Of a DNA stretch of 38,261 bases, positions 1 to 38,261 are shown in pieces (position 1 is the stretch's first letter; the number at the start of each line of letters is the position of its first letter). The stretch covers positions 7,288-45,548 of the forward strand of contig CACYHL010000002.1 of the NCBI GenBank assembly GCA_902774205.1. The letters are read 5' to 3'. A model generated the notes under the pieces. That model saw nothing but the letters and a program-made list of their open reading frames with translations. It made no database searches and was not told the origin of the DNA. The position numbers and the translations under genes were made by a program. Source of the DNA: an uncultured Bacteroidota bacterium (GTDB lineage: Bacteria; Bacteroidota; Bacteroidia; Bacteroidales; WCHB1-69).

Positions 1-1
1 G

Positions 2-154
2 GCACGGCGGTACGTCTCAAACGCCGAAGAGGTCATAAAAAAAGCAAATTATGACTCAGAACTGAATATTTATACCGACAGCAAATACATTAAGATGGCA
101 GGCGCACCTAACACCACACTGCCGTGTGGTGTTGTCGATGCACGCGCACGATGA
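2..154 (+). pseudogene. Truncated DUF5618-like gene fragment (5' end outside window)
   Basis: Frame 2 reads ARRYVSNAEEVIKKANYDSELNIYTDSKYIKMAG, which resembles the DUF5618 N-terminus from memory. The similarity stops after KMAG and TGA follows at 152-154. Confidence 0.5.
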
Positions 155-301
155 GCATCTCGGAGAGATGCAACAGACTATGCTGGATGCAGTGACAGTG
201 AGGTCTCGCATATCTCCGATATGCAAGAGCAGCTGCGTCTATCACTCCACCATGCTGCGCTCCGCTTGTATGGTGTTCATAGCACTGCGTGCGTGGCGCC
301 T
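100..301. repeat. Hairpin-rich REP/MITE-like element
   Basis: Stems at 110-119/124-133, 155-161/165-171 and 208-214/218-224; bounded by AGGCGC (100-105) and GCGCCT (296-301). Confidence 0.45.
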
Positions 302-461
302 CTCCGCGGCTTCTTACTACATCAAGCCGCGGCTTTCAAACTGCGTTTTTTGCCTACATAAAAACATGCAGTATGCCCAGTTTCCTGATAAGAGATATCA
401 ATACTTTGTCGTATTTTTGCATTCATAATAATATGATGTCAAAAACGTACAAAACAATATT

Positions 462-959
462 ATGAACTGGACCATCATCATCATTGAAACCCTCGTCTTG
501 ACCGCTGCGTTCACGGCCATGATTCTGATTCCACTTGTGAAGAACCCCGTTTGGTGGATTGCGGACTACCCCGAGGAGATTCAGGAGGAGTATTTCAAGA
601 CACACGAGCGCATTCCGTCAAAGTTCTTCAGCCCCACAGTGTTACTGAAGAAAGGCATGGCGCTACTCATCGCCCTCGCACTGTTGCTGCTGGTGGTCAA
701 ACTGGCCGGCGCCTATGATTTCTGGTCGGCACTGGGGGTGGGCTACGGGATATGGCTGTTTATCGACTGGTACGACTGCTTCTTCCTCGACTGGGTGCTC
801 TTCGCCAACATGAAGTCCGTGCGTCTGCCCGGCACAGAGCACATGGACGAGGCCTATCACCAGAAGAAATACCATTTCATCCAATCCTGTTGGGGGATGC
901 TCATCGGCCTCATCCCCTGCCTCATCGACGCAGGACTGTATGCTTGGCTGTTTTTGTAA
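462..959 (+). CDS. Integral membrane protein of unknown function
   Basis: 165-aa ORF with about 4 hydrophobic helices; TATTTTTG promoter-like motif upstream. Confidence 0.85.
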   Translation: MNWTIIIIETLVLTAAFTAMILIPLVKNPVWWIADYPEEIQEEYFKTHERIPSKFFSPTVLLKKGMALLIALALLLLVVKLAGAYDFWSALGVGYGIWLFIDWYDCFFLDWVLFANMKSVRLPGTEHMDEAYHQKKYHFIQSCWGMLIGLIPCLIDAGLYAWLFL

Positions 960-988
960 AAGAACAAAGCCACATGGTTTATTTACTG

Positions 989-1017
989 AACCGCGGCTTT
1001 CGGGCTGCAGTTTTTTT
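989..1017 (+). terminator. Probable intrinsic terminator
   Basis: AACCGCGGC-TTTCGG-GCTGCAGTT imperfect stem followed by a T run. Confidence 0.55.
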
Positions 1018-1085
1018 GTAACTTTGCACCGTGGAACTTAACGAGAAAAATATATTTATTGTCATATACCAAAAAAAAACGTTAA

Positions 1086-4000
1086 ATGAGAAAAGTATTA
1101 TTATTCAGTATATTCTTGCTTAGTGTTCTCTTCTTAAGTGCACAGAACTACACACTTCGCCAAAACACGATAAGCAATCTTTCCATTGAGTTCAGCACGC
1201 CCCAATTACAGAGCAGCGTGGTGAAAGCTGGAGATACCCTCTATACTTTCCTCACCATGGATGGCTACGGCAACTCCACGAAAGTGGGTTTCCCGTCATT
1301 GCCGGAACTCACCAAGCTGATAGAGATTCCCTTGTGCGACGAGGTCAACGTCCATATTATGTCGGCAGATTATGAGGAATACGATGCTGCCACCTTGAAT
1401 GTGCTTTATCCTGTGATGCCCTGCCAGCAGAGCTATTCCAAGTCCCACACGGGAGAACGCCCATTCAACAAGAACCAAGTTGTCTATCGTACCGATGCTT
1501 TCTACACTTCGCAGCCGGAGGTAGTCACCGTCCATAAGATCGGCACCATGCGTGATATGAGTATGGCTAATGTGGTGGTGAGTCCCGTGGCCTATAACCC
1601 TGTCACGAACAAGATTAGGGTGTACAGCCGCATCAAGGTGGAGATTACTTACGAGAATGCCGACATTCCGGCTACCATGGAGATGAAGGACAAATACTAC
1701 AGTCCGTTGTTCCACGCTGCCAAGGAGGCCGTCATAAATCCGATGAACATGCGCAGTGAGTTCAACACCACTCCCATCAAATATCTGATCATCGCTAACG
1801 ACATGTTTGCCAACAACGAATATCTGATGTCTTTTGTCGACTGGAAAAAGCGTATCGGCTACCTTGTGGAAGTTGCTTACACGAATGTCATCGGCACCAC
1901 GACCACGGCCATCAGTAACTACATCCAAGCCGAGTACGCCAATGCTACGGCTGAAAATCCGGCACCCACCTTTGTTCTGCTCGTCGGCGACATCGATCAG
2001 ATACCCACTTTCACGGGCTCTGATAATCACAAGACGGACTTGTACTATGCGACTTGTACTATGGGTGACAATCTGCCAGACTGCTACTATGGCCGCTTCT
2101 CGGCTGAGAATGTCGGTCAACTGCTTCCGCAGATTGAGAAAACTTTGATGTACGAGCAATATACCATGCCGGATCCATCCTACCTGGGCAAGGCTGTGTT
2201 GATTGCCGGAAACGACGACACCTGGGCTCCCACCCATCTCAACGGTCAGATTAACTATATCTTCGACAATTACATCACCACCACCTCCCCCACGCACAAT
2301 TACACCACGGTGTACAAACATTTGTATGACTGTTCCAGTCAGGCTGCGACTATCCGCCATGAGATTAGCGACGGATGTGGTTGGATCAACTATACGGCAC
2401 ATGGTTCTGGATACGGCTGGAACGAGCCCGCGTTCACCTGTGACCATGTGCCATACATGAACAATGCGAACAAATATGGTTTCATGATCGGGAACTGCTG
2501 TTTGTCCTGCACATTTGGATCGCCTGAGTGTTTTGCCGAAGCGCTCCTGCGTGTCCCTGACAAGGGAGCAGTCGGCTATATTGGCGGTTCCGACATTACT
2601 TATTGGGATGAGGATTTTTACTGGTCTGTCGGCTTCCGCAGCACCATCGACTCCAACCCGACTTACAATGCCAACTATCTAGGTGGATACGACAAACTCT
2701 TCCATACGCACGGGGAAAATCATGACAAATGGGTCACCAGCATTGCGGGTTTCATGACCGCCGGCAATCTGGCGGTTGAAAGCTCAAGCTCATATCTAAA
2801 GCAATACTACTGGGAGGTTTACCACCTGATGGGCGATCCTTCCCTGAAACCTTATATGGGTATTCCATCTAACTTAACCGTTAACTCCGATGATGTACTC
2901 TTGGTGGGCAGCACCAACTATGAGGTGCAAACCGTCCCTTACGCATACGTGGCCCTGACCTATAACAATGAGTTGGTGGCAGCCGCCTTCACGGATGCCT
3001 CCGGTTATGCAAACCTCACCTTCAGTGCTATCGACATCCTTGGTGATTATGAGTTGGCAGTTTCTGCACAAAACCACATCCAATTCTTCAAGACCGTGCA
3101 GGTTATTGCCCCAACAGGACCCTTTGTGGCCGTTTCCTCGTCCTCCTTGTCCGAGTCCAGTATCCCGCAGCCAGGCTCCACCGTCTATATGGATATAGCC
3201 CTAACCAACTACGGTGTGGCCACAGCCTCCAATGTTACTACCACACTCAGCAGCAGCTATCCTGGCGTACTCATCCTCCAAAACAGCGTGAGCGACATCA
3301 GTATCGCAGTTGATTCCACTAACACGCATAACAATGCTTTCACAATTGTGTTGCCTGCGGACGCCAAGGATGGCGACATCATCCCTTTTGTCATAACCAC
3401 CACCTTTGGCAACGAGACCACCACCAAGTATTTCACGATAATGGTTGTGACCCCGATATTTTCCATTGAGGACGTGGCACTTCAGAACGCAAACGGCACC
3501 ACCTCCTTCGCTCCTGGCGACATGGCAAATGTGACGGTGACCTACTCCAACATCGGCCACAGCTCACTTACTAATGCTATCTTGCACCTAACCAGCCATT
3601 ATAGTCTGGTGACTGTAAACACCCCGGCTCAGAACATTACGGAGCTGCCTACCGGTGCCTCTGCAACCGCACAGTATCAGGTGTCAATCGGCGTCTCTGT
3701 CCCAGACCTGACAACTGTACCGCTCTACGTGAAAGGCGTGGTAGGCCAGGATATCATCGTGGACACTATCTACTTGACAGTCGGTAGTATTACGGAAACC
3801 TTCGAGACGGGTGGTCTGACATCTTTCCCATGGCAGACCAACAACAACCCTTGGTTCGTCACCAATGAGCAGCCTTACGCCGGCAACTACTGCATCCGTT
3901 CCAAAGAGGACTTGAACGGAAACGATCAATCTGATTTCTCCATCACGATCAACTGCTCCGCCGCTGAAAACATCTCCTATTTCCGCAAAGTCTCTTCTGA

Positions 4001-4487
4001 GGATGGCTACGACTTCTTCAAGTTCTACATTGACGATACCGAGATGGACAGCCAAACGGGTTCCACCGATTGGTCACAAGCCTCCTTCCCTGTCAATCCC
4101 GGCACGCACACCTTCAAATTCAGCTATCAGAAGGACTCTGATATCATCGACGGCAGCGACTGCGCTTGGGTGGACAATATTGTTCTCCCTGGCATGGGGA
4201 CCCTGTGTGTGGAAGACATGGACGACAATGTTGGTGTTGAGACCCAAGAGGAGATATTTTACAGTGTATTTCCCAATCCTACAACGGGCTTACTCCATGT
4301 TCAATGCTCCGAACCGGTGCAGCAAATTGTGATCTACGACTTGAACGGTCGCCAGATTATGAGTTGCAATGGGCAATCCGAACAGTTTAATTCCCTCAAC
4401 GTCAACAGTCTTCCCAGCGGACTCTACTTTATCCGTATCCTCACTACCGGGCAACACGATTCTATCTCCAAGTTCATCAAACAATAG
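1086..4487 (+). CDS. C25 (gingipain-like) cysteine peptidase with propeptide and T9SS C-terminal sorting domain
   Basis: Signal peptide, propeptide (GFPSLP), LLVGD, catalytic YTAHG and GNCC motifs, HLMGDPS, Ig-like domains, and C-terminal VFPNPT...IYDLNGR...GLYFIRI...KFIKQ. Confidence 0.93.
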   Translation: MRKVLLFSIFLLSVLFLSAQNYTLRQNTISNLSIEFSTPQLQSSVVKAGDTLYTFLTMDGYGNSTKVGFPSLPELTKLIEIPLCDEVNVHIMSADYEEYDAATLNVLYPVMPCQQSYSKSHTGERPFNKNQVVYRTDAFYTSQPEVVTVHKIGTMRDMSMANVVVSPVAYNPVTNKIRVYSRIKVEITYENADIPATMEMKDKYYSPLFHAAKEAVINPMNMRSEFNTTPIKYLIIANDMFANNEYLMSFVDWKKRIGYLVEVAYTNVIGTTTTAISNYIQAEYANATAENPAPTFVLLVGDIDQIPTFTGSDNHKTDLYYATCTMGDNLPDCYYGRFSAENVGQLLPQIEKTLMYEQYTMPDPSYLGKAVLIAGNDDTWAPTHLNGQINYIFDNYITTTSPTHNYTTVYKHLYDCSSQAATIRHEISDGCGWINYTAHGSGYGWNEPAFTCDHVPYMNNANKYGFMIGNCCLSCTFGSPECFAEALLRVPDKGAVGYIGGSDITYWDEDFYWSVGFRSTIDSNPTYNANYLGGYDKLFHTHGENHDKWVTSIAGFMTAGNLAVESSSSYLKQYYWEVYHLMGDPSLKPYMGIPSNLTVNSDDVLLVGSTNYEVQTVPYAYVALTYNNELVAAAFTDASGYANLTFSAIDILGDYELAVSAQNHIQFFKTVQVIAPTGPFVAVSSSSLSESSIPQPGSTVYMDIALTNYGVATASNVTTTLSSSYPGVLILQNSVSDISIAVDSTNTHNNAFTIVLPADAKDGDIIPFVITTTFGNETTTKYFTIMVVTPIFSIEDVALQNANGTTSFAPGDMANVTVTYSNIGHSSLTNAILHLTSHYSLVTVNTPAQNITELPTGASATAQYQVSIGVSVPDLTTVPLYVKGVVGQDIIVDTIYLTVGSITETFETGGLTSFPWQTNNNPWFVTNEQPYAGNYCIRSKEDLNGNDQSDFSITINCSAAENISYFRKVSSEDGYDFFKFYIDDTEMDSQTGSTDWSQASFPVNPGTHTFKFSYQKDSDIIDGSDCAWVDNIVLPGMGTLCVEDMDDNVGVETQEEIFYSVFPNPTTGLLHVQCSEPVQQIVIYDLNGRQIMSCNGQSEQFNSLNVNSLPSGLYFIRILTTGQHDSISKFIKQ

Positions 4488-4604
4488 CTACAATACTGAA
4501 AGATGAGATGCTGCATTACCGGCTCTAAGATGTATCTTTGCAGCTTAAAAAAATGAGGATGATAATATAGACGCTGGCAGCAAAATGAGCAACTGAACCT
4601 CTAC

Positions 4605-4675
4605 TTCATCCAATCCTGCCGGAGTATTCATCGGCGCAGGACTGTACGTTTGGCTGTTTTTGTAAAAGAACAAAG
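4605..4675 (+). repeat. Degenerate direct copy of the 3' end of gene 462-959
   Basis: 4605-4618 is identical to 876-889; 4629-4675 closely matches 922-969 (GCAGGACTGTA..TTGGCTGTTTTTGTAAAAGAACAAAG). Confidence 0.85.
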
Positions 4676-4816
4676 AAAAAAAATATTGTGAAAGATTTCG
4701 GATTTCTTCGCAGCAGAAACCGCAAAATGGGTAATTCTTTCCGTAATCCGTTTAAACCGAGTATGAAATAATCTTCGTACTTTTGCATCGTAATATTGTC
4801 AATGAATAATACGAAT

Positions 4817-5353
4817 ATGAAAAGAGTAATTGTTATTTCGACGAGTCTTCGTCTTGATTCAAACAGCGACATGCTCGCTGACAGGTTCGTGGAAGGTGCC
4901 AAGGTTGCTGGAAACGAAGTGGAGAAGATTTCTCTCGTAGGAAAGAATATCCAGTTCTGCAAGGGATGTATGGCTTGCCAAAAACTGGGTAAGTGTATCA
5001 TTAACGATGATGTGAACGACATCATGGCAAAGGTGCTCGAGGCCGATGTCGTGGTGTGGGCTACACCTATTTACTATTATGAGATGAGCGGACAAATGAA
5101 GACACTCATCGACCGCATGAATGCCATGTATCCGCTGGAATATAAATTCCGCGATGTCTATCTGCTCACGACAGCTGCCGAGGATGAGGAAGGAACACCA
5201 AAGCGTGCCGAGGCGGGATTGACGGGATGGATTGACTGTTATCCCAAAAGCCGTTTAGCTGGCATGCTCTTTTGCGGAGGGGTGAACAATCCTCGTGAAA
5301 TAGATGGTAACGCTAAATTACAGGAAGCATTTGAAATGGGCAAAAGAATATAA
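4817..5353 (+). CDS. Flavodoxin family / NAD(P)H-dependent FMN reductase (iron-sulfur flavoprotein-like)
   Basis: STSLR..SNS, CKGCMACQKLGKC cluster motif, ATPIYYY, KTLIDR. Confidence 0.92.
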   Translation: MKRVIVISTSLRLDSNSDMLADRFVEGAKVAGNEVEKISLVGKNIQFCKGCMACQKLGKCIINDDVNDIMAKVLEADVVVWATPIYYYEMSGQMKTLIDRMNAMYPLEYKFRDVYLLTTAAEDEEGTPKRAEAGLTGWIDCYPKSRLAGMLFCGGVNNPREIDGNAKLQEAFEMGKRI

Positions 5354-5356
5354 GTT

Positions 5357-6490
5357 ATGAAGAAAATGATTTTATTCGCAGTACTCGTTGGCAGTTTGCT
5401 GACAGCCTGCACAAATAAAGAAGTAAAACAAACTACAGACAAGAATATGGCGCAGACATTGAATTTGACGCAGGAGTGGGACAAGGTGTTTCCACTGAGC
5501 GAGAAGGTGAACCACAAGAAGGTGAAATTTGAAACACAATATGGTATAACGCTGGCGGCAGACCTCTATGAACCCAAAAATGCCGAAAGCAAACTGCCCG
5601 CCATCGCTGTTAGCGGCCCGTTTGGAGCCACCAAAGAGCAGTCGAGCGGACTCTATGCGATGCGGATGGCAGAGCGTGGCTTTGTGACTCTAGCCTTCGA
5701 CCCGTCGTTCACTGGCGAAAGCAGTGGCGAACCCCGTCGCACAGCTTCACCCGACATCAATACCGAGGATTTCATGGCTGCCGTAGATTTCCTTTTGCAG
5801 TTGGACAATGTTGATGCTGAGAAGATTGGTATTATCGGCATCTGCGGATGGGGAGGCATTGCCCTAAATGCAGCTGCTACAGACCCGCGCATCAAGGCCA
5901 CCGTAGCCAGCACGATGTACGATATGACCCGTGTCAGTGGAAATGGGTACTACGACAGCGAGGATAAAGAGGAGTCGCGCCATGCTGCCCGTGAAGCTCT
6001 CGCCAAACAGCGTATTGCAGATCCTATGGCAATGGCCGGTGGTGTCGTTGACCCACTGCCCGATGATGCACCCCAATTTGTGAAGGACTACTATGACTAC
6101 TATAAAACTTCACGCGGCTATCATGCCCGCTCAGGAAACTCAAACGATGGCTGGCGTGTAATCGGCACACAAGCGTATTCCAACAGCCGATTCCTATACT
6201 ATATCAACGAGATTCGTTCTGCAGTCCTCGTGATGCATGGCGAAAAGGCACATTCACGCTATTTCGGTGAAGCAGCTTACAAATACATGGTGGAAGGCAA
6301 AGCCGATGGGTATAACTTCATTGGCAAGCCCAATCCCGTGCCTGAAAACAAACAGTTACTTATCATCCCTGGTGCCTCACATTGCGACCTTTATGATGGA
6401 GGATATATGGAGCTTGTAGGTAAGGGTGAAGCCAAGAATATGATTCCTTGGGACAAACTGGAAGAGTTCTTCAAGACAAACTTGAAATAA
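5357..6490 (+). CDS. Alpha/beta hydrolase lipoprotein
   Basis: Lipobox LTAC; GPFGATKEQ, FDPSFTGESSG, GICGWGG nucleophile elbow (Cys), SHCDLYD. Confidence 0.92.
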   Translation: MKKMILFAVLVGSLLTACTNKEVKQTTDKNMAQTLNLTQEWDKVFPLSEKVNHKKVKFETQYGITLAADLYEPKNAESKLPAIAVSGPFGATKEQSSGLYAMRMAERGFVTLAFDPSFTGESSGEPRRTASPDINTEDFMAAVDFLLQLDNVDAEKIGIIGICGWGGIALNAAATDPRIKATVASTMYDMTRVSGNGYYDSEDKEESRHAAREALAKQRIADPMAMAGGVVDPLPDDAPQFVKDYYDYYKTSRGYHARSGNSNDGWRVIGTQAYSNSRFLYYINEIRSAVLVMHGEKAHSRYFGEAAYKYMVEGKADGYNFIGKPNPVPENKQLLIIPGASHCDLYDGGYMELVGKGEAKNMIPWDKLEEFFKTNLK

Positions 6491-6491
6491 T

Positions 6492-7394
6492 ATGGCTGAG
6501 AAGAAGATTTTCAAAATCGATTCCGTTGATGCATACAACAGGCTGTACGGTTGGGAAACGTTACATCCGCTGGTGACAGTGGTGAATCACATGGCAGAAC
6601 TGCCAGTAAGTATGAACCACACGCGGCTGAACTACGGCCTCTATGCCCTGTTCCTGAAGCAGGGCGAGGGTTGCTCTATACGCTACGGGCGTGAGAAGTA
6701 TGACTATCAGGAGGGAACTGTCGTTAGTTTTAAGCCAGGACAGGTGGTAGAGGTGGAATGGGATGAGTCGAAGCCTATGCCACCTTCGCGGGGGCTTCTG
6801 TTCCATCCTGACTTGATCTATGGTACGCCTTTAGCCAAGCGCATCCACGACTATACCTTTTTCGACTACGACCAGCGCGAGGCCCTGCATCTCTCGGAGC
6901 GAGAACAACGTATCGTCAGCGACTTGCTCGACAGCATCGAGGAGGAATTGCAGCACCCCGTCGATAAGCACTCGCAGACGCTCATCACCGACGCCATCGG
7001 TATGCTGCTCGACTACTGTATGCGCTACTACGACCGCCAGTTTATCACCCGTCACAAGGTGAATAGTGACATCATGACCCGCTTCCAGCACGACCTGGAG
7101 GCATACTTCCGCAGTGGCGAGGCGGAGCTCAAGGGCCTGCCCACTGTGGCCTGCTTTGCAGACAAGGCCTGCCTCTCCCCCGGCTATTTCGGCGATCTCA
7201 TCAAAAAAGAAACGGGGCTCACGGCACAGCGCTACATCCAGAACAAAGTCATCGACCTCTCGAAACAGTACATCATGGACAAAGAGCTGACACTCAATCA
7301 GGTAGCCTACAAGCTCGGCTTCCAATATCCACAACACTTCACGCGACTGTTCAAGAAGGAGGTCGGCATGACACCGAGTGAGTATAGAAACTAA
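6492..7394 (+). CDS. AraC family transcriptional regulator
   Basis: C-terminal double HTH: LSPGYFGDLIKKETG and VAYKLGFQYPQHFTRLFKKEVGMTPSEYR. Confidence 0.95.
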   Translation: MAEKKIFKIDSVDAYNRLYGWETLHPLVTVVNHMAELPVSMNHTRLNYGLYALFLKQGEGCSIRYGREKYDYQEGTVVSFKPGQVVEVEWDESKPMPPSRGLLFHPDLIYGTPLAKRIHDYTFFDYDQREALHLSEREQRIVSDLLDSIEEELQHPVDKHSQTLITDAIGMLLDYCMRYYDRQFITRHKVNSDIMTRFQHDLEAYFRSGEAELKGLPTVACFADKACLSPGYFGDLIKKETGLTAQRYIQNKVIDLSKQYIMDKELTLNQVAYKLGFQYPQHFTRLFKKEVGMTPSEYRN

Positions 7395-7475
7395 AGTCTG
7401 GATGATCCGAGTATGGTTGGAACCGGTTACGGATGAACAATATACAATGGATTGAAATAATAAAGCAATATAAAT

Positions 7476-8156
7476 ATGAAGAAATTGGCATTATTTACAA
7501 TCGTGGCAGCGCTGATGACCGCCTGCTGCCTGATGACGACCGTTTTATTTACATCCTGCTTTTCACCCAACGGGCATTCGAAACATTATACCCCCGAGAT
7601 GATGGCAGAACATTATGAAATGTACAAGCAACAGATGGAAGAACTGCGGGATTATCTGCACCACGCTCTTAAAGACAGTTGCGTAATAGAAGTGGAATTT
7701 GATGGGGATAGTCTGAAGCACTTTTATATTGGTAACTATTATGGCTCTTCCGATTATTTCCACAAGGAAGCCCGTGCACATCAGGATTCCATGATGTCTG
7801 TCGTCGGGCTGACACGGCAGAAATTTGACGATATACAGCAAAAATTGAAATCAATGGGCTGTATAGGTGTAGAATATAATCAGTACATTCCGGATAAAAT
7901 AGTGATTCTTTTCCAGCGAGATGATATTGGGTGTTATAGCTACCTTATACAGACATATCCTATGACAGCCGAAAAGATAGCTAATGCTATAGATTTTCCT
8001 TTACATATCCCATACAATAACTATTGCATTTTTGACTATGATGGGAGCATGGGGGCGTTTGATACGGGAGGATGGAACGAAAGCGAAAAGAAACAGTTCT
8101 TGAAAAAACAGAAGTTGAAAAGAGTTTTATTGCAATGTGGGTTATGTGTATTATAA
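7476..8156 (+). CDS. Hypothetical lipoprotein
   Basis: 226-aa ORF with signal peptide and candidate lipobox Cys residues (TAC, FTSC). Confidence 0.75.
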   Translation: MKKLALFTIVAALMTACCLMTTVLFTSCFSPNGHSKHYTPEMMAEHYEMYKQQMEELRDYLHHALKDSCVIEVEFDGDSLKHFYIGNYYGSSDYFHKEARAHQDSMMSVVGLTRQKFDDIQQKLKSMGCIGVEYNQYIPDKIVILFQRDDIGCYSYLIQTYPMTAEKIANAIDFPLHIPYNNYCIFDYDGSMGAFDTGGWNESEKKQFLKKQKLKRVLLQCGLCVL

Positions 8157-8223
8157 ATTAAAAATCAATTTTTGCAATAAAATAAAAACAAAGTCGTTTG
8201 TTCTTAAAAAGAAGTTTATTCCA

Positions 8224-8676
8224 ATGTTTGAAGCATTAAGGAAATATGGCTCAGTTGTTATGCTCATTTTGACAAGCATGGTTTTGGTTTGCTTTGTTGC
8301 AAATGAATATGGAGACACTCAAAAAATGGCTAACACAACCTATGCCTCCGTTTGCATGGCTGTTGTTGACGACTTGGAATTAGATGACAACGATGAAGAT
8401 GGAGATGAAGATGAAAATGACAAAAATCATTTCTATGAAGATAGAATATTTGGATCAATACAACTGATTGGAAATCAATGTTATAATACTAAAAAAAACA
8501 AATGTTCAAAGGCTATATTGAGAGGACAGGTAAGGCGTTACTCGCCCCGAAATAACCTCTCCAGCAGCCATAACTATACCCTTTTGTCAATCATAAAAAG
8601 TGGTGTGGATTTATTCCATGCCACTTTTTTTTATACAATTCATTCAATTATTAATCAAAACACTAATCTCAAATGA
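8224..8676 (+). CDS. Hypothetical protein with N-terminal hydrophobic segment and acidic tract
   Basis: ATG at 8224; DDLELDDNDEDGDEDEND tract; stop overlaps the next start (ATGA). Confidence 0.5.
   Translation: MFEALRKYGSVVMLILTSMVLVCFVANEYGDTQKMANTTYASVCMAVVDDLELDDNDEDGDEDENDKNHFYEDRIFGSIQLIGNQCYNTKKNKCSKAILRGQVRRYSPRNNLSSSHNYTLLSIIKSGVDLFHATFFYTIHSIINQNTNLK
8595..8632 (+). terminator. Terminator-like hairpin inside ORF 8224-8676
   Basis: AAAAAGTGGTGTGGA-TTTAT-TCCATGCCACTTTTT followed by further Ts. Confidence 0.55.
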
Positions 8677-9110
8677 AAAAAATGTTTTTTTTAATCATGC
8701 TTATGGCTTTTGCATTTAGCCTTGGAGCTTGCACAAGCGAGAAACCTCTCAGTTTCGACCAGATTCCGCAAAATGCACAAAACGTTATCACCAAGTATTT
8801 CAGCAAGGAAGACATCTTGCTCATCAAGTTAGATAAAGAAGGCTTGATGACAGAGTATGAGGTAAAACTAAAGGATGGCACCGAGTTATCGTTCGACCGC
8901 AAAGGGAATCTGACTAAAATCGATTGCCAATTGCAAAAAGTCCCTGATGGACTTGTTCCAGAAAACGTACTTGCGTATGTGAATTCGAATCATCCAGATA
9001 CTTTCATCACCGAATGGAGCAAGGACGACTTGCGATGGAAGGCAGAGTTGAACAACAGCCTGAAACTCGTCTTTAACAACGGTGGTGAATTTATTCGATA
9101 TGACGATTAG
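8673..9110 (+). CDS. PepSY-like domain lipoprotein
   Basis: Lipobox LGAC; two repeats of the YEVKLKDGTELSFDRKG / WKAELNNSLKLVFNNGG type. Confidence 0.88.
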   Translation: MKKMFFLIMLMAFAFSLGACTSEKPLSFDQIPQNAQNVITKYFSKEDILLIKLDKEGLMTEYEVKLKDGTELSFDRKGNLTKIDCQLQKVPDGLVPENVLAYVNSNHPDTFITEWSKDDLRWKAELNNSLKLVFNNGGEFIRYDD

Positions 9111-10770
9111 CATAATTACGGCAATTCTAACATTAATGGCAGGCATCGGCGTTTTCCTGATGGCCTGTCATTTGATGAGCTCGCATCTTGAGAGTGCGGG
9201 CAGCAAGCGGCTGAAGCAGCTATTTTCAAGCGTAAGCGGGAGTAAATGGACCGGTGTGGGCATCGGTGCTCTTGGTACAGCAGCAATCCAGAGTTCAGGG
9301 GCAGTGACGGTGATGGTAATCGGCTTCGTGAACGTGGGCATCATGTCGCTGGCGCAAGCCTCCACGGTTATCTATGGCGCCAACATCGGCACCACCGTGA
9401 CAGCACAACTGGTGGCCTTGGGTCTGTCCAGTGGGAATGGCATTTCCACCACCATCATATTCTCTGCCCTCGCCGGTGTAGGTGCCTTCATACTGATGTT
9501 CGCCAAACGCGAGTCGTGGAAACACACGGGCGGTATCTTAACTGGCTTCGGCATATTGTTCGTGGGACTTGGCATGATGTCGAACGCCATGGACGACTTC
9601 GCCACACTTGACTCGGTGAAACAATTCCTTGCGAGTATCGAAAACCCGCTTCTAATAGTGTTATTGGGGGCTTTATTCACTGCAATCATCCAAAGCTCTT
9701 CGGTACTCACTTCCATTGCCATCACTATGGTGGTTGCTGGGTTGATTTCGCTCAACCAAGGCATCTATCTCACTATGGGTTCCAACATAGGCTCGTGCGT
9801 CGTAGCCATTCTTGCCGGAATGACAAGTGGCACCAACGCCAAACGGACAGCGCTCATCCACCTGTTTTTCAACATCATGGGCGTGGTGCTGTTTTTGCTG
9901 ATAGCCTTGGTTTTACGCATGGCAACAAACGGAACATGGAGCTTCGGTGCTGTTTTTGAGCATATCTTTCCACATACGCCGCAGGTACAGATGGCAATGT
10001 TCCACACAGTATTCAACGTTTGCACCACCCTTGTGGCTTTGCCGTTGACAGAGAAGCTGGTCAGACTCGTATGCCGAATCATTTCCGACAACGGAGAAAC
10101 ATCACGCGACAACCAGCCGCATCTGTATTTCCTTGACGAAACGATGTTGCGTACACCTGCTTTGGCTGTAAAACAATTAAAATCAGAGATTGAGAACATG
10201 GCAAAACTGTCAATGGACAACTTCCAACGTTCCATAAACATTGTTACCACCATGAATTTCAGCGAAACGAAACAATTCGTCAAGACCGAGAAAGAGCTAA
10301 ACTACCTAAACGGCGAGTTGCTGCGGTATGCGGTGTTACTCTCCGGCAACCAACTCAATAATTCCGATTTGAAATACTTGAACTCGAGCATACGTAGCGT
10401 GAGCGACTTGGAGCGCATTGGCGACTATGCCGAAAATATTGTTGAATACGCCGAAAGCCTTAAGTCGCAAGATGCTTCATTTTCCGAAAAAGCAATTGAT
10501 GAAATCCGCAAGATGGAGAAAAAAATTCTCGACTTGTATGAAGTAATCTGTGACGCTTATCATAACCTCAACCTCAAAGCTTTGGAGTGGGCTTATATCA
10601 TCGAAGATGAGATTGACGACCTTACAGATGAGATGGAGCGCAATCACATCCAGCGACTTGTCAATGGTGAATGCACGCCACAAGTTGGTGCGGAATATCT
10701 TTCTCTGGCGAAAAATGCCGAACGCATCGCAGACCATTTGATTAATGTTGGAAATACGATAAAACAATGA
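9100..10770 (+). CDS. Na+/Pi cotransporter family protein with PhoU domains
   Basis: Two QSSG/QSSS repeats, GANIGTT and GSNIGS, C-terminal DLERIGDYA and ERIADH. Confidence 0.95.
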   Translation: MTISIITAILTLMAGIGVFLMACHLMSSHLESAGSKRLKQLFSSVSGSKWTGVGIGALGTAAIQSSGAVTVMVIGFVNVGIMSLAQASTVIYGANIGTTVTAQLVALGLSSGNGISTTIIFSALAGVGAFILMFAKRESWKHTGGILTGFGILFVGLGMMSNAMDDFATLDSVKQFLASIENPLLIVLLGALFTAIIQSSSVLTSIAITMVVAGLISLNQGIYLTMGSNIGSCVVAILAGMTSGTNAKRTALIHLFFNIMGVVLFLLIALVLRMATNGTWSFGAVFEHIFPHTPQVQMAMFHTVFNVCTTLVALPLTEKLVRLVCRIISDNGETSRDNQPHLYFLDETMLRTPALAVKQLKSEIENMAKLSMDNFQRSINIVTTMNFSETKQFVKTEKELNYLNGELLRYAVLLSGNQLNNSDLKYLNSSIRSVSDLERIGDYAENIVEYAESLKSQDASFSEKAIDEIRKMEKKILDLYEVICDAYHNLNLKALEWAYIIEDEIDDLTDEMERNHIQRLVNGECTPQVGAEYLSLAKNAERIADHLINVGNTIKQ

Positions 10771-10859
10771 CGACTTGGACTTCCATAACCTTGGTCGATA
10801 AATTAAGTGCAATTCAGGCAACGGCTTGGCCCGCAACATTTTTTCATCTTTTTTTAAAA

Positions 10860-10910
10860 ATATCGTTCACGATATAAATTATTTTTGTGTTTTTGCATCG
10901 TGAACGATAT
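10860..10910. promoter_or_regulatory. Two palindromic MarR/OhrR operator-like boxes flanking the promoter
   Basis: ATATCGT-TC-ACGATAT at 10860-10875; 10897-10910 is the exact reverse complement of 10860-10873. Confidence 0.75.
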
Positions 10911-10917
10911 AAAAACA

Positions 10918-11361
10918 ATGGCAGAAGAGCAATTCAAATTAGAGAACCAACTTTGTTTCCGTCTCTACACGGCGGCGCGGCTGACTATGGGGGCATATCA
11001 TCCGTATTTGGAACCGCTGGGCATCACCTATCCGCAATACCTCGTGCTGCTCGTGTTGTGGGAAAAGGACAAACGACCGGTATGTGACATAGGCAAACGT
11101 CTGCTCTTGGAGACCAACACCATCACCCCGCTCCTGCAACGTATGGAGAAAGCGGGATTGGTGACCCGCACGCGCGGCAAGGAGGATTCGCGCCAGCGTA
11201 TCGTCTCGCTTACGGAAAAAGGAGATGACCTGCGAAATCAGGCGGCCGTCATCCACGAGAGTTTGCGTAAGGAGGTGGCATTGAAATTGAGTGAGGAGAA
11301 AGAGATGGTTCCAATGCTTGATAAATTGATTGAAGAATTACAAAAACTCAATAAAAAATAA
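10918..11361 (+). CDS. MarR family regulator, OhrR-like
   Basis: LENQLCFRLY with the sensor Cys, GITYPQYLVLLVLWE, TITPLLQRME, DSR. Confidence 0.93.
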   Translation: MAEEQFKLENQLCFRLYTAARLTMGAYHPYLEPLGITYPQYLVLLVLWEKDKRPVCDIGKRLLLETNTITPLLQRMEKAGLVTRTRGKEDSRQRIVSLTEKGDDLRNQAAVIHESLRKEVALKLSEEKEMVPMLDKLIEELQKLNKK

Positions 11362-11386
11362 TATTAACATTCAAAATTTAAAAGTT

Positions 11387-11848
11387 ATGACAAAAGAAGA
11401 AGCAATGAAAGGCCTGGCATACGCCGGCGCAGTATGGTTTGGAAACAGCAAGCAGCATTTCGCCTTCTCGGCTTATTGCCGTCTGCAAGGCTGGAACAAG
11501 TTGGCTGACAAGTGGAAAGAGGAAGCCGAAGAGGAATGGGAAGAAGCTGAAGAGGTGCTGAACCGTTTGGTGGAACTCGGATGCAAACCCGCTGATCTTC
11601 AAGAAGCCATGAAGACCATCGAGTTCCCCTTCTACGATGACCCGAAACAGCAGATCGAGTCGGATTACCAACCCGATGCCGTAAAGGAAATGAGCCTGCT
11701 CGCAGAGGCGTTCGCTGATGATTATCCCACGCAGAAGCTGATCCAGAAATGGATTGACGGCGAGAAGGAACACATGGCCTGGGAGATGCAGTATCTCAAC
11801 TACATCGACAAGCTGGGCTACGAGAATTTCCTCACGGCGATGATGTAG
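11387..11848 (+). CDS. Ferritin-like (bacterioferritin-related) protein
   Basis: GWNKLA...EAEEE...RLVELG, DYPT...GEKEH, IDKLGYENFL pattern of the bacterioferritin fold. Confidence 0.8.
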   Translation: MTKEEAMKGLAYAGAVWFGNSKQHFAFSAYCRLQGWNKLADKWKEEAEEEWEEAEEVLNRLVELGCKPADLQEAMKTIEFPFYDDPKQQIESDYQPDAVKEMSLLAEAFADDYPTQKLIQKWIDGEKEHMAWEMQYLNYIDKLGYENFLTAMM

Positions 11849-11874
11849 TTTCAGGTTTCAACATTCAAACTGAT

Positions 11875-12048
11875 ATGAAAGAGAAAGTATTACAAGCCAT
11901 GCGTGAGTTCGGTGCTCCCGTCAACGCAGGCAAAATCGCAGAAATCACAGGTATCGACCGCAAGGAGGTTGACAAAGCCTTTGCCGAACTGAAAAAGGAA
12001 GGCGCCATCGTGTCGCCAGTCCGTTGCAAATGGGAACCGGCAAAGTAA
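11875..12048 (+). CDS. Small winged-helix protein (57 aa; absent from ORF track)
   Basis: Hand translation: MKEKVLQAMREFGAPVNAGKIAEITGIDRKEVDKAFAELKKEGAIVSPVRCKWEPAK; fills the operon gap exactly. Confidence 0.88.
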   Translation: MKEKVLQAMREFGAPVNAGKIAEITGIDRKEVDKAFAELKKEGAIVSPVRCKWEPAK

Positions 12049-12060
12049 TCTAAAAGAACA

Positions 12061-13191
12061 ATGAAAATCCTTCTTGTCATAGATACTTACGATACCAACA
12101 ACAATGGTACCAGTATCTCTGCACAGCGTTTTGCCGCAGTGCTGCGCAAACACGGGAACGAGGTGAAGATTCTCACCACGGGCAAACCGGCACCTGACAA
12201 GTTTGCGCTCAAAGAGTTCAAAGTGCCAGTATTCAACGACCTGATTCACTCACATGGTTTTCAGTTTGCGAAAGTGGACTTGGACATTATACGTGAGGCG
12301 GTCAGGTGGGCGGATGTGGTCCACTGCATGATGCCGTTTGTCCTGGAGACAGTGACGAAGCAAATTGCTGACAAAATGCACAAACCCTCCACGGCGGCAT
12401 TTCATATCCAGCCCGAAAACATGACTTCATCTGTTGGCTTGGGAAAAGTGGAGTGGGTAAACAATCGTTTTTATGAGACCTTCAATTTCTTGTTGTACCA
12501 ACATTTTTCGCATATTCATGTGCCGTCCCAGTTCATGGCCGATGAGCTTATCAAGCGCAATTACAAAGCGAAGATTCATGTGATTTCAAACGGTATCGAT
12601 CCGGCGTTTCATTATACGAAACGACCGAAAGAACCGCAGTATGAAGGCAAAATTCTGATTGTGATGGTGGGCCGCTTGTCTGCTGAAAAGCGTCAGGATG
12701 TGATCATCAACGCAGTGCCGCTTTCCAAGTATGCCGACAAAATCCAGCTCGTTTTTGCTGGCAAAGGGCCTAAACACGACGAGTATGTAAAGCTCGGGGA
12801 GAAGCTGAAGAATCCGCCACAATTTGTGTTCCTCAGCAAGCCTGAACTTATTAACTTGCTGGCTCAGACGGACTTGTATGTCCATGCAAGCGACATGGAG
12901 AGTGAGGCTATATCATGCATAGAGGCGTTCGCCACGGGATTGGTGCCGGTTATCGCCAATTCGGAGGTGAGTGCCACCCCGCAATTTGCCCTCGACGGAC
13001 GTTCGCTCTTTTTGCCCGGCAGTCCGAAAGATTTGGCTCGCAGCGTCGACTGGTGGCTCGACCATCCTGAGGAAAAACAAAAAATGGAAAAGGAGTATGC
13101 CGAATTTGCAAAACGGTATAACATCGATGAAAGCGTGCGTCAGTGTGAGGAGATGTTTCGTGAAGCCATTGAAGAAGTGTCACGGTCGTAA
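12061..13191 (+). CDS. GT4 family glycosyltransferase
   Basis: NNGT, ISNGID, VGRLSAEK, ESEAISCIEA (E-x7-E motif). Confidence 0.93.
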   Translation: MKILLVIDTYDTNNNGTSISAQRFAAVLRKHGNEVKILTTGKPAPDKFALKEFKVPVFNDLIHSHGFQFAKVDLDIIREAVRWADVVHCMMPFVLETVTKQIADKMHKPSTAAFHIQPENMTSSVGLGKVEWVNNRFYETFNFLLYQHFSHIHVPSQFMADELIKRNYKAKIHVISNGIDPAFHYTKRPKEPQYEGKILIVMVGRLSAEKRQDVIINAVPLSKYADKIQLVFAGKGPKHDEYVKLGEKLKNPPQFVFLSKPELINLLAQTDLYVHASDMESEAISCIEAFATGLVPVIANSEVSATPQFALDGRSLFLPGSPKDLARSVDWWLDHPEEKQKMEKEYAEFAKRYNIDESVRQCEEMFREAIEEVSRS

Positions 13192-13214
13192 AACAATGGA
13201 CATCTCTAATCTTT

Positions 13215-13246
13215 AAGTCGCAGTTTTCGGACTGCGACTTTTTTTT
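13215..13246 (+). terminator. Intrinsic terminator
   Basis: AAGTCGCAGT-TTTCGG-ACTGCGACTT perfect 10-bp stem followed by a T run. Confidence 0.85.
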
Positions 13247-13363
13247 CAGAGATTTGTCTAAAATAAAAAATAGATTATCATTAAACCTTTTTTTTGTGTT
13301 CACGTCTATAATCTTTCGTGTACACACCACATCTTTATACACTTTTAATAATTCGGACCATTT

Positions 13364-15271
13364 ATGAAAAAAATGATAACCTTTTTGTGTGCGTTGTTTG
13401 TACTTGTATTTAGCGTACACAGCCAGAACCGTATTGTTTGTGATGAAACTTGTAAGATAGAGTCTGGCGCGGACATGTCGCACCAGCAGTCGGGGGGCAA
13501 TTACGCCGTGGTGTCGCCCGTCGGACGCAGCTCCGTAAAGATGATTGAGCAGGCACCCCGTTTGGAGACGTTGGAAGGCAAGACCATCGCCGTTGTGGGC
13601 GAAAGTTTCATGACTCACGTCACCCATCCGGAAATCAAACGCCTGATTTTGAAGAACTATCCGACCGCCAAGGTCATTTTGCTGGATGAAATCGGCGAGG
13701 CGGGACCGTTTCCCGCACCGGGCGTCACCCGCAAGAGAAAAGAAGAGTTCGAAGCCAAGTTGAAAGAGATGCACGTAGATGCAGTCATCGCGGGCAACGG
13801 CGGCTGCGGTCTGTGCACCCCGAAAGAGACCGGCTCGTGCCTTACCGCCGAATATATCGGCATCCCTTCCGTCATTATCGCCGGTCCCGGCTTTGCCGAC
13901 CAAGCCTATTATACCGCCTACAACAACGGCGTGCCTGTGATGCGCGTGGCCGTCTATCCCGGCGCTTTCGCCACCCACACCAACGAGGAGCTGATCCGCA
14001 ACACCCGCGAGGTGCTGTGGCCGCAGATTGTGGAAGCCCTCACCAAACCCATCACGCAGGAGGAGCTGGACCGCAGTGCCAGCCGCGACCATGGCGACCT
14101 CCGCGACGATGTTTTCTACGGCACCCTTGACGAGGTGAATGCCTATTTCAAGGAGAACAACTGGAGCGACGGCCTCCCCTTCATCCCCCCCACTTTTGAA
14201 AAAGTAAACGAATACCTCAAATATACCGACTATGCTTGGAACGAGGTGATCGCCACGCTGCCGCCCGCCCACCGCAGCACTACCACGTGGCACGTGGCCG
14301 TCAACGCGGTAATGTCCGGTTGCAAACCGGAGTACATGCCCATCCTGATCGCGCTCACCAAGGCGATGGGCGACGGCAACTTCCGCCGCACGCTCGCCAG
14401 CACCCACGCGTGGATTCCCTTCTGCTGGCTCAACGGTCCCGTGGCCCGTCAGTTGGGCATCGACAGCGGACAGGGGCAAATCAACGAGGAGGCCAACATC
14501 GCCATTGGTCGTTTCATGAACCTTGCGATGATGAACCTCGCCGGCTACTATGTGAAACAGGACCGCATGGGCACTTTCGGCTATCCGATTTCATGGTGCA
14601 TGGTGGAAGACGATGCCGCCTGCCAGCGCGTGGGTTGGAATCCCTACCACGTGCAGCAGGGCTTCAATATGAATGACAACACCATCACGGCCAGCTCTAC
14701 GCTGCTGTGGGGCAACAACATGGCGCCCTCCACCACCAATCCCGAGAAGGTGATGCTGCTGCTGGCGTGGGACATCACCGAGCGCTGCCAGTTCGCCCTC
14801 GGCAGCGGCCGCCAGTTCACCAACCGCACCATTCTGATGACCGAGCCTGTGGCTGCCACGTTGGCCAAGAAGTACAAATCCACCGACGCGTTAGATAAGA
14901 CTCTGGTAAGTGTGGCCCGCCGTCCCTCCAAGGAGCGCGCCTTTGCCAACTACTATGCCAACCCGGGCAGCGAGAAGGATGGCGGTGAGCACACGTTACG
15001 CGAGTACAGCGCCCACATAAAGAAAGCTGAGCACGCCGCCATGACCGACACGCCGCCGTGGTACGACAGCGACGCGCAGCAGATCAGCACCATCCCCACC
15101 ATGCAGGCCGGTGCCACCGCCTACCTCATCACCGGCGACGCGGCCCGCAACAAGGTGCAGACCATGCCCGGCGGCGGCAGCGCCACCGTAAAAATTGAGC
15201 TGCCGAAAAACTGGGACAAACTGATGGAAGAGCTGGGGTATGAGGCGTTGAAGGAGTTTTATATCAAGTGA
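13364..15271 (+). CDS. Exported UGSC-family-like CxxC protein (fused domains)
   Basis: Signal peptide; APRLETLEGKTI, GGCGLCTP, then WSDGLPFIPPT...AVNAVMSGCKPEY domain. Confidence 0.75.
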   Translation: MKKMITFLCALFVLVFSVHSQNRIVCDETCKIESGADMSHQQSGGNYAVVSPVGRSSVKMIEQAPRLETLEGKTIAVVGESFMTHVTHPEIKRLILKNYPTAKVILLDEIGEAGPFPAPGVTRKRKEEFEAKLKEMHVDAVIAGNGGCGLCTPKETGSCLTAEYIGIPSVIIAGPGFADQAYYTAYNNGVPVMRVAVYPGAFATHTNEELIRNTREVLWPQIVEALTKPITQEELDRSASRDHGDLRDDVFYGTLDEVNAYFKENNWSDGLPFIPPTFEKVNEYLKYTDYAWNEVIATLPPAHRSTTTWHVAVNAVMSGCKPEYMPILIALTKAMGDGNFRRTLASTHAWIPFCWLNGPVARQLGIDSGQGQINEEANIAIGRFMNLAMMNLAGYYVKQDRMGTFGYPISWCMVEDDAACQRVGWNPYHVQQGFNMNDNTITASSTLLWGNNMAPSTTNPEKVMLLLAWDITERCQFALGSGRQFTNRTILMTEPVAATLAKKYKSTDALDKTLVSVARRPSKERAFANYYANPGSEKDGGEHTLREYSAHIKKAEHAAMTDTPPWYDSDAQQISTIPTMQAGATAYLITGDAARNKVQTMPGGGSATVKIELPKNWDKLMEELGYEALKEFYIK

Positions 15272-15350
15272 GGCTTCTCTGCTGCACGCACGCCATTCCG
15301 CGAAACTTGAAAGCGTTTGGCAGAATTTTCACCTGTTTTCAGTGGCAAGC

Positions 15351-15980
15351 TCACACCTCGCCGCTGCCTTGCATGAGAGAACGCAAACGCTGTACCTCTT
15401 CCTTTAACTGCTTCATCTCATCATCGTTCTCCCTTCGTATCGAATGACGTAACTTGAACATGGCGAGATTCAGCTCGAAGAAAGTCTCGGTGCTCTTTTT
15501 CGGAAGCATGTCGGCGATGATGTCTTCCACCAATTGTCCGCCACGATGCAGCAGCTGTTTCTGTATGACAGTATCATCTTCCTGTTGTGGGATTTCCACA
15601 ATTACCCGCGATAGTTCCTTCAGTTTGGCGTATGCCTACACAATGGCGATGGTAGTCTGTACCGCTTTCGGACTTTTCAGAATCGTAGCCAGCATATAGA
15701 GACCCTTCTCGGTAAAGGCTTTGGGAGGATACTTTGTGTGTTGACCTCTACCAGCATTCTTTAAGGTCGAAAATTTCGACCTTAAAGAATTAATCTCTTG
15801 ATTATCAACCTCAAAAATATAGCCCTCAGGGAATTTTTCTGGGTTGTTGCTTACCGCTTCATTGATGCGTTTGGTCTCCACACCGTACAGTTCAGCGACA
15901 TCGCAGTCGAGGATTACCTGCTGGTTGCGCAGGGTGATGATTTTTTCTTCCACGTTGGAAACAATTTCTTGCTGTTTCAT
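15351..15980 (-). pseudogene. ORF6N/KilA-N-like DNA-binding protein interrupted by an in-frame TAG
   Basis: LDCDVAELYGVETKRINEAV...KFP...AFTEKGLYMLATILKS; reads ...TIAIV*AYAKLKELSR... in one frame, with the stop at 15636-15638. Confidence 0.85.
15756..15790. repeat. Perfect 17-bp inverted repeat with 1-nt spacer
   Basis: ATTCTTTAAGGTCGAAA-A-TTTCGACCTTAAAGAAT. Confidence 0.95.
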
Positions 15981-16255
15981 GATTTTAGATTTGGTTAGAA
16001 ATTTAAATGAGTTAACGACTGTAAATATACAACAACGGGAAGGTCATTTTCAAGGGGTGTTGAAAAATATTTCATTGAAAATCAATATGATAAAATGGCA
16101 GATTTTTATCAAAAAATTGCCATTTTTTTACGATGAAATCACAAACGGGCGAAAAAGTGCCATTTTTGTTCTGCCACATTTTTGCAGAGAAAATTTTGAT
16201 TTCGGAGTTTTTGGGGGCGAGGTTGCAGAAAAATTAGAAAAGAGTGAATGAGATT

Positions 16256-17053
16256 TTACTTTTCTCTTGAAGAAATCCCCTTAACGAGGCGTTTTTCTTT
16301 TTCGAAAAGCAAATGCATAAACAATACTTTTTCATTTTTGGCATTGTATGACACCTCCATGGTCGATGAGCGCTCCAGCAATGGCATAATCTCCCCAAAT
16401 GGGAATATGACACGCAAAATACCAGCCCCGTAGTCATCATCGTCAATCATTTCCGCATCGGTTGCATGCAGGGTGGTGATCTCCTCATTCTCATCGAAAA
16501 ACTTAATCGTCAAATCCTCCATAATGGTGTCGGAGTAGTTGGATACCACAAACATACATTTCTGCTCCCCCCTATTCGACAGCAGAATGATATTGGTGAA
16601 GCGGTCATACATTTCCCAACTCCCCCTGAACAGCGTGGTGTAGGCTATGGCTTCAGAATCCGTTTTCGACATAGTCCACAAATAGGGCATGGGCGTGATT
16701 CTGTCGGTCACATTATCATCAAGCCGTTCATCCAATATGACAGGCATCGTGATATACCGGGCGTATCCCCGCAACCACATATTAAATTCCAAGTCCTGAC
16801 AATGGTGTATGGTAAATTCCAGCGTGTCCATAAGGCGATACATCTGCGTGTTCAGTTCCTTGGCTGGAGTTGTTTTGTCTTCCAACATCGACAGACTTGA
16901 TTTACAAAACTCGGAAATCTGATCGATTCGTTGCGCATCATACACATAGTTCGTGCTATCGGGAGGCGTGCCAACCGGTTCTGAGGGAGTATTGCATTCT
17001 GCCAGAGTGGAGGAAAGCAGCATTATTATAGAAAGACAAAATATTTTTTTCAT
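16256..17053 (-). CDS. Hypothetical exported/lipoprotein, paralog of 17074-17916
   Basis: Signal peptide ending LAEC; shares DTLE, YLW, FP..I and TM.(V/I)SY motifs with its neighbour. Confidence 0.8.
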   Translation of the reverse strand: MKKIFCLSIIMLLSSTLAECNTPSEPVGTPPDSTNYVYDAQRIDQISEFCKSSLSMLEDKTTPAKELNTQMYRLMDTLEFTIHHCQDLEFNMWLRGYARYITMPVILDERLDDNVTDRITPMPYLWTMSKTDSEAIAYTTLFRGSWEMYDRFTNIILLSNRGEQKCMFVVSNYSDTIMEDLTIKFFDENEEITTLHATDAEMIDDDDYGAGILRVIFPFGEIMPLLERSSTMEVSYNAKNEKVLFMHLLFEKEKRLVKGISSREK

Positions 17054-17073
17054 AATCAATTTATTTTTTCTCA

Positions 17074-17916
17074 TTACTTATGGCTGTCGCAATACGCCTT
17101 TAAGTCATCGTAATATATTTCCTTGAAATATAGGAGACTATGCATCAGGCTTTCGTCATCATACGAAATGACCATCGTAGTTGCATGGGACATGCAATCA
17201 AGTATTTTCTCTAATGGAAAATAATACACGGCATAGGGGTTGGGAGTAATCTTGACAGCATCATTTATGGATATCGTATGCAGCAGTTCCATGGTTCCGT
17301 TTTCCTCATTAATCATTTTTTCAGCGTCATAGAAATCAATACGGAAACTACTGGCATCCAGAATGATGGGCAAGTCCACACCTAATACAAGTGGACAGTT
17401 TTTACTTTTATTGTAATGGATAGACAGCATTATAGTTCTGAAAATTGTATTTTCGAATCTTTCGTAATTCATAGAAAACACTTCCGTCTCCATGTGGAGA
17501 GAATCCGCATTATGATATTCAGTTGACCAAAGATAGCTTGAGCGCATTACACGTTCAAATCGGTCAAAAACATCTTTGTTTTTGACAGGATGATAAGTGT
17601 GTGCTAATGTATAGCTCAAATCATAAGTAACAAATCGGAAAAAAACTCGTGAATTAATGTCATCATCATGCATTATAGCATGTTCAAGAGTGTCAGCGAG
17701 TCGATCCACTTCTGATAGAAATGCCTCATCAGTAGCCCCTTCTTCTATCTTGTCATACACCATAGAAATCTGGCCATGGATAGAATCTATTCGTTCTGGC
17801 AAGTACACCTCATATCCGTAATTCCTGTCATCCTCTGCAATGTTATTGCTGACAGTCTTTTTGCTGCAACCTGTTATAAGTGCAATCGAAAGGATAAATA
17901 GGACGATATTTTTCAT
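17074..17916 (-). CDS. Hypothetical lipoprotein
   Basis: MKNIVLFILSIALITGC lipobox. Confidence 0.82.
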   Translation of the reverse strand: MKNIVLFILSIALITGCSKKTVSNNIAEDDRNYGYEVYLPERIDSIHGQISMVYDKIEEGATDEAFLSEVDRLADTLEHAIMHDDDINSRVFFRFVTYDLSYTLAHTYHPVKNKDVFDRFERVMRSSYLWSTEYHNADSLHMETEVFSMNYERFENTIFRTIMLSIHYNKSKNCPLVLGVDLPIILDASSFRIDFYDAEKMINEENGTMELLHTISINDAVKITPNPYAVYYFPLEKILDCMSHATTMVISYDDESLMHSLLYFKEIYYDDLKAYCDSHK

Positions 17917-18005
17917 AAAGCAGTTGTTTTCAACGTTCAATGTCGCAGTGTATGGTTTTCTATTTTTTACTGCCCCCCAAACCGTCAATCATTAAAAAAA
18001 ATAAG

Positions 18006-19763
18006 CTACTTTACGGCCTCCAATATTCTTTTCTCTTCTTTTTCACAGGCTGTTGTGGCTGCATCATTTTGATAGATGGAATTTGTAAATGTTTTAGGCA
18101 TTGCAGCGTAACCGACATACGCCCCCAACAGCATAAATGCAAGTTCCTTATGTCTGTAATGGCGATGCAGCATAAACCGCTCTATTTGGTCAAATCCTTG
18201 TGCCTTGATAATAAAAGCCATAATTGCCTGCATGATCGGGAGGTCTGACGGTTCTCCAAAATCATTAGACAAGCCCGTCTTATATGCATAGTATTGCCGT
18301 AATATGTTTAGAATTGTGCATCCGTCATCTGTTTGTGCGAATGATGTTTCCTTAAAAGTATTAGCAGAATTTTCGATAAGTGTTAGTATGTCATTGGTTG
18401 AAACTTTTTGTCCAGCTGGGATGCTATTGTTTTGCACGTATTGTAGTATAATGTCGTACAAGCAGATTTCAGCAGGTGTTGCAGCGACGATGTTTCCACT
18501 AATAGTAAGTCCATTTTCATAGGATATCGCAGAGGCATCTATGTTAGAATTACTATTATTACTATTGACTTTGGAAATCAAGCTGTTGAAAATATCACTG
18601 ATTTGCAAAAACAAAGAACGAATGGCGCCGTCATATTTCCCGGCTTCTCCTGCGGCTTCATCAATTCTGTTTTTTATTTCCTTGATTTTTGATTTGGCGG
18701 CCTTATATTCTGAATTGTATTGTTCAAAAGCTTCTACTTTCTCTTTCAACTGTTGTTTCCGTAGAAATTCAGGAGTATCTTTCTTAAAGTATTCTCGCGT
18801 TTTTCCCTTTTTATGACCCTTTTGCACTTCCAAATTCTTAATTGATTGGAGTTCTCTTTTACACGCAGCTATACCGAACTGTTCTTCCATTCTCTCAATG
18901 GATTCTTGCAACGCTTTTCTTTCCCGATCCAATGATATGATGTATTCATTGTATTCCTTTGACTGTTTCCATAAAATATCATTGTTTCGCAAGTCAACAG
19001 TTTTCCTTATCTCATCCAGCAACTGGAGTGCTATGTCAAACAGGTTTGTGACAGGCATTGAACCCATCCATACGGATTTTGCAGCACAGATTTGTTCAAC
19101 ATAATTTTCAAAATTGAAACGTTCTTCCTGCATGAGCAATGAAGTACAGAGACCTGCAATTTCGTTTTTGGTGGCATTAAGCATATTCAAAAGATGTTGC
19201 TGATTGAAATCGGTTGAAGTGACAAGTCCTCTCAAGTATCCGATAATACCACCTTTCACAACATTGACCCGTTCATCGTACTCAATGTACAATGGTGCAT
19301 CAAAAGAAATTTCATCAGAAGACTCTTCTTTAAGAATGAAATCAAATTGTGGATCTACAAAGAATGAGTTCTTGTATTTGTCAATGCACTTTACCTCAAA
19401 CAAAATGTTTGCCTCTGCGACGAATCCTTTCATGAGATTTGTGTCAGCAAAGCACACGCTGATTTCGTCTTTAGAAAAATAGATTGTCTTTGGATATGTA
19501 TATATCCCATTTCCGACCTTGTGTAGCAGCTGGCTCTCAATGATGCTGTCTGTAATCTGGATAGCATATTCCGCCTGTGGCTTTTTTTCAGACAAAACTA
19601 ATTCATTGATTTTTTCATTGCCAGCGTATGATTTTCGGGAAAGGTTACTGCCGAATCTCCGTTGCTGGTAGAACGAGTATGGAGAAAGGCTCTCCGTGGT
19701 CATTGATTCCATAAGATTCCAAGAATCAACAACAATCCAATATCTTTTACTGTTTTGTTTCAT
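18006..19763 (-). CDS. Hypothetical 585-aa cytoplasmic protein with central coiled coil
   Basis: Long ORF 12 nt downstream of the helicase; E/K/Q-rich helical middle; no recognisable catalytic motif. Confidence 0.85.
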   Translation of the reverse strand: MKQNSKRYWIVVDSWNLMESMTTESLSPYSFYQQRRFGSNLSRKSYAGNEKINELVLSEKKPQAEYAIQITDSIIESQLLHKVGNGIYTYPKTIYFSKDEISVCFADTNLMKGFVAEANILFEVKCIDKYKNSFFVDPQFDFILKEESSDEISFDAPLYIEYDERVNVVKGGIIGYLRGLVTSTDFNQQHLLNMLNATKNEIAGLCTSLLMQEERFNFENYVEQICAAKSVWMGSMPVTNLFDIALQLLDEIRKTVDLRNNDILWKQSKEYNEYIISLDRERKALQESIERMEEQFGIAACKRELQSIKNLEVQKGHKKGKTREYFKKDTPEFLRKQQLKEKVEAFEQYNSEYKAAKSKIKEIKNRIDEAAGEAGKYDGAIRSLFLQISDIFNSLISKVNSNNSNSNIDASAISYENGLTISGNIVAATPAEICLYDIILQYVQNNSIPAGQKVSTNDILTLIENSANTFKETSFAQTDDGCTILNILRQYYAYKTGLSNDFGEPSDLPIMQAIMAFIIKAQGFDQIERFMLHRHYRHKELAFMLLGAYVGYAAMPKTFTNSIYQNDAATTACEKEEKRILEAVK

Positions 19764-19775
19764 TTGACTTGGTTT

Positions 19776-21134
19776 TTAGGCGACATTAAATACGATTTTA
19801 CTTTTATCGATAAGAACAACGCTGTCTTTTTCTATTGCACTGAGAAAATCTGTGGGCTGACCTGAAAAAGATATGTGCAAAGAGTTCGAGGCTCGTGTAC
19901 ATGCAACATAGAATGCATTCCGATCCTTCAGGTTCTTTTGAGTGGCAAATGGAATAAAAACATTGCTAAATTCAGATCCCTTTGCTGCATGGTAAGTGAG
20001 TATGCATGGCAACTCATTATTAGAGAAATCCAAAGTGTTAATTGTTTGGTATGGGGCAGTACGTCCGGTTCTATAATGAACTTGTGAGGACATGTCGTTT
20101 TGTTTTAAAAACTGATAGACTGCTTTAACGTATTCTTCTGTGGGTACTAGTATTGCCACGTCATCAAGATCTTCGCGTTTGATTTGGTTCAAAATATCAA
20201 TCATTTCAGCCATCTCATCCGAATACATTGTGATGGTTGGTTTTGGATAGTTCGGATAATCACTGTTTCCGCCGTCTTTCCTGTTACATGAAAGGAGGTC
20301 TGTTGGCGGAACAGGAATGTTTTGTGCCATTCTGGCTATCGACTTTGGCAATCGGTAGTTGTAATTCAAAGAAAGAGTGTCGTATTTTAAAGCATCGCAT
20401 ATTTCATCCATGGATGCACCTTTATCGGCATAAATCTTCTGGTTGTTATCTCCAAAAAGTGTCATGCTTTTACCGACTTTGGGCAGGAACTTATTTATGT
20501 ATGTTGATATGTCAATATCCTGTGCTTCGTCAATAATCAGATAGTCAATTTTGTCTTCCATTTTTCTGAAGACGATGGTGTTGGGAACTAGTCCAACGTG
20601 CTTTGTGTCTGTAACATCAAGCGTGTCATCTTTCATTGGAACCTCATAAAACCAAGAAGTCCGACGGCCAAATGCACGGTAATATACTGTATCAACCCAT
20701 GTGTCAAAGTCGATGCTGACACGCAAAGCATTCTCCGGAGCATTGGAATCTACACGTAAGAACTTTCTAGTTTCTCCATCATTGGTAAGATAGATTACAT
20801 CTCTATTGAAAGCATCATTCGGACTTTTTCTTTTCCAATACACGAAGCCTTCCACATTGTAGCCACGCTCGTTCCACTCCCATTCGTAGACAATTCGTTC
20901 CTTATCAAGTCCGAGAGCATCCATACCATACGCTATCATTCTCTTCAATGCTATGGTGTAAATGCAGATTGCATAGTTACCGAATGCTTTTGCCTGATTG
21001 GCACGATGAATGGCGAGATTTGTTTTCCCGCTGCCGGCAGCGCCTTTGACAATAATGTTTTTGTCAATGGATTCAACGATCACTTTACGTTGCGAATCGT
21101 CAAGATTTGAAATGAACCAGTTTTCCAATTTCAT
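19776..21134 (-). CDS. Compact UvrD-like superfamily 1 helicase
   Basis: GAAGSGKT, IIDEAQD, FGDNNQKIY, NYR, TYHAAKGSEF, YVACTRA. Confidence 0.93.
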   Translation of the reverse strand: MKLENWFISNLDDSQRKVIVESIDKNIIVKGAAGSGKTNLAIHRANQAKAFGNYAICIYTIALKRMIAYGMDALGLDKERIVYEWEWNERGYNVEGFVYWKRKSPNDAFNRDVIYLTNDGETRKFLRVDSNAPENALRVSIDFDTWVDTVYYRAFGRRTSWFYEVPMKDDTLDVTDTKHVGLVPNTIVFRKMEDKIDYLIIDEAQDIDISTYINKFLPKVGKSMTLFGDNNQKIYADKGASMDEICDALKYDTLSLNYNYRLPKSIARMAQNIPVPPTDLLSCNRKDGGNSDYPNYPKPTITMYSDEMAEMIDILNQIKREDLDDVAILVPTEEYVKAVYQFLKQNDMSSQVHYRTGRTAPYQTINTLDFSNNELPCILTYHAAKGSEFSNVFIPFATQKNLKDRNAFYVACTRASNSLHISFSGQPTDFLSAIEKDSVVLIDKSKIVFNVA

Positions 21135-21151
21135 AATACTACTATTTTGGG

Positions 21152-21391
21152 TTATGCTATTTGTTGGGGAACATTCCTCAATGATCTATATGTAGGCAGC
21201 AATTGCTTATGGGTAATATGCCAGCCCATACAGTCGGAACAATAATAGCTGCGAATTGGAGCGTAGCCGTTCCGCTCCATTATTTCCTGTGCATTGAAAC
21301 GGATGCAGGTGTCTGCTTTTTTCTGTGTCTCAAAGAGCATTTTTACACGGCCACAAGCTGGACAATGGATTCTGTTCTTGGTGGGTTTCAT
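21152..21391 (-). CDS. Small Zn-finger-like protein
   Basis: CPAC and YYCSDCMGWH motifs; 17 nt upstream of the helicase. Confidence 0.75.
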   Translation of the reverse strand: MKPTKNRIHCPACGRVKMLFETQKKADTCIRFNAQEIMERNGYAPIRSYYCSDCMGWHITHKQLLPTYRSLRNVPQQIA

Positions 21392-21412
21392 AATCAATAT
21401 TTTTTTTAATGT

Positions 21413-21449
21413 TTACATCACTTAATGTCAATTCAGTGAAAAGGTAACC
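21413..21449 (-). promoter_or_regulatory. Candidate ECF-sigma promoter, copy 1
   Basis: GGTTACCTTTTC-N11-ATTAAG-N3-TGTAA, ending 21 nt before ATG 21391. Confidence 0.65.
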
Positions 21450-21551
21450 ACCTTTCAAAAAAAATTTTTCAAATTTCAACTTTTATTTTTTATATCTTTG
21501 CAAACCAAGATATTACAGAACTTGCACAACGACAATATTCATAAAATTTCT

Positions 21552-22088
21552 ATGGCCGAAGACGTACAATCAAAATCAGAGAAAAAATACAGCCGCGAGG
21601 ACATACACAATATGTCATTTGAACAACTCTGCCAGACTATTTGTGATAAATTGAATGACAATGATTTCGAATATTACATAGAATGGGGAGGAAAAATGGA
21701 GGGACCATTCGGGTTTTCAATCGAACCCAACGACACCATTCGTCCTGGACTTGTTAGAATTTTTCTTTCGCACATTCCTAAAGACGGCATTGACTACCTC
21801 AGAGAAATAGGCCTATTGAACAATGGCCGATGTGCCTTGTGTGGTGCGGACATCGAATCGGGAGAATATGTATGTGCCGAAAAGAACGGGACTTACCACA
21901 TCTGCCGCAGGTGCAACTTGGGGCTTGGCCCAGATGCCAAAATCAGCGAAAGCGTTGCCAAGAGAGGAAACTCTTATATTGGTTCTCCCAATAGAACGGA
22001 ATTGATAGACAGAGCTAACAATAAAGGATGTTTGGTTGCCGCATTGCTTTTTCCGTTATATATCCTCAAAACATTATTTTTCAATTAG
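21552..22088 (+). CDS. Hypothetical protein with CxxC..CxxC finger and C-terminal hydrophobic tail
   Basis: CALC...CRRC; GCLVAALLFPLYIL tail; TATCTTTG promoter upstream. Confidence 0.75.
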   Translation: MAEDVQSKSEKKYSREDIHNMSFEQLCQTICDKLNDNDFEYYIEWGGKMEGPFGFSIEPNDTIRPGLVRIFLSHIPKDGIDYLREIGLLNNGRCALCGADIESGEYVCAEKNGTYHICRRCNLGLGPDAKISESVAKRGNSYIGSPNRTELIDRANNKGCLVAALLFPLYILKTLFFN

Positions 22089-22115
22089 TTTCAGAATATA
22101 CCTAATTTCTTGCAA

Positions 22116-22526
22116 ATGAAAATGACCTTACTTATTTTATCTGCTGTAATCTTTCATCTCCCGCATTCATTTTTTGAAGACACAATCCGCAGGTACAAAA
22201 GAATGCAGCTTTATAATCCGGAAAAAGCGTACCTGTATGAACAGAACAATGGCGGTATGGACAGTTTTCTGTCCATAAATGTTTTCGGATATGTTTTGAG
22301 TCTTGTCGTTGCATTAATTCCTCTTTTCAAGGCATTTCCACTTCGATGGTATGCTGTTATTCTCATTATTATGGCAAACATATTGTATATGGTTTTTGTT
22401 TCATCTTTCTTAGCATACTTTATGTATCCAACGATGGCTATCTTTTGGAAGAGTAAGTTAAAAGAGATTACCATCGTATGCACTATTATTGCAACTGTAT
22501 TGCTCGTTATTGGCTGGTTCCTATAG
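22116..22526 (+). CDS. Hypothetical membrane protein
   Basis: About 4 hydrophobic segments. Confidence 0.75.
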   Translation: MKMTLLILSAVIFHLPHSFFEDTIRRYKRMQLYNPEKAYLYEQNNGGMDSFLSINVFGYVLSLVVALIPLFKAFPLRWYAVILIIMANILYMVFVSSFLAYFMYPTMAIFWKSKLKEITIVCTIIATVLLVIGWFL

Positions 22527-23162
22527 TGACGCTATCCTCTCTGATTTTGTGCTTTTAACAAAACCAATGATAGACGAATCGTGGTAGTTCGGAAAGTGAT
22601 TTTTTGCAGAATTGAAATTCTCCCAGAAAAAGCACACAGCTTCGCCAATTTTATTATATGCAACCTTGAACTCCTGCATGAAGTCTTTTGAGCTGCACAC
22701 ACACGTTTCAAATCTGCAATAAAGGCATTCTTGCGACTCCAGAACCATTGTAACATGGGGATTCTCGTAATTTGTGATCGAAACAAGATGCAGCAAACCG
22801 TTTTTGTCTATCTCTCCTAACTTTTCTCCAGAATACCTGTAGATAAAATATGTCCTTTTGTTACTTTTATTGACTCCCATATCCCACATCACAGTTTGAA
22901 AACAGATGTCACCCTTGCTGATATACAAATCTCCCTCACACATTTTCCAGTCGTAACCTTCCGAATCGAGAGTTCTGCAAACATCCTTTTGCAAGCGCAC
23001 TCTATTTACTCCACTTCTTGCAATAAAAATGGAAACAACCGCCATCAACATAATACAGGCAACTGGCATTAAGGCAAAATTGGCAGGAATAAGAACAAGT
23101 GTAGTGGCAAAAATGCCAGAGGCAATAATATTTAACACTATTTTTCTATTTTCAATACTCAT
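22521..23162 (-). CDS. Membrane-anchored protein with possible YbjN-like domain
   Basis: Two N-terminal TM helices; LDSEGY..., NYENPHVTM... alpha/beta pattern reminiscent of YbjN (unverified). Confidence 0.7.
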   Translation of the reverse strand: MSIENRKIVLNIIASGIFATTLVLIPANFALMPVACIMLMAVVSIFIARSGVNRVRLQKDVCRTLDSEGYDWKMCEGDLYISKGDICFQTVMWDMGVNKSNKRTYFIYRYSGEKLGEIDKNGLLHLVSITNYENPHVTMVLESQECLYCRFETCVCSSKDFMQEFKVAYNKIGEAVCFFWENFNSAKNHFPNYHDSSIIGFVKSTKSERIASL

Positions 23163-23171
23163 ACGGCAATC

Positions 23172-23516
23172 CTAATAAAATGAAACTTCCTTTAACTTAA
23201 TTGAGGTTTTGTTTTTCTGGAGGAAACGCGATCGATTGTTCCCTGTCCTATTGAGACATAGACCAGATTGCACAGTGCGCTTCTCTACTATCCTTTTGAG
23301 CAGTCTTTGGGCCTTCCCATCTCCCAAGTCCTTATGCCGAAAATAAAAATCATCGATAAAAGCCTGATTTGATGGTGAGAAGACATGGAAATCCTCCTTC
23401 ATCCTTGACGACGTCTCACTTCTATTTTGTTTCAAATGTGGCTCCGTGTCCATAAAAAAATCGTCAATCAGCGCCGTTGGATTAATCAAATCCGAATAAT
23501 TGATAGGTGTAATCAT
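23172..23516 (-). CDS. Hypothetical 114-aa protein
   Basis: ATG after an AT-rich leader; 9 nt from the next gene; acidic N-half and basic C-half. Confidence 0.65.
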   Translation of the reverse strand: MITPINYSDLINPTALIDDFFMDTEPHLKQNRSETSSRMKEDFHVFSPSNQAFIDDFYFRHKDLGDGKAQRLLKRIVEKRTVQSGLCLNRTGNNRSRFLQKNKTSIKLKEVSFY

Positions 23517-23531
23517 AACAAAGTTTTTTAG

Positions 23532-23568
23532 TTACACCTCTTAATACCATAAATGAGAAAAGGTAACC
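23532..23568 (-). promoter_or_regulatory. Candidate ECF-sigma promoter, copy 2
   Basis: Same motif and spacing as 21413-21449 (27/37 identical), ending 15 nt before ATG 23516. Confidence 0.65.
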
Positions 23569-23594
23569 GCAAAAAGGCAAAAAAATGCCACCAA

Positions 23595-26174
23595 TCAGTC
23601 CATAAGGACAAAAGCGGCCCAATATTCTGGATTGTGAGGGTACTTTCGTCTCATCGTATTCCGTGCATAGGTAAAAGCATTTTCTATGTCAAAGCCATTT
23701 TTGCACAATTCTCCATAAAACAGCCCCATCATCTCTTCTGCCTTTTGATTTCCCACTTTCCACAAACTCATCATGATTTTGTTCACGCCAGCGAGTTTGA
23801 ATCCCCTCTGCAATCCATAGACACCCTCACTGGAACCGTTATATCCAATACCCGTTTCGCACGCAGAGAGTACGACGAGCTCACAACCATTTAGATTCAT
23901 GTGCGATATTTCGTCTGCATGCAAAATGCCGTCCTCACCGCTGATGGGTGGTTTCAACGTGTCATTTGTCCAATATCTGTTGGCTCCTGCAAAGAAAAGA
24001 ACAGAATTATGCATGGCTTGACTGGGATCTATACTGTTGTCAAAATAACCGTGCGAATCGATATGCAGGAATCTGACACCTCGCCCGTCCAACCACTTGA
24101 ATGACCTCTCCGTAGCTTGGCTGGAAGTCCATTTTTTTACATTGGAGACATTCCCATTTTGCAATATGGAAGAGATCGTGTCAATTTCGCCAGAACCGAG
24201 ATAAGCCAATGGCTGGTGACATCCGATAGCCCTGTACGCATCCTCTCTTGGCATTACATGGTCTCCATACGTATACTCGATGGCACCCCATAGACAAAAT
24301 CCGCCATCGGAACTGGTTTTTCCTCCTTTCTTCAACTCAATAATTTTCTGACAGTTGGAAACCAGTTTAAAATCAAACAAATCGCACAAATATCGGTCAC
24401 TGCCACAGGACAACGCAGGTATGCATACGCTGTTGAAAACACCAGAAGTCGTATAGTACACTTTTTTTACACCTTTAAGGAGACTGTTTACATTGTTGAA
24501 AACCATTGACGTTAGTTCGGTATTATGGTACACAACATCTGGAGTCCCCTGCAAAAACCGCTCAATTTCTTCCTTGCTTGCAATGCGGACAAACGATACA
24601 TTGCTTGAATTGCCTCCTTTCTTCAAGACCAGACAATACAGTTGTCCATGCTGAGTTTCTGCAAACTGGAGAACCGCCTCGTCATCACCAAGTCTCTCCA
24701 ACAAAACATCTCTTGTCGGATGTTTCTCGAAATTACGGTATTGGTATTCCCAGCACCTGTTCGAAACCTCATTGTCAAGCGTTGTTATTTCCTTTTCAAG
24801 TTCACGTATCACCCGCATGTTGCCCAAACCAGACACATAGCGCCGGGCATCCAATTCTCTTTTGCAGTTGACCATACGTTTATATTTTTTTGTAAGTCCC
24901 TCGTCATTCAATGCCCTCACAGCATTTTCAATCGCCATCTCGGATCTTAAATACAGTCCTTGCTGAAACATGTTATTGTCAAAGCAAAGATTTGCGATTT
25001 TCCTGCTGTCTGAGTGTTCATATAAATAGTTTAAGGCGTAATCATACGGTTCTTCCAACAATTTCGCAAAATGTTCACGCTCTTCTTCGGTCATCCCCCT
25101 GAAATTCTTTTCAATATTGCCACGAGCACCTACACAACAGTTTTCAATAGCGGACTCAAGTCCCCGCCAATCCTGTTTTTCCTTTAAAAGGCGAAAGCCG
25201 CACATGCTGTTCAACAAATATTCTAGATCTTCTTTATCATACCTCTCGTTCAAATACTTCATATATTCTCGCAGGAAATATTCACCATACATCTCGTCAT
25301 GAAGAAGATAACAATAGTCCGACAAGCATCCCATGTCGGAATAGTCACCGACAGACATATAAGATACCGATTGAGCCAACTTTGCAGCATAATGAACATA
25401 GGGAGCTACCGATATGGTATCACCTTCCCTCAGACTGATGGAAACAAGTTTATTGAGAAGATGCATTTTTATAGAAGGATTCATCGCTTTATCTTCGAGA
25501 AGTGCATTTTCAGCCATTTCACGTGCAACGTCCAAACCGTATCGTTCAAAGACATCGACACCCATGGATATCGCAGAGGACAAAAATTTTTCTGCTGAAT
25601 ACTTCCCTCCAAAATACTCTTCAAGTTCCTTGGGATGATCAACCAAGTATAAAACAGACCTGCGCATTACCTCAGAATAAAAAACAGCCTGGGATTCATT
25701 GCCAATAGTGTTATAGATTTGCGCCAACCGGCACGAAACATTGAAATTATAGATATTTGCGCGAAAATCATCCAGCGATCGGAGCGTGTCCGCTTTCAAC
25801 AGGATTTGCTCTGCCTTGTCGTATTCTCCGACATGGATATAGCAATCTGTCAACACACACATGTTTTCCACCCTTTTCCTCCTGCTTCCGGATTCCAAGA
25901 AACCAGCATTCGACTCCATTATATAGATTGCCGCATGATAATTCCCGTTGTCAACAAGATTTTCGACGAGTGAGGTCGTGAGTTTGGCATTAAAGACATG
26001 GACATTTTCAGGATCAGTCTTCTCAGCCACAAATATGACACCACCTATAATCAGTATGGGCACAAGAACATACAACGCCACTACAAAAAGCAAACGAAAG
26101 ATATCATATAGCAATCCCCAAAAAATATCTTTGGCACGCATGAACTTTAATAAAAAATATCTATTTTTGCACAT
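23595..26174 (-). CDS. TPR-CHAT domain protease with N-terminal membrane anchor (alternative start 26141)
   Basis: FLHIDSHG (His), LVVLSACETG (Cys), EGVYGLQRGFKLAG, SLWKV, PEYWAAFV; TPR-like helices. Confidence 0.93.
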   Translation of the reverse strand: MCKNRYFLLKFMRAKDIFWGLLYDIFRLLFVVALYVLVPILIIGGVIFVAEKTDPENVHVFNAKLTTSLVENLVDNGNYHAAIYIMESNAGFLESGSRRKRVENMCVLTDCYIHVGEYDKAEQILLKADTLRSLDDFRANIYNFNVSCRLAQIYNTIGNESQAVFYSEVMRRSVLYLVDHPKELEEYFGGKYSAEKFLSSAISMGVDVFERYGLDVAREMAENALLEDKAMNPSIKMHLLNKLVSISLREGDTISVAPYVHYAAKLAQSVSYMSVGDYSDMGCLSDYCYLLHDEMYGEYFLREYMKYLNERYDKEDLEYLLNSMCGFRLLKEKQDWRGLESAIENCCVGARGNIEKNFRGMTEEEREHFAKLLEEPYDYALNYLYEHSDSRKIANLCFDNNMFQQGLYLRSEMAIENAVRALNDEGLTKKYKRMVNCKRELDARRYVSGLGNMRVIRELEKEITTLDNEVSNRCWEYQYRNFEKHPTRDVLLERLGDDEAVLQFAETQHGQLYCLVLKKGGNSSNVSFVRIASKEEIERFLQGTPDVVYHNTELTSMVFNNVNSLLKGVKKVYYTTSGVFNSVCIPALSCGSDRYLCDLFDFKLVSNCQKIIELKKGGKTSSDGGFCLWGAIEYTYGDHVMPREDAYRAIGCHQPLAYLGSGEIDTISSILQNGNVSNVKKWTSSQATERSFKWLDGRGVRFLHIDSHGYFDNSIDPSQAMHNSVLFFAGANRYWTNDTLKPPISGEDGILHADEISHMNLNGCELVVLSACETGIGYNGSSEGVYGLQRGFKLAGVNKIMMSLWKVGNQKAEEMMGLFYGELCKNGFDIENAFTYARNTMRRKYPHNPEYWAAFVLMD

Positions 26175-26402
26175 ATGATTCTTTCTATAGCAAAGTGGCT
26201 TGTTTTTATCGTCTGCAGTCTGTTTGCATACAGAACTGTCTATGATGTCTGCGTAAATAGAAAGAGTCCTATTGAAACTATTCGAGACCTTTTCTTAAGG
26301 TCATTTGTGCAAGGCTCTTTCATCATTTTTATTATCGTATTATTCTTCATAGCAGCCGGTTACTTGATATATATTTCCATATTCGGCACTCAATTATTTT
26401 AA
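26175..26402 (+). CDS. Small 2-TM protein, opposite strand within the protease cluster
   Basis: 75-aa ORF filling the gap exactly; TATTTTTG at 26162-26169. Confidence 0.5.
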   Translation: MILSIAKWLVFIVCSLFAYRTVYDVCVNRKSPIETIRDLFLRSFVQGSFIIFIIVLFFIAAGYLIYISIFGTQLF

Positions 26403-27403
26403 GGGAAACGGACTTTGTTCATAAAATGAACGACCACTTCGTTTCCACCATATTTGTCAGGTTCCAAAACAGACAACACACACTCCTCGTCTCCATTTTG
26501 CGATTTAAGAATCGCAAATGACCAATACCATATTCCAACACTGTCCATAGCTGTATCACCCCAAAGTTTGTATGTTGAAACACACATGGGATTGCCATTA
26601 ATGGAAGAATTCAGAAAACTCACTTCAATCGCATCTGACTCCGAATAACATGAATCCGGAAAATCTTTAGACAATTCTTCTGAAAAGGACAATCGCGAGA
26701 AATGCTTTTCGATCGAACTGTGTACAGTTGCGACGCCACCATTCCCAGTATCAAATATAAACTTTCTTCCGCCACAACTTCCACTTATATCAGTCCAGCT
26801 GTCAAGTGGCGAAAAGACAATAAGTCCATCTGTCATTTCGCTATCATACAAGATCTCCACTGGCTGGCTACGCACACGATAAAAAACCTTTTCAAATGAA
26901 GGGCCATAGCAGATGGCGACAAACAACACGCTGTACACTATTCCAATCCATCCCAAAGCACCCACGTTCCTCGTTGTTTTGGGAATACCATCAACAACGC
27001 ACTTCACGTGACGGATATAAAAAAACAAAAAAATCAAGAAAAGACTCACAAATGCTTGCAGGACATACAGTACGATTATTTGAAAATGCCTGTACGCCAT
27101 TAGTTCCCTACCGACAGCATCATGCATCAGTAGAAATAACACAATTGAAAGCCGCATTGCCAAAATCGAATTGGTTTTGCCTGAAAGCAGGGAGAATATT
27201 GCTGCAAGAGAATAAAACAAGCAACAGGCACACCCGGGGACAAAAAGCACATAATGGTCTGCTTGAAATATTGGAGCATGTGACAACCGGACAAGGTCAA
27301 CTAATGAAAGCGCATAGAGCAGCGTCAATGCGAAATAAGCATACAAAAACGCTGACAGCCACTTACTTGGGACAAACTTTTTATCTACCGCTTCCTTTTC
27401 CAT
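26399..27403 (-). CDS. Multi-pass membrane protein with C-terminal soluble domain
   Basis: About 5 TM helices then a beta-rich domain; start overlaps the end of the caspase gene. Confidence 0.8.
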   Translation of the reverse strand: MEKEAVDKKFVPSKWLSAFLYAYFALTLLYALSLVDLVRLSHAPIFQADHYVLFVPGCACCLFYSLAAIFSLLSGKTNSILAMRLSIVLFLLMHDAVGRELMAYRHFQIIVLYVLQAFVSLFLIFLFFYIRHVKCVVDGIPKTTRNVGALGWIGIVYSVLFVAICYGPSFEKVFYRVRSQPVEILYDSEMTDGLIVFSPLDSWTDISGSCGGRKFIFDTGNGGVATVHSSIEKHFSRLSFSEELSKDFPDSCYSESDAIEVSFLNSSINGNPMCVSTYKLWGDTAMDSVGIWYWSFAILKSQNGDEECVLSVLEPDKYGGNEVVVHFMNKVRFP

Positions 27404-28512
27404 ATAACGAACATCAATATTAACAAAAAAAGCAACCCTCCACACGATGCCCAAAGAAAGATCTTCAGTTTCTGCTCACACGTTGCCTTATCACCGTTTT
27501 TCGATACACTGTTCTCTCTTTCCAACAGATATTTAAGGCCGAAATTGGTTTTTATTATTGGTGTCTGGTATGGGACATTGCATGTCATTCTTTTATACAC
27601 ACAGTCGAAAAACAAAGAATCTTTCACAATATCATCACAAGACAATGCATAACATACGGCATAGGATAACGAACCATATCCAACACTCTTCACTTTTGTT
27701 TCCCTATTGCGCTCGCAACTGCGACATGCACCGACATACACTATTTTAGATTTCCCATAGTCAATCCGAGCAGTGTCCTGAACGTCATATTTTTTTCTGA
27801 GATCAGATTTTTCTTTTTCTGAAATGCTATCTCCACCAAAAATATCATCAACTCCACGTACTACAATTGAGTCATGCCGAGCAGAGACGTCACCTTTTTC
27901 TCCTCCTCCGCTATGGCACGCATCCGCGAAAATTAGAACAAGCCCTTCTTCGCCTAGTATATCTGACAATTTAGCAACATAGCAATTCAGGCTGTCGTCC
28001 AAAAGATGATTCTGTCCGTTGTATGCCTGAGTTTTCTTCATACAGGCATCATACGGAACAAAAGCTTCGTCCAAACCATCCGGCTCCGTGTTGACAGACT
28101 CTCGGCTATAGACTTGTTGTCCATGGCAAGAAAAATGAATAACAACGGTGTCACCACTACTGACAGAGTCAATTAATTGACACATGGCACCCTTTATGCC
28201 TGAGCATGTAGCAGCGTCATCCTCAAGAACATCCACATCAAACCCCCAATAATTCAGCCACTTTTGTAAAAGTTCAATATCATTGTGCGCGCTTATAGTA
28301 CACCATGCTGAGTCCTTGTATTTCGACACACCTACCAAGAGTGCATGCCTTGTACCTGTTGCGCCGGAGCTGGAGGAAGGCATATCGCCAATCTCCATGC
28401 GCGTGCTGTCGCTTTCGATAAGCCCTGTTCCCTTGGAATCATCACCGCAACGGGAAAAGAGAAAGACAAAGGCAAAGGCAGTGAGGTAAATAAAAAAAAC
28501 AAATCGTTTCAT
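27385..28512 (-). CDS. Caspase family (peptidase C14, metacaspase-like) protease, exported and C-terminally anchored
   Basis: ALLVGVSKY, HFSCHG (His), EPDGLDE, FADACHSG (Cys), YQTP; signal peptide and C-terminal TM followed by KRKR. Confidence 0.93.
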   Translation of the reverse strand: MKRFVFFIYLTAFAFVFLFSRCGDDSKGTGLIESDSTRMEIGDMPSSSSGATGTRHALLVGVSKYKDSAWCTISAHNDIELLQKWLNYWGFDVDVLEDDAATCSGIKGAMCQLIDSVSSGDTVVIHFSCHGQQVYSRESVNTEPDGLDEAFVPYDACMKKTQAYNGQNHLLDDSLNCYVAKLSDILGEEGLVLIFADACHSGGGEKGDVSARHDSIVVRGVDDIFGGDSISEKEKSDLRKKYDVQDTARIDYGKSKIVYVGACRSCERNRETKVKSVGYGSLSYAVCYALSCDDIVKDSLFFDCVYKRMTCNVPYQTPIIKTNFGLKYLLERENSVSKNGDKATCEQKLKIFLWASCGGLLFLLILMFVIWKRKR

Positions 28513-28946
28513 ATCCGAGAAAGGCTGACATTCATTCTGTGTTGTTCCACCTGTTCCCTCGCATACGGGATGAAGTAATTCCTAGCAATGTTACGTTGAT
28601 CATCATCAGTGATATCTCGTACATTACCATAGGTCCTTTCAAAAACGGTTTCCATTCCCTCGTATTCATAGACCATCGTGATAGTAAGATGCCCCGTACC
28701 ATACCACAGGCTTATCATAACATGATCATCACACATATTCACCGTCCTTGGTTGAGAATGCGGCAAAATCGTACCCTTTCCATTCATCAATGAAAAATTA
28801 ATCTCCCCCAAAATAATCCTGAATTTATCCTCAATCCTTGTCTTTCTTAGTTCAATCCTGTCCATAAGCAAATCTCGAGAATAAGCGAGAATAATCGCGG
28901 CAAGGACAAAGCAAACAATAAGTATGATTAAAATCCCTTTACTCAT
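28509..28946 (-). CDS. Hypothetical single-TM protein, first gene of the caspase operon
   Basis: N-terminal hydrophobic helix; ATGA overlap with the caspase start. Confidence 0.75.
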   Translation of the reverse strand: MSKGILIILIVCFVLAAIILAYSRDLLMDRIELRKTRIEDKFRIILGEINFSLMNGKGTILPHSQPRTVNMCDDHVMISLWYGTGHLTITMVYEYEGMETVFERTYGNVRDITDDDQRNIARNYFIPYAREQVEQHRMNVSLSRI

Positions 28947-28973
28947 TTTTGAAAAATCTCTTTTTCGAGGTTG

Positions 28974-29043
28974 CAAAAATACAAAAATGAAGCAATAAAA
29001 TTTCCAGTCATTTCAAAACGTGTCATTTTTATTTATACTTTTG
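28974..29043. promoter_or_regulatory. Divergent Bacteroidota sigmaA -7 boxes
   Basis: TATTTTTG on - strand (28974-28981) and TACTTTTG on + strand (29036-29043). Confidence 0.6.
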
Positions 29044-29068
29044 CAATCGAAACTTTGGAATTTCAGAC

Positions 29069-29635
29069 ATGGACTTAACTCTGCGAAAAACAATAAATGC
29101 ATTCATCGAAAGTGCGAGGCCCAAAGTCATGTCCTTCCTCCATAAAAATTATTCATCCCTCAATGATGCAGACATCGAGGACATCGTGCAAGACTCAAGT
29201 TGCCTCTTGTGGCAGAATATTGAAAACGACAAGTACGAAAAGCGGGAAGCCGCCCTTTCAACATATTACCTGTCAATATGCAAGAACCAGGCGAACAACA
29301 GGTGTCGGGCACATAGGACGATAATTGATCCTTTGGAAAATGTACTGGAATTGAGTATGTACAAGGATGAGAATGTGGAGTATCTGCTAGAGATGAGTAG
29401 CAGCAGAAATCAGATTCTTGATGCAATGGAAGGGATTGTAAAATCATTTCCAAAGCCCTGCAATTCAATTCTTTGGAATTTCTACTGGGCAAATTTTTCA
29501 ATGGAAGAAATAGCAAATTTTGAAGGTTACAAAAATGCGGACGTCGCAAAAAGCAAAAAGAGCAAATGTCTTTCAAAATTTAAAAATCATATCAATACAA
29601 TATGTAAACAAAACAGATGGACACTGACAGACTGA
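29069..29635 (+). CDS. ECF-type sigma-70 factor
   Basis: Region 2 DIEDIVQD...LSTYYLSICKN; region 4 FSMEEIANFEGY...AKSKKSKCL. Confidence 0.9.
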   Translation: MDLTLRKTINAFIESARPKVMSFLHKNYSSLNDADIEDIVQDSSCLLWQNIENDKYEKREAALSTYYLSICKNQANNRCRAHRTIIDPLENVLELSMYKDENVEYLLEMSSSRNQILDAMEGIVKSFPKPCNSILWNFYWANFSMEEIANFEGYKNADVAKSKKSKCLSKFKNHINTICKQNRWTLTD

Positions 29636-30279
29636 TTGAAATTGATGATACGATTGATAGATTCCTGAGAGGACAGATGTCGCCGGAAGAAGAAGCGTCA
29701 TTCAAAAGTGATTTGGAAAATGACGCTAACCTCAAGGCCCGTGCAATTTCACAGGCTATGATGGTCAGAAGCATGCAGAATCTAAAAGCGACAACTAGCG
29801 CCACGCGGAATCCGACAGCTGCAACAACTGTTACACCCAAATGGAGAATTGGAATCTGGTCAGCTGCTGCGATAATTGTTCTGATCATCTGCTCAGTTCC
29901 TTGCATAAAATTATACCAGTCAACGCAATTGGCAGACAACTACCTTGCGATGCACGAAGTTCCCTACACACCGAGCCGTGGGGGAGACTCACTAACACAG
30001 GTAGAACTGAACACCGTATTTGAATCGGTTAAGTCACACAAAGACCTAAACAGGAGCATTGAAAAACTAGAAAATATCAGAAAACAGATAAATGAGGACA
30101 AAATCTGCAATTACGGCTATTACGAATATGAAGTCACTTGGTATTTATCTTTAGCTTATCTGGAAAAAGGGAAACGCAGAAAGGCAGCACAGTTGCTTCA
30201 GGATTTCATAGAATCCCATCCTAATGAACCTCGATTGGGTGACATGAAAGAACTGCTCAACAGAGTCAAGGACATTTAA
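29617..30279 (+). CDS. Putative transmembrane anti-sigma factor with TPR-like C-terminus
   Basis: IDRFLRGQMSPEEEASF N-terminus, one TM, SRGG loop, WYLSLAYL TPR; overlaps the sigma gene. Confidence 0.8.
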   Translation: MDTDRLIEIDDTIDRFLRGQMSPEEEASFKSDLENDANLKARAISQAMMVRSMQNLKATTSATRNPTAATTVTPKWRIGIWSAAAIIVLIICSVPCIKLYQSTQLADNYLAMHEVPYTPSRGGDSLTQVELNTVFESVKSHKDLNRSIEKLENIRKQINEDKICNYGYYEYEVTWYLSLAYLEKGKRRKAAQLLQDFIESHPNEPRLGDMKELLNRVKDI

Positions 30280-30449
30280 ATTATTGTATCGCATCCACTC
30301 CCTCAAAGAGGATGTTTACACATGGAAAAATTACATAATTTAGGCATTTTCACTTTCACAATGCTCTGTCACAACTTATTGATTTGTAATTTTTTGAAAA
30401 ACTTTTAGAACCAAGAGTTTTAATCATAATAACCATTAAATAAATTGTA

Positions 30450-31475
30450 ATGAAAATATTTGTTTATGCTCTAATACTCGTTGGCTTATTTTATGGGTTG
30501 AAGATGTTAAGAAAGGACCAAAAGGAGTCCGCCGAAGAAATGGAGAAAGCCTATAAAAAGAATCTTAAACAGACTTATTCAAAAGTTTTTTCAAGAAATA
30601 CAGCAGATAATATCTCCGGTTTTTTATGTGAATCTCCATGGCACTTTTTTAAAAGCAGTTTACAACATGACACATTCGTTTTTGACTATGACAACACGGT
30701 GACAATGGTGATCAACGGCTTGGAAACAGAAGGCACGTGGCAACAGATTTCAGATTCTAAAATCATAATTCAGACACCAACACAAAAATACATTCTGACA
30801 CCGCAAGTAGAATTGGAGGAATCGGATAATAGGAAATACCAAATATGGGCATTTAGAATCGAATGCAATGCCACTGATGAAACGTTCTTCCTAATAAATG
30901 ACTTCCTAGCCAAGTCATGGCCCGAGAACAAAATATACAAGATATTATCTTGCCCAATACCATCACAATGGTCGGTGATAAGTGAACAAATTGAAGATGA
31001 AAGAAATGGCAAAAATTTCAGAGAAGAACAGGAGAAAATGCAGCAGGAGACAAGATCAAATGCCGCGAAAATTGTAGTTGAAAGATGGAGAAAGGGGAAA
31101 ATGCCCCAGAGATTATATACAAGCAAGAGATTCCGTGTCGTCGGTAGATCCATTGCTACCTTAATAATAGCGGGAGCTGTTGTTTTCTTCTTCCCAGCGG
31201 ACAGAATTTCTTGGACATTACTTATACTTGGAGCATGGCACACTTTCCAGGCTTTTGCCATTTCATCGTACGACAATCTTCCCGGATTATACGTCATAAC
31301 CTCAATAACTTACTCCGTCTCATTTTGGATAGCTTTGTTTATGACAGATTACTGCTCTATGTCATACTGGTTTACAATTATTCTGTGCTATGTACTTTGT
31401 GCACCGATTATCAAGTTGACAAATAATTACTCAAAAAAATTTTATTCCGAAGTTGAAATAGAATGCAATAAATAA
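30450..31475 (+). CDS. Hypothetical membrane protein
   Basis: N-terminal TM, soluble beta-rich domain, about 4 C-terminal TM helices. Confidence 0.8.
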   Translation: MKIFVYALILVGLFYGLKMLRKDQKESAEEMEKAYKKNLKQTYSKVFSRNTADNISGFLCESPWHFFKSSLQHDTFVFDYDNTVTMVINGLETEGTWQQISDSKIIIQTPTQKYILTPQVELEESDNRKYQIWAFRIECNATDETFFLINDFLAKSWPENKIYKILSCPIPSQWSVISEQIEDERNGKNFREEQEKMQQETRSNAAKIVVERWRKGKMPQRLYTSKRFRVVGRSIATLIIAGAVVFFFPADRISWTLLILGAWHTFQAFAISSYDNLPGLYVITSITYSVSFWIALFMTDYCSMSYWFTIILCYVLCAPIIKLTNNYSKKFYSEVEIECNK

Positions 31476-31508
31476 GTATTACACGTGGTACTGTTGTGGA
31501 TTACAGAC

Positions 31509-31673
31509 ATGACATGGCGACTAACTCGCAAAACACTAAAAACGATAGAAGAGGTGCTTCCTAAAATGACACAGCGCTATGCTGCCAGTGGCCCCATCGG
31601 ATTCGTCAAGAGACCAAACAGAGAACAGCAAGCGGAAGAGACTGCTGCACGAATAAAAAGCCGTATGGAGTAA
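31509..31673 (+). CDS. Small ORF or gene remnant
   Basis: 54-aa ATG ORF containing PIGFVK; may be a C-terminal fragment. Confidence 0.3.
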   Translation: MTWRLTRKTLKTIEEVLPKMTQRYAASGPIGFVKRPNREQQAEETAARIKSRME

Positions 31674-31689
31674 ATCGTAGTATAGGCAA

Positions 31690-31870
31690 ATAATATGGCA
31701 TTATCCGCGCTAATACCCATACAATTCTGTCGTACAAAACTCTCCAGCTTCCCATGCCAACGAAACGACAAACCGAAGGAGACCCATTTGGAAGCGTTCT
31801 TCTATTTTGTTGAAATACAGGAGATGGGGTAATACCGCCTTCCGTCCGTTCAGACTTCAGAACGAACAAC
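31690..31870 (-). ncRNA. Candidate ~180-nt sRNA
   Basis: TATCTTTG promoter immediately upstream, 5' hairpin, long-range stem, 3' hairpin; no ATG-led credible ORF. Confidence 0.3.
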
Positions 31871-31920
31871 GCGGCAAAGATACATATAAATTGAAAATTG
31901 AAAAGTTTTCGGGAAGGTGA

Positions 31921-33273
31921 TTACAGTAAAGGCACCATGTATAGAGGCAGGTATGTCAGGCCGTCTTTGATTTCCATATCTTTTGAATGAATCACATACG
32001 GGGTTGACAAATAATTTCTGTATTTTTCAATGCATTTCTTGATGGATGTCAGCGTGTAGTTGGTGCTGCTCTTTACCTCAATCGGGGAAATGTTGTGCCT
32101 TGAGGTGACGATTCCCTTCTGCACCAGAAAGTCGATTTCCATACGATTTTCAGCAGTCTCTTTGTCATAACTGCTGTAGAAAAACAGCTTTTGGCCCCTG
32201 GCCTTCAGCATTTGCGCAACGATGTTTTCCACCAGCATTCCCTGATTGATTTCCAGCTTGTCAAACATCAGTTTTTGGTATATTTCATTGCTTACGACTC
32301 CTCTTGCATTGAAGGCAAGCGAAATCAGCAGCCCCGTATCGCAGAAGTAGCATTTGAGCGTGGTGCGGTCTTCGTTGAGTCGCAGGCCAATGTTGGGAGC
32401 GGTTGTGTTGTAGCAAATGTTTGCGATGCGGGCATCGTCCAGCCAGAAGAATGCACTGTCATACTCACGCATCCGGGCCTCGTCTTTCAGGGCTGAAAGG
32501 GTGAACTTTTTCTCATGCTTCTGCAGTTGTCCGGGAATGGCATCATAAATGGCCGATACTCTTGAAGTTGCAGAACCGGCGTACTTTTGTATGTCGTTTT
32601 TGTAAAGCCGCAAAATCTGGCGCTTGATGGAATCCACTTTGTTGAAATCCTTGCTCTGCACGTATTCTGCAACCGCTTGCGGCATTCCTCCCACAATCAG
32701 GTACTGGCGGAAATAATGCATCGCCTCACGATGAAAATCTCCCATTGGCTTTTGCTTCTCGAATTGGTTCATGATGTAGGGCATCAACAACTCGTTGCCC
32801 ATAGCCCAAAGAAATTCCTCAAAGTCCATCGGATGCATGTCAATCCCTTCCTCTTCGGACGGGATGACAATGCTTTCTACATTTTTACGGATGGAAATGA
32901 GCGATCCGGTTTCCAGATAATCAAAACGATGGTCGGCTACCAGGGTTTTGATGGCTTCACGGGCACGAGGACATCTCTGCACTTCATCGAAAATGATGAG
33001 TGATTTGCGACGTGTAAGCGTTTTCTTATAGTGAAGTTGAATGTTTTGAAGAAGCGTGTCCACGTCTTCCATGTATTCATTGAACCATTCTTTAACACGA
33101 GTGGGGGCTTTGCTAAAGTCAATCAAAATGTAGGATTCGTACTCATTGCGGGCGAATTCCTCTGCAATATAGCTTTTGCCGATACGTCGCGCGCCTTCGA
33201 TGAGAAGAGCTGTTGTACCGTCTTTCTCCTGTTTCCATTGAACAAGTTTATCGTATATTTTTCTTTTCATCAT
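31921..33273 (-). CDS. AAA_14 ATPase with DUF4143 / PD-(D/E)xK-like C-terminus
   Basis: GARRIGKS, IIFDEVQ, ETGS, GGMP, DTGLL, EIDF...PIEVKS. Confidence 0.93.
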   Translation of the reverse strand: MMKRKIYDKLVQWKQEKDGTTALLIEGARRIGKSYIAEEFARNEYESYILIDFSKAPTRVKEWFNEYMEDVDTLLQNIQLHYKKTLTRRKSLIIFDEVQRCPRAREAIKTLVADHRFDYLETGSLISIRKNVESIVIPSEEEGIDMHPMDFEEFLWAMGNELLMPYIMNQFEKQKPMGDFHREAMHYFRQYLIVGGMPQAVAEYVQSKDFNKVDSIKRQILRLYKNDIQKYAGSATSRVSAIYDAIPGQLQKHEKKFTLSALKDEARMREYDSAFFWLDDARIANICYNTTAPNIGLRLNEDRTTLKCYFCDTGLLISLAFNARGVVSNEIYQKLMFDKLEINQGMLVENIVAQMLKARGQKLFFYSSYDKETAENRMEIDFLVQKGIVTSRHNISPIEVKSSTNYTLTSIKKCIEKYRNYLSTPYVIHSKDMEIKDGLTYLPLYMVPLL

Positions 33274-33360
33274 CACTTTTCCGCGATTTTTACAAACGTG
33301 CTTTATACACCTTTCCGCGATTTTTTTAGTATAGTAAAATACACCTTTCCGCGATTTTTT
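33274..33360. repeat. Three direct repeats at 34-nt period in the AAA gene leader
   Basis: CAC(C/T)TTTCCGCGATTTTT with CCGCG cores at 33281, 33315 and 33349. Confidence 0.9.
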
Positions 33361-33499
33361 AATGCGGCAAAGATACAATTAATTTGAAAATGGAGAATGG
33401 AAAACGGAAAATTGAAAAGTTTTTAGCCTTTGATTTCACCTCCCCGATTTTAAACTTTTATTCTTTGCAACCGTCTAAATTTTTTTCAGACTATCGCCT

Positions 33500-36010
33500 A
33501 TGCACCGAAGAATACCCCTTTTCCTGCTGATATTGCTTATGGGAATTTCCACCGTTTTGGGCCAAGCGGTCGTCATCCCGCCCGACAGCACCGAAACTGA
33601 TTATGAGGATGTGGACGATTTCCTGTTTGATACAGAGGGACTTGACGACGAGGATGCCGACTTCGGCGGCTACAACCCCGGCGTGATGAAGTCGACCGAT
33701 GATGTGTTTTCCAACAATGCGGCCGTGTCGTTCAACATCGCCTACTTCAAGAACCGCGGCTTGGAGTCGCGCTACCAAACCATCGCCATCAATGGTTTGG
33801 AGATGGAGAACTTGGTGCTGGGCCGTGCCTCCAACACCCAGTGGGGCGGCCTCACCCGCATCTTCAACGGCGCGGAGTGCAAGCTGAACCTCAGCGCGTC
33901 GCCGTTTGCCTTCGGCGACATCGGCGGCTCCTCCAACTACAACATCCGCGCCTCCTCTTTCCGTAAACAGCTGAGCGCCAACTACACCCTCGGCAACGGA
34001 AGCTACAACCACCGTTTCATGCTGACTTACGCCTCCGGCAAACTCAAAAACGGCTGGTCGGTGGCCGCCTCTGCCTCCGCCCGCTTCGGCACGCAACTCA
34101 ATTACGTGAAGGGCACCTCTTTCCTCGGTTTCTCCTACTTCCTCGGATTTGAAAAGCAGTTCAACAACCGCCATTCGCTCAGCTTTTCAGCATTTGGCGC
34201 ACCCACTCTGCAAGGGCTGCAGGCCAACTGTGTGCCAGAGGTTTACGAAATCACCGGCACTCATTACTACAACCCCAACTGGGGCTGGTACGAGGGCAAA
34301 CGGCGCAACGCCCGCGTGCGCGACACCTACGAGCCGGTCTTCCTGCTCTCGCACGTTTTCAACTCTGCTGATAAGAAAGTGCAGGTAACCACCACGTTGG
34401 GGAGCTCTTTCGGACATAAAAACACCTCCGCGTTCAACTTCGTGAAAACCTCCGACCCGCGCCCCGACTACTACCGCTACCTCCCCTCTTACTTCGACGA
34501 CGATCCCGAACAGCAGGAGTGGGTGATACAACAATGGGCTGAAAATGAAGACTATCGGCAAATCAACTGGGAGCAGCTCTACGAAGCCAACCGCCAGTCA
34601 ACCGCACTGGGCGGTCCTTCGCAATACATCATCGAAAACCGCATCTCGCAGCACGTGCAGGTCTCAGGTGCCACCTCCCTCACGGCCCGACTCAGCGACC
34701 ATATCAACCTCTATGCCGGCTTGGATGTGCGGGGCTACCGCCAACGCAACTTCAAGAAAGTAAGCGACTTGTTGGGTGGTGAATACTGGCTTAGCAAGGA
34801 CAAATACGCTGATACGCTGGCCGACCCGATGCTCCAGTACTACGACATCGACAATGCCGAAGCCCACCTCGTGGAGGGCGACAAGTGTGGCTACGACTAT
34901 GCCCTCAACATCTTCCGTGAGAACCTGTGGGCGACGCTGCTGGGCGAGTATGAGCACCTGCGCTTCCATATCGGCCTCAACGGCACCATGAGCGAGGTGT
35001 GGCGCACCGGCTTTATGCGTTATGGCGCCTACCACGACGAGGCCGCCGGCAACTCCCCCATGCAGCTCTGGCTCAACTACGGGGCCAAGGCGGGCATCGC
35101 CTACAAAATTGACAAGCATAACACGCTCGAAATCAACGCACAATGGCAGACCGCCGCGCCTTCAGCTGCCAACATCTTCGTCAACGCGCTCTACAGCAAC
35201 CGCTTCATTAACGATTTGAGGAGCGAAAAAGATTTGGCTGCTGATTTTTCCTACATCATGAACTACAAGTTTTTGCGAATGCGGGCATCCTTCTATTTTA
35301 TCAATTTCCAAGATGTTACCGAGCATTACAACTTCTACCACGACCTCTACGGAGGCTTTGTCAACTATGCGCTTACCGGGGTGAACAAACGCAATATCGG
35401 CGTAGAGCTGGGGTTGGAAATCCCTATCGGAAAGATGTTTGCCGTGACGATGGCGGGCAACTGGGGCGATTTCATCGTCACCAACCGTCCAACGGCCTCC
35501 ATCACCGCCAACAACGGCTATGCCGAACTGACACCCGGCAGCAAAGAGGTGGTGCACACCATCTATTGGCAGAACTACCATGTGGCCGGCACCCCGCAGA
35601 TTGCCGCCACCTTAGGCCTGAAATTCAAGCACAAAGACTGGGAAGTGAAGATCAACGCCAACTATTTCGACAAAATTTACGCTGCCCTGAACCCCGAGCG
35701 TTACACCCCCGAAGCCCGCGGCTACCTCGACGAAGGCAGCGACCAGCTGAATGCCATCATCGCACAGGAACGGCTGAAAGGGCAGTTCACCTTGGATGCC
35801 TCGCTCAGCAAGTCGTGGAAAATCAAGAAGCACTCCCTCGGCTTCAGTCTCAAAGTGACCAACATTACCAACAACAAGAACCTCGTCACCTCCGTCAACG
35901 AGCAGCACCGTTTCAACTACTCCGAGCACAACGCCGACTCTTTCCCCAACAAATATTATTACGCGTTGGGGACCACTTTTAATTTTGGGATTAGTTATTC
36001 ATTGAATTAA
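33500..36010 (+). CDS. TonB-dependent outer-membrane receptor
   Basis: Signal peptide, plug-like RG...INGLEM...WGGL, many amphipathic beta strands, C-terminal FGISYSLN. Confidence 0.88.
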   Translation: MHRRIPLFLLILLMGISTVLGQAVVIPPDSTETDYEDVDDFLFDTEGLDDEDADFGGYNPGVMKSTDDVFSNNAAVSFNIAYFKNRGLESRYQTIAINGLEMENLVLGRASNTQWGGLTRIFNGAECKLNLSASPFAFGDIGGSSNYNIRASSFRKQLSANYTLGNGSYNHRFMLTYASGKLKNGWSVAASASARFGTQLNYVKGTSFLGFSYFLGFEKQFNNRHSLSFSAFGAPTLQGLQANCVPEVYEITGTHYYNPNWGWYEGKRRNARVRDTYEPVFLLSHVFNSADKKVQVTTTLGSSFGHKNTSAFNFVKTSDPRPDYYRYLPSYFDDDPEQQEWVIQQWAENEDYRQINWEQLYEANRQSTALGGPSQYIIENRISQHVQVSGATSLTARLSDHINLYAGLDVRGYRQRNFKKVSDLLGGEYWLSKDKYADTLADPMLQYYDIDNAEAHLVEGDKCGYDYALNIFRENLWATLLGEYEHLRFHIGLNGTMSEVWRTGFMRYGAYHDEAAGNSPMQLWLNYGAKAGIAYKIDKHNTLEINAQWQTAAPSAANIFVNALYSNRFINDLRSEKDLAADFSYIMNYKFLRMRASFYFINFQDVTEHYNFYHDLYGGFVNYALTGVNKRNIGVELGLEIPIGKMFAVTMAGNWGDFIVTNRPTASITANNGYAELTPGSKEVVHTIYWQNYHVAGTPQIAATLGLKFKHKDWEVKINANYFDKIYAALNPERYTPEARGYLDEGSDQLNAIIAQERLKGQFTLDASLSKSWKIKKHSLGFSLKVTNITNNKNLVTSVNEQHRFNYSEHNADSFPNKYYYALGTTFNFGISYSLN

Positions 36011-36044
36011 AAAGTTTTTATCTCTTTGGAAGATACCGCGTTCT

Positions 36045-36330
36045 CTCATTCTGTAATGAGGTTTAAAACGCATATTCGCGGCACGCTGATAGCAGCATAG
36101 TACCTGACGGCAGGTTTGTCGCGGAAGAACGGGCGGTATGATAGGGGTGCAGATACCGCAGGACGGAGTGAGGTGATAGTGAAAGTGGGCTGGGGAAAAG
36201 AAAAACGCTGTCGTGGTCTTTGACAGCGTTTTTGTCTTCCTTGATGTCCGCGACAACGATTGAAGCGGTTACAAGCCCCTTGTGGGCGCAGTTCGAGCGG
36301 AAAGCGTGCCCGGTCGCCCAAAGAAAAAAA
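36045..36330. other. Highly structured non-coding segment (candidate ncRNA or ssDNA element)
   Basis: Nested stems 36116-36125/36247-36256, 36133-36139/36153-36159, 36201-36212/36222-36233, 36283-36288/36315-36320, plus small hairpins. Confidence 0.55.
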
Positions 36331-36350
36331 TTAGACTTCAAGCCATCATT

Positions 36351-36385
36351 AGTTTAACGTACCCGAAATATCAGGTCATAAAAAC
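36351..36385. repeat. 35-nt cassette repeat, copy 1 (degenerate, 31/35)
   Basis: AGTTTAACGTACCCGAAATATCAGGTCATAAAAAC. Confidence 0.92.
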
Positions 36386-36401
36386 TCAACCCAAAGATTA
36401 T

Positions 36402-36959
36402 TTACTCAGCAACCGAACCTATGTGAATCCATTTCAACTTGCCATTCGGACACCAGAATTCCGTGCCTCCATAGATGCTTCCAAGAAACACACGGTCTTT
36501 ATCCGTCAGTTCCTCATTCAAGATATCCTTGTAGCGGTCATAAACCCTGTCTTTGGTATCACCCACCTTAACGCCTCTACTTGTTTTGTATCGGTTGCAG
36601 GAAGTAACCATGATCGAAAAAACAGACGATGGGGCGCCCTCTGCGTCCGACTCCATATCCAGAACTATGCCGTCATATATCCACTCCGTATAGAAAAAAC
36701 CTGAAAACTCCATAAATCCCTCATAGACAACAGAATCTGGTTTGCCAAGTTTGTTGAGGACGACTGTATCGGTCACACCGACAGTCAACCAGCCATTAAT
36801 TGTGTCAAACATAAATTCTTCGTCCTCCTCAGATACCTCTGATGATTTAACAATTTCTCTATCGGGAAAATGTGAAGTATCCTCAACTACAACTTTGCTC
36901 TTGCATGCCATTAACCCGAGGGCGAGTACCACTGCGCAAAAAATTACTGTTTTCTTCAT
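36402..36959 (-). CDS. Hypothetical lipoprotein (cassette gene)
   Basis: Lipobox LMAC; LGKPD and TSRGVKVGD motifs. Confidence 0.85.
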   Translation of the reverse strand: MKKTVIFCAVVLALGLMACKSKVVVEDTSHFPDREIVKSSEVSEEDEEFMFDTINGWLTVGVTDTVVLNKLGKPDSVVYEGFMEFSGFFYTEWIYDGIVLDMESDAEGAPSSVFSIMVTSCNRYKTSRGVKVGDTKDRVYDRYKDILNEELTDKDRVFLGSIYGGTEFWCPNGKLKWIHIGSVAE

Positions 36960-37009
36960 AATTACTGATGCCTATGTTTATAAAATCCACAGTGTCATTG
37001 CGGATTTTT

Positions 37010-37044
37010 GTTTTAACGCACTCGAAATATCAGGTCATAAAAAC
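37010..37044. repeat. 35-nt cassette repeat, copy 2
   Basis: GTTTTAACGCACTCGAAATATCAGGTCATAAAAAC. Confidence 0.95.
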
Positions 37045-37108
37045 GGTAGGTGGAAAAAAGAATGATGAAAGCACAAAGACCGTTGATGACGGGTGCGGAA
37101 AGGTCTGG

Positions 37109-37399
37109 CTATTCCTCTTTTTTCGAAAATCTATTGATGAATAGAAGGATTATATCGCTTATCAATGTCGTTGCTCCGAATAGGGCGTAAATATAAAGTG
37201 CTGTAACCAATTCGTCTCTTCCTCCGAAAAAAGGGAGGATCAGAATAATGAATAGATAGAATGAGCAAACGGCAACAATATGTATGATATTGATGGTCTT
37301 AAGCAAGAGAACGTTCTTGTGAATTAGCCCATGGTAGGTGCCTGAAAGCACAATCACGCTGAGAGCAAGAATTACTATCGGGATGAAAAATAGTGCCAT
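37109..37399 (-). CDS. Small 3-TM membrane protein (cassette gene)
   Basis: 96-aa hydrophobic ORF between repeats 2 and 3. Confidence 0.75.
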   Translation of the reverse strand: MALFFIPIVILALSVIVLSGTYHGLIHKNVLLLKTINIIHIVAVCSFYLFIILILPFFGGRDELVTALYIYALFGATTLISDIILLFINRFSKKEE

Positions 37400-37446
37400 T
37401 TCCAGAATGTTATTATTTTTTAACGATAAATTTGTTTGGATATTGT

Positions 37447-37481
37447 GTTTTAACGCACTCGAAATATCAGGTCATAAAAAC
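37447..37481. repeat. 35-nt cassette repeat, copy 3
   Basis: Identical to copy 2 (36 nt including the preceding T). Confidence 0.95.
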
Positions 37482-37644
37482 TTATTGGGAGTGCTTGTCA
37501 TATAATAATAAGTATGCAAGTACTATTATTGTAAATAAAAAGCGCATTTCGTTATTTTTTTGAAAAAATTCTTTTTTAGATTGGCAATATGAATATGTTA
37601 AATGCAGTAATAGCCGACTTAATTATTGTCAGAATTAACATGGA

Positions 37645-38133
37645 TTAAAATTCTGTAAATGGCGATGAAAAAATCGGAAAACACAGTTGTTCTCTCTTCA
37701 TCTTTATTCCCGGTTCACTTATACTTACAAAATTCAAAGATTTTACAAAATGGTTTACGATATTATTGATCGTATCTTGGGGGATATTTATTACAGGCAT
37801 AAAGTTCTCAGAAACCCATACAGAATCAACGATAAGATAAATACTATTTTCAACATCTACTGCTCTAATATATATATTGGCAGGTATTAAAATGGAATCA
37901 GATAACGAGGTATCTATAATGTTACAAAAGTGTTTTTCCCCTTTTGCTAAAAATGGAGAAATAACGGCAAAATGCCAATCCATATTCCTCGAATATAAAG
38001 AGAAGCAACTATCTTCTTGTAGCATACTATCAAATTCTTTTTGTCCGAGCAAATGGACTTTAAACACTTGAGCCTCAATTGACTTTGCCACAAAAGTTAA
38101 ACACAAAAACAATATCAATACTTTAATTTTCAT
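37645..38133 (-). CDS. Hypothetical exported protein
   Basis: Signal peptide (IEA-Q); own TAACTTTG promoter near 38182-38189. Confidence 0.75.
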   Translation of the reverse strand: MKIKVLILFLCLTFVAKSIEAQVFKVHLLGQKEFDSMLQEDSCFSLYSRNMDWHFAVISPFLAKGEKHFCNIIDTSLSDSILIPANIYIRAVDVENSIYLIVDSVWVSENFMPVINIPQDTINNIVNHFVKSLNFVSISEPGIKMKREQLCFPIFSSPFTEF

Positions 38134-38261
38134 TATTATGGCTATTTGGGATAAAATTCATTAATCTATAGATTCAAGTGGCAAAGTTATAAAATAAATC
38201 AGCAGGGGAGTTAAAAAAAATGACCTTACGAGGTCTGTAGTTTAACTTATTTTGAATAACC

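Follow-up and report, generated by a model that had tools for sequence, protein, structure and literature searches.

In type III-E CRISPR systems, Cas7-11 is said to associate with the TPR-CHAT protease Csx29 as Craspase, with CASP-sigma/RpoE as the partner, and the gene set reportedly comprises Cas7-11, Csx29, Csx30 and Csx31 together with the CAS_III-E sigma. The coupling of a CHAT protease to an ECF-like sigma factor means that a protease event can be turned into transcription. In Myxococcus xanthus, release of the sigma factor DdvS through the protease of DdvA was proposed rather than demonstrated; in the part of the work considered here, DdvA-like proteins were found only in Myxococcota and one Comamonas (PMC11506125). 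The ECF54 group of Actinobacteria (PMC7826278) and the neighbourhoods of caspase and ECF genes described by Kaur et al. 2021 (PMC8195603) are known from genomics only, with the sigma factor proposed as the transcriptional output, and the portions of these two sources consulted give neither target genes nor a promoter for a Bacteroidota group. Predicted promoter words are GTATCAG and CTCC for ECF54, and TTAAACC with a TC-containing -10 for ECF03, while the well-studied ECF groups have GTCT or CGT-type -10 elements; the part of the supplement examined contains no "TTACC", CHAT-linked or caspase-linked ECF group from Bacteroidetes (PMC7826278).

The locus described here lies on a 38,261-nt stretch of DNA (the window) from an uncultured member of the Bacteroidales. 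Within it, the motif GGTTACCTTTTC-N11-ATTAAG-N3-TGTAA has exactly two matches, both perfect when up to three mismatches were allowed, and none in 100 dinucleotide shuffles of the window (mean 0.00, maximum 0), which bears out the initial annotation of a bipartite motif with identical spacing before two unrelated operons. Both predicted promoters are on the minus strand, separated by 2.1 kb, and the island around them consists of accessory genes. P1 (21413..21449) consists of GGTTAC as the putative -35 element (21449-21444), a 17-nt spacer, ATTAAG as the putative -10 (21426-21421), TGA, and TGTAA (21417-21413), the predicted start region; P2 (23532..23568) consists of GGTTAC (23568-23563), a 17-nt spacer, ATTAAG (23545-23540), AGG and TGTAA (23536-23532). 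P1 is intergenic and ends 21 nt from the co-oriented ATG at 21391, with 29 nt between the end of the -10 and the ATG, while the gap between P2 and the ATG at 23516 is 15 nt; the distance from site to start codon is about 15-22 nt for both, and each ATG opens a minus-strand operon. Recounted from both sequences, 27 of the 37 positions are identical, as previously noted, and the likeness is restricted to the blocks: the two spacers have 3 of 11 and 1 of 3 positions in common, and the flanking DNA is unrelated.

The motif is real and unique in its genome, and it belongs to a sigma family that spans many genomes. In the whole assembly (2,426,524 bases in 281 contigs), P1 and P2 are the only places where the full motif is found, and the same is true of the 12-mer GGTTACCTTTTC by itself and of GGTTAC-N16-18-ATTAAG; at 92% completeness, the assembly may lack further sites. 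Scored with a weight matrix made from 12 sites, P1 and P2 reach 39.9 and 39.8 bits, and the next best site in the 2.43 Mb reaches 16.1. Two loose-pattern matches considered as extra genome sites were discarded, one (C7) being inside a coding frame and the other (C92) being followed by a terminator-like hairpin and having no nearby start. Contigs of near-identical strains, from four DNA runs, span both sites with no differences inside the motifs, but these strains are too close to be informative. In the same contigs, a single base is deleted within the A-run that separates P1 from the ATG (position 21400).

Which sigma factor might read these sites? The sequence TAnnTTTG, which we take to be the -7 element of the Bacteroidota primary (housekeeping) sigma factor, is expected about 20-60 nt upstream of a start codon. 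As the initial annotation held, P1 and P2 lack this box, since none is found within 150 nt upstream of the starts at 21391 or 23516, and it is present at three neighbouring starts. A TACTTTTG box of the TAnnTTTG form (29036..29043, plus strand) lies 33 nt upstream of the sigma gene of the island, a TATTTTTG box (28974..28981, minus strand) lies 35 nt upstream of the p155-caspase-membrane-CHAT protease operon, and a third is found 59 nt upstream of a 178-aa gene. The sigma, anti-sigma and protease genes are therefore presumably always expressed. Because the sigma and protease operons carry this box instead of the motif, the two motif-driven operons look like the outputs of the system.

The sigma gene (29069..29635, plus strand; Pfam Sigma70_r2) is 5.5 and 7.6 kb from the two sites and encodes a 188-aa protein of ECF type. 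It scores 42.7 bits against TIGR02937 in NCBIfam, 0.2 bits below the cut-off of 42.9, and the profile of its family aligns over positions 4-188 with SigW (5wuq; 2.2e-9), with sigma-E (1or7) also matched. By the Pfam and profile comparisons the protein is classed as a predicted ECF (group IV) member of the sigma-70 family. It falls into one clade with 41 relatives (support 100/99), and the six other ECF-like sigma ORFs of the source genome are all outside that clade, again with 100/99 support. Overlapping the end of the sigma gene is a gene (29617..30279, plus strand) for a single-pass, anti-sigma-like protein of 220 aa with a C-terminal TPR-like domain, and this gene is conserved beside the sigma gene in related loci. 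A model of the sigma factor in complex with anti-sigma residues 1-62 scored 0.79, versus 0.00 for the best of three controls, with at least 43% of contacts agreeing between runs and a partner pLDDT of at least 71. Of 157 solved complexes, 116 attained the mark used, as did 2 of 215 mismatched pairs; these counts hold only roughly for this case because our own alignments were used. The model supports binding of the sigma factor to these residues; since sigma/anti-sigma complexes have already been solved, its passing the mark may also reflect likeness to known structures.

Divergent from the sigma gene is a sensor and protease operon (23595..28946, minus strand; Pfam Peptidase_C14 and CHAT). It encodes a 145-aa protein (28509-28946), a metacaspase-like C14 protease (27385-28512; Pfam Peptidase_C14) whose nearest solved relatives are metacaspases, a membrane protein (26399-27403), and an 859-aa CHAT protease (23595-26174; Pfam CHAT) with an N-terminal membrane anchor, all on the minus strand. 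The CHAT protein has no match among solved chains by sequence at E 0.01 or better, and used as a query for related loci it found no relative. The protease module is conserved together with the sigma gene in related loci.

The operons behind the two sites are quite different from each other. Operon 1 (all genes on the minus strand) begins with a zinc-ribbon-like protein of 79 aa (21152..21391) that has two Cys pairs and no match in Pfam, NCBIfam or PADLOC. It continues with a 452-aa UvrD-like superfamily-1 helicase (19776..21134; Pfam UvrD_C, UvrD-helicase and AAA_19), best matched in PADLOC by the DRT RTasHel and GajB-type UvrD helicases, and a 585-aa protein (18006..19763) without a Pfam match, which has a weak match to LmuB (24.8 bits, PADLOC) and falls into unnamed Atlas clusters with recorded members from Bacteroidota. 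Two lipoprotein-like genes with Cys-containing signal sequences complete it, encoding 280 aa (17074-17916) and, at the end of the operon, 272 aa (16256-17074); the latter protein has homologues in loci L031 and L032. Operon 2, also on the minus strand, consists of a 114-aa protein (23172..23516) without a family match in Pfam, NCBIfam or PADLOC and a 213-aa membrane-anchored protein with a YbjN-like fold (22521..23162). The YbjN-like label was given in the initial annotation; it is backed by an Atlas structure match to a cluster that is 68% PF10722 (TM 0.61/0.75) but not by Pfam, where the protein has no match. In L030, L031 and L037, too, the motif is followed by a gene for a homologue of the 213-aa protein, making this a recurrent output gene. 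P2 begins 26 nt past the CHAT stop codon and the intervening DNA has no convincing terminator, so that read-through could also express operon 2.

Of 401 genomes sampled from the order, 82, or about a fifth, have a member of the clade of the island sigma. Among 151 other genomes of the same family, homologues of the sigma factor are found in 8, in every case beside CHAT and/or caspase genes. The initial annotation had staked its reading on the presence of the motif in such homologous loci, and in 7 of the 8 the intergenic DNA does hold it, either as such or in a clade-specific form, directed towards flanking operons: the canonical form in L030, L031, L033, L035 and L037, and the variant TGTTAACCTTT-N10/11-GTCATAAAG in L032 and L034. 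No motif was found in L036. From its -10 onwards, P2 hardly differs from its counterpart in the sister locus L030. Since the sigma gene and its promoters are inherited together, the co-occurrence and the clade-specific variants partly reflect shared descent.

A broader comparison comes from an unbiased 8-mer test on 48 other sigma loci, with the window excluded. The most enriched upstream words were TACCTTTT (17 of 48 loci), GGTTACTT (15) and GGTTACCT (13), none of which occurs in 50,471 nt of background DNA from upstream regions, and the consensus of the predicted promoters of the family is GGTTAC-N17/18-ATTAAT. In a survey of the geometry in 49 loci (790,463 bases, 15.4% intergenic), 48 of 86 GGTTACYT words were intergenic, and 34 of these 48 were accompanied by an ATTAAT-like hexamer, compared to 3 of the 38 sites within coding sequence. 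The spacer among the 34 sites was 17 nt in 19, 18 nt in 13, 16 nt in one and 15 nt in one, and 33 of them had a co-oriented gene start within 300 nt. In 21 loci of more distant ECF sigma factors (21-36% identity), on the other hand, there was no matrix match of 18 bits or more.

The motif can also be approached from the other direction. A strict pattern, searched with up to two mismatches in 152 genomes of the family, gave 2-mismatch matches only, about as often as the reversed-pattern control did; it is too strict, because the GG and the spacing vary. The looser TTACCTTTT-N12/13-ATTAA occurs at background level across the family and is informative only by where its matches lie: in the sigma-carrying genomes of the family, 9 of 11 matches are on the contig of the sigma gene itself, and among 30 short loci around loose-pattern matches in the family, a member of the sigma family is found within 1.5 kb only in L041. 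When metagenome contigs were searched with GGTTACCTTTT-N12/13-ATTAA, 34 of the 80 loci with flanks encoded the sigma family (at least 60 bits) within 6 kb, and in 28 of these 34 the motif was within 300 nt of the 5' end of the sigma gene. The genes behind the motif differ across loci and are rich in helicases and other nucleic-acid enzymes; the cargo includes UvrD-like, PIF1-like and DnaB-like helicases, a Schlafen/AlbA protein and DprA.

In 13 of 19 protease-free loci, the motif is found at most 110 nt (mostly 30-45 nt) upstream of the sigma ATG and in the same orientation, an arrangement that corresponds to classic ECF autoregulation, as judged from these predicted promoters. This placement occurs in 2 of 25 protease-linked loci, and the protease-linked loci with a motif before the sigma gene or operon are L031, L119, L125 and L129. 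The sigma gene of the island has only the TAnnTTTG box and no motif within 200 nt upstream. As it has no motif copy of its own, the link of P1 and P2 to the island sigma rests on homology and proximity. The earlier proposal that the blocks are -35 and -10 elements for the sigma factor at 29069 is supported for the sigma family, which the motif tracks by the enriched words of 48 loci, by autoregulation in 13 of 19 and by the reverse search in 34 of 80; that the island sigma itself reads them is what we infer.

Could something other than this sigma factor have kept the motif in front of the two operons? GGTTACC nearly equals its own reverse complement (GGTAACC on the other strand), as might the site of a dimeric regulator, and the first gene behind P1 encodes a small Cys-rich protein; the motif might then be the operator of a DNA-binding regulator, such as the 79-aa zinc-ribbon protein. 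This is unlikely, since a homologue of that protein is found in none of the 8 related loci, yet the motif is kept in 7, and the only predicted DNA-binding protein common to all 8 is the sigma factor. The site is furthermore asymmetric, with a T-tract flanking just one side and the second block fixed at 17-18 nt, and in 33 of 34 cases the gene downstream of it runs in the same direction. It is very unlikely that P1 and P2 are promoters of another alternative sigma factor of the cell: there are six candidates among the ORFs of the source genome, and the island sigma gene itself lacks the motif, but the motif follows the island's sigma family in both search directions, the loose-pattern matches in sigma-carrying genomes of the family mostly share a contig with the sigma gene (9 of 11), and the loci of distant ECF sigma factors have no match.

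Less probable still is that the copies were left behind by a duplication or a small mobile repeat and have no regulatory role. There are just two of them, 2.1 kb apart among accessory genes, but their likeness ends at the edges of the blocks, their spacers have diverged, both are at promoter distance from a start codon, and the blocks recur before unrelated genes in distant genomes and in metagenomes. Finally, a position just upstream of start codons would also suit an RNA leader or a small structured element, an explanation that is scarcely credible given that there is no Rfam match anywhere in the window, that both sites fold with the same energy as shuffled sequence (z = 0.07 and 0.29) but into different predicted structures, and that the blocks are not complementary in related loci.

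It is likely, then, that P1 and P2 are promoters read by the ECF-type sigma factor of the island, and that the whole arrangement, with release from an anti-sigma factor and two output operons, works as follows. The sigma factor (29069-29635) would recognize GGTTAC as -35 and ATTAAG as -10, 17 nt apart, and transcription would probably start in or just after TGTAA, so that the leaders would be about 15-22 nt long. The sigma gene, the overlapping gene for the membrane anti-sigma factor and the divergent caspase/CHAT operon would presumably be expressed constantly. Inactivation of the anti-sigma factor, most likely by the metacaspase-like and CHAT proteases that are predicted to face the periplasm, followed by intramembrane proteolysis after the protease cut, would free the sigma factor and turn the two operons on. 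The output would be the zinc-ribbon protein, UvrD-like helicase, 585-aa protein and two lipoproteins from operon 1, and the 114-aa protein and YbjN-like membrane protein from operon 2.

A wider reading is possible but tentative. A large family of Bacteroidota ECF sigma factors may use a private code, GGTTAC-N17/18-ATTAAT, and in one branch autoregulation may have been lost and control of the sigma factor taken over by metacaspase-like and CHAT proteases of the periplasm that are separate proteins, which would be a split version of the DdvA/DdvS logic. These proteases may cut the anti-sigma factor at a conserved basic-Gly-acidic motif that includes Arg121-Gly122 and lies just outside the membrane. 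With its swappable cargo of nucleic-acid enzymes, such a system could serve as an inducible transcriptional switch for immunity or stress in gut Bacteroidales. An inducible role in the defence of gut bacteria is hinted at by the regulon, which varies between loci and has many genes for helicases and other nucleic-acid enzymes. The motif delimits this regulon from sequence alone and gives an uncharacterised sigma family a read-out that is concrete and can be tested; a reporter placed on P1 or P2 could reveal the activator and also tell whether the neighbouring caspase-family proteases release the sigma factor.

How does this arrangement relate to those already described? With the RpoE/RseA/DegS/RseP system, it shares a two-domain sigma factor, a co-transcribed membrane anti-sigma factor and, as proposed here, regulated proteolysis, according to the part of the PMC7826278 supplement considered. 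The site-1 protease of the RpoE system is DegS-like, whereas the candidates in the island are of the caspase family, and the island sigma, unlike that of the RpoE system, is not autoregulated. The ECF02 promoter resembles that of the island family in having a -35 followed by a T-run (GAACTTT there, GGTTACCTTTT here), but the -35 and -10 words differ, the latter being GTCT as opposed to ATTAAG, in the portion of PMC7826278 consulted. ATTAAG is AT-rich and unlike the -10 elements reported for well-studied ECF groups. ECF54 and the caspase-ECF neighbourhoods likewise have an ECF sigma factor near CHAT or caspase and TPR proteins, but they differ in phylum, in partner genes and in predicted motif, as far as the parts of PMC7826278 and PMC8195603 considered go. 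Compared by published motif words alone, those of ECF03 and ECF54 in that portion of PMC7826278 both differ from GGTTAC/ATTAAT.

Craspase/CASP-sigma shares with the island a CHAT protease genetically coupled to an ECF-like sigma factor, from the part of PMC10028731 considered. In contrast to the Craspase gene set, no CRISPR-Cas gene was found in the window, and the island sigma scores 23.8 bits against the NCBIfam model CAS_III-E_sigma (NF041236), with a cut-off of 100. The Craspase proteases are cytoplasmic, whereas those of the island are predicted to be extracytoplasmic. The likeness to DdvS/DdvA of Myxococcus xanthus, as set out in the part of PMC11506125 considered, extends further: an ECF sigma factor held by a single-pass membrane anti-sigma factor, a caspase-family CHAT protease facing the periplasm (predicted here), neighbouring accessory or defence genes driven by the sigma factor from its own promoters (inferred here), and a proposed release of the sigma factor by protease cleavage and then intramembrane proteolysis. 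In DdvA, however, the TPR-CHAT part is fused to the anti-sigma factor, whereas in the island the CHAT protein, the metacaspase-like protease and the anti-sigma factor are encoded by separate genes, those for the anti-sigma factor (220 aa) and the CHAT protein (859 aa) being on opposite strands. The anti-sigma domain of the DdvS/DdvA type is a zinc-binding CHCC domain, whereas residues 1-62 of the island anti-sigma factor contain no Cys or His and so have no such zinc site. The cargo also differs, being CBASS or CRISPR in the DdvS/DdvA case and a helicase operon plus a YbjN-like pair in the island (PMC11506125, part considered). DdvS/DdvA and Craspase/CASP-sigma are the closest known systems, and the module of the island is a split, undescribed variant.

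Exactly two matches of GGTTACCTTTTC-N11-ATTAAG-N3-TGTAA are present in the window, both perfect and both on the minus strand, at 21413–21449 (P1) and 23532–23568 (P2); shuffled sequence gave no match of the full pattern in 100 shuffles. The initial annotation had described an identically spaced motif before two operons, with conserved blocks, a diverged spacer, 27 of 37 identical positions and none of the TAnnTTTG boxes used by neighbouring genes, and this description holds. When the upstream regions of P1 and P2 are aligned, identity is restricted to the blocks, with the spacers (11 and 3 nt) and the flanking DNA dissimilar. A TAnnTTTG box, which we take to be the Bacteroidota housekeeping -7 element, precedes the sigma gene by 33 nt, the protease operon by 35 nt and the 178-aa gene at 21552 by 59 nt; the 150 nt ahead of each motif-preceded start contain none. 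P1 stops 21 nt short of the ATG at 21391, and P2 stops 15 nt short of the one at 23516. Across the window's own assembly (2,426,524 bases in 281 contigs, 92% complete), the full pattern, the 12-mer GGTTACCTTTTC and GGTTAC-N16-18-ATTAAG are each found at P1 and P2 only.

Two features of the immediate surroundings deserve mention. P2 starts 26 nt past the stop codon of the CHAT gene. The interval (23569–23594, minus strand) offers no more than a 4-bp hairpin (GGCA/TGCC) and a T-run, and transcripts of the protease operon may run on into operon 2. (In the homologous locus L033, the motif likewise lies right behind the CHAT gene.) At P1, short contigs in two DNA runs match the 44-nt stretch 21389–21432 alone, with 8 differences, the DNA on both sides being unrelated to the window. 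Within this stretch fall the 79-aa gene's start codon, the blocks TGTAA and ATTAAG, and part of the spacer; the contigs may carry related promoter or leader copies from other organisms.

The genes concerned were annotated from Pfam, NCBIfam and PADLOC. Operon 1 (21391 to 16256, minus strand) encodes a 79-aa four-Cys protein, a UvrD-like helicase whose top PADLOC matches are DRT- and GajB-type helicases, a 585-aa unknown protein and two lipoprotein-like genes. Operon 2 (23516 to 22521, minus) pairs a 114-aa protein of unknown function with a 213-aa membrane protein whose Atlas model is similar to YbjN, which lends some basis to the earlier "YbjN-like" label. The protease operon (28946 to 23595, minus) comprises a 145-aa protein, a C14 protease whose closest solved relatives are metacaspases, a membrane protein and an 859-aa CHAT protease. 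The sigma operon (29069 to 30279, plus) consists of the 188-aa sigma factor, which scores 42.7 bits against TIGR02937 (cut-off 42.9), and an overlapping 220-aa single-pass protein, the anti-sigma. As read from sequence, both proteases retain their His and Cys motifs; each has an N-terminal signal or anchor segment and the caspase has an additional hydrophobic anchor at its C-terminus, from which we conclude that both are predicted to face the periplasm.

The gene content of the window's first 15 kb is ordinary, examples being an Na/Pi transporter, MarR, ferritin and a gingipain-like C25 peptidase (1086–4487, plus), itself ordinary for Bacteroidota, that combines a propeptide and an Ig-like domain with a T9SS C-terminal sorting domain. 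The accessory island begins near 15.3 kb, and an ORF6N-domain gene (phage/Rha-like regulator; 15636–15980, minus) at its left edge may mark a mobile-element boundary. Beyond the sigma operon lies an AAA_14/DUF4143 ATPase (31921–33378, minus) of the PADLOC candidate defence family PDC-S01 (1e-113), adjoined by an 836-aa protein (33500–36010, plus) with no family match. The PDC-S01 gene fits a stress or defence switch and does not prove one.

Does the motif travel with the sigma factor? Of 151 other genomes in the same family, 8 encode homologues of the island sigma (28–39% identity), and by tblastn all eight have a CHAT and/or caspase gene adjoining the sigma gene; several loci further include counterparts of the anti-sigma, of the 145-aa, membrane and 213-aa proteins, and of the 272-aa lipoprotein. 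The motif proved not to be absent from these loci, as the initial annotation had proposed to check: it is intergenic in seven of the eight. L030, L031, L033, L035 and L037 have 1, 4, 3, 1 and 2 sites, respectively, of the form TTACYTTTT-N9/10-(GGT, GAC, AAC or GTC)-AT(T/A)AA followed by RGR-YAAA, and the variant TGTTAACCTTT(G/T)-N10-GTCATAAAG occurs three times in L032 and once in L034; the 10.8-kb contig of L036 has no motif site. In L031, one site stands ahead of an entire operon (142-aa gene, CHAT, caspase, sigma and anti-sigma). The 213-aa gene is downstream of the motif in L030, L031, L037 and the window, and is therefore a recurrent output. A weight matrix scores P1 and P2 at 39.9 and 39.8 bits and the remainder of the window's assembly at no more than 16.1, only this genome background being informative, as the matrix was built from 12 sites that include those it scores. 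In a family-wide scan with a loose pattern, the overall match rate equalled that of the control; 9 of the 11 matches in sigma-bearing genomes fell on the sigma's own contig, and a tenth adjoins a gene homologous to the partner gene found in the protease-free subfamily.

At the level of the order, an eight-sigma profile (E 1e-20 or better) recovered the family in 82 of 401 sampled genomes, and about half of 40 further loci have a CHAT or caspase gene within about 10 kb. For the 48 loci other than the window, upstream DNA read in gene orientation was compared with a single-genome background, the window's assembly apart from contig C2. The most enriched 8-mers were TACCTTTT (17 of 48 loci), GGTTACTT (15) and GGTTACCT (13), each with 0 occurrences in that background. 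Over 49 loci (790,463 bases, 15.4% intergenic by our ORF map), 48 of 86 GGTTACYT words are intergenic. An ATTAAT-like hexamer follows 34 of these 48, as against 3 of 38 words in coding sequence, at a spacing of 17 nt in 19 sites, 18 in 13, 16 in one and 15 in one, with a co-oriented start within 300 nt for 33 of the 34. (Some hexamers lie just 1–15 nt from the ATG, probably where first-ATG gene starts were called too far upstream.) Among 44 loci with a called sigma ORF, a motif in the sigma gene's orientation is found in the 200 nt ahead of that gene at 13 of 19 protease-free loci, mostly 30–45 nt before the ATG, and at 2 of 25 protease-linked loci (L119 and L125); L129 has the variant GGGTGACC immediately upstream of sigma. 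In the protease-free branch (L131, L136, L146, L147, L149–L153 and L155–L157), sigma is followed by a partner gene of ~350 aa, similar to the trypsin-like proteases of other loci, and two back-to-back motif copies often serve sigma and a divergent gene.

In a maximum-likelihood tree, 42 family sigmas form one clade (100/99 support), the window sigma is sister to that of L030 (98/88), and the six other ECF-like sigma ORFs of the window's assembly fall outside. Variants of the -10 element track subclades (CGACATAA in L121, L033 and L035; ATACTAA in L131 and L136; GTCATAAAG in L032 and L034), as is expected from co-evolution and from shared descent alike.

The association also holds in reverse. 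Scanning metagenome contigs for GGTTACCTTTT-N12/13-ATTAA, without protein information, gave at least 122 matching stretches. Among the matches listed, 80 loci were taken with flanks of up to 6 kb (78 distinct contigs; L179/L180 and L211/L212 share one each); 34 of these (33 distinct contigs) encode a sigma that reaches at least 60 bits against the family profile, and five more have weaker sigma matches, several truncated by a contig end. In 28 of the 34, again among the matches listed, no more than 300 nt separate the motif from the sigma 5' end (divergent in 24, co-directional upstream in 4). Since the order sample (401 genomes, each of a few Mb) contains 95 sigma matches, the chance of a family sigma in a random 12-kb stretch is, by rough estimate, far below 1%. 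The matrix gave no match of 18 bits or more in a negative control made up of 21 loci with more distantly related ECF sigmas (about 0.35 Mb in total, 4 with a CHAT neighbour).

The motif is thereby shown to be a family-specific, promoter-shaped element that marks two operons in the window. Could it be something other than a promoter? The near-palindromic GGTTACC core might suggest an operator for a DNA-binding regulator, but the site is asymmetric and strictly oriented, the sigma is the sole predicted DNA-binding protein common to the loci, and the related loci lack any homologue of the 79-aa zinc-ribbon protein, making an operator unlikely. An RNA element is not supported, there being no Rfam match and folding equal to or worse than that of shuffles. 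If the two copies were remnants of a duplication, the blocks kept before unrelated genes in distant genomes would be left unaccounted for. Reading of P1 and P2 by another sigma of the cell has a small probability in this genome and runs against the motif–sigma association, which holds in both search directions. As far as sequence comparison reaches, the proposal that GGTTAC and ATTAAG are the -35 and -10 elements of the sigma at 29069 is supported, and P1 and P2 are very likely its promoters.

The genes behind the motif varied across the other loci. They include PIF1-like helicases directly behind the variant motif (L032:3691-5757 and L034:15508-16629), a Schlafen/AlbA_2-HATPase-HTH protein (L033), DnaJ-domain proteins (L031 and L121), a DprA-like protein (L037), a DnaB_C/KaiC-like ATPase (L121), an ABC-F ATPase (L129), and further caspases, trypsin-like proteases and TPR proteins (L124, L125, L142 and L145). 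Three helicase or ATPase types appear as outputs of one switch: PIF1-like, UvrD-like in the window and DnaB_C-like in L121.

How the switch is thrown, and what the regulon is for, are matters of hypothesis. Sigma, anti-sigma and proteases would be produced constitutively; upon an extracytoplasmic signal, the metacaspase-like and/or CHAT protease would clip the anti-sigma, intramembrane proteolysis would next free the sigma, and transcription would begin a few bases past ATTAAG. Binding of sigma by the N-terminus of the 220-aa protein is supported by modelling: the predicted complex scored 0.79 against 0.00 for the best of three controls, with at least 43% of contacts in common between runs and partner pLDDT of at least 71. 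Among solved complexes, 116 of 157 attain that mark, as do 2 of 215 mismatched pairs; this calibration is rough, since our own alignments were used, and the pass may reflect likeness rather than binding by this copy, because sigma/anti-sigma complexes have already been solved. About 23 residues outside the membrane segment (29977–29985, residues about 121–123), all nine aligned anti-sigma homologues have a basic residue, an invariant Gly and Asp, Glu or Asn. Given that cleavage after basic residues is reported for orthocaspases (PMC6426788) and that the neighbouring protease is metacaspase-like, this might, speculatively, be a candidate cleavage site.

Neither the literature searched nor the covered part of the ECF classification supplement (PMC7826278) yielded a described Bacteroidota sigma family that has this motif or split arrangement, and a described ECF group matching the window sigma may stand elsewhere in that supplement. 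The finding is of interest since it is directly testable. ECF–CHAT or ECF–caspase linkage has been noted from genomics for ECF54 of Actinobacteria (PMC7826278) and in the caspase neighbourhoods of Kaur et al. (PMC8195603), and Craspase couples a cytoplasmic CHAT protease to a sigma partner (PMC10028731). The logic is also like that of DdvS/DdvA of Myxococcus, where, unlike in the window, a zinc-binding anti-sigma and the CHAT domain form a single fusion protein; such fusions were found by those authors solely in Myxococcota and one Comamonas (PMC11506125). The arrangement of sigma, proteases and motif is a variation on an already known type of regulatory system.

Follow-up and report, generated by a model that had tools for sequence, protein, structure and literature searches.

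The 35-nt direct repeat (hereafter R) near the end of the window, i.e. the whole stretch of 38,261 nucleotides analyzed here, appears to be the junction site of an array of swappable gene cassettes. Such arrays have their platform in a phage-like element of about 25–30 kb from rumen Bacteroidales, where it forms the accessory slot, and the window carries a chromosomal relic of this slot. The initial annotation had missed the slot, with its conserved leader and trailer. We propose that cassettes are exchanged at R in a site-specific manner by an enzyme acting in trans, and estimate the probability of this reading at about 0.5. In this model, the platform consists of a leader, one R and a terminator-bearing trailer, and each cassette brings one promoterless gene and, behind it, its own R; an array of n cassettes then has n+1 R copies. 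The cassettes would be transcribed from a promoter in the leader. Whole cassettes would be gained, lost and reordered through recombination at R, with an exchange point in its last ~5 nt, and the sequence-specific recombinase would come from elsewhere in the cell or from a co-resident element. The following features of the window are concerned:

33500–36010, plus strand: flanking gene for an 836-aa outer-membrane-type protein (ORF)
36011–36193, minus strand: ~180 nt lying between the stop of the 836-aa gene and the terminator of the trailer, part of the inserted segment
36194–36350, minus strand: trailer, conserved and non-coding, with a terminator hairpin at 36194–36240 (hairpin and alignment)
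36351–36385, minus strand: degenerate terminal variant of R with 4 differences, following the last gene
36402–36959, minus strand: cassette gene, 185 aa, lipoprotein-like N-terminus (ORF)
37010–37044, minus strand: R, exact copy GTTTTAACGCACTCGAAATATCAGGTCATAAAAAC (sequence match)
37109–37399, minus strand: cassette gene, 96 aa, hydrophobic, predicted membrane protein (ORF)
37447–37481, minus strand: R, exact copy GTTTTAACGCACTCGAAATATCAGGTCATAAAAAC (sequence match)
37482–38133, minus strand: further unit, consisting of a gene for a 162-aa secreted protein (37645–38133) and its 3' tail (ORF)
38134–38261, minus strand: region upstream of the 162-aa gene with a box, a hairpin and an 8-mer, reaching the contig end

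The three direct repeats, two exact and one degenerate, are separated by 624 and 402 nt, as the initial annotation had stated. With at most 3 mismatches allowed, there are 2 matches, against a chance expectation of 0.00 from 100 shuffles. Its description of one co-oriented gene per interval without an evident TAnnTTTG box also holds. Each interval contains one minus-strand ORF, and this motif, which is the Bacteroidetes promoter consensus and the one used for our promoter test, was absent from the gene strand between R and the ATG of the window cassettes and within R. The distance from the end of R to the ATG in gene direction is 50 nt and 47 nt for these two cassettes, and the GC content of the two intervals is 0.38 and 0.42. 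The copy that follows the last gene is degenerate, as had been noted; in gene direction it ends in ...GTTAAACT, and the other copies end in ...GTTAAAAC. The minimum free energy of R is -0.5 kcal/mol, its z-scores are 0.37 for the gene strand and 0.33 for the opposite one, and 108 of 200 shuffled sequences fold as well. By eye, the 14-nt ends of R taken as inverted arms match at 9 of 14 positions.

R was found in 19 of the 152 genomes of the family, belonging to 4 of its 22 genera, in 18 stretches among 185,579 species genomes, all of them rumen Bacteroidales MAGs, and on 59 metagenome contigs. In the genomes, species genomes and metagenome contigs searched, it is thus confined to rumen Bacteroidales; the exact R pattern gave 0 matches in IMG/VR viral contigs. 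Pooling of the genome and metagenome finds resulted in 71 unique arrays with 149 R copies and 78 cassettes. The idea of a polarized array, in which a conserved repeat delimits cassettes of one gene each, is supported. An array has 1–4 copies of R, and a genome at most 6 within 3 mismatches. R is nearly invariant over the 149 copies, the variable positions being 14, 16, 23 and 26. In 42 of 69 arrays the leader is located 5' of the first R, and in 45 of the 68 arrays with enough downstream sequence the trailer is located 3' of the last R (14 loci were aligned for the trailer); both are present in 29 arrays. L051 is an empty platform with a single R between leader and trailer. Motifs in the leader point to a terminator hairpin and to a TATTTTTG -7 box, with a putative leader RNA of ~95 nt; transcription of the cassettes could start from this promoter-like box.

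The phage-like element that hosts the slot encodes a primase, a head-maturation protease, a capsid-like protein and packaging functions, besides further proteins of 182, 150 and 256 aa. The slot lies between a gene of 197 aa, located 3' of the capsid-like gene, and the packaging module. This synteny is kept in 8 further genome loci and 2 IMG/VR contigs, and in intact elements devoid of R the slot is closed by the same trailer sequence. Five of the 71 arrays are located within intact elements; in most others, the flanking genes are reduced to truncated remnants or are absent. Where the flanks are complete, the 5' neighbour of the array is the phage-like 197-aa gene or its remnant. The mapped genes of the R-bearing element G040 and of the R-less element G050 share 79–99% protein identity. 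The ORF maps of these two elements have no extra gene beside the slot, so the element itself seems not to supply the enzyme.

The window stops at a contig end, and its array is thus cut by the assembly. Another contig of the same genome, C144, carries two further exact copies of R, a 174-aa gene and the true leader. The relic of the accessory slot is split over contigs C144 and C2 (the latter being the contig of the window), and the order would be leader and first cassette on C144, then the last cassettes and the trailer at 36194–38261 of the window. The 836-aa gene and a 259-aa lipoprotein gene on C144 form a two-gene operon that is interrupted by the platform. Both genes are adjacent in array-free operons (G010:C46, G119:C13, G030:C37 and G048:C50), with a gap of 6 nt as read in G010:C46 and G119:C13. 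This operon is 88–96% identical across genera, versus 45–57% for regular orthologues. The operon into which the relic was inserted would have been acquired by lateral transfer, and cassette turnover has continued in the relic. No target-site duplication was seen for this insertion into the operon. The segment at 36011–36193 is common to L033 (G123:C21) and missing from the empty sites and the intact elements.

The 78 cassettes fall into 55 sequence clusters with unrelated bodies, and their interval lengths range from 31 to 2397 nt with a median of 575. A search for the repeat across genomes, suggested in the initial annotation, yielded arrays in which, for 38 of 53 distinct cassettes, a single co-oriented ORF takes up 60% or more of the body. 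The distance from R to the ATG has a median of 32.5 nt, which is too short for a promoter; the cassette genes are considered promoterless. The cargo consists mainly of signal-peptide or membrane proteins, in agreement with the envelope proteins proposed earlier. Among 28 cassette proteins, Pfam matches were RHS_repeat (3 proteins), Fib_succ_major (1 protein) and two weak DUF matches. Four cassette proteins of the window's own genome have no informative Pfam family; for the 185-aa protein no family was above the cut-off and for the 96-aa protein there was no match. Homologues of the 185-aa protein form 6 unnamed protein clusters among 5.8 billion, the atlas has only hypothetical Bacteroidota clusters for it, and its AlphaFold2 model was unusable (pLDDT 36.5). 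Rfam gave nothing relevant in the window from 33000 to 38261, in L003 or in L035.

Cassettes behave as modules. A given cassette is found first, middle or last depending on the array: the 152-aa cassette occurs alone, behind the 378-aa cassette or behind cassette c10, and the 378-aa cassette is at position 1 in L037 and at position 3 in L043. Homology between arrays stops at the edges of R. The strain-variable content that the initial annotation had called for is indeed observed, as different cassettes between near-identical flanks (93–99% identity overall for the paired loci). Thus, L044 and L172 carry a different cassette between flanks that are 95–97% identical, the window together with C144 has zero cassettes in common with L132 and flanks that are 93–96% identical, and L041 and L171 differ by one additional cassette, with 98.7% identity of the downstream flank, the downstream side alone being compared. 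Public sequencing runs, seen as Logan contigs that break at every R, point in the same direction, as cassettes vary independently in presence and absence among them. Run X2 covers the 185-aa cassette but not the 96-aa one; X3 and X4 contain the latter as an identical 461-nt contig and have no cover of the 162-aa unit. Loose ends reading into the leader in these runs are compatible with any R copy and were given no weight.

The variants of R provide indications on the unit that moves. The last five letters track the downstream unit, with an AAACT end in 43 of the 46 R copies before the trailer and an AAAAC end in 76 of the 78 copies before a cassette. The rare C30 marker trails cassette c10 whether a cassette or the trailer comes next, and the R behind the 378-aa cassette has retained G14 in one array, unlike the other R copies there, which have A14. 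In L154 there are three different R variants, each equal to the variant behind the same cassette elsewhere. From these few markers the exchange point would be in the last ~5 nt of R, and the cassette unit looks like a gene with its 3' R. In a strict pairwise test of the side with which R travels, neither side stood out: among 10 pairs whose upstream neighbours differ, 4 have the same 5' R, and among 10 pairs whose downstream neighbours differ, 3 have the same 3' R, these pairs being non-independent. A crossover at the edge of the site, with nothing conserved beyond it, speaks against site-specific exchange, as it is unlike the classical two-arm core of tyrosine recombinases. Xer/dif-type sites are 28 nt long with an 11-6-11 organization and resemble the host dif. 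The site-specific reading is also weakened by the lack of a linked recombinase, by variants of R that allow exchange inside the site (see below) and by the fact that public runs gave neither circles nor convincing excision joints, only two weak joints, each in one contig with sides of 36–37 nt, to which we give no weight.

No recombinase is linked to the arrays. The initial annotation had seen no cas or integrase gene in the window, and contig C2 has no tyrosine recombinase or Cas1 match. The window's own genome has matches for 1 resolvase, 2 Y1 transposases, 2 Cas1 and 8 tyrosine recombinases, none of which adjoins an array. As to the proposed check for a consistently linked integrase, Cas1 or transposase, tblastn with 7 tyrosine recombinases of this genome gave a match at 1 of the 71 array loci, 3.2 kb away and on the opposite strand. 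Among the 125 ORFs flanking the arrays, no recombinase family is found in the 25 most frequent of the 136 matched Pfam families. The Y1 transposase (PF01797) was considered as a candidate and rejected: it is present in 116 of the 152 genomes, i.e. in all 19 with R and also in 97 of the 133 without R, and is therefore not discriminating.

The best alternative regards R as an element for expression within the moron slot, involved in RNA processing or stability or serving as a regulator site, and conserved through selection for this role. Shuffling would then be a by-product of short homology, through recombination between 35-nt identities while related elements replicate, as proposed for the promoter-stem-loop (PeSL) units of T4-type phages. 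We regard this as possible but less likely than site-specific exchange. PeSLs combine a strong promoter with a terminator stem-loop. They are short conserved repeats that separate small non-essential genes in a hyperplastic region (PMC2839356, PMC4122927), where PeSL-mediated modular shuffling and mini-circles have been reported (PMC2839356). R arrays are likewise found within the hyperplastic slot of a phage-like element, and in the sister element G034:C55 two morons each stand behind a copy of a PeSL-like unit made of a terminator hairpin and a promoter. An expression element would also account for the lack of a linked recombinase and for some variants of R: the c8 cassette has G26 at one locus and A26 at another, and the variants at positions 16 and 26 occur in all four combinations, so exchange inside R is allowed. 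However, R has neither a stem-loop nor the TAnnTTTG promoter consensus (the Bacteroidetes consensus being used here) and is thus not a promoter-terminator unit. It is located 3' of the gene and closes the array, and a copy behind the last gene and in the empty platform would be superfluous for a 5' element. Moreover, the rare markers move with the upstream gene, the AAAAC/AAACT switch takes place at the last letters, and, unlike PeSLs, R arrays are retained, and go on exchanging cassettes, in chromosomal relics that are devoid of phage genes.

A rAID-1 cluster whose recombinase is missing because of assembly breaks or decay is a much more improbable explanation. R arrays and rAID-1 clusters are found in the same bacterial order, and both have short co-oriented genes, in the R arrays partly of low GC, with conserved repetitive sequence between them and an integron-like look, this term being used by the authors of rAID-1 (10.1101/471110, PMC12247911); contig ends do cut the array of the window. 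The description of rAID-1 uses as criterion at least 2 co-oriented downstream genes with a GC content of at most 41% (10.1101/471110). Genes in R arrays are co-oriented; the GC content of the two window intervals, 0.38 and 0.42, lies on both sides of this limit, and that of all cassettes is 0.28–0.57 with a median of 0.42. Instead of a XerD-like recombinase 5' of the array, complete flanks have the 197-aa phage-like gene or its remnant, and the one tyrosine recombinase seen among the 71 loci is on the other strand. The cargo is without recognizable immunity families (0 of 28 cassette proteins in Pfam). In addition, R arrays have 1–4 copies of R and come from the rumen, versus up to 31 genes and a human gut origin for rAID-1. 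rAID-1 clusters have a conserved intergenic motif of their own (10.1101/471110), and the distinction made here is drawn from neighbours, cargo, array length and habitat. According to PMC12247911, the way in which rAID clusters are assembled is still open.

The relic of a classical integron, i.e. a CALIN cluster of attC sites served by IntI, has very little to recommend it. Like integron cassettes, those of R arrays are promoterless, consist of one ORF with a 3' recombination-type site and are reshuffled as units, on a platform with a common promoter-like box upstream (here the TATTTTTG box, identified by motif only) and n+1 sites for n cassettes. The site end, GTTAAAC/GTTAAAAC, resembles GTTRRRY, the core of attC-type sites. 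However, attC sites are imperfect palindromes of typically 55–140 nt that fold as single strands (R''-L''...L'-R') and share a common structure rather than a common sequence, whereas R measures 35 nt, shows no fold and hardly varies from copy to copy. The attC likeness seen in the initial annotation does not survive this comparison. Furthermore, no IntI was found, the integron integrase model TIGR02249 having 0 matches above the cut-off in the own genome, which is 92% complete (best score 77 versus 265 bits). R arrays also differ by their location in the slot of a phage-like element and by their conserved trailer, and the C30 marker sets the apparent crossover in the last ~5 nt, right of GTT and not between G and TT. 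Clusters of integron attC sites have been reported in phages (PMC9892861).

CRISPR arrays, including virus-borne mini-arrays, have a leader, direct repeats and a degenerate terminal repeat; their spacers are short, of similar size and tens of nt long. Kinship with CRISPR, as a Cas1-built array with gene-sized inserts added at the leader and duplication of the repeat, is suggested by the typical repeat length, the GTTTT...AAAAC ends, the leader and the degenerate terminal copy, and two Cas1 genes do exist elsewhere in the own genome, but it is hardly credible given spacers of gene size, most of them filled by one gene, the few R copies per genome with no ordinary array carrying R, the different CRISPR repeats of the own genome (C187, C194), the three variants in L154, which are not expected from target duplication upon insertion, and the lack of a cas gene among the 25 most frequent of 136 matched Pfam families in the neighbourhood of 20 genome loci. 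CRISPR array and classical integron were rejected as identities of the R array, and a rAID-1 cluster was judged very unlikely.

Integrons are the textbook device for gene capture. Site-specific exchange at R could be part of a functional analogue of them, with a phage-borne platform capturing single-gene cassettes by their 35-bp 3' site through a trans-acting enzyme, and with relics that are still swapping. We put this forward tentatively, as somewhat less than an even chance; such an analogue would have evolved independently in Bacteroidales and their phages. With rAID clusters, Bacteroidales already have something integron-like (PMC12247911). R arrays constitute a compact and regular case, with a defined platform, a nearly invariant 35-nt site, at least 55 different cassettes, an empty platform and locus pairs that differ by single cassettes, features that make the mechanism directly testable, and they tie cassette arrays to phage moron slots. 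The R element did not turn up in the literature on Bacteroidales arrays of the cassette, prophage or integron-like type. Should an enzyme with a fixed crossover exist, site-specific recombination would gain a new system that could become a tool in the genetics of Bacteroidales; if there is no such enzyme, R arrays would be a clean example from bacterial viruses of repeat-mediated modular shuffling outside T4-type phages.

Finally, the 162-aa unit has a GC content of 0.27–0.32 and its gene has its own TAACTTTG box at 38182–38189. The AT-rich stretch at 37482–37644, previously described as preceding the repeats, is the 163-nt untranslated 3' tail of this unit, which extends to R, and not the leader, which is on C144. 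Upstream of the gene, 38134–38261 contains a hairpin with a T-run (38213–38235) and an 8-mer resembling the terminus of R (38239–38246). This region is a multi-copy sequence, with a depth of up to 28–55 in all 4 public runs, whose contigs break at 38167. The final 128 nt of the window have one weak relative, located in the slot of a sister element.

The 35-nt repeat, here called R, occurs three times in the window, and the unit between consecutive copies is termed a cassette. The features concerned, with the two genes of the host operon, are:

33500-36010: 836-aa gene, outer-membrane-type
36351-36385: R, altered copy with four differences, 3' of the last gene as read in gene direction
36402-36959, minus strand: 185-aa gene, lipoprotein-like start
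37010-37044: R, exact copy (GTTTTAACGCACTCGAAATATCAGGTCATAAAAAC), genes on the minus strand
37109-37399, minus strand: 96-aa gene, hydrophobic
37447-37481: R, exact copy (GTTTTAACGCACTCGAAATATCAGGTCATAAAAAC), genes on the minus strand
37645-38133, minus strand: 162-aa gene, signal-like start
G000:C144:2518-3297 (another contig of the source genome, G000): 259-aa gene, lipoprotein

Exact direct repeats closed by a degenerate copy, with one co-oriented gene per interval, had been described in the initial annotation and are confirmed here; no match to R appeared when the window was shuffled 100 times. In gene direction R reads GTTTTTATGACCTGATATTTCGAGTGCGTTAAAAC. Its end lies 47 and 50 nt upstream of the ATG of the 96-aa and 185-aa genes, respectively, and no TAnnTTTG box is present between R and either ATG, as also stated in that annotation. 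The 162-aa gene has a TAACTTTG box at 38182-38189. The window (C2:7288-45548) ends where its contig, C2, ends, and the end of C144 carries two further exact copies of R flanking a gene for a 174-aa secreted protein. The window's final 95 nt occur in multiple copies (depth 28-55 in all four public sequencing runs), and contigs of these runs break at 38167. A terminator hairpin lies in this region (38134-38261) together with an 8-mer that equals the end of the terminal R, and a second type of repeat may have its edge here.

With up to three mismatches, R was found in 19 of the 152 family genomes, belonging to 4 of 22 genera, in groups of one to four copies with spacings from a few hundred nt up to about 1400 nt. 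A wider search with a degenerate 27-letter core of R returned 18 stretches in species genomes, all of them by title rumen, abomasum or ruminal 'Bacteroidales bacterium' MAGs, 59 metagenome contigs, and no contig in IMG/VR. Deduplication left 71 arrays, in which R is present 149 times (one copy in 20 arrays, two in 30, three in 15 and four in 6). R is nearly invariant, with common variation only at positions 14 (G/A), 16 (T/C), 23 and 26 (G/A), an estimate in which one copy per locus had been picked by the search pattern itself.

The 78 intervals between copies of R fall into 55 sequence clusters. Among the 53 distinct intervals examined, the median distances are 32.5 nt from R to ATG and 36.5 nt from stop to R, and 38 hold one co-oriented ORF that takes up 60% or more of their length; 30 of these 38 have a signal-like hydrophobic start by a simple rule of our own. 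Almost no cassette protein received a Pfam name. The same cassettes recur in different company, and their similarity ends at the edges of R. A 152-aa cassette stands alone in locus L049, after a 378-aa cassette in L037 and after cassette c10 in L154; the 378-aa cassette, which opens the array in L037, takes the third place in L043, and cassette c6 heads the array in L033 and comes second in L135. A 107-113-aa ORF (start MKCTNSQKSKDM...) is oriented against R in L043 and with R in L168, and L148 has an ORF of equal length to that of L043, likewise opposite to R; by this comparison the cassette body is invertible relative to R. Paralogous, cytoplasmic-looking cassette proteins of about 110-125 aa starting MEKQIIDG... 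occur in L036, L044, L120, L143 and L176; L036 has three of them in tandem with no R between.

Content also varies between near-identical flanks, the strain variability that the initial annotation had proposed to test for. The outer flanks of L044 and L172 are both 95-97% identical and their cassettes differ. L132, a metagenome contig, is 95.6% identical to the window's downstream flank and 93.2% identical to the upstream flank in C144; it carries three cassettes, none of which is present in the assembled parts of the G000 array. Genome G123 has the same insertion as G000, with a further leader deletion and three other cassettes. Between L041 and L171, whose downstream flank (the only one compared) is 98.7% identical, the difference is one 252-nt cassette. 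In sequencing run X2 the 185-aa cassette is covered and the 96-aa cassette is not, and runs X3 and X4 contain the latter as an identical contig; since these are metagenome contigs, they show only that the cassettes occur independently.

The arrays sit in a common platform. A leader immediately 5' of the first R, consisting of a terminator hairpin, a TATTTTTG box and then about 95 nt, is shared by 42 of the 69 arrays with enough sequence, and a trailer immediately 3' of the last R, whose 3' end is a terminator hairpin (36194-36240 in the window), by 45 of 68; 29 arrays have both. R ends in AAACT in 43 of the 46 copies that precede the trailer and in AAAAC in 76 of the 78 that precede a cassette. 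L051 is an empty platform of leader, single R and trailer. In L035, L039, L138, L148 and L175, genes of 197 and 256 aa flank the platform within a conserved, phage-like gene set:

DnaG-type primase (1090 aa)
ClpP-like head-maturation protease (phrog_94)
518-aa capsid-like protein
endonuclease-like protein
200-aa and 568-aa proteins, read as packaging proteins

The synteny of this element recurs in two IMG/VR contigs (29 and 33 kb) and at seven other genome loci, where a variable slot of 681-3103 nt takes the platform's place; at an eighth (G011:C51), the sequence stops just past the 197-aa gene. The slots of these further loci lack R; they carry the platform's hairpin, a TAGTTTTG-type promoter and at least one low-GC gene, and five of the seven contain the platform's trailer. 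The R-type arrays are thus one variant of the element's moron slot. In the slot of G034:C55 (L118:6035-7605), a near-copy of the terminator hairpin and TAGTTTTG promoter precedes each of two morons, a true repeat like the promoter-stem-loop units (PeSLs) of T4-type phages in an R-less sister element. L142 (500-600) combines the two slot types: behind two copies of R that lie only 31 nt apart come the hairpin's 3' half and a TACTTTTG promoter as in R-less slots. Neither an integrase nor obvious tail genes turned up in the ORF maps of the element. In four elements (L035, L107/L108, L112/L113 and L115/L116) we observed an amidase-like protein, primase, protease, capsid-like, endonuclease, 568-aa and about 440-aa proteins, with a second low-GC slot 3' of the 568-aa gene. 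The element may be satellite-like or capsid-forming.

In most arrays the 197-aa and 256-aa genes are truncated remnants or missing. The window's platform copy is such a relic, residues 72-197 of the 197-aa gene lying 5' of the leader in C144. G010:C46 and G119:C13 have the 836-aa and 259-aa genes side by side, 6 nt apart, and in G030:C37 and G048:C50 the pair is likewise adjacent and free of an array. In G000 and G123 the pair is interrupted by the platform, which runs in the opposite direction and left no target duplication. This operon is 88-96% identical across three genera, versus 45-57% for the regular orthologues also present in each of these genomes, and its GC content of 0.55-0.6 lies above the genome median (0.447). 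The operon is laterally shared and looks like a moving island.

The evidence supports well a polarised array of single-gene cassettes behind a putative leader promoter, housed in a platform of phage origin and actively turning over. Variants of R appear to point to its last few letters as the place of exchange. The rare C30 variant follows c10 both before a cassette (L154, AAAAC end) and before the trailer (L129, AAACT end), the R after the 378-aa cassette in L043 has G14 and the other three copies A14, and the R preceding the 152-aa cassette is different in all four contexts. A unit made of a gene and its 3' R would fit, on thin evidence, with an exchange point anywhere from position 30 to where the A-run ends. 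In a strict count over pairs, which are not independent, the 5' R is identical in 4 of 10 with differing upstream neighbours and the 3' R in 3 of 10 with differing downstream neighbours; for cassette c8, position 26 of R differs between loci.

We favour, with a probability of about 0.5, a site-specific exchange at R, in which the platform would exchange cassettes (gene plus 3' R) via a putative enzyme acting in trans. Alternatively, R could serve expression and be exploited in shuffling as a short homology; the PeSLs of T4-type phages are described as shuffling in this way (PMC2839356), and we consider this main rival less likely. The exchange in trans is favoured because R is near-invariant among unrelated cassettes, because the n+1 rule holds and the empty platform has a single R, because R seems to go with the gene before it, at that gene's 3' end, and because the switch point appears localised. 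Membership of CRISPR, integron or rAID-1 (Bacteroidales gene clusters called integron-like) fails on the defining features tested, for rAID-1 the 5' recombinase and the immunity-gene cargo. The initial annotation had related R to CRISPR repeats and attC sites, and neither kinship was supported. R differs from the repeats of the genome's own CRISPR arrays, and repeat duplication on insertion is disfavoured because L154 has three different R variants. As single-stranded DNA R has no fold (-0.5 kcal/mol, z 0.37), and the best candidate for an integron integrase in G000 reached 77 bits versus a cut-off of 265. R matched no Rfam family and lacks the Bacteroidetes -7 box. A consistently linked recombinase was likewise not found: tblastn gave one at 1 of 71 loci, and the 125 neighbouring ORFs showed none among the 25 Pfam families listed of 136. 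Literature searches on such arrays among open-access papers turned up rAID and phage-integron papers, with nothing on R or the platform. We rate the R arrays as kin in kind to integron-, rAID- or PeSL-like cassette arrays.

In L038 (G112:C94), pairs of R at 7712-8056 and 10714-11548 are in opposite orientation, about 2.7 kb apart, and a 16-nt piece of inverted R (8006-8021) abuts a complete copy; this arrangement may be a trace of inversion or of aberrant exchange inside R. Finally, G000 has another repeat-punctuated array of small genes (G000:C118:1775-5450), where a broken Bacteroidetes-type integrase lies beside consecutive small ORFs of low GC (0.27-0.40), of which several have a common conserved start region (...MMNQENGGSKTE...).
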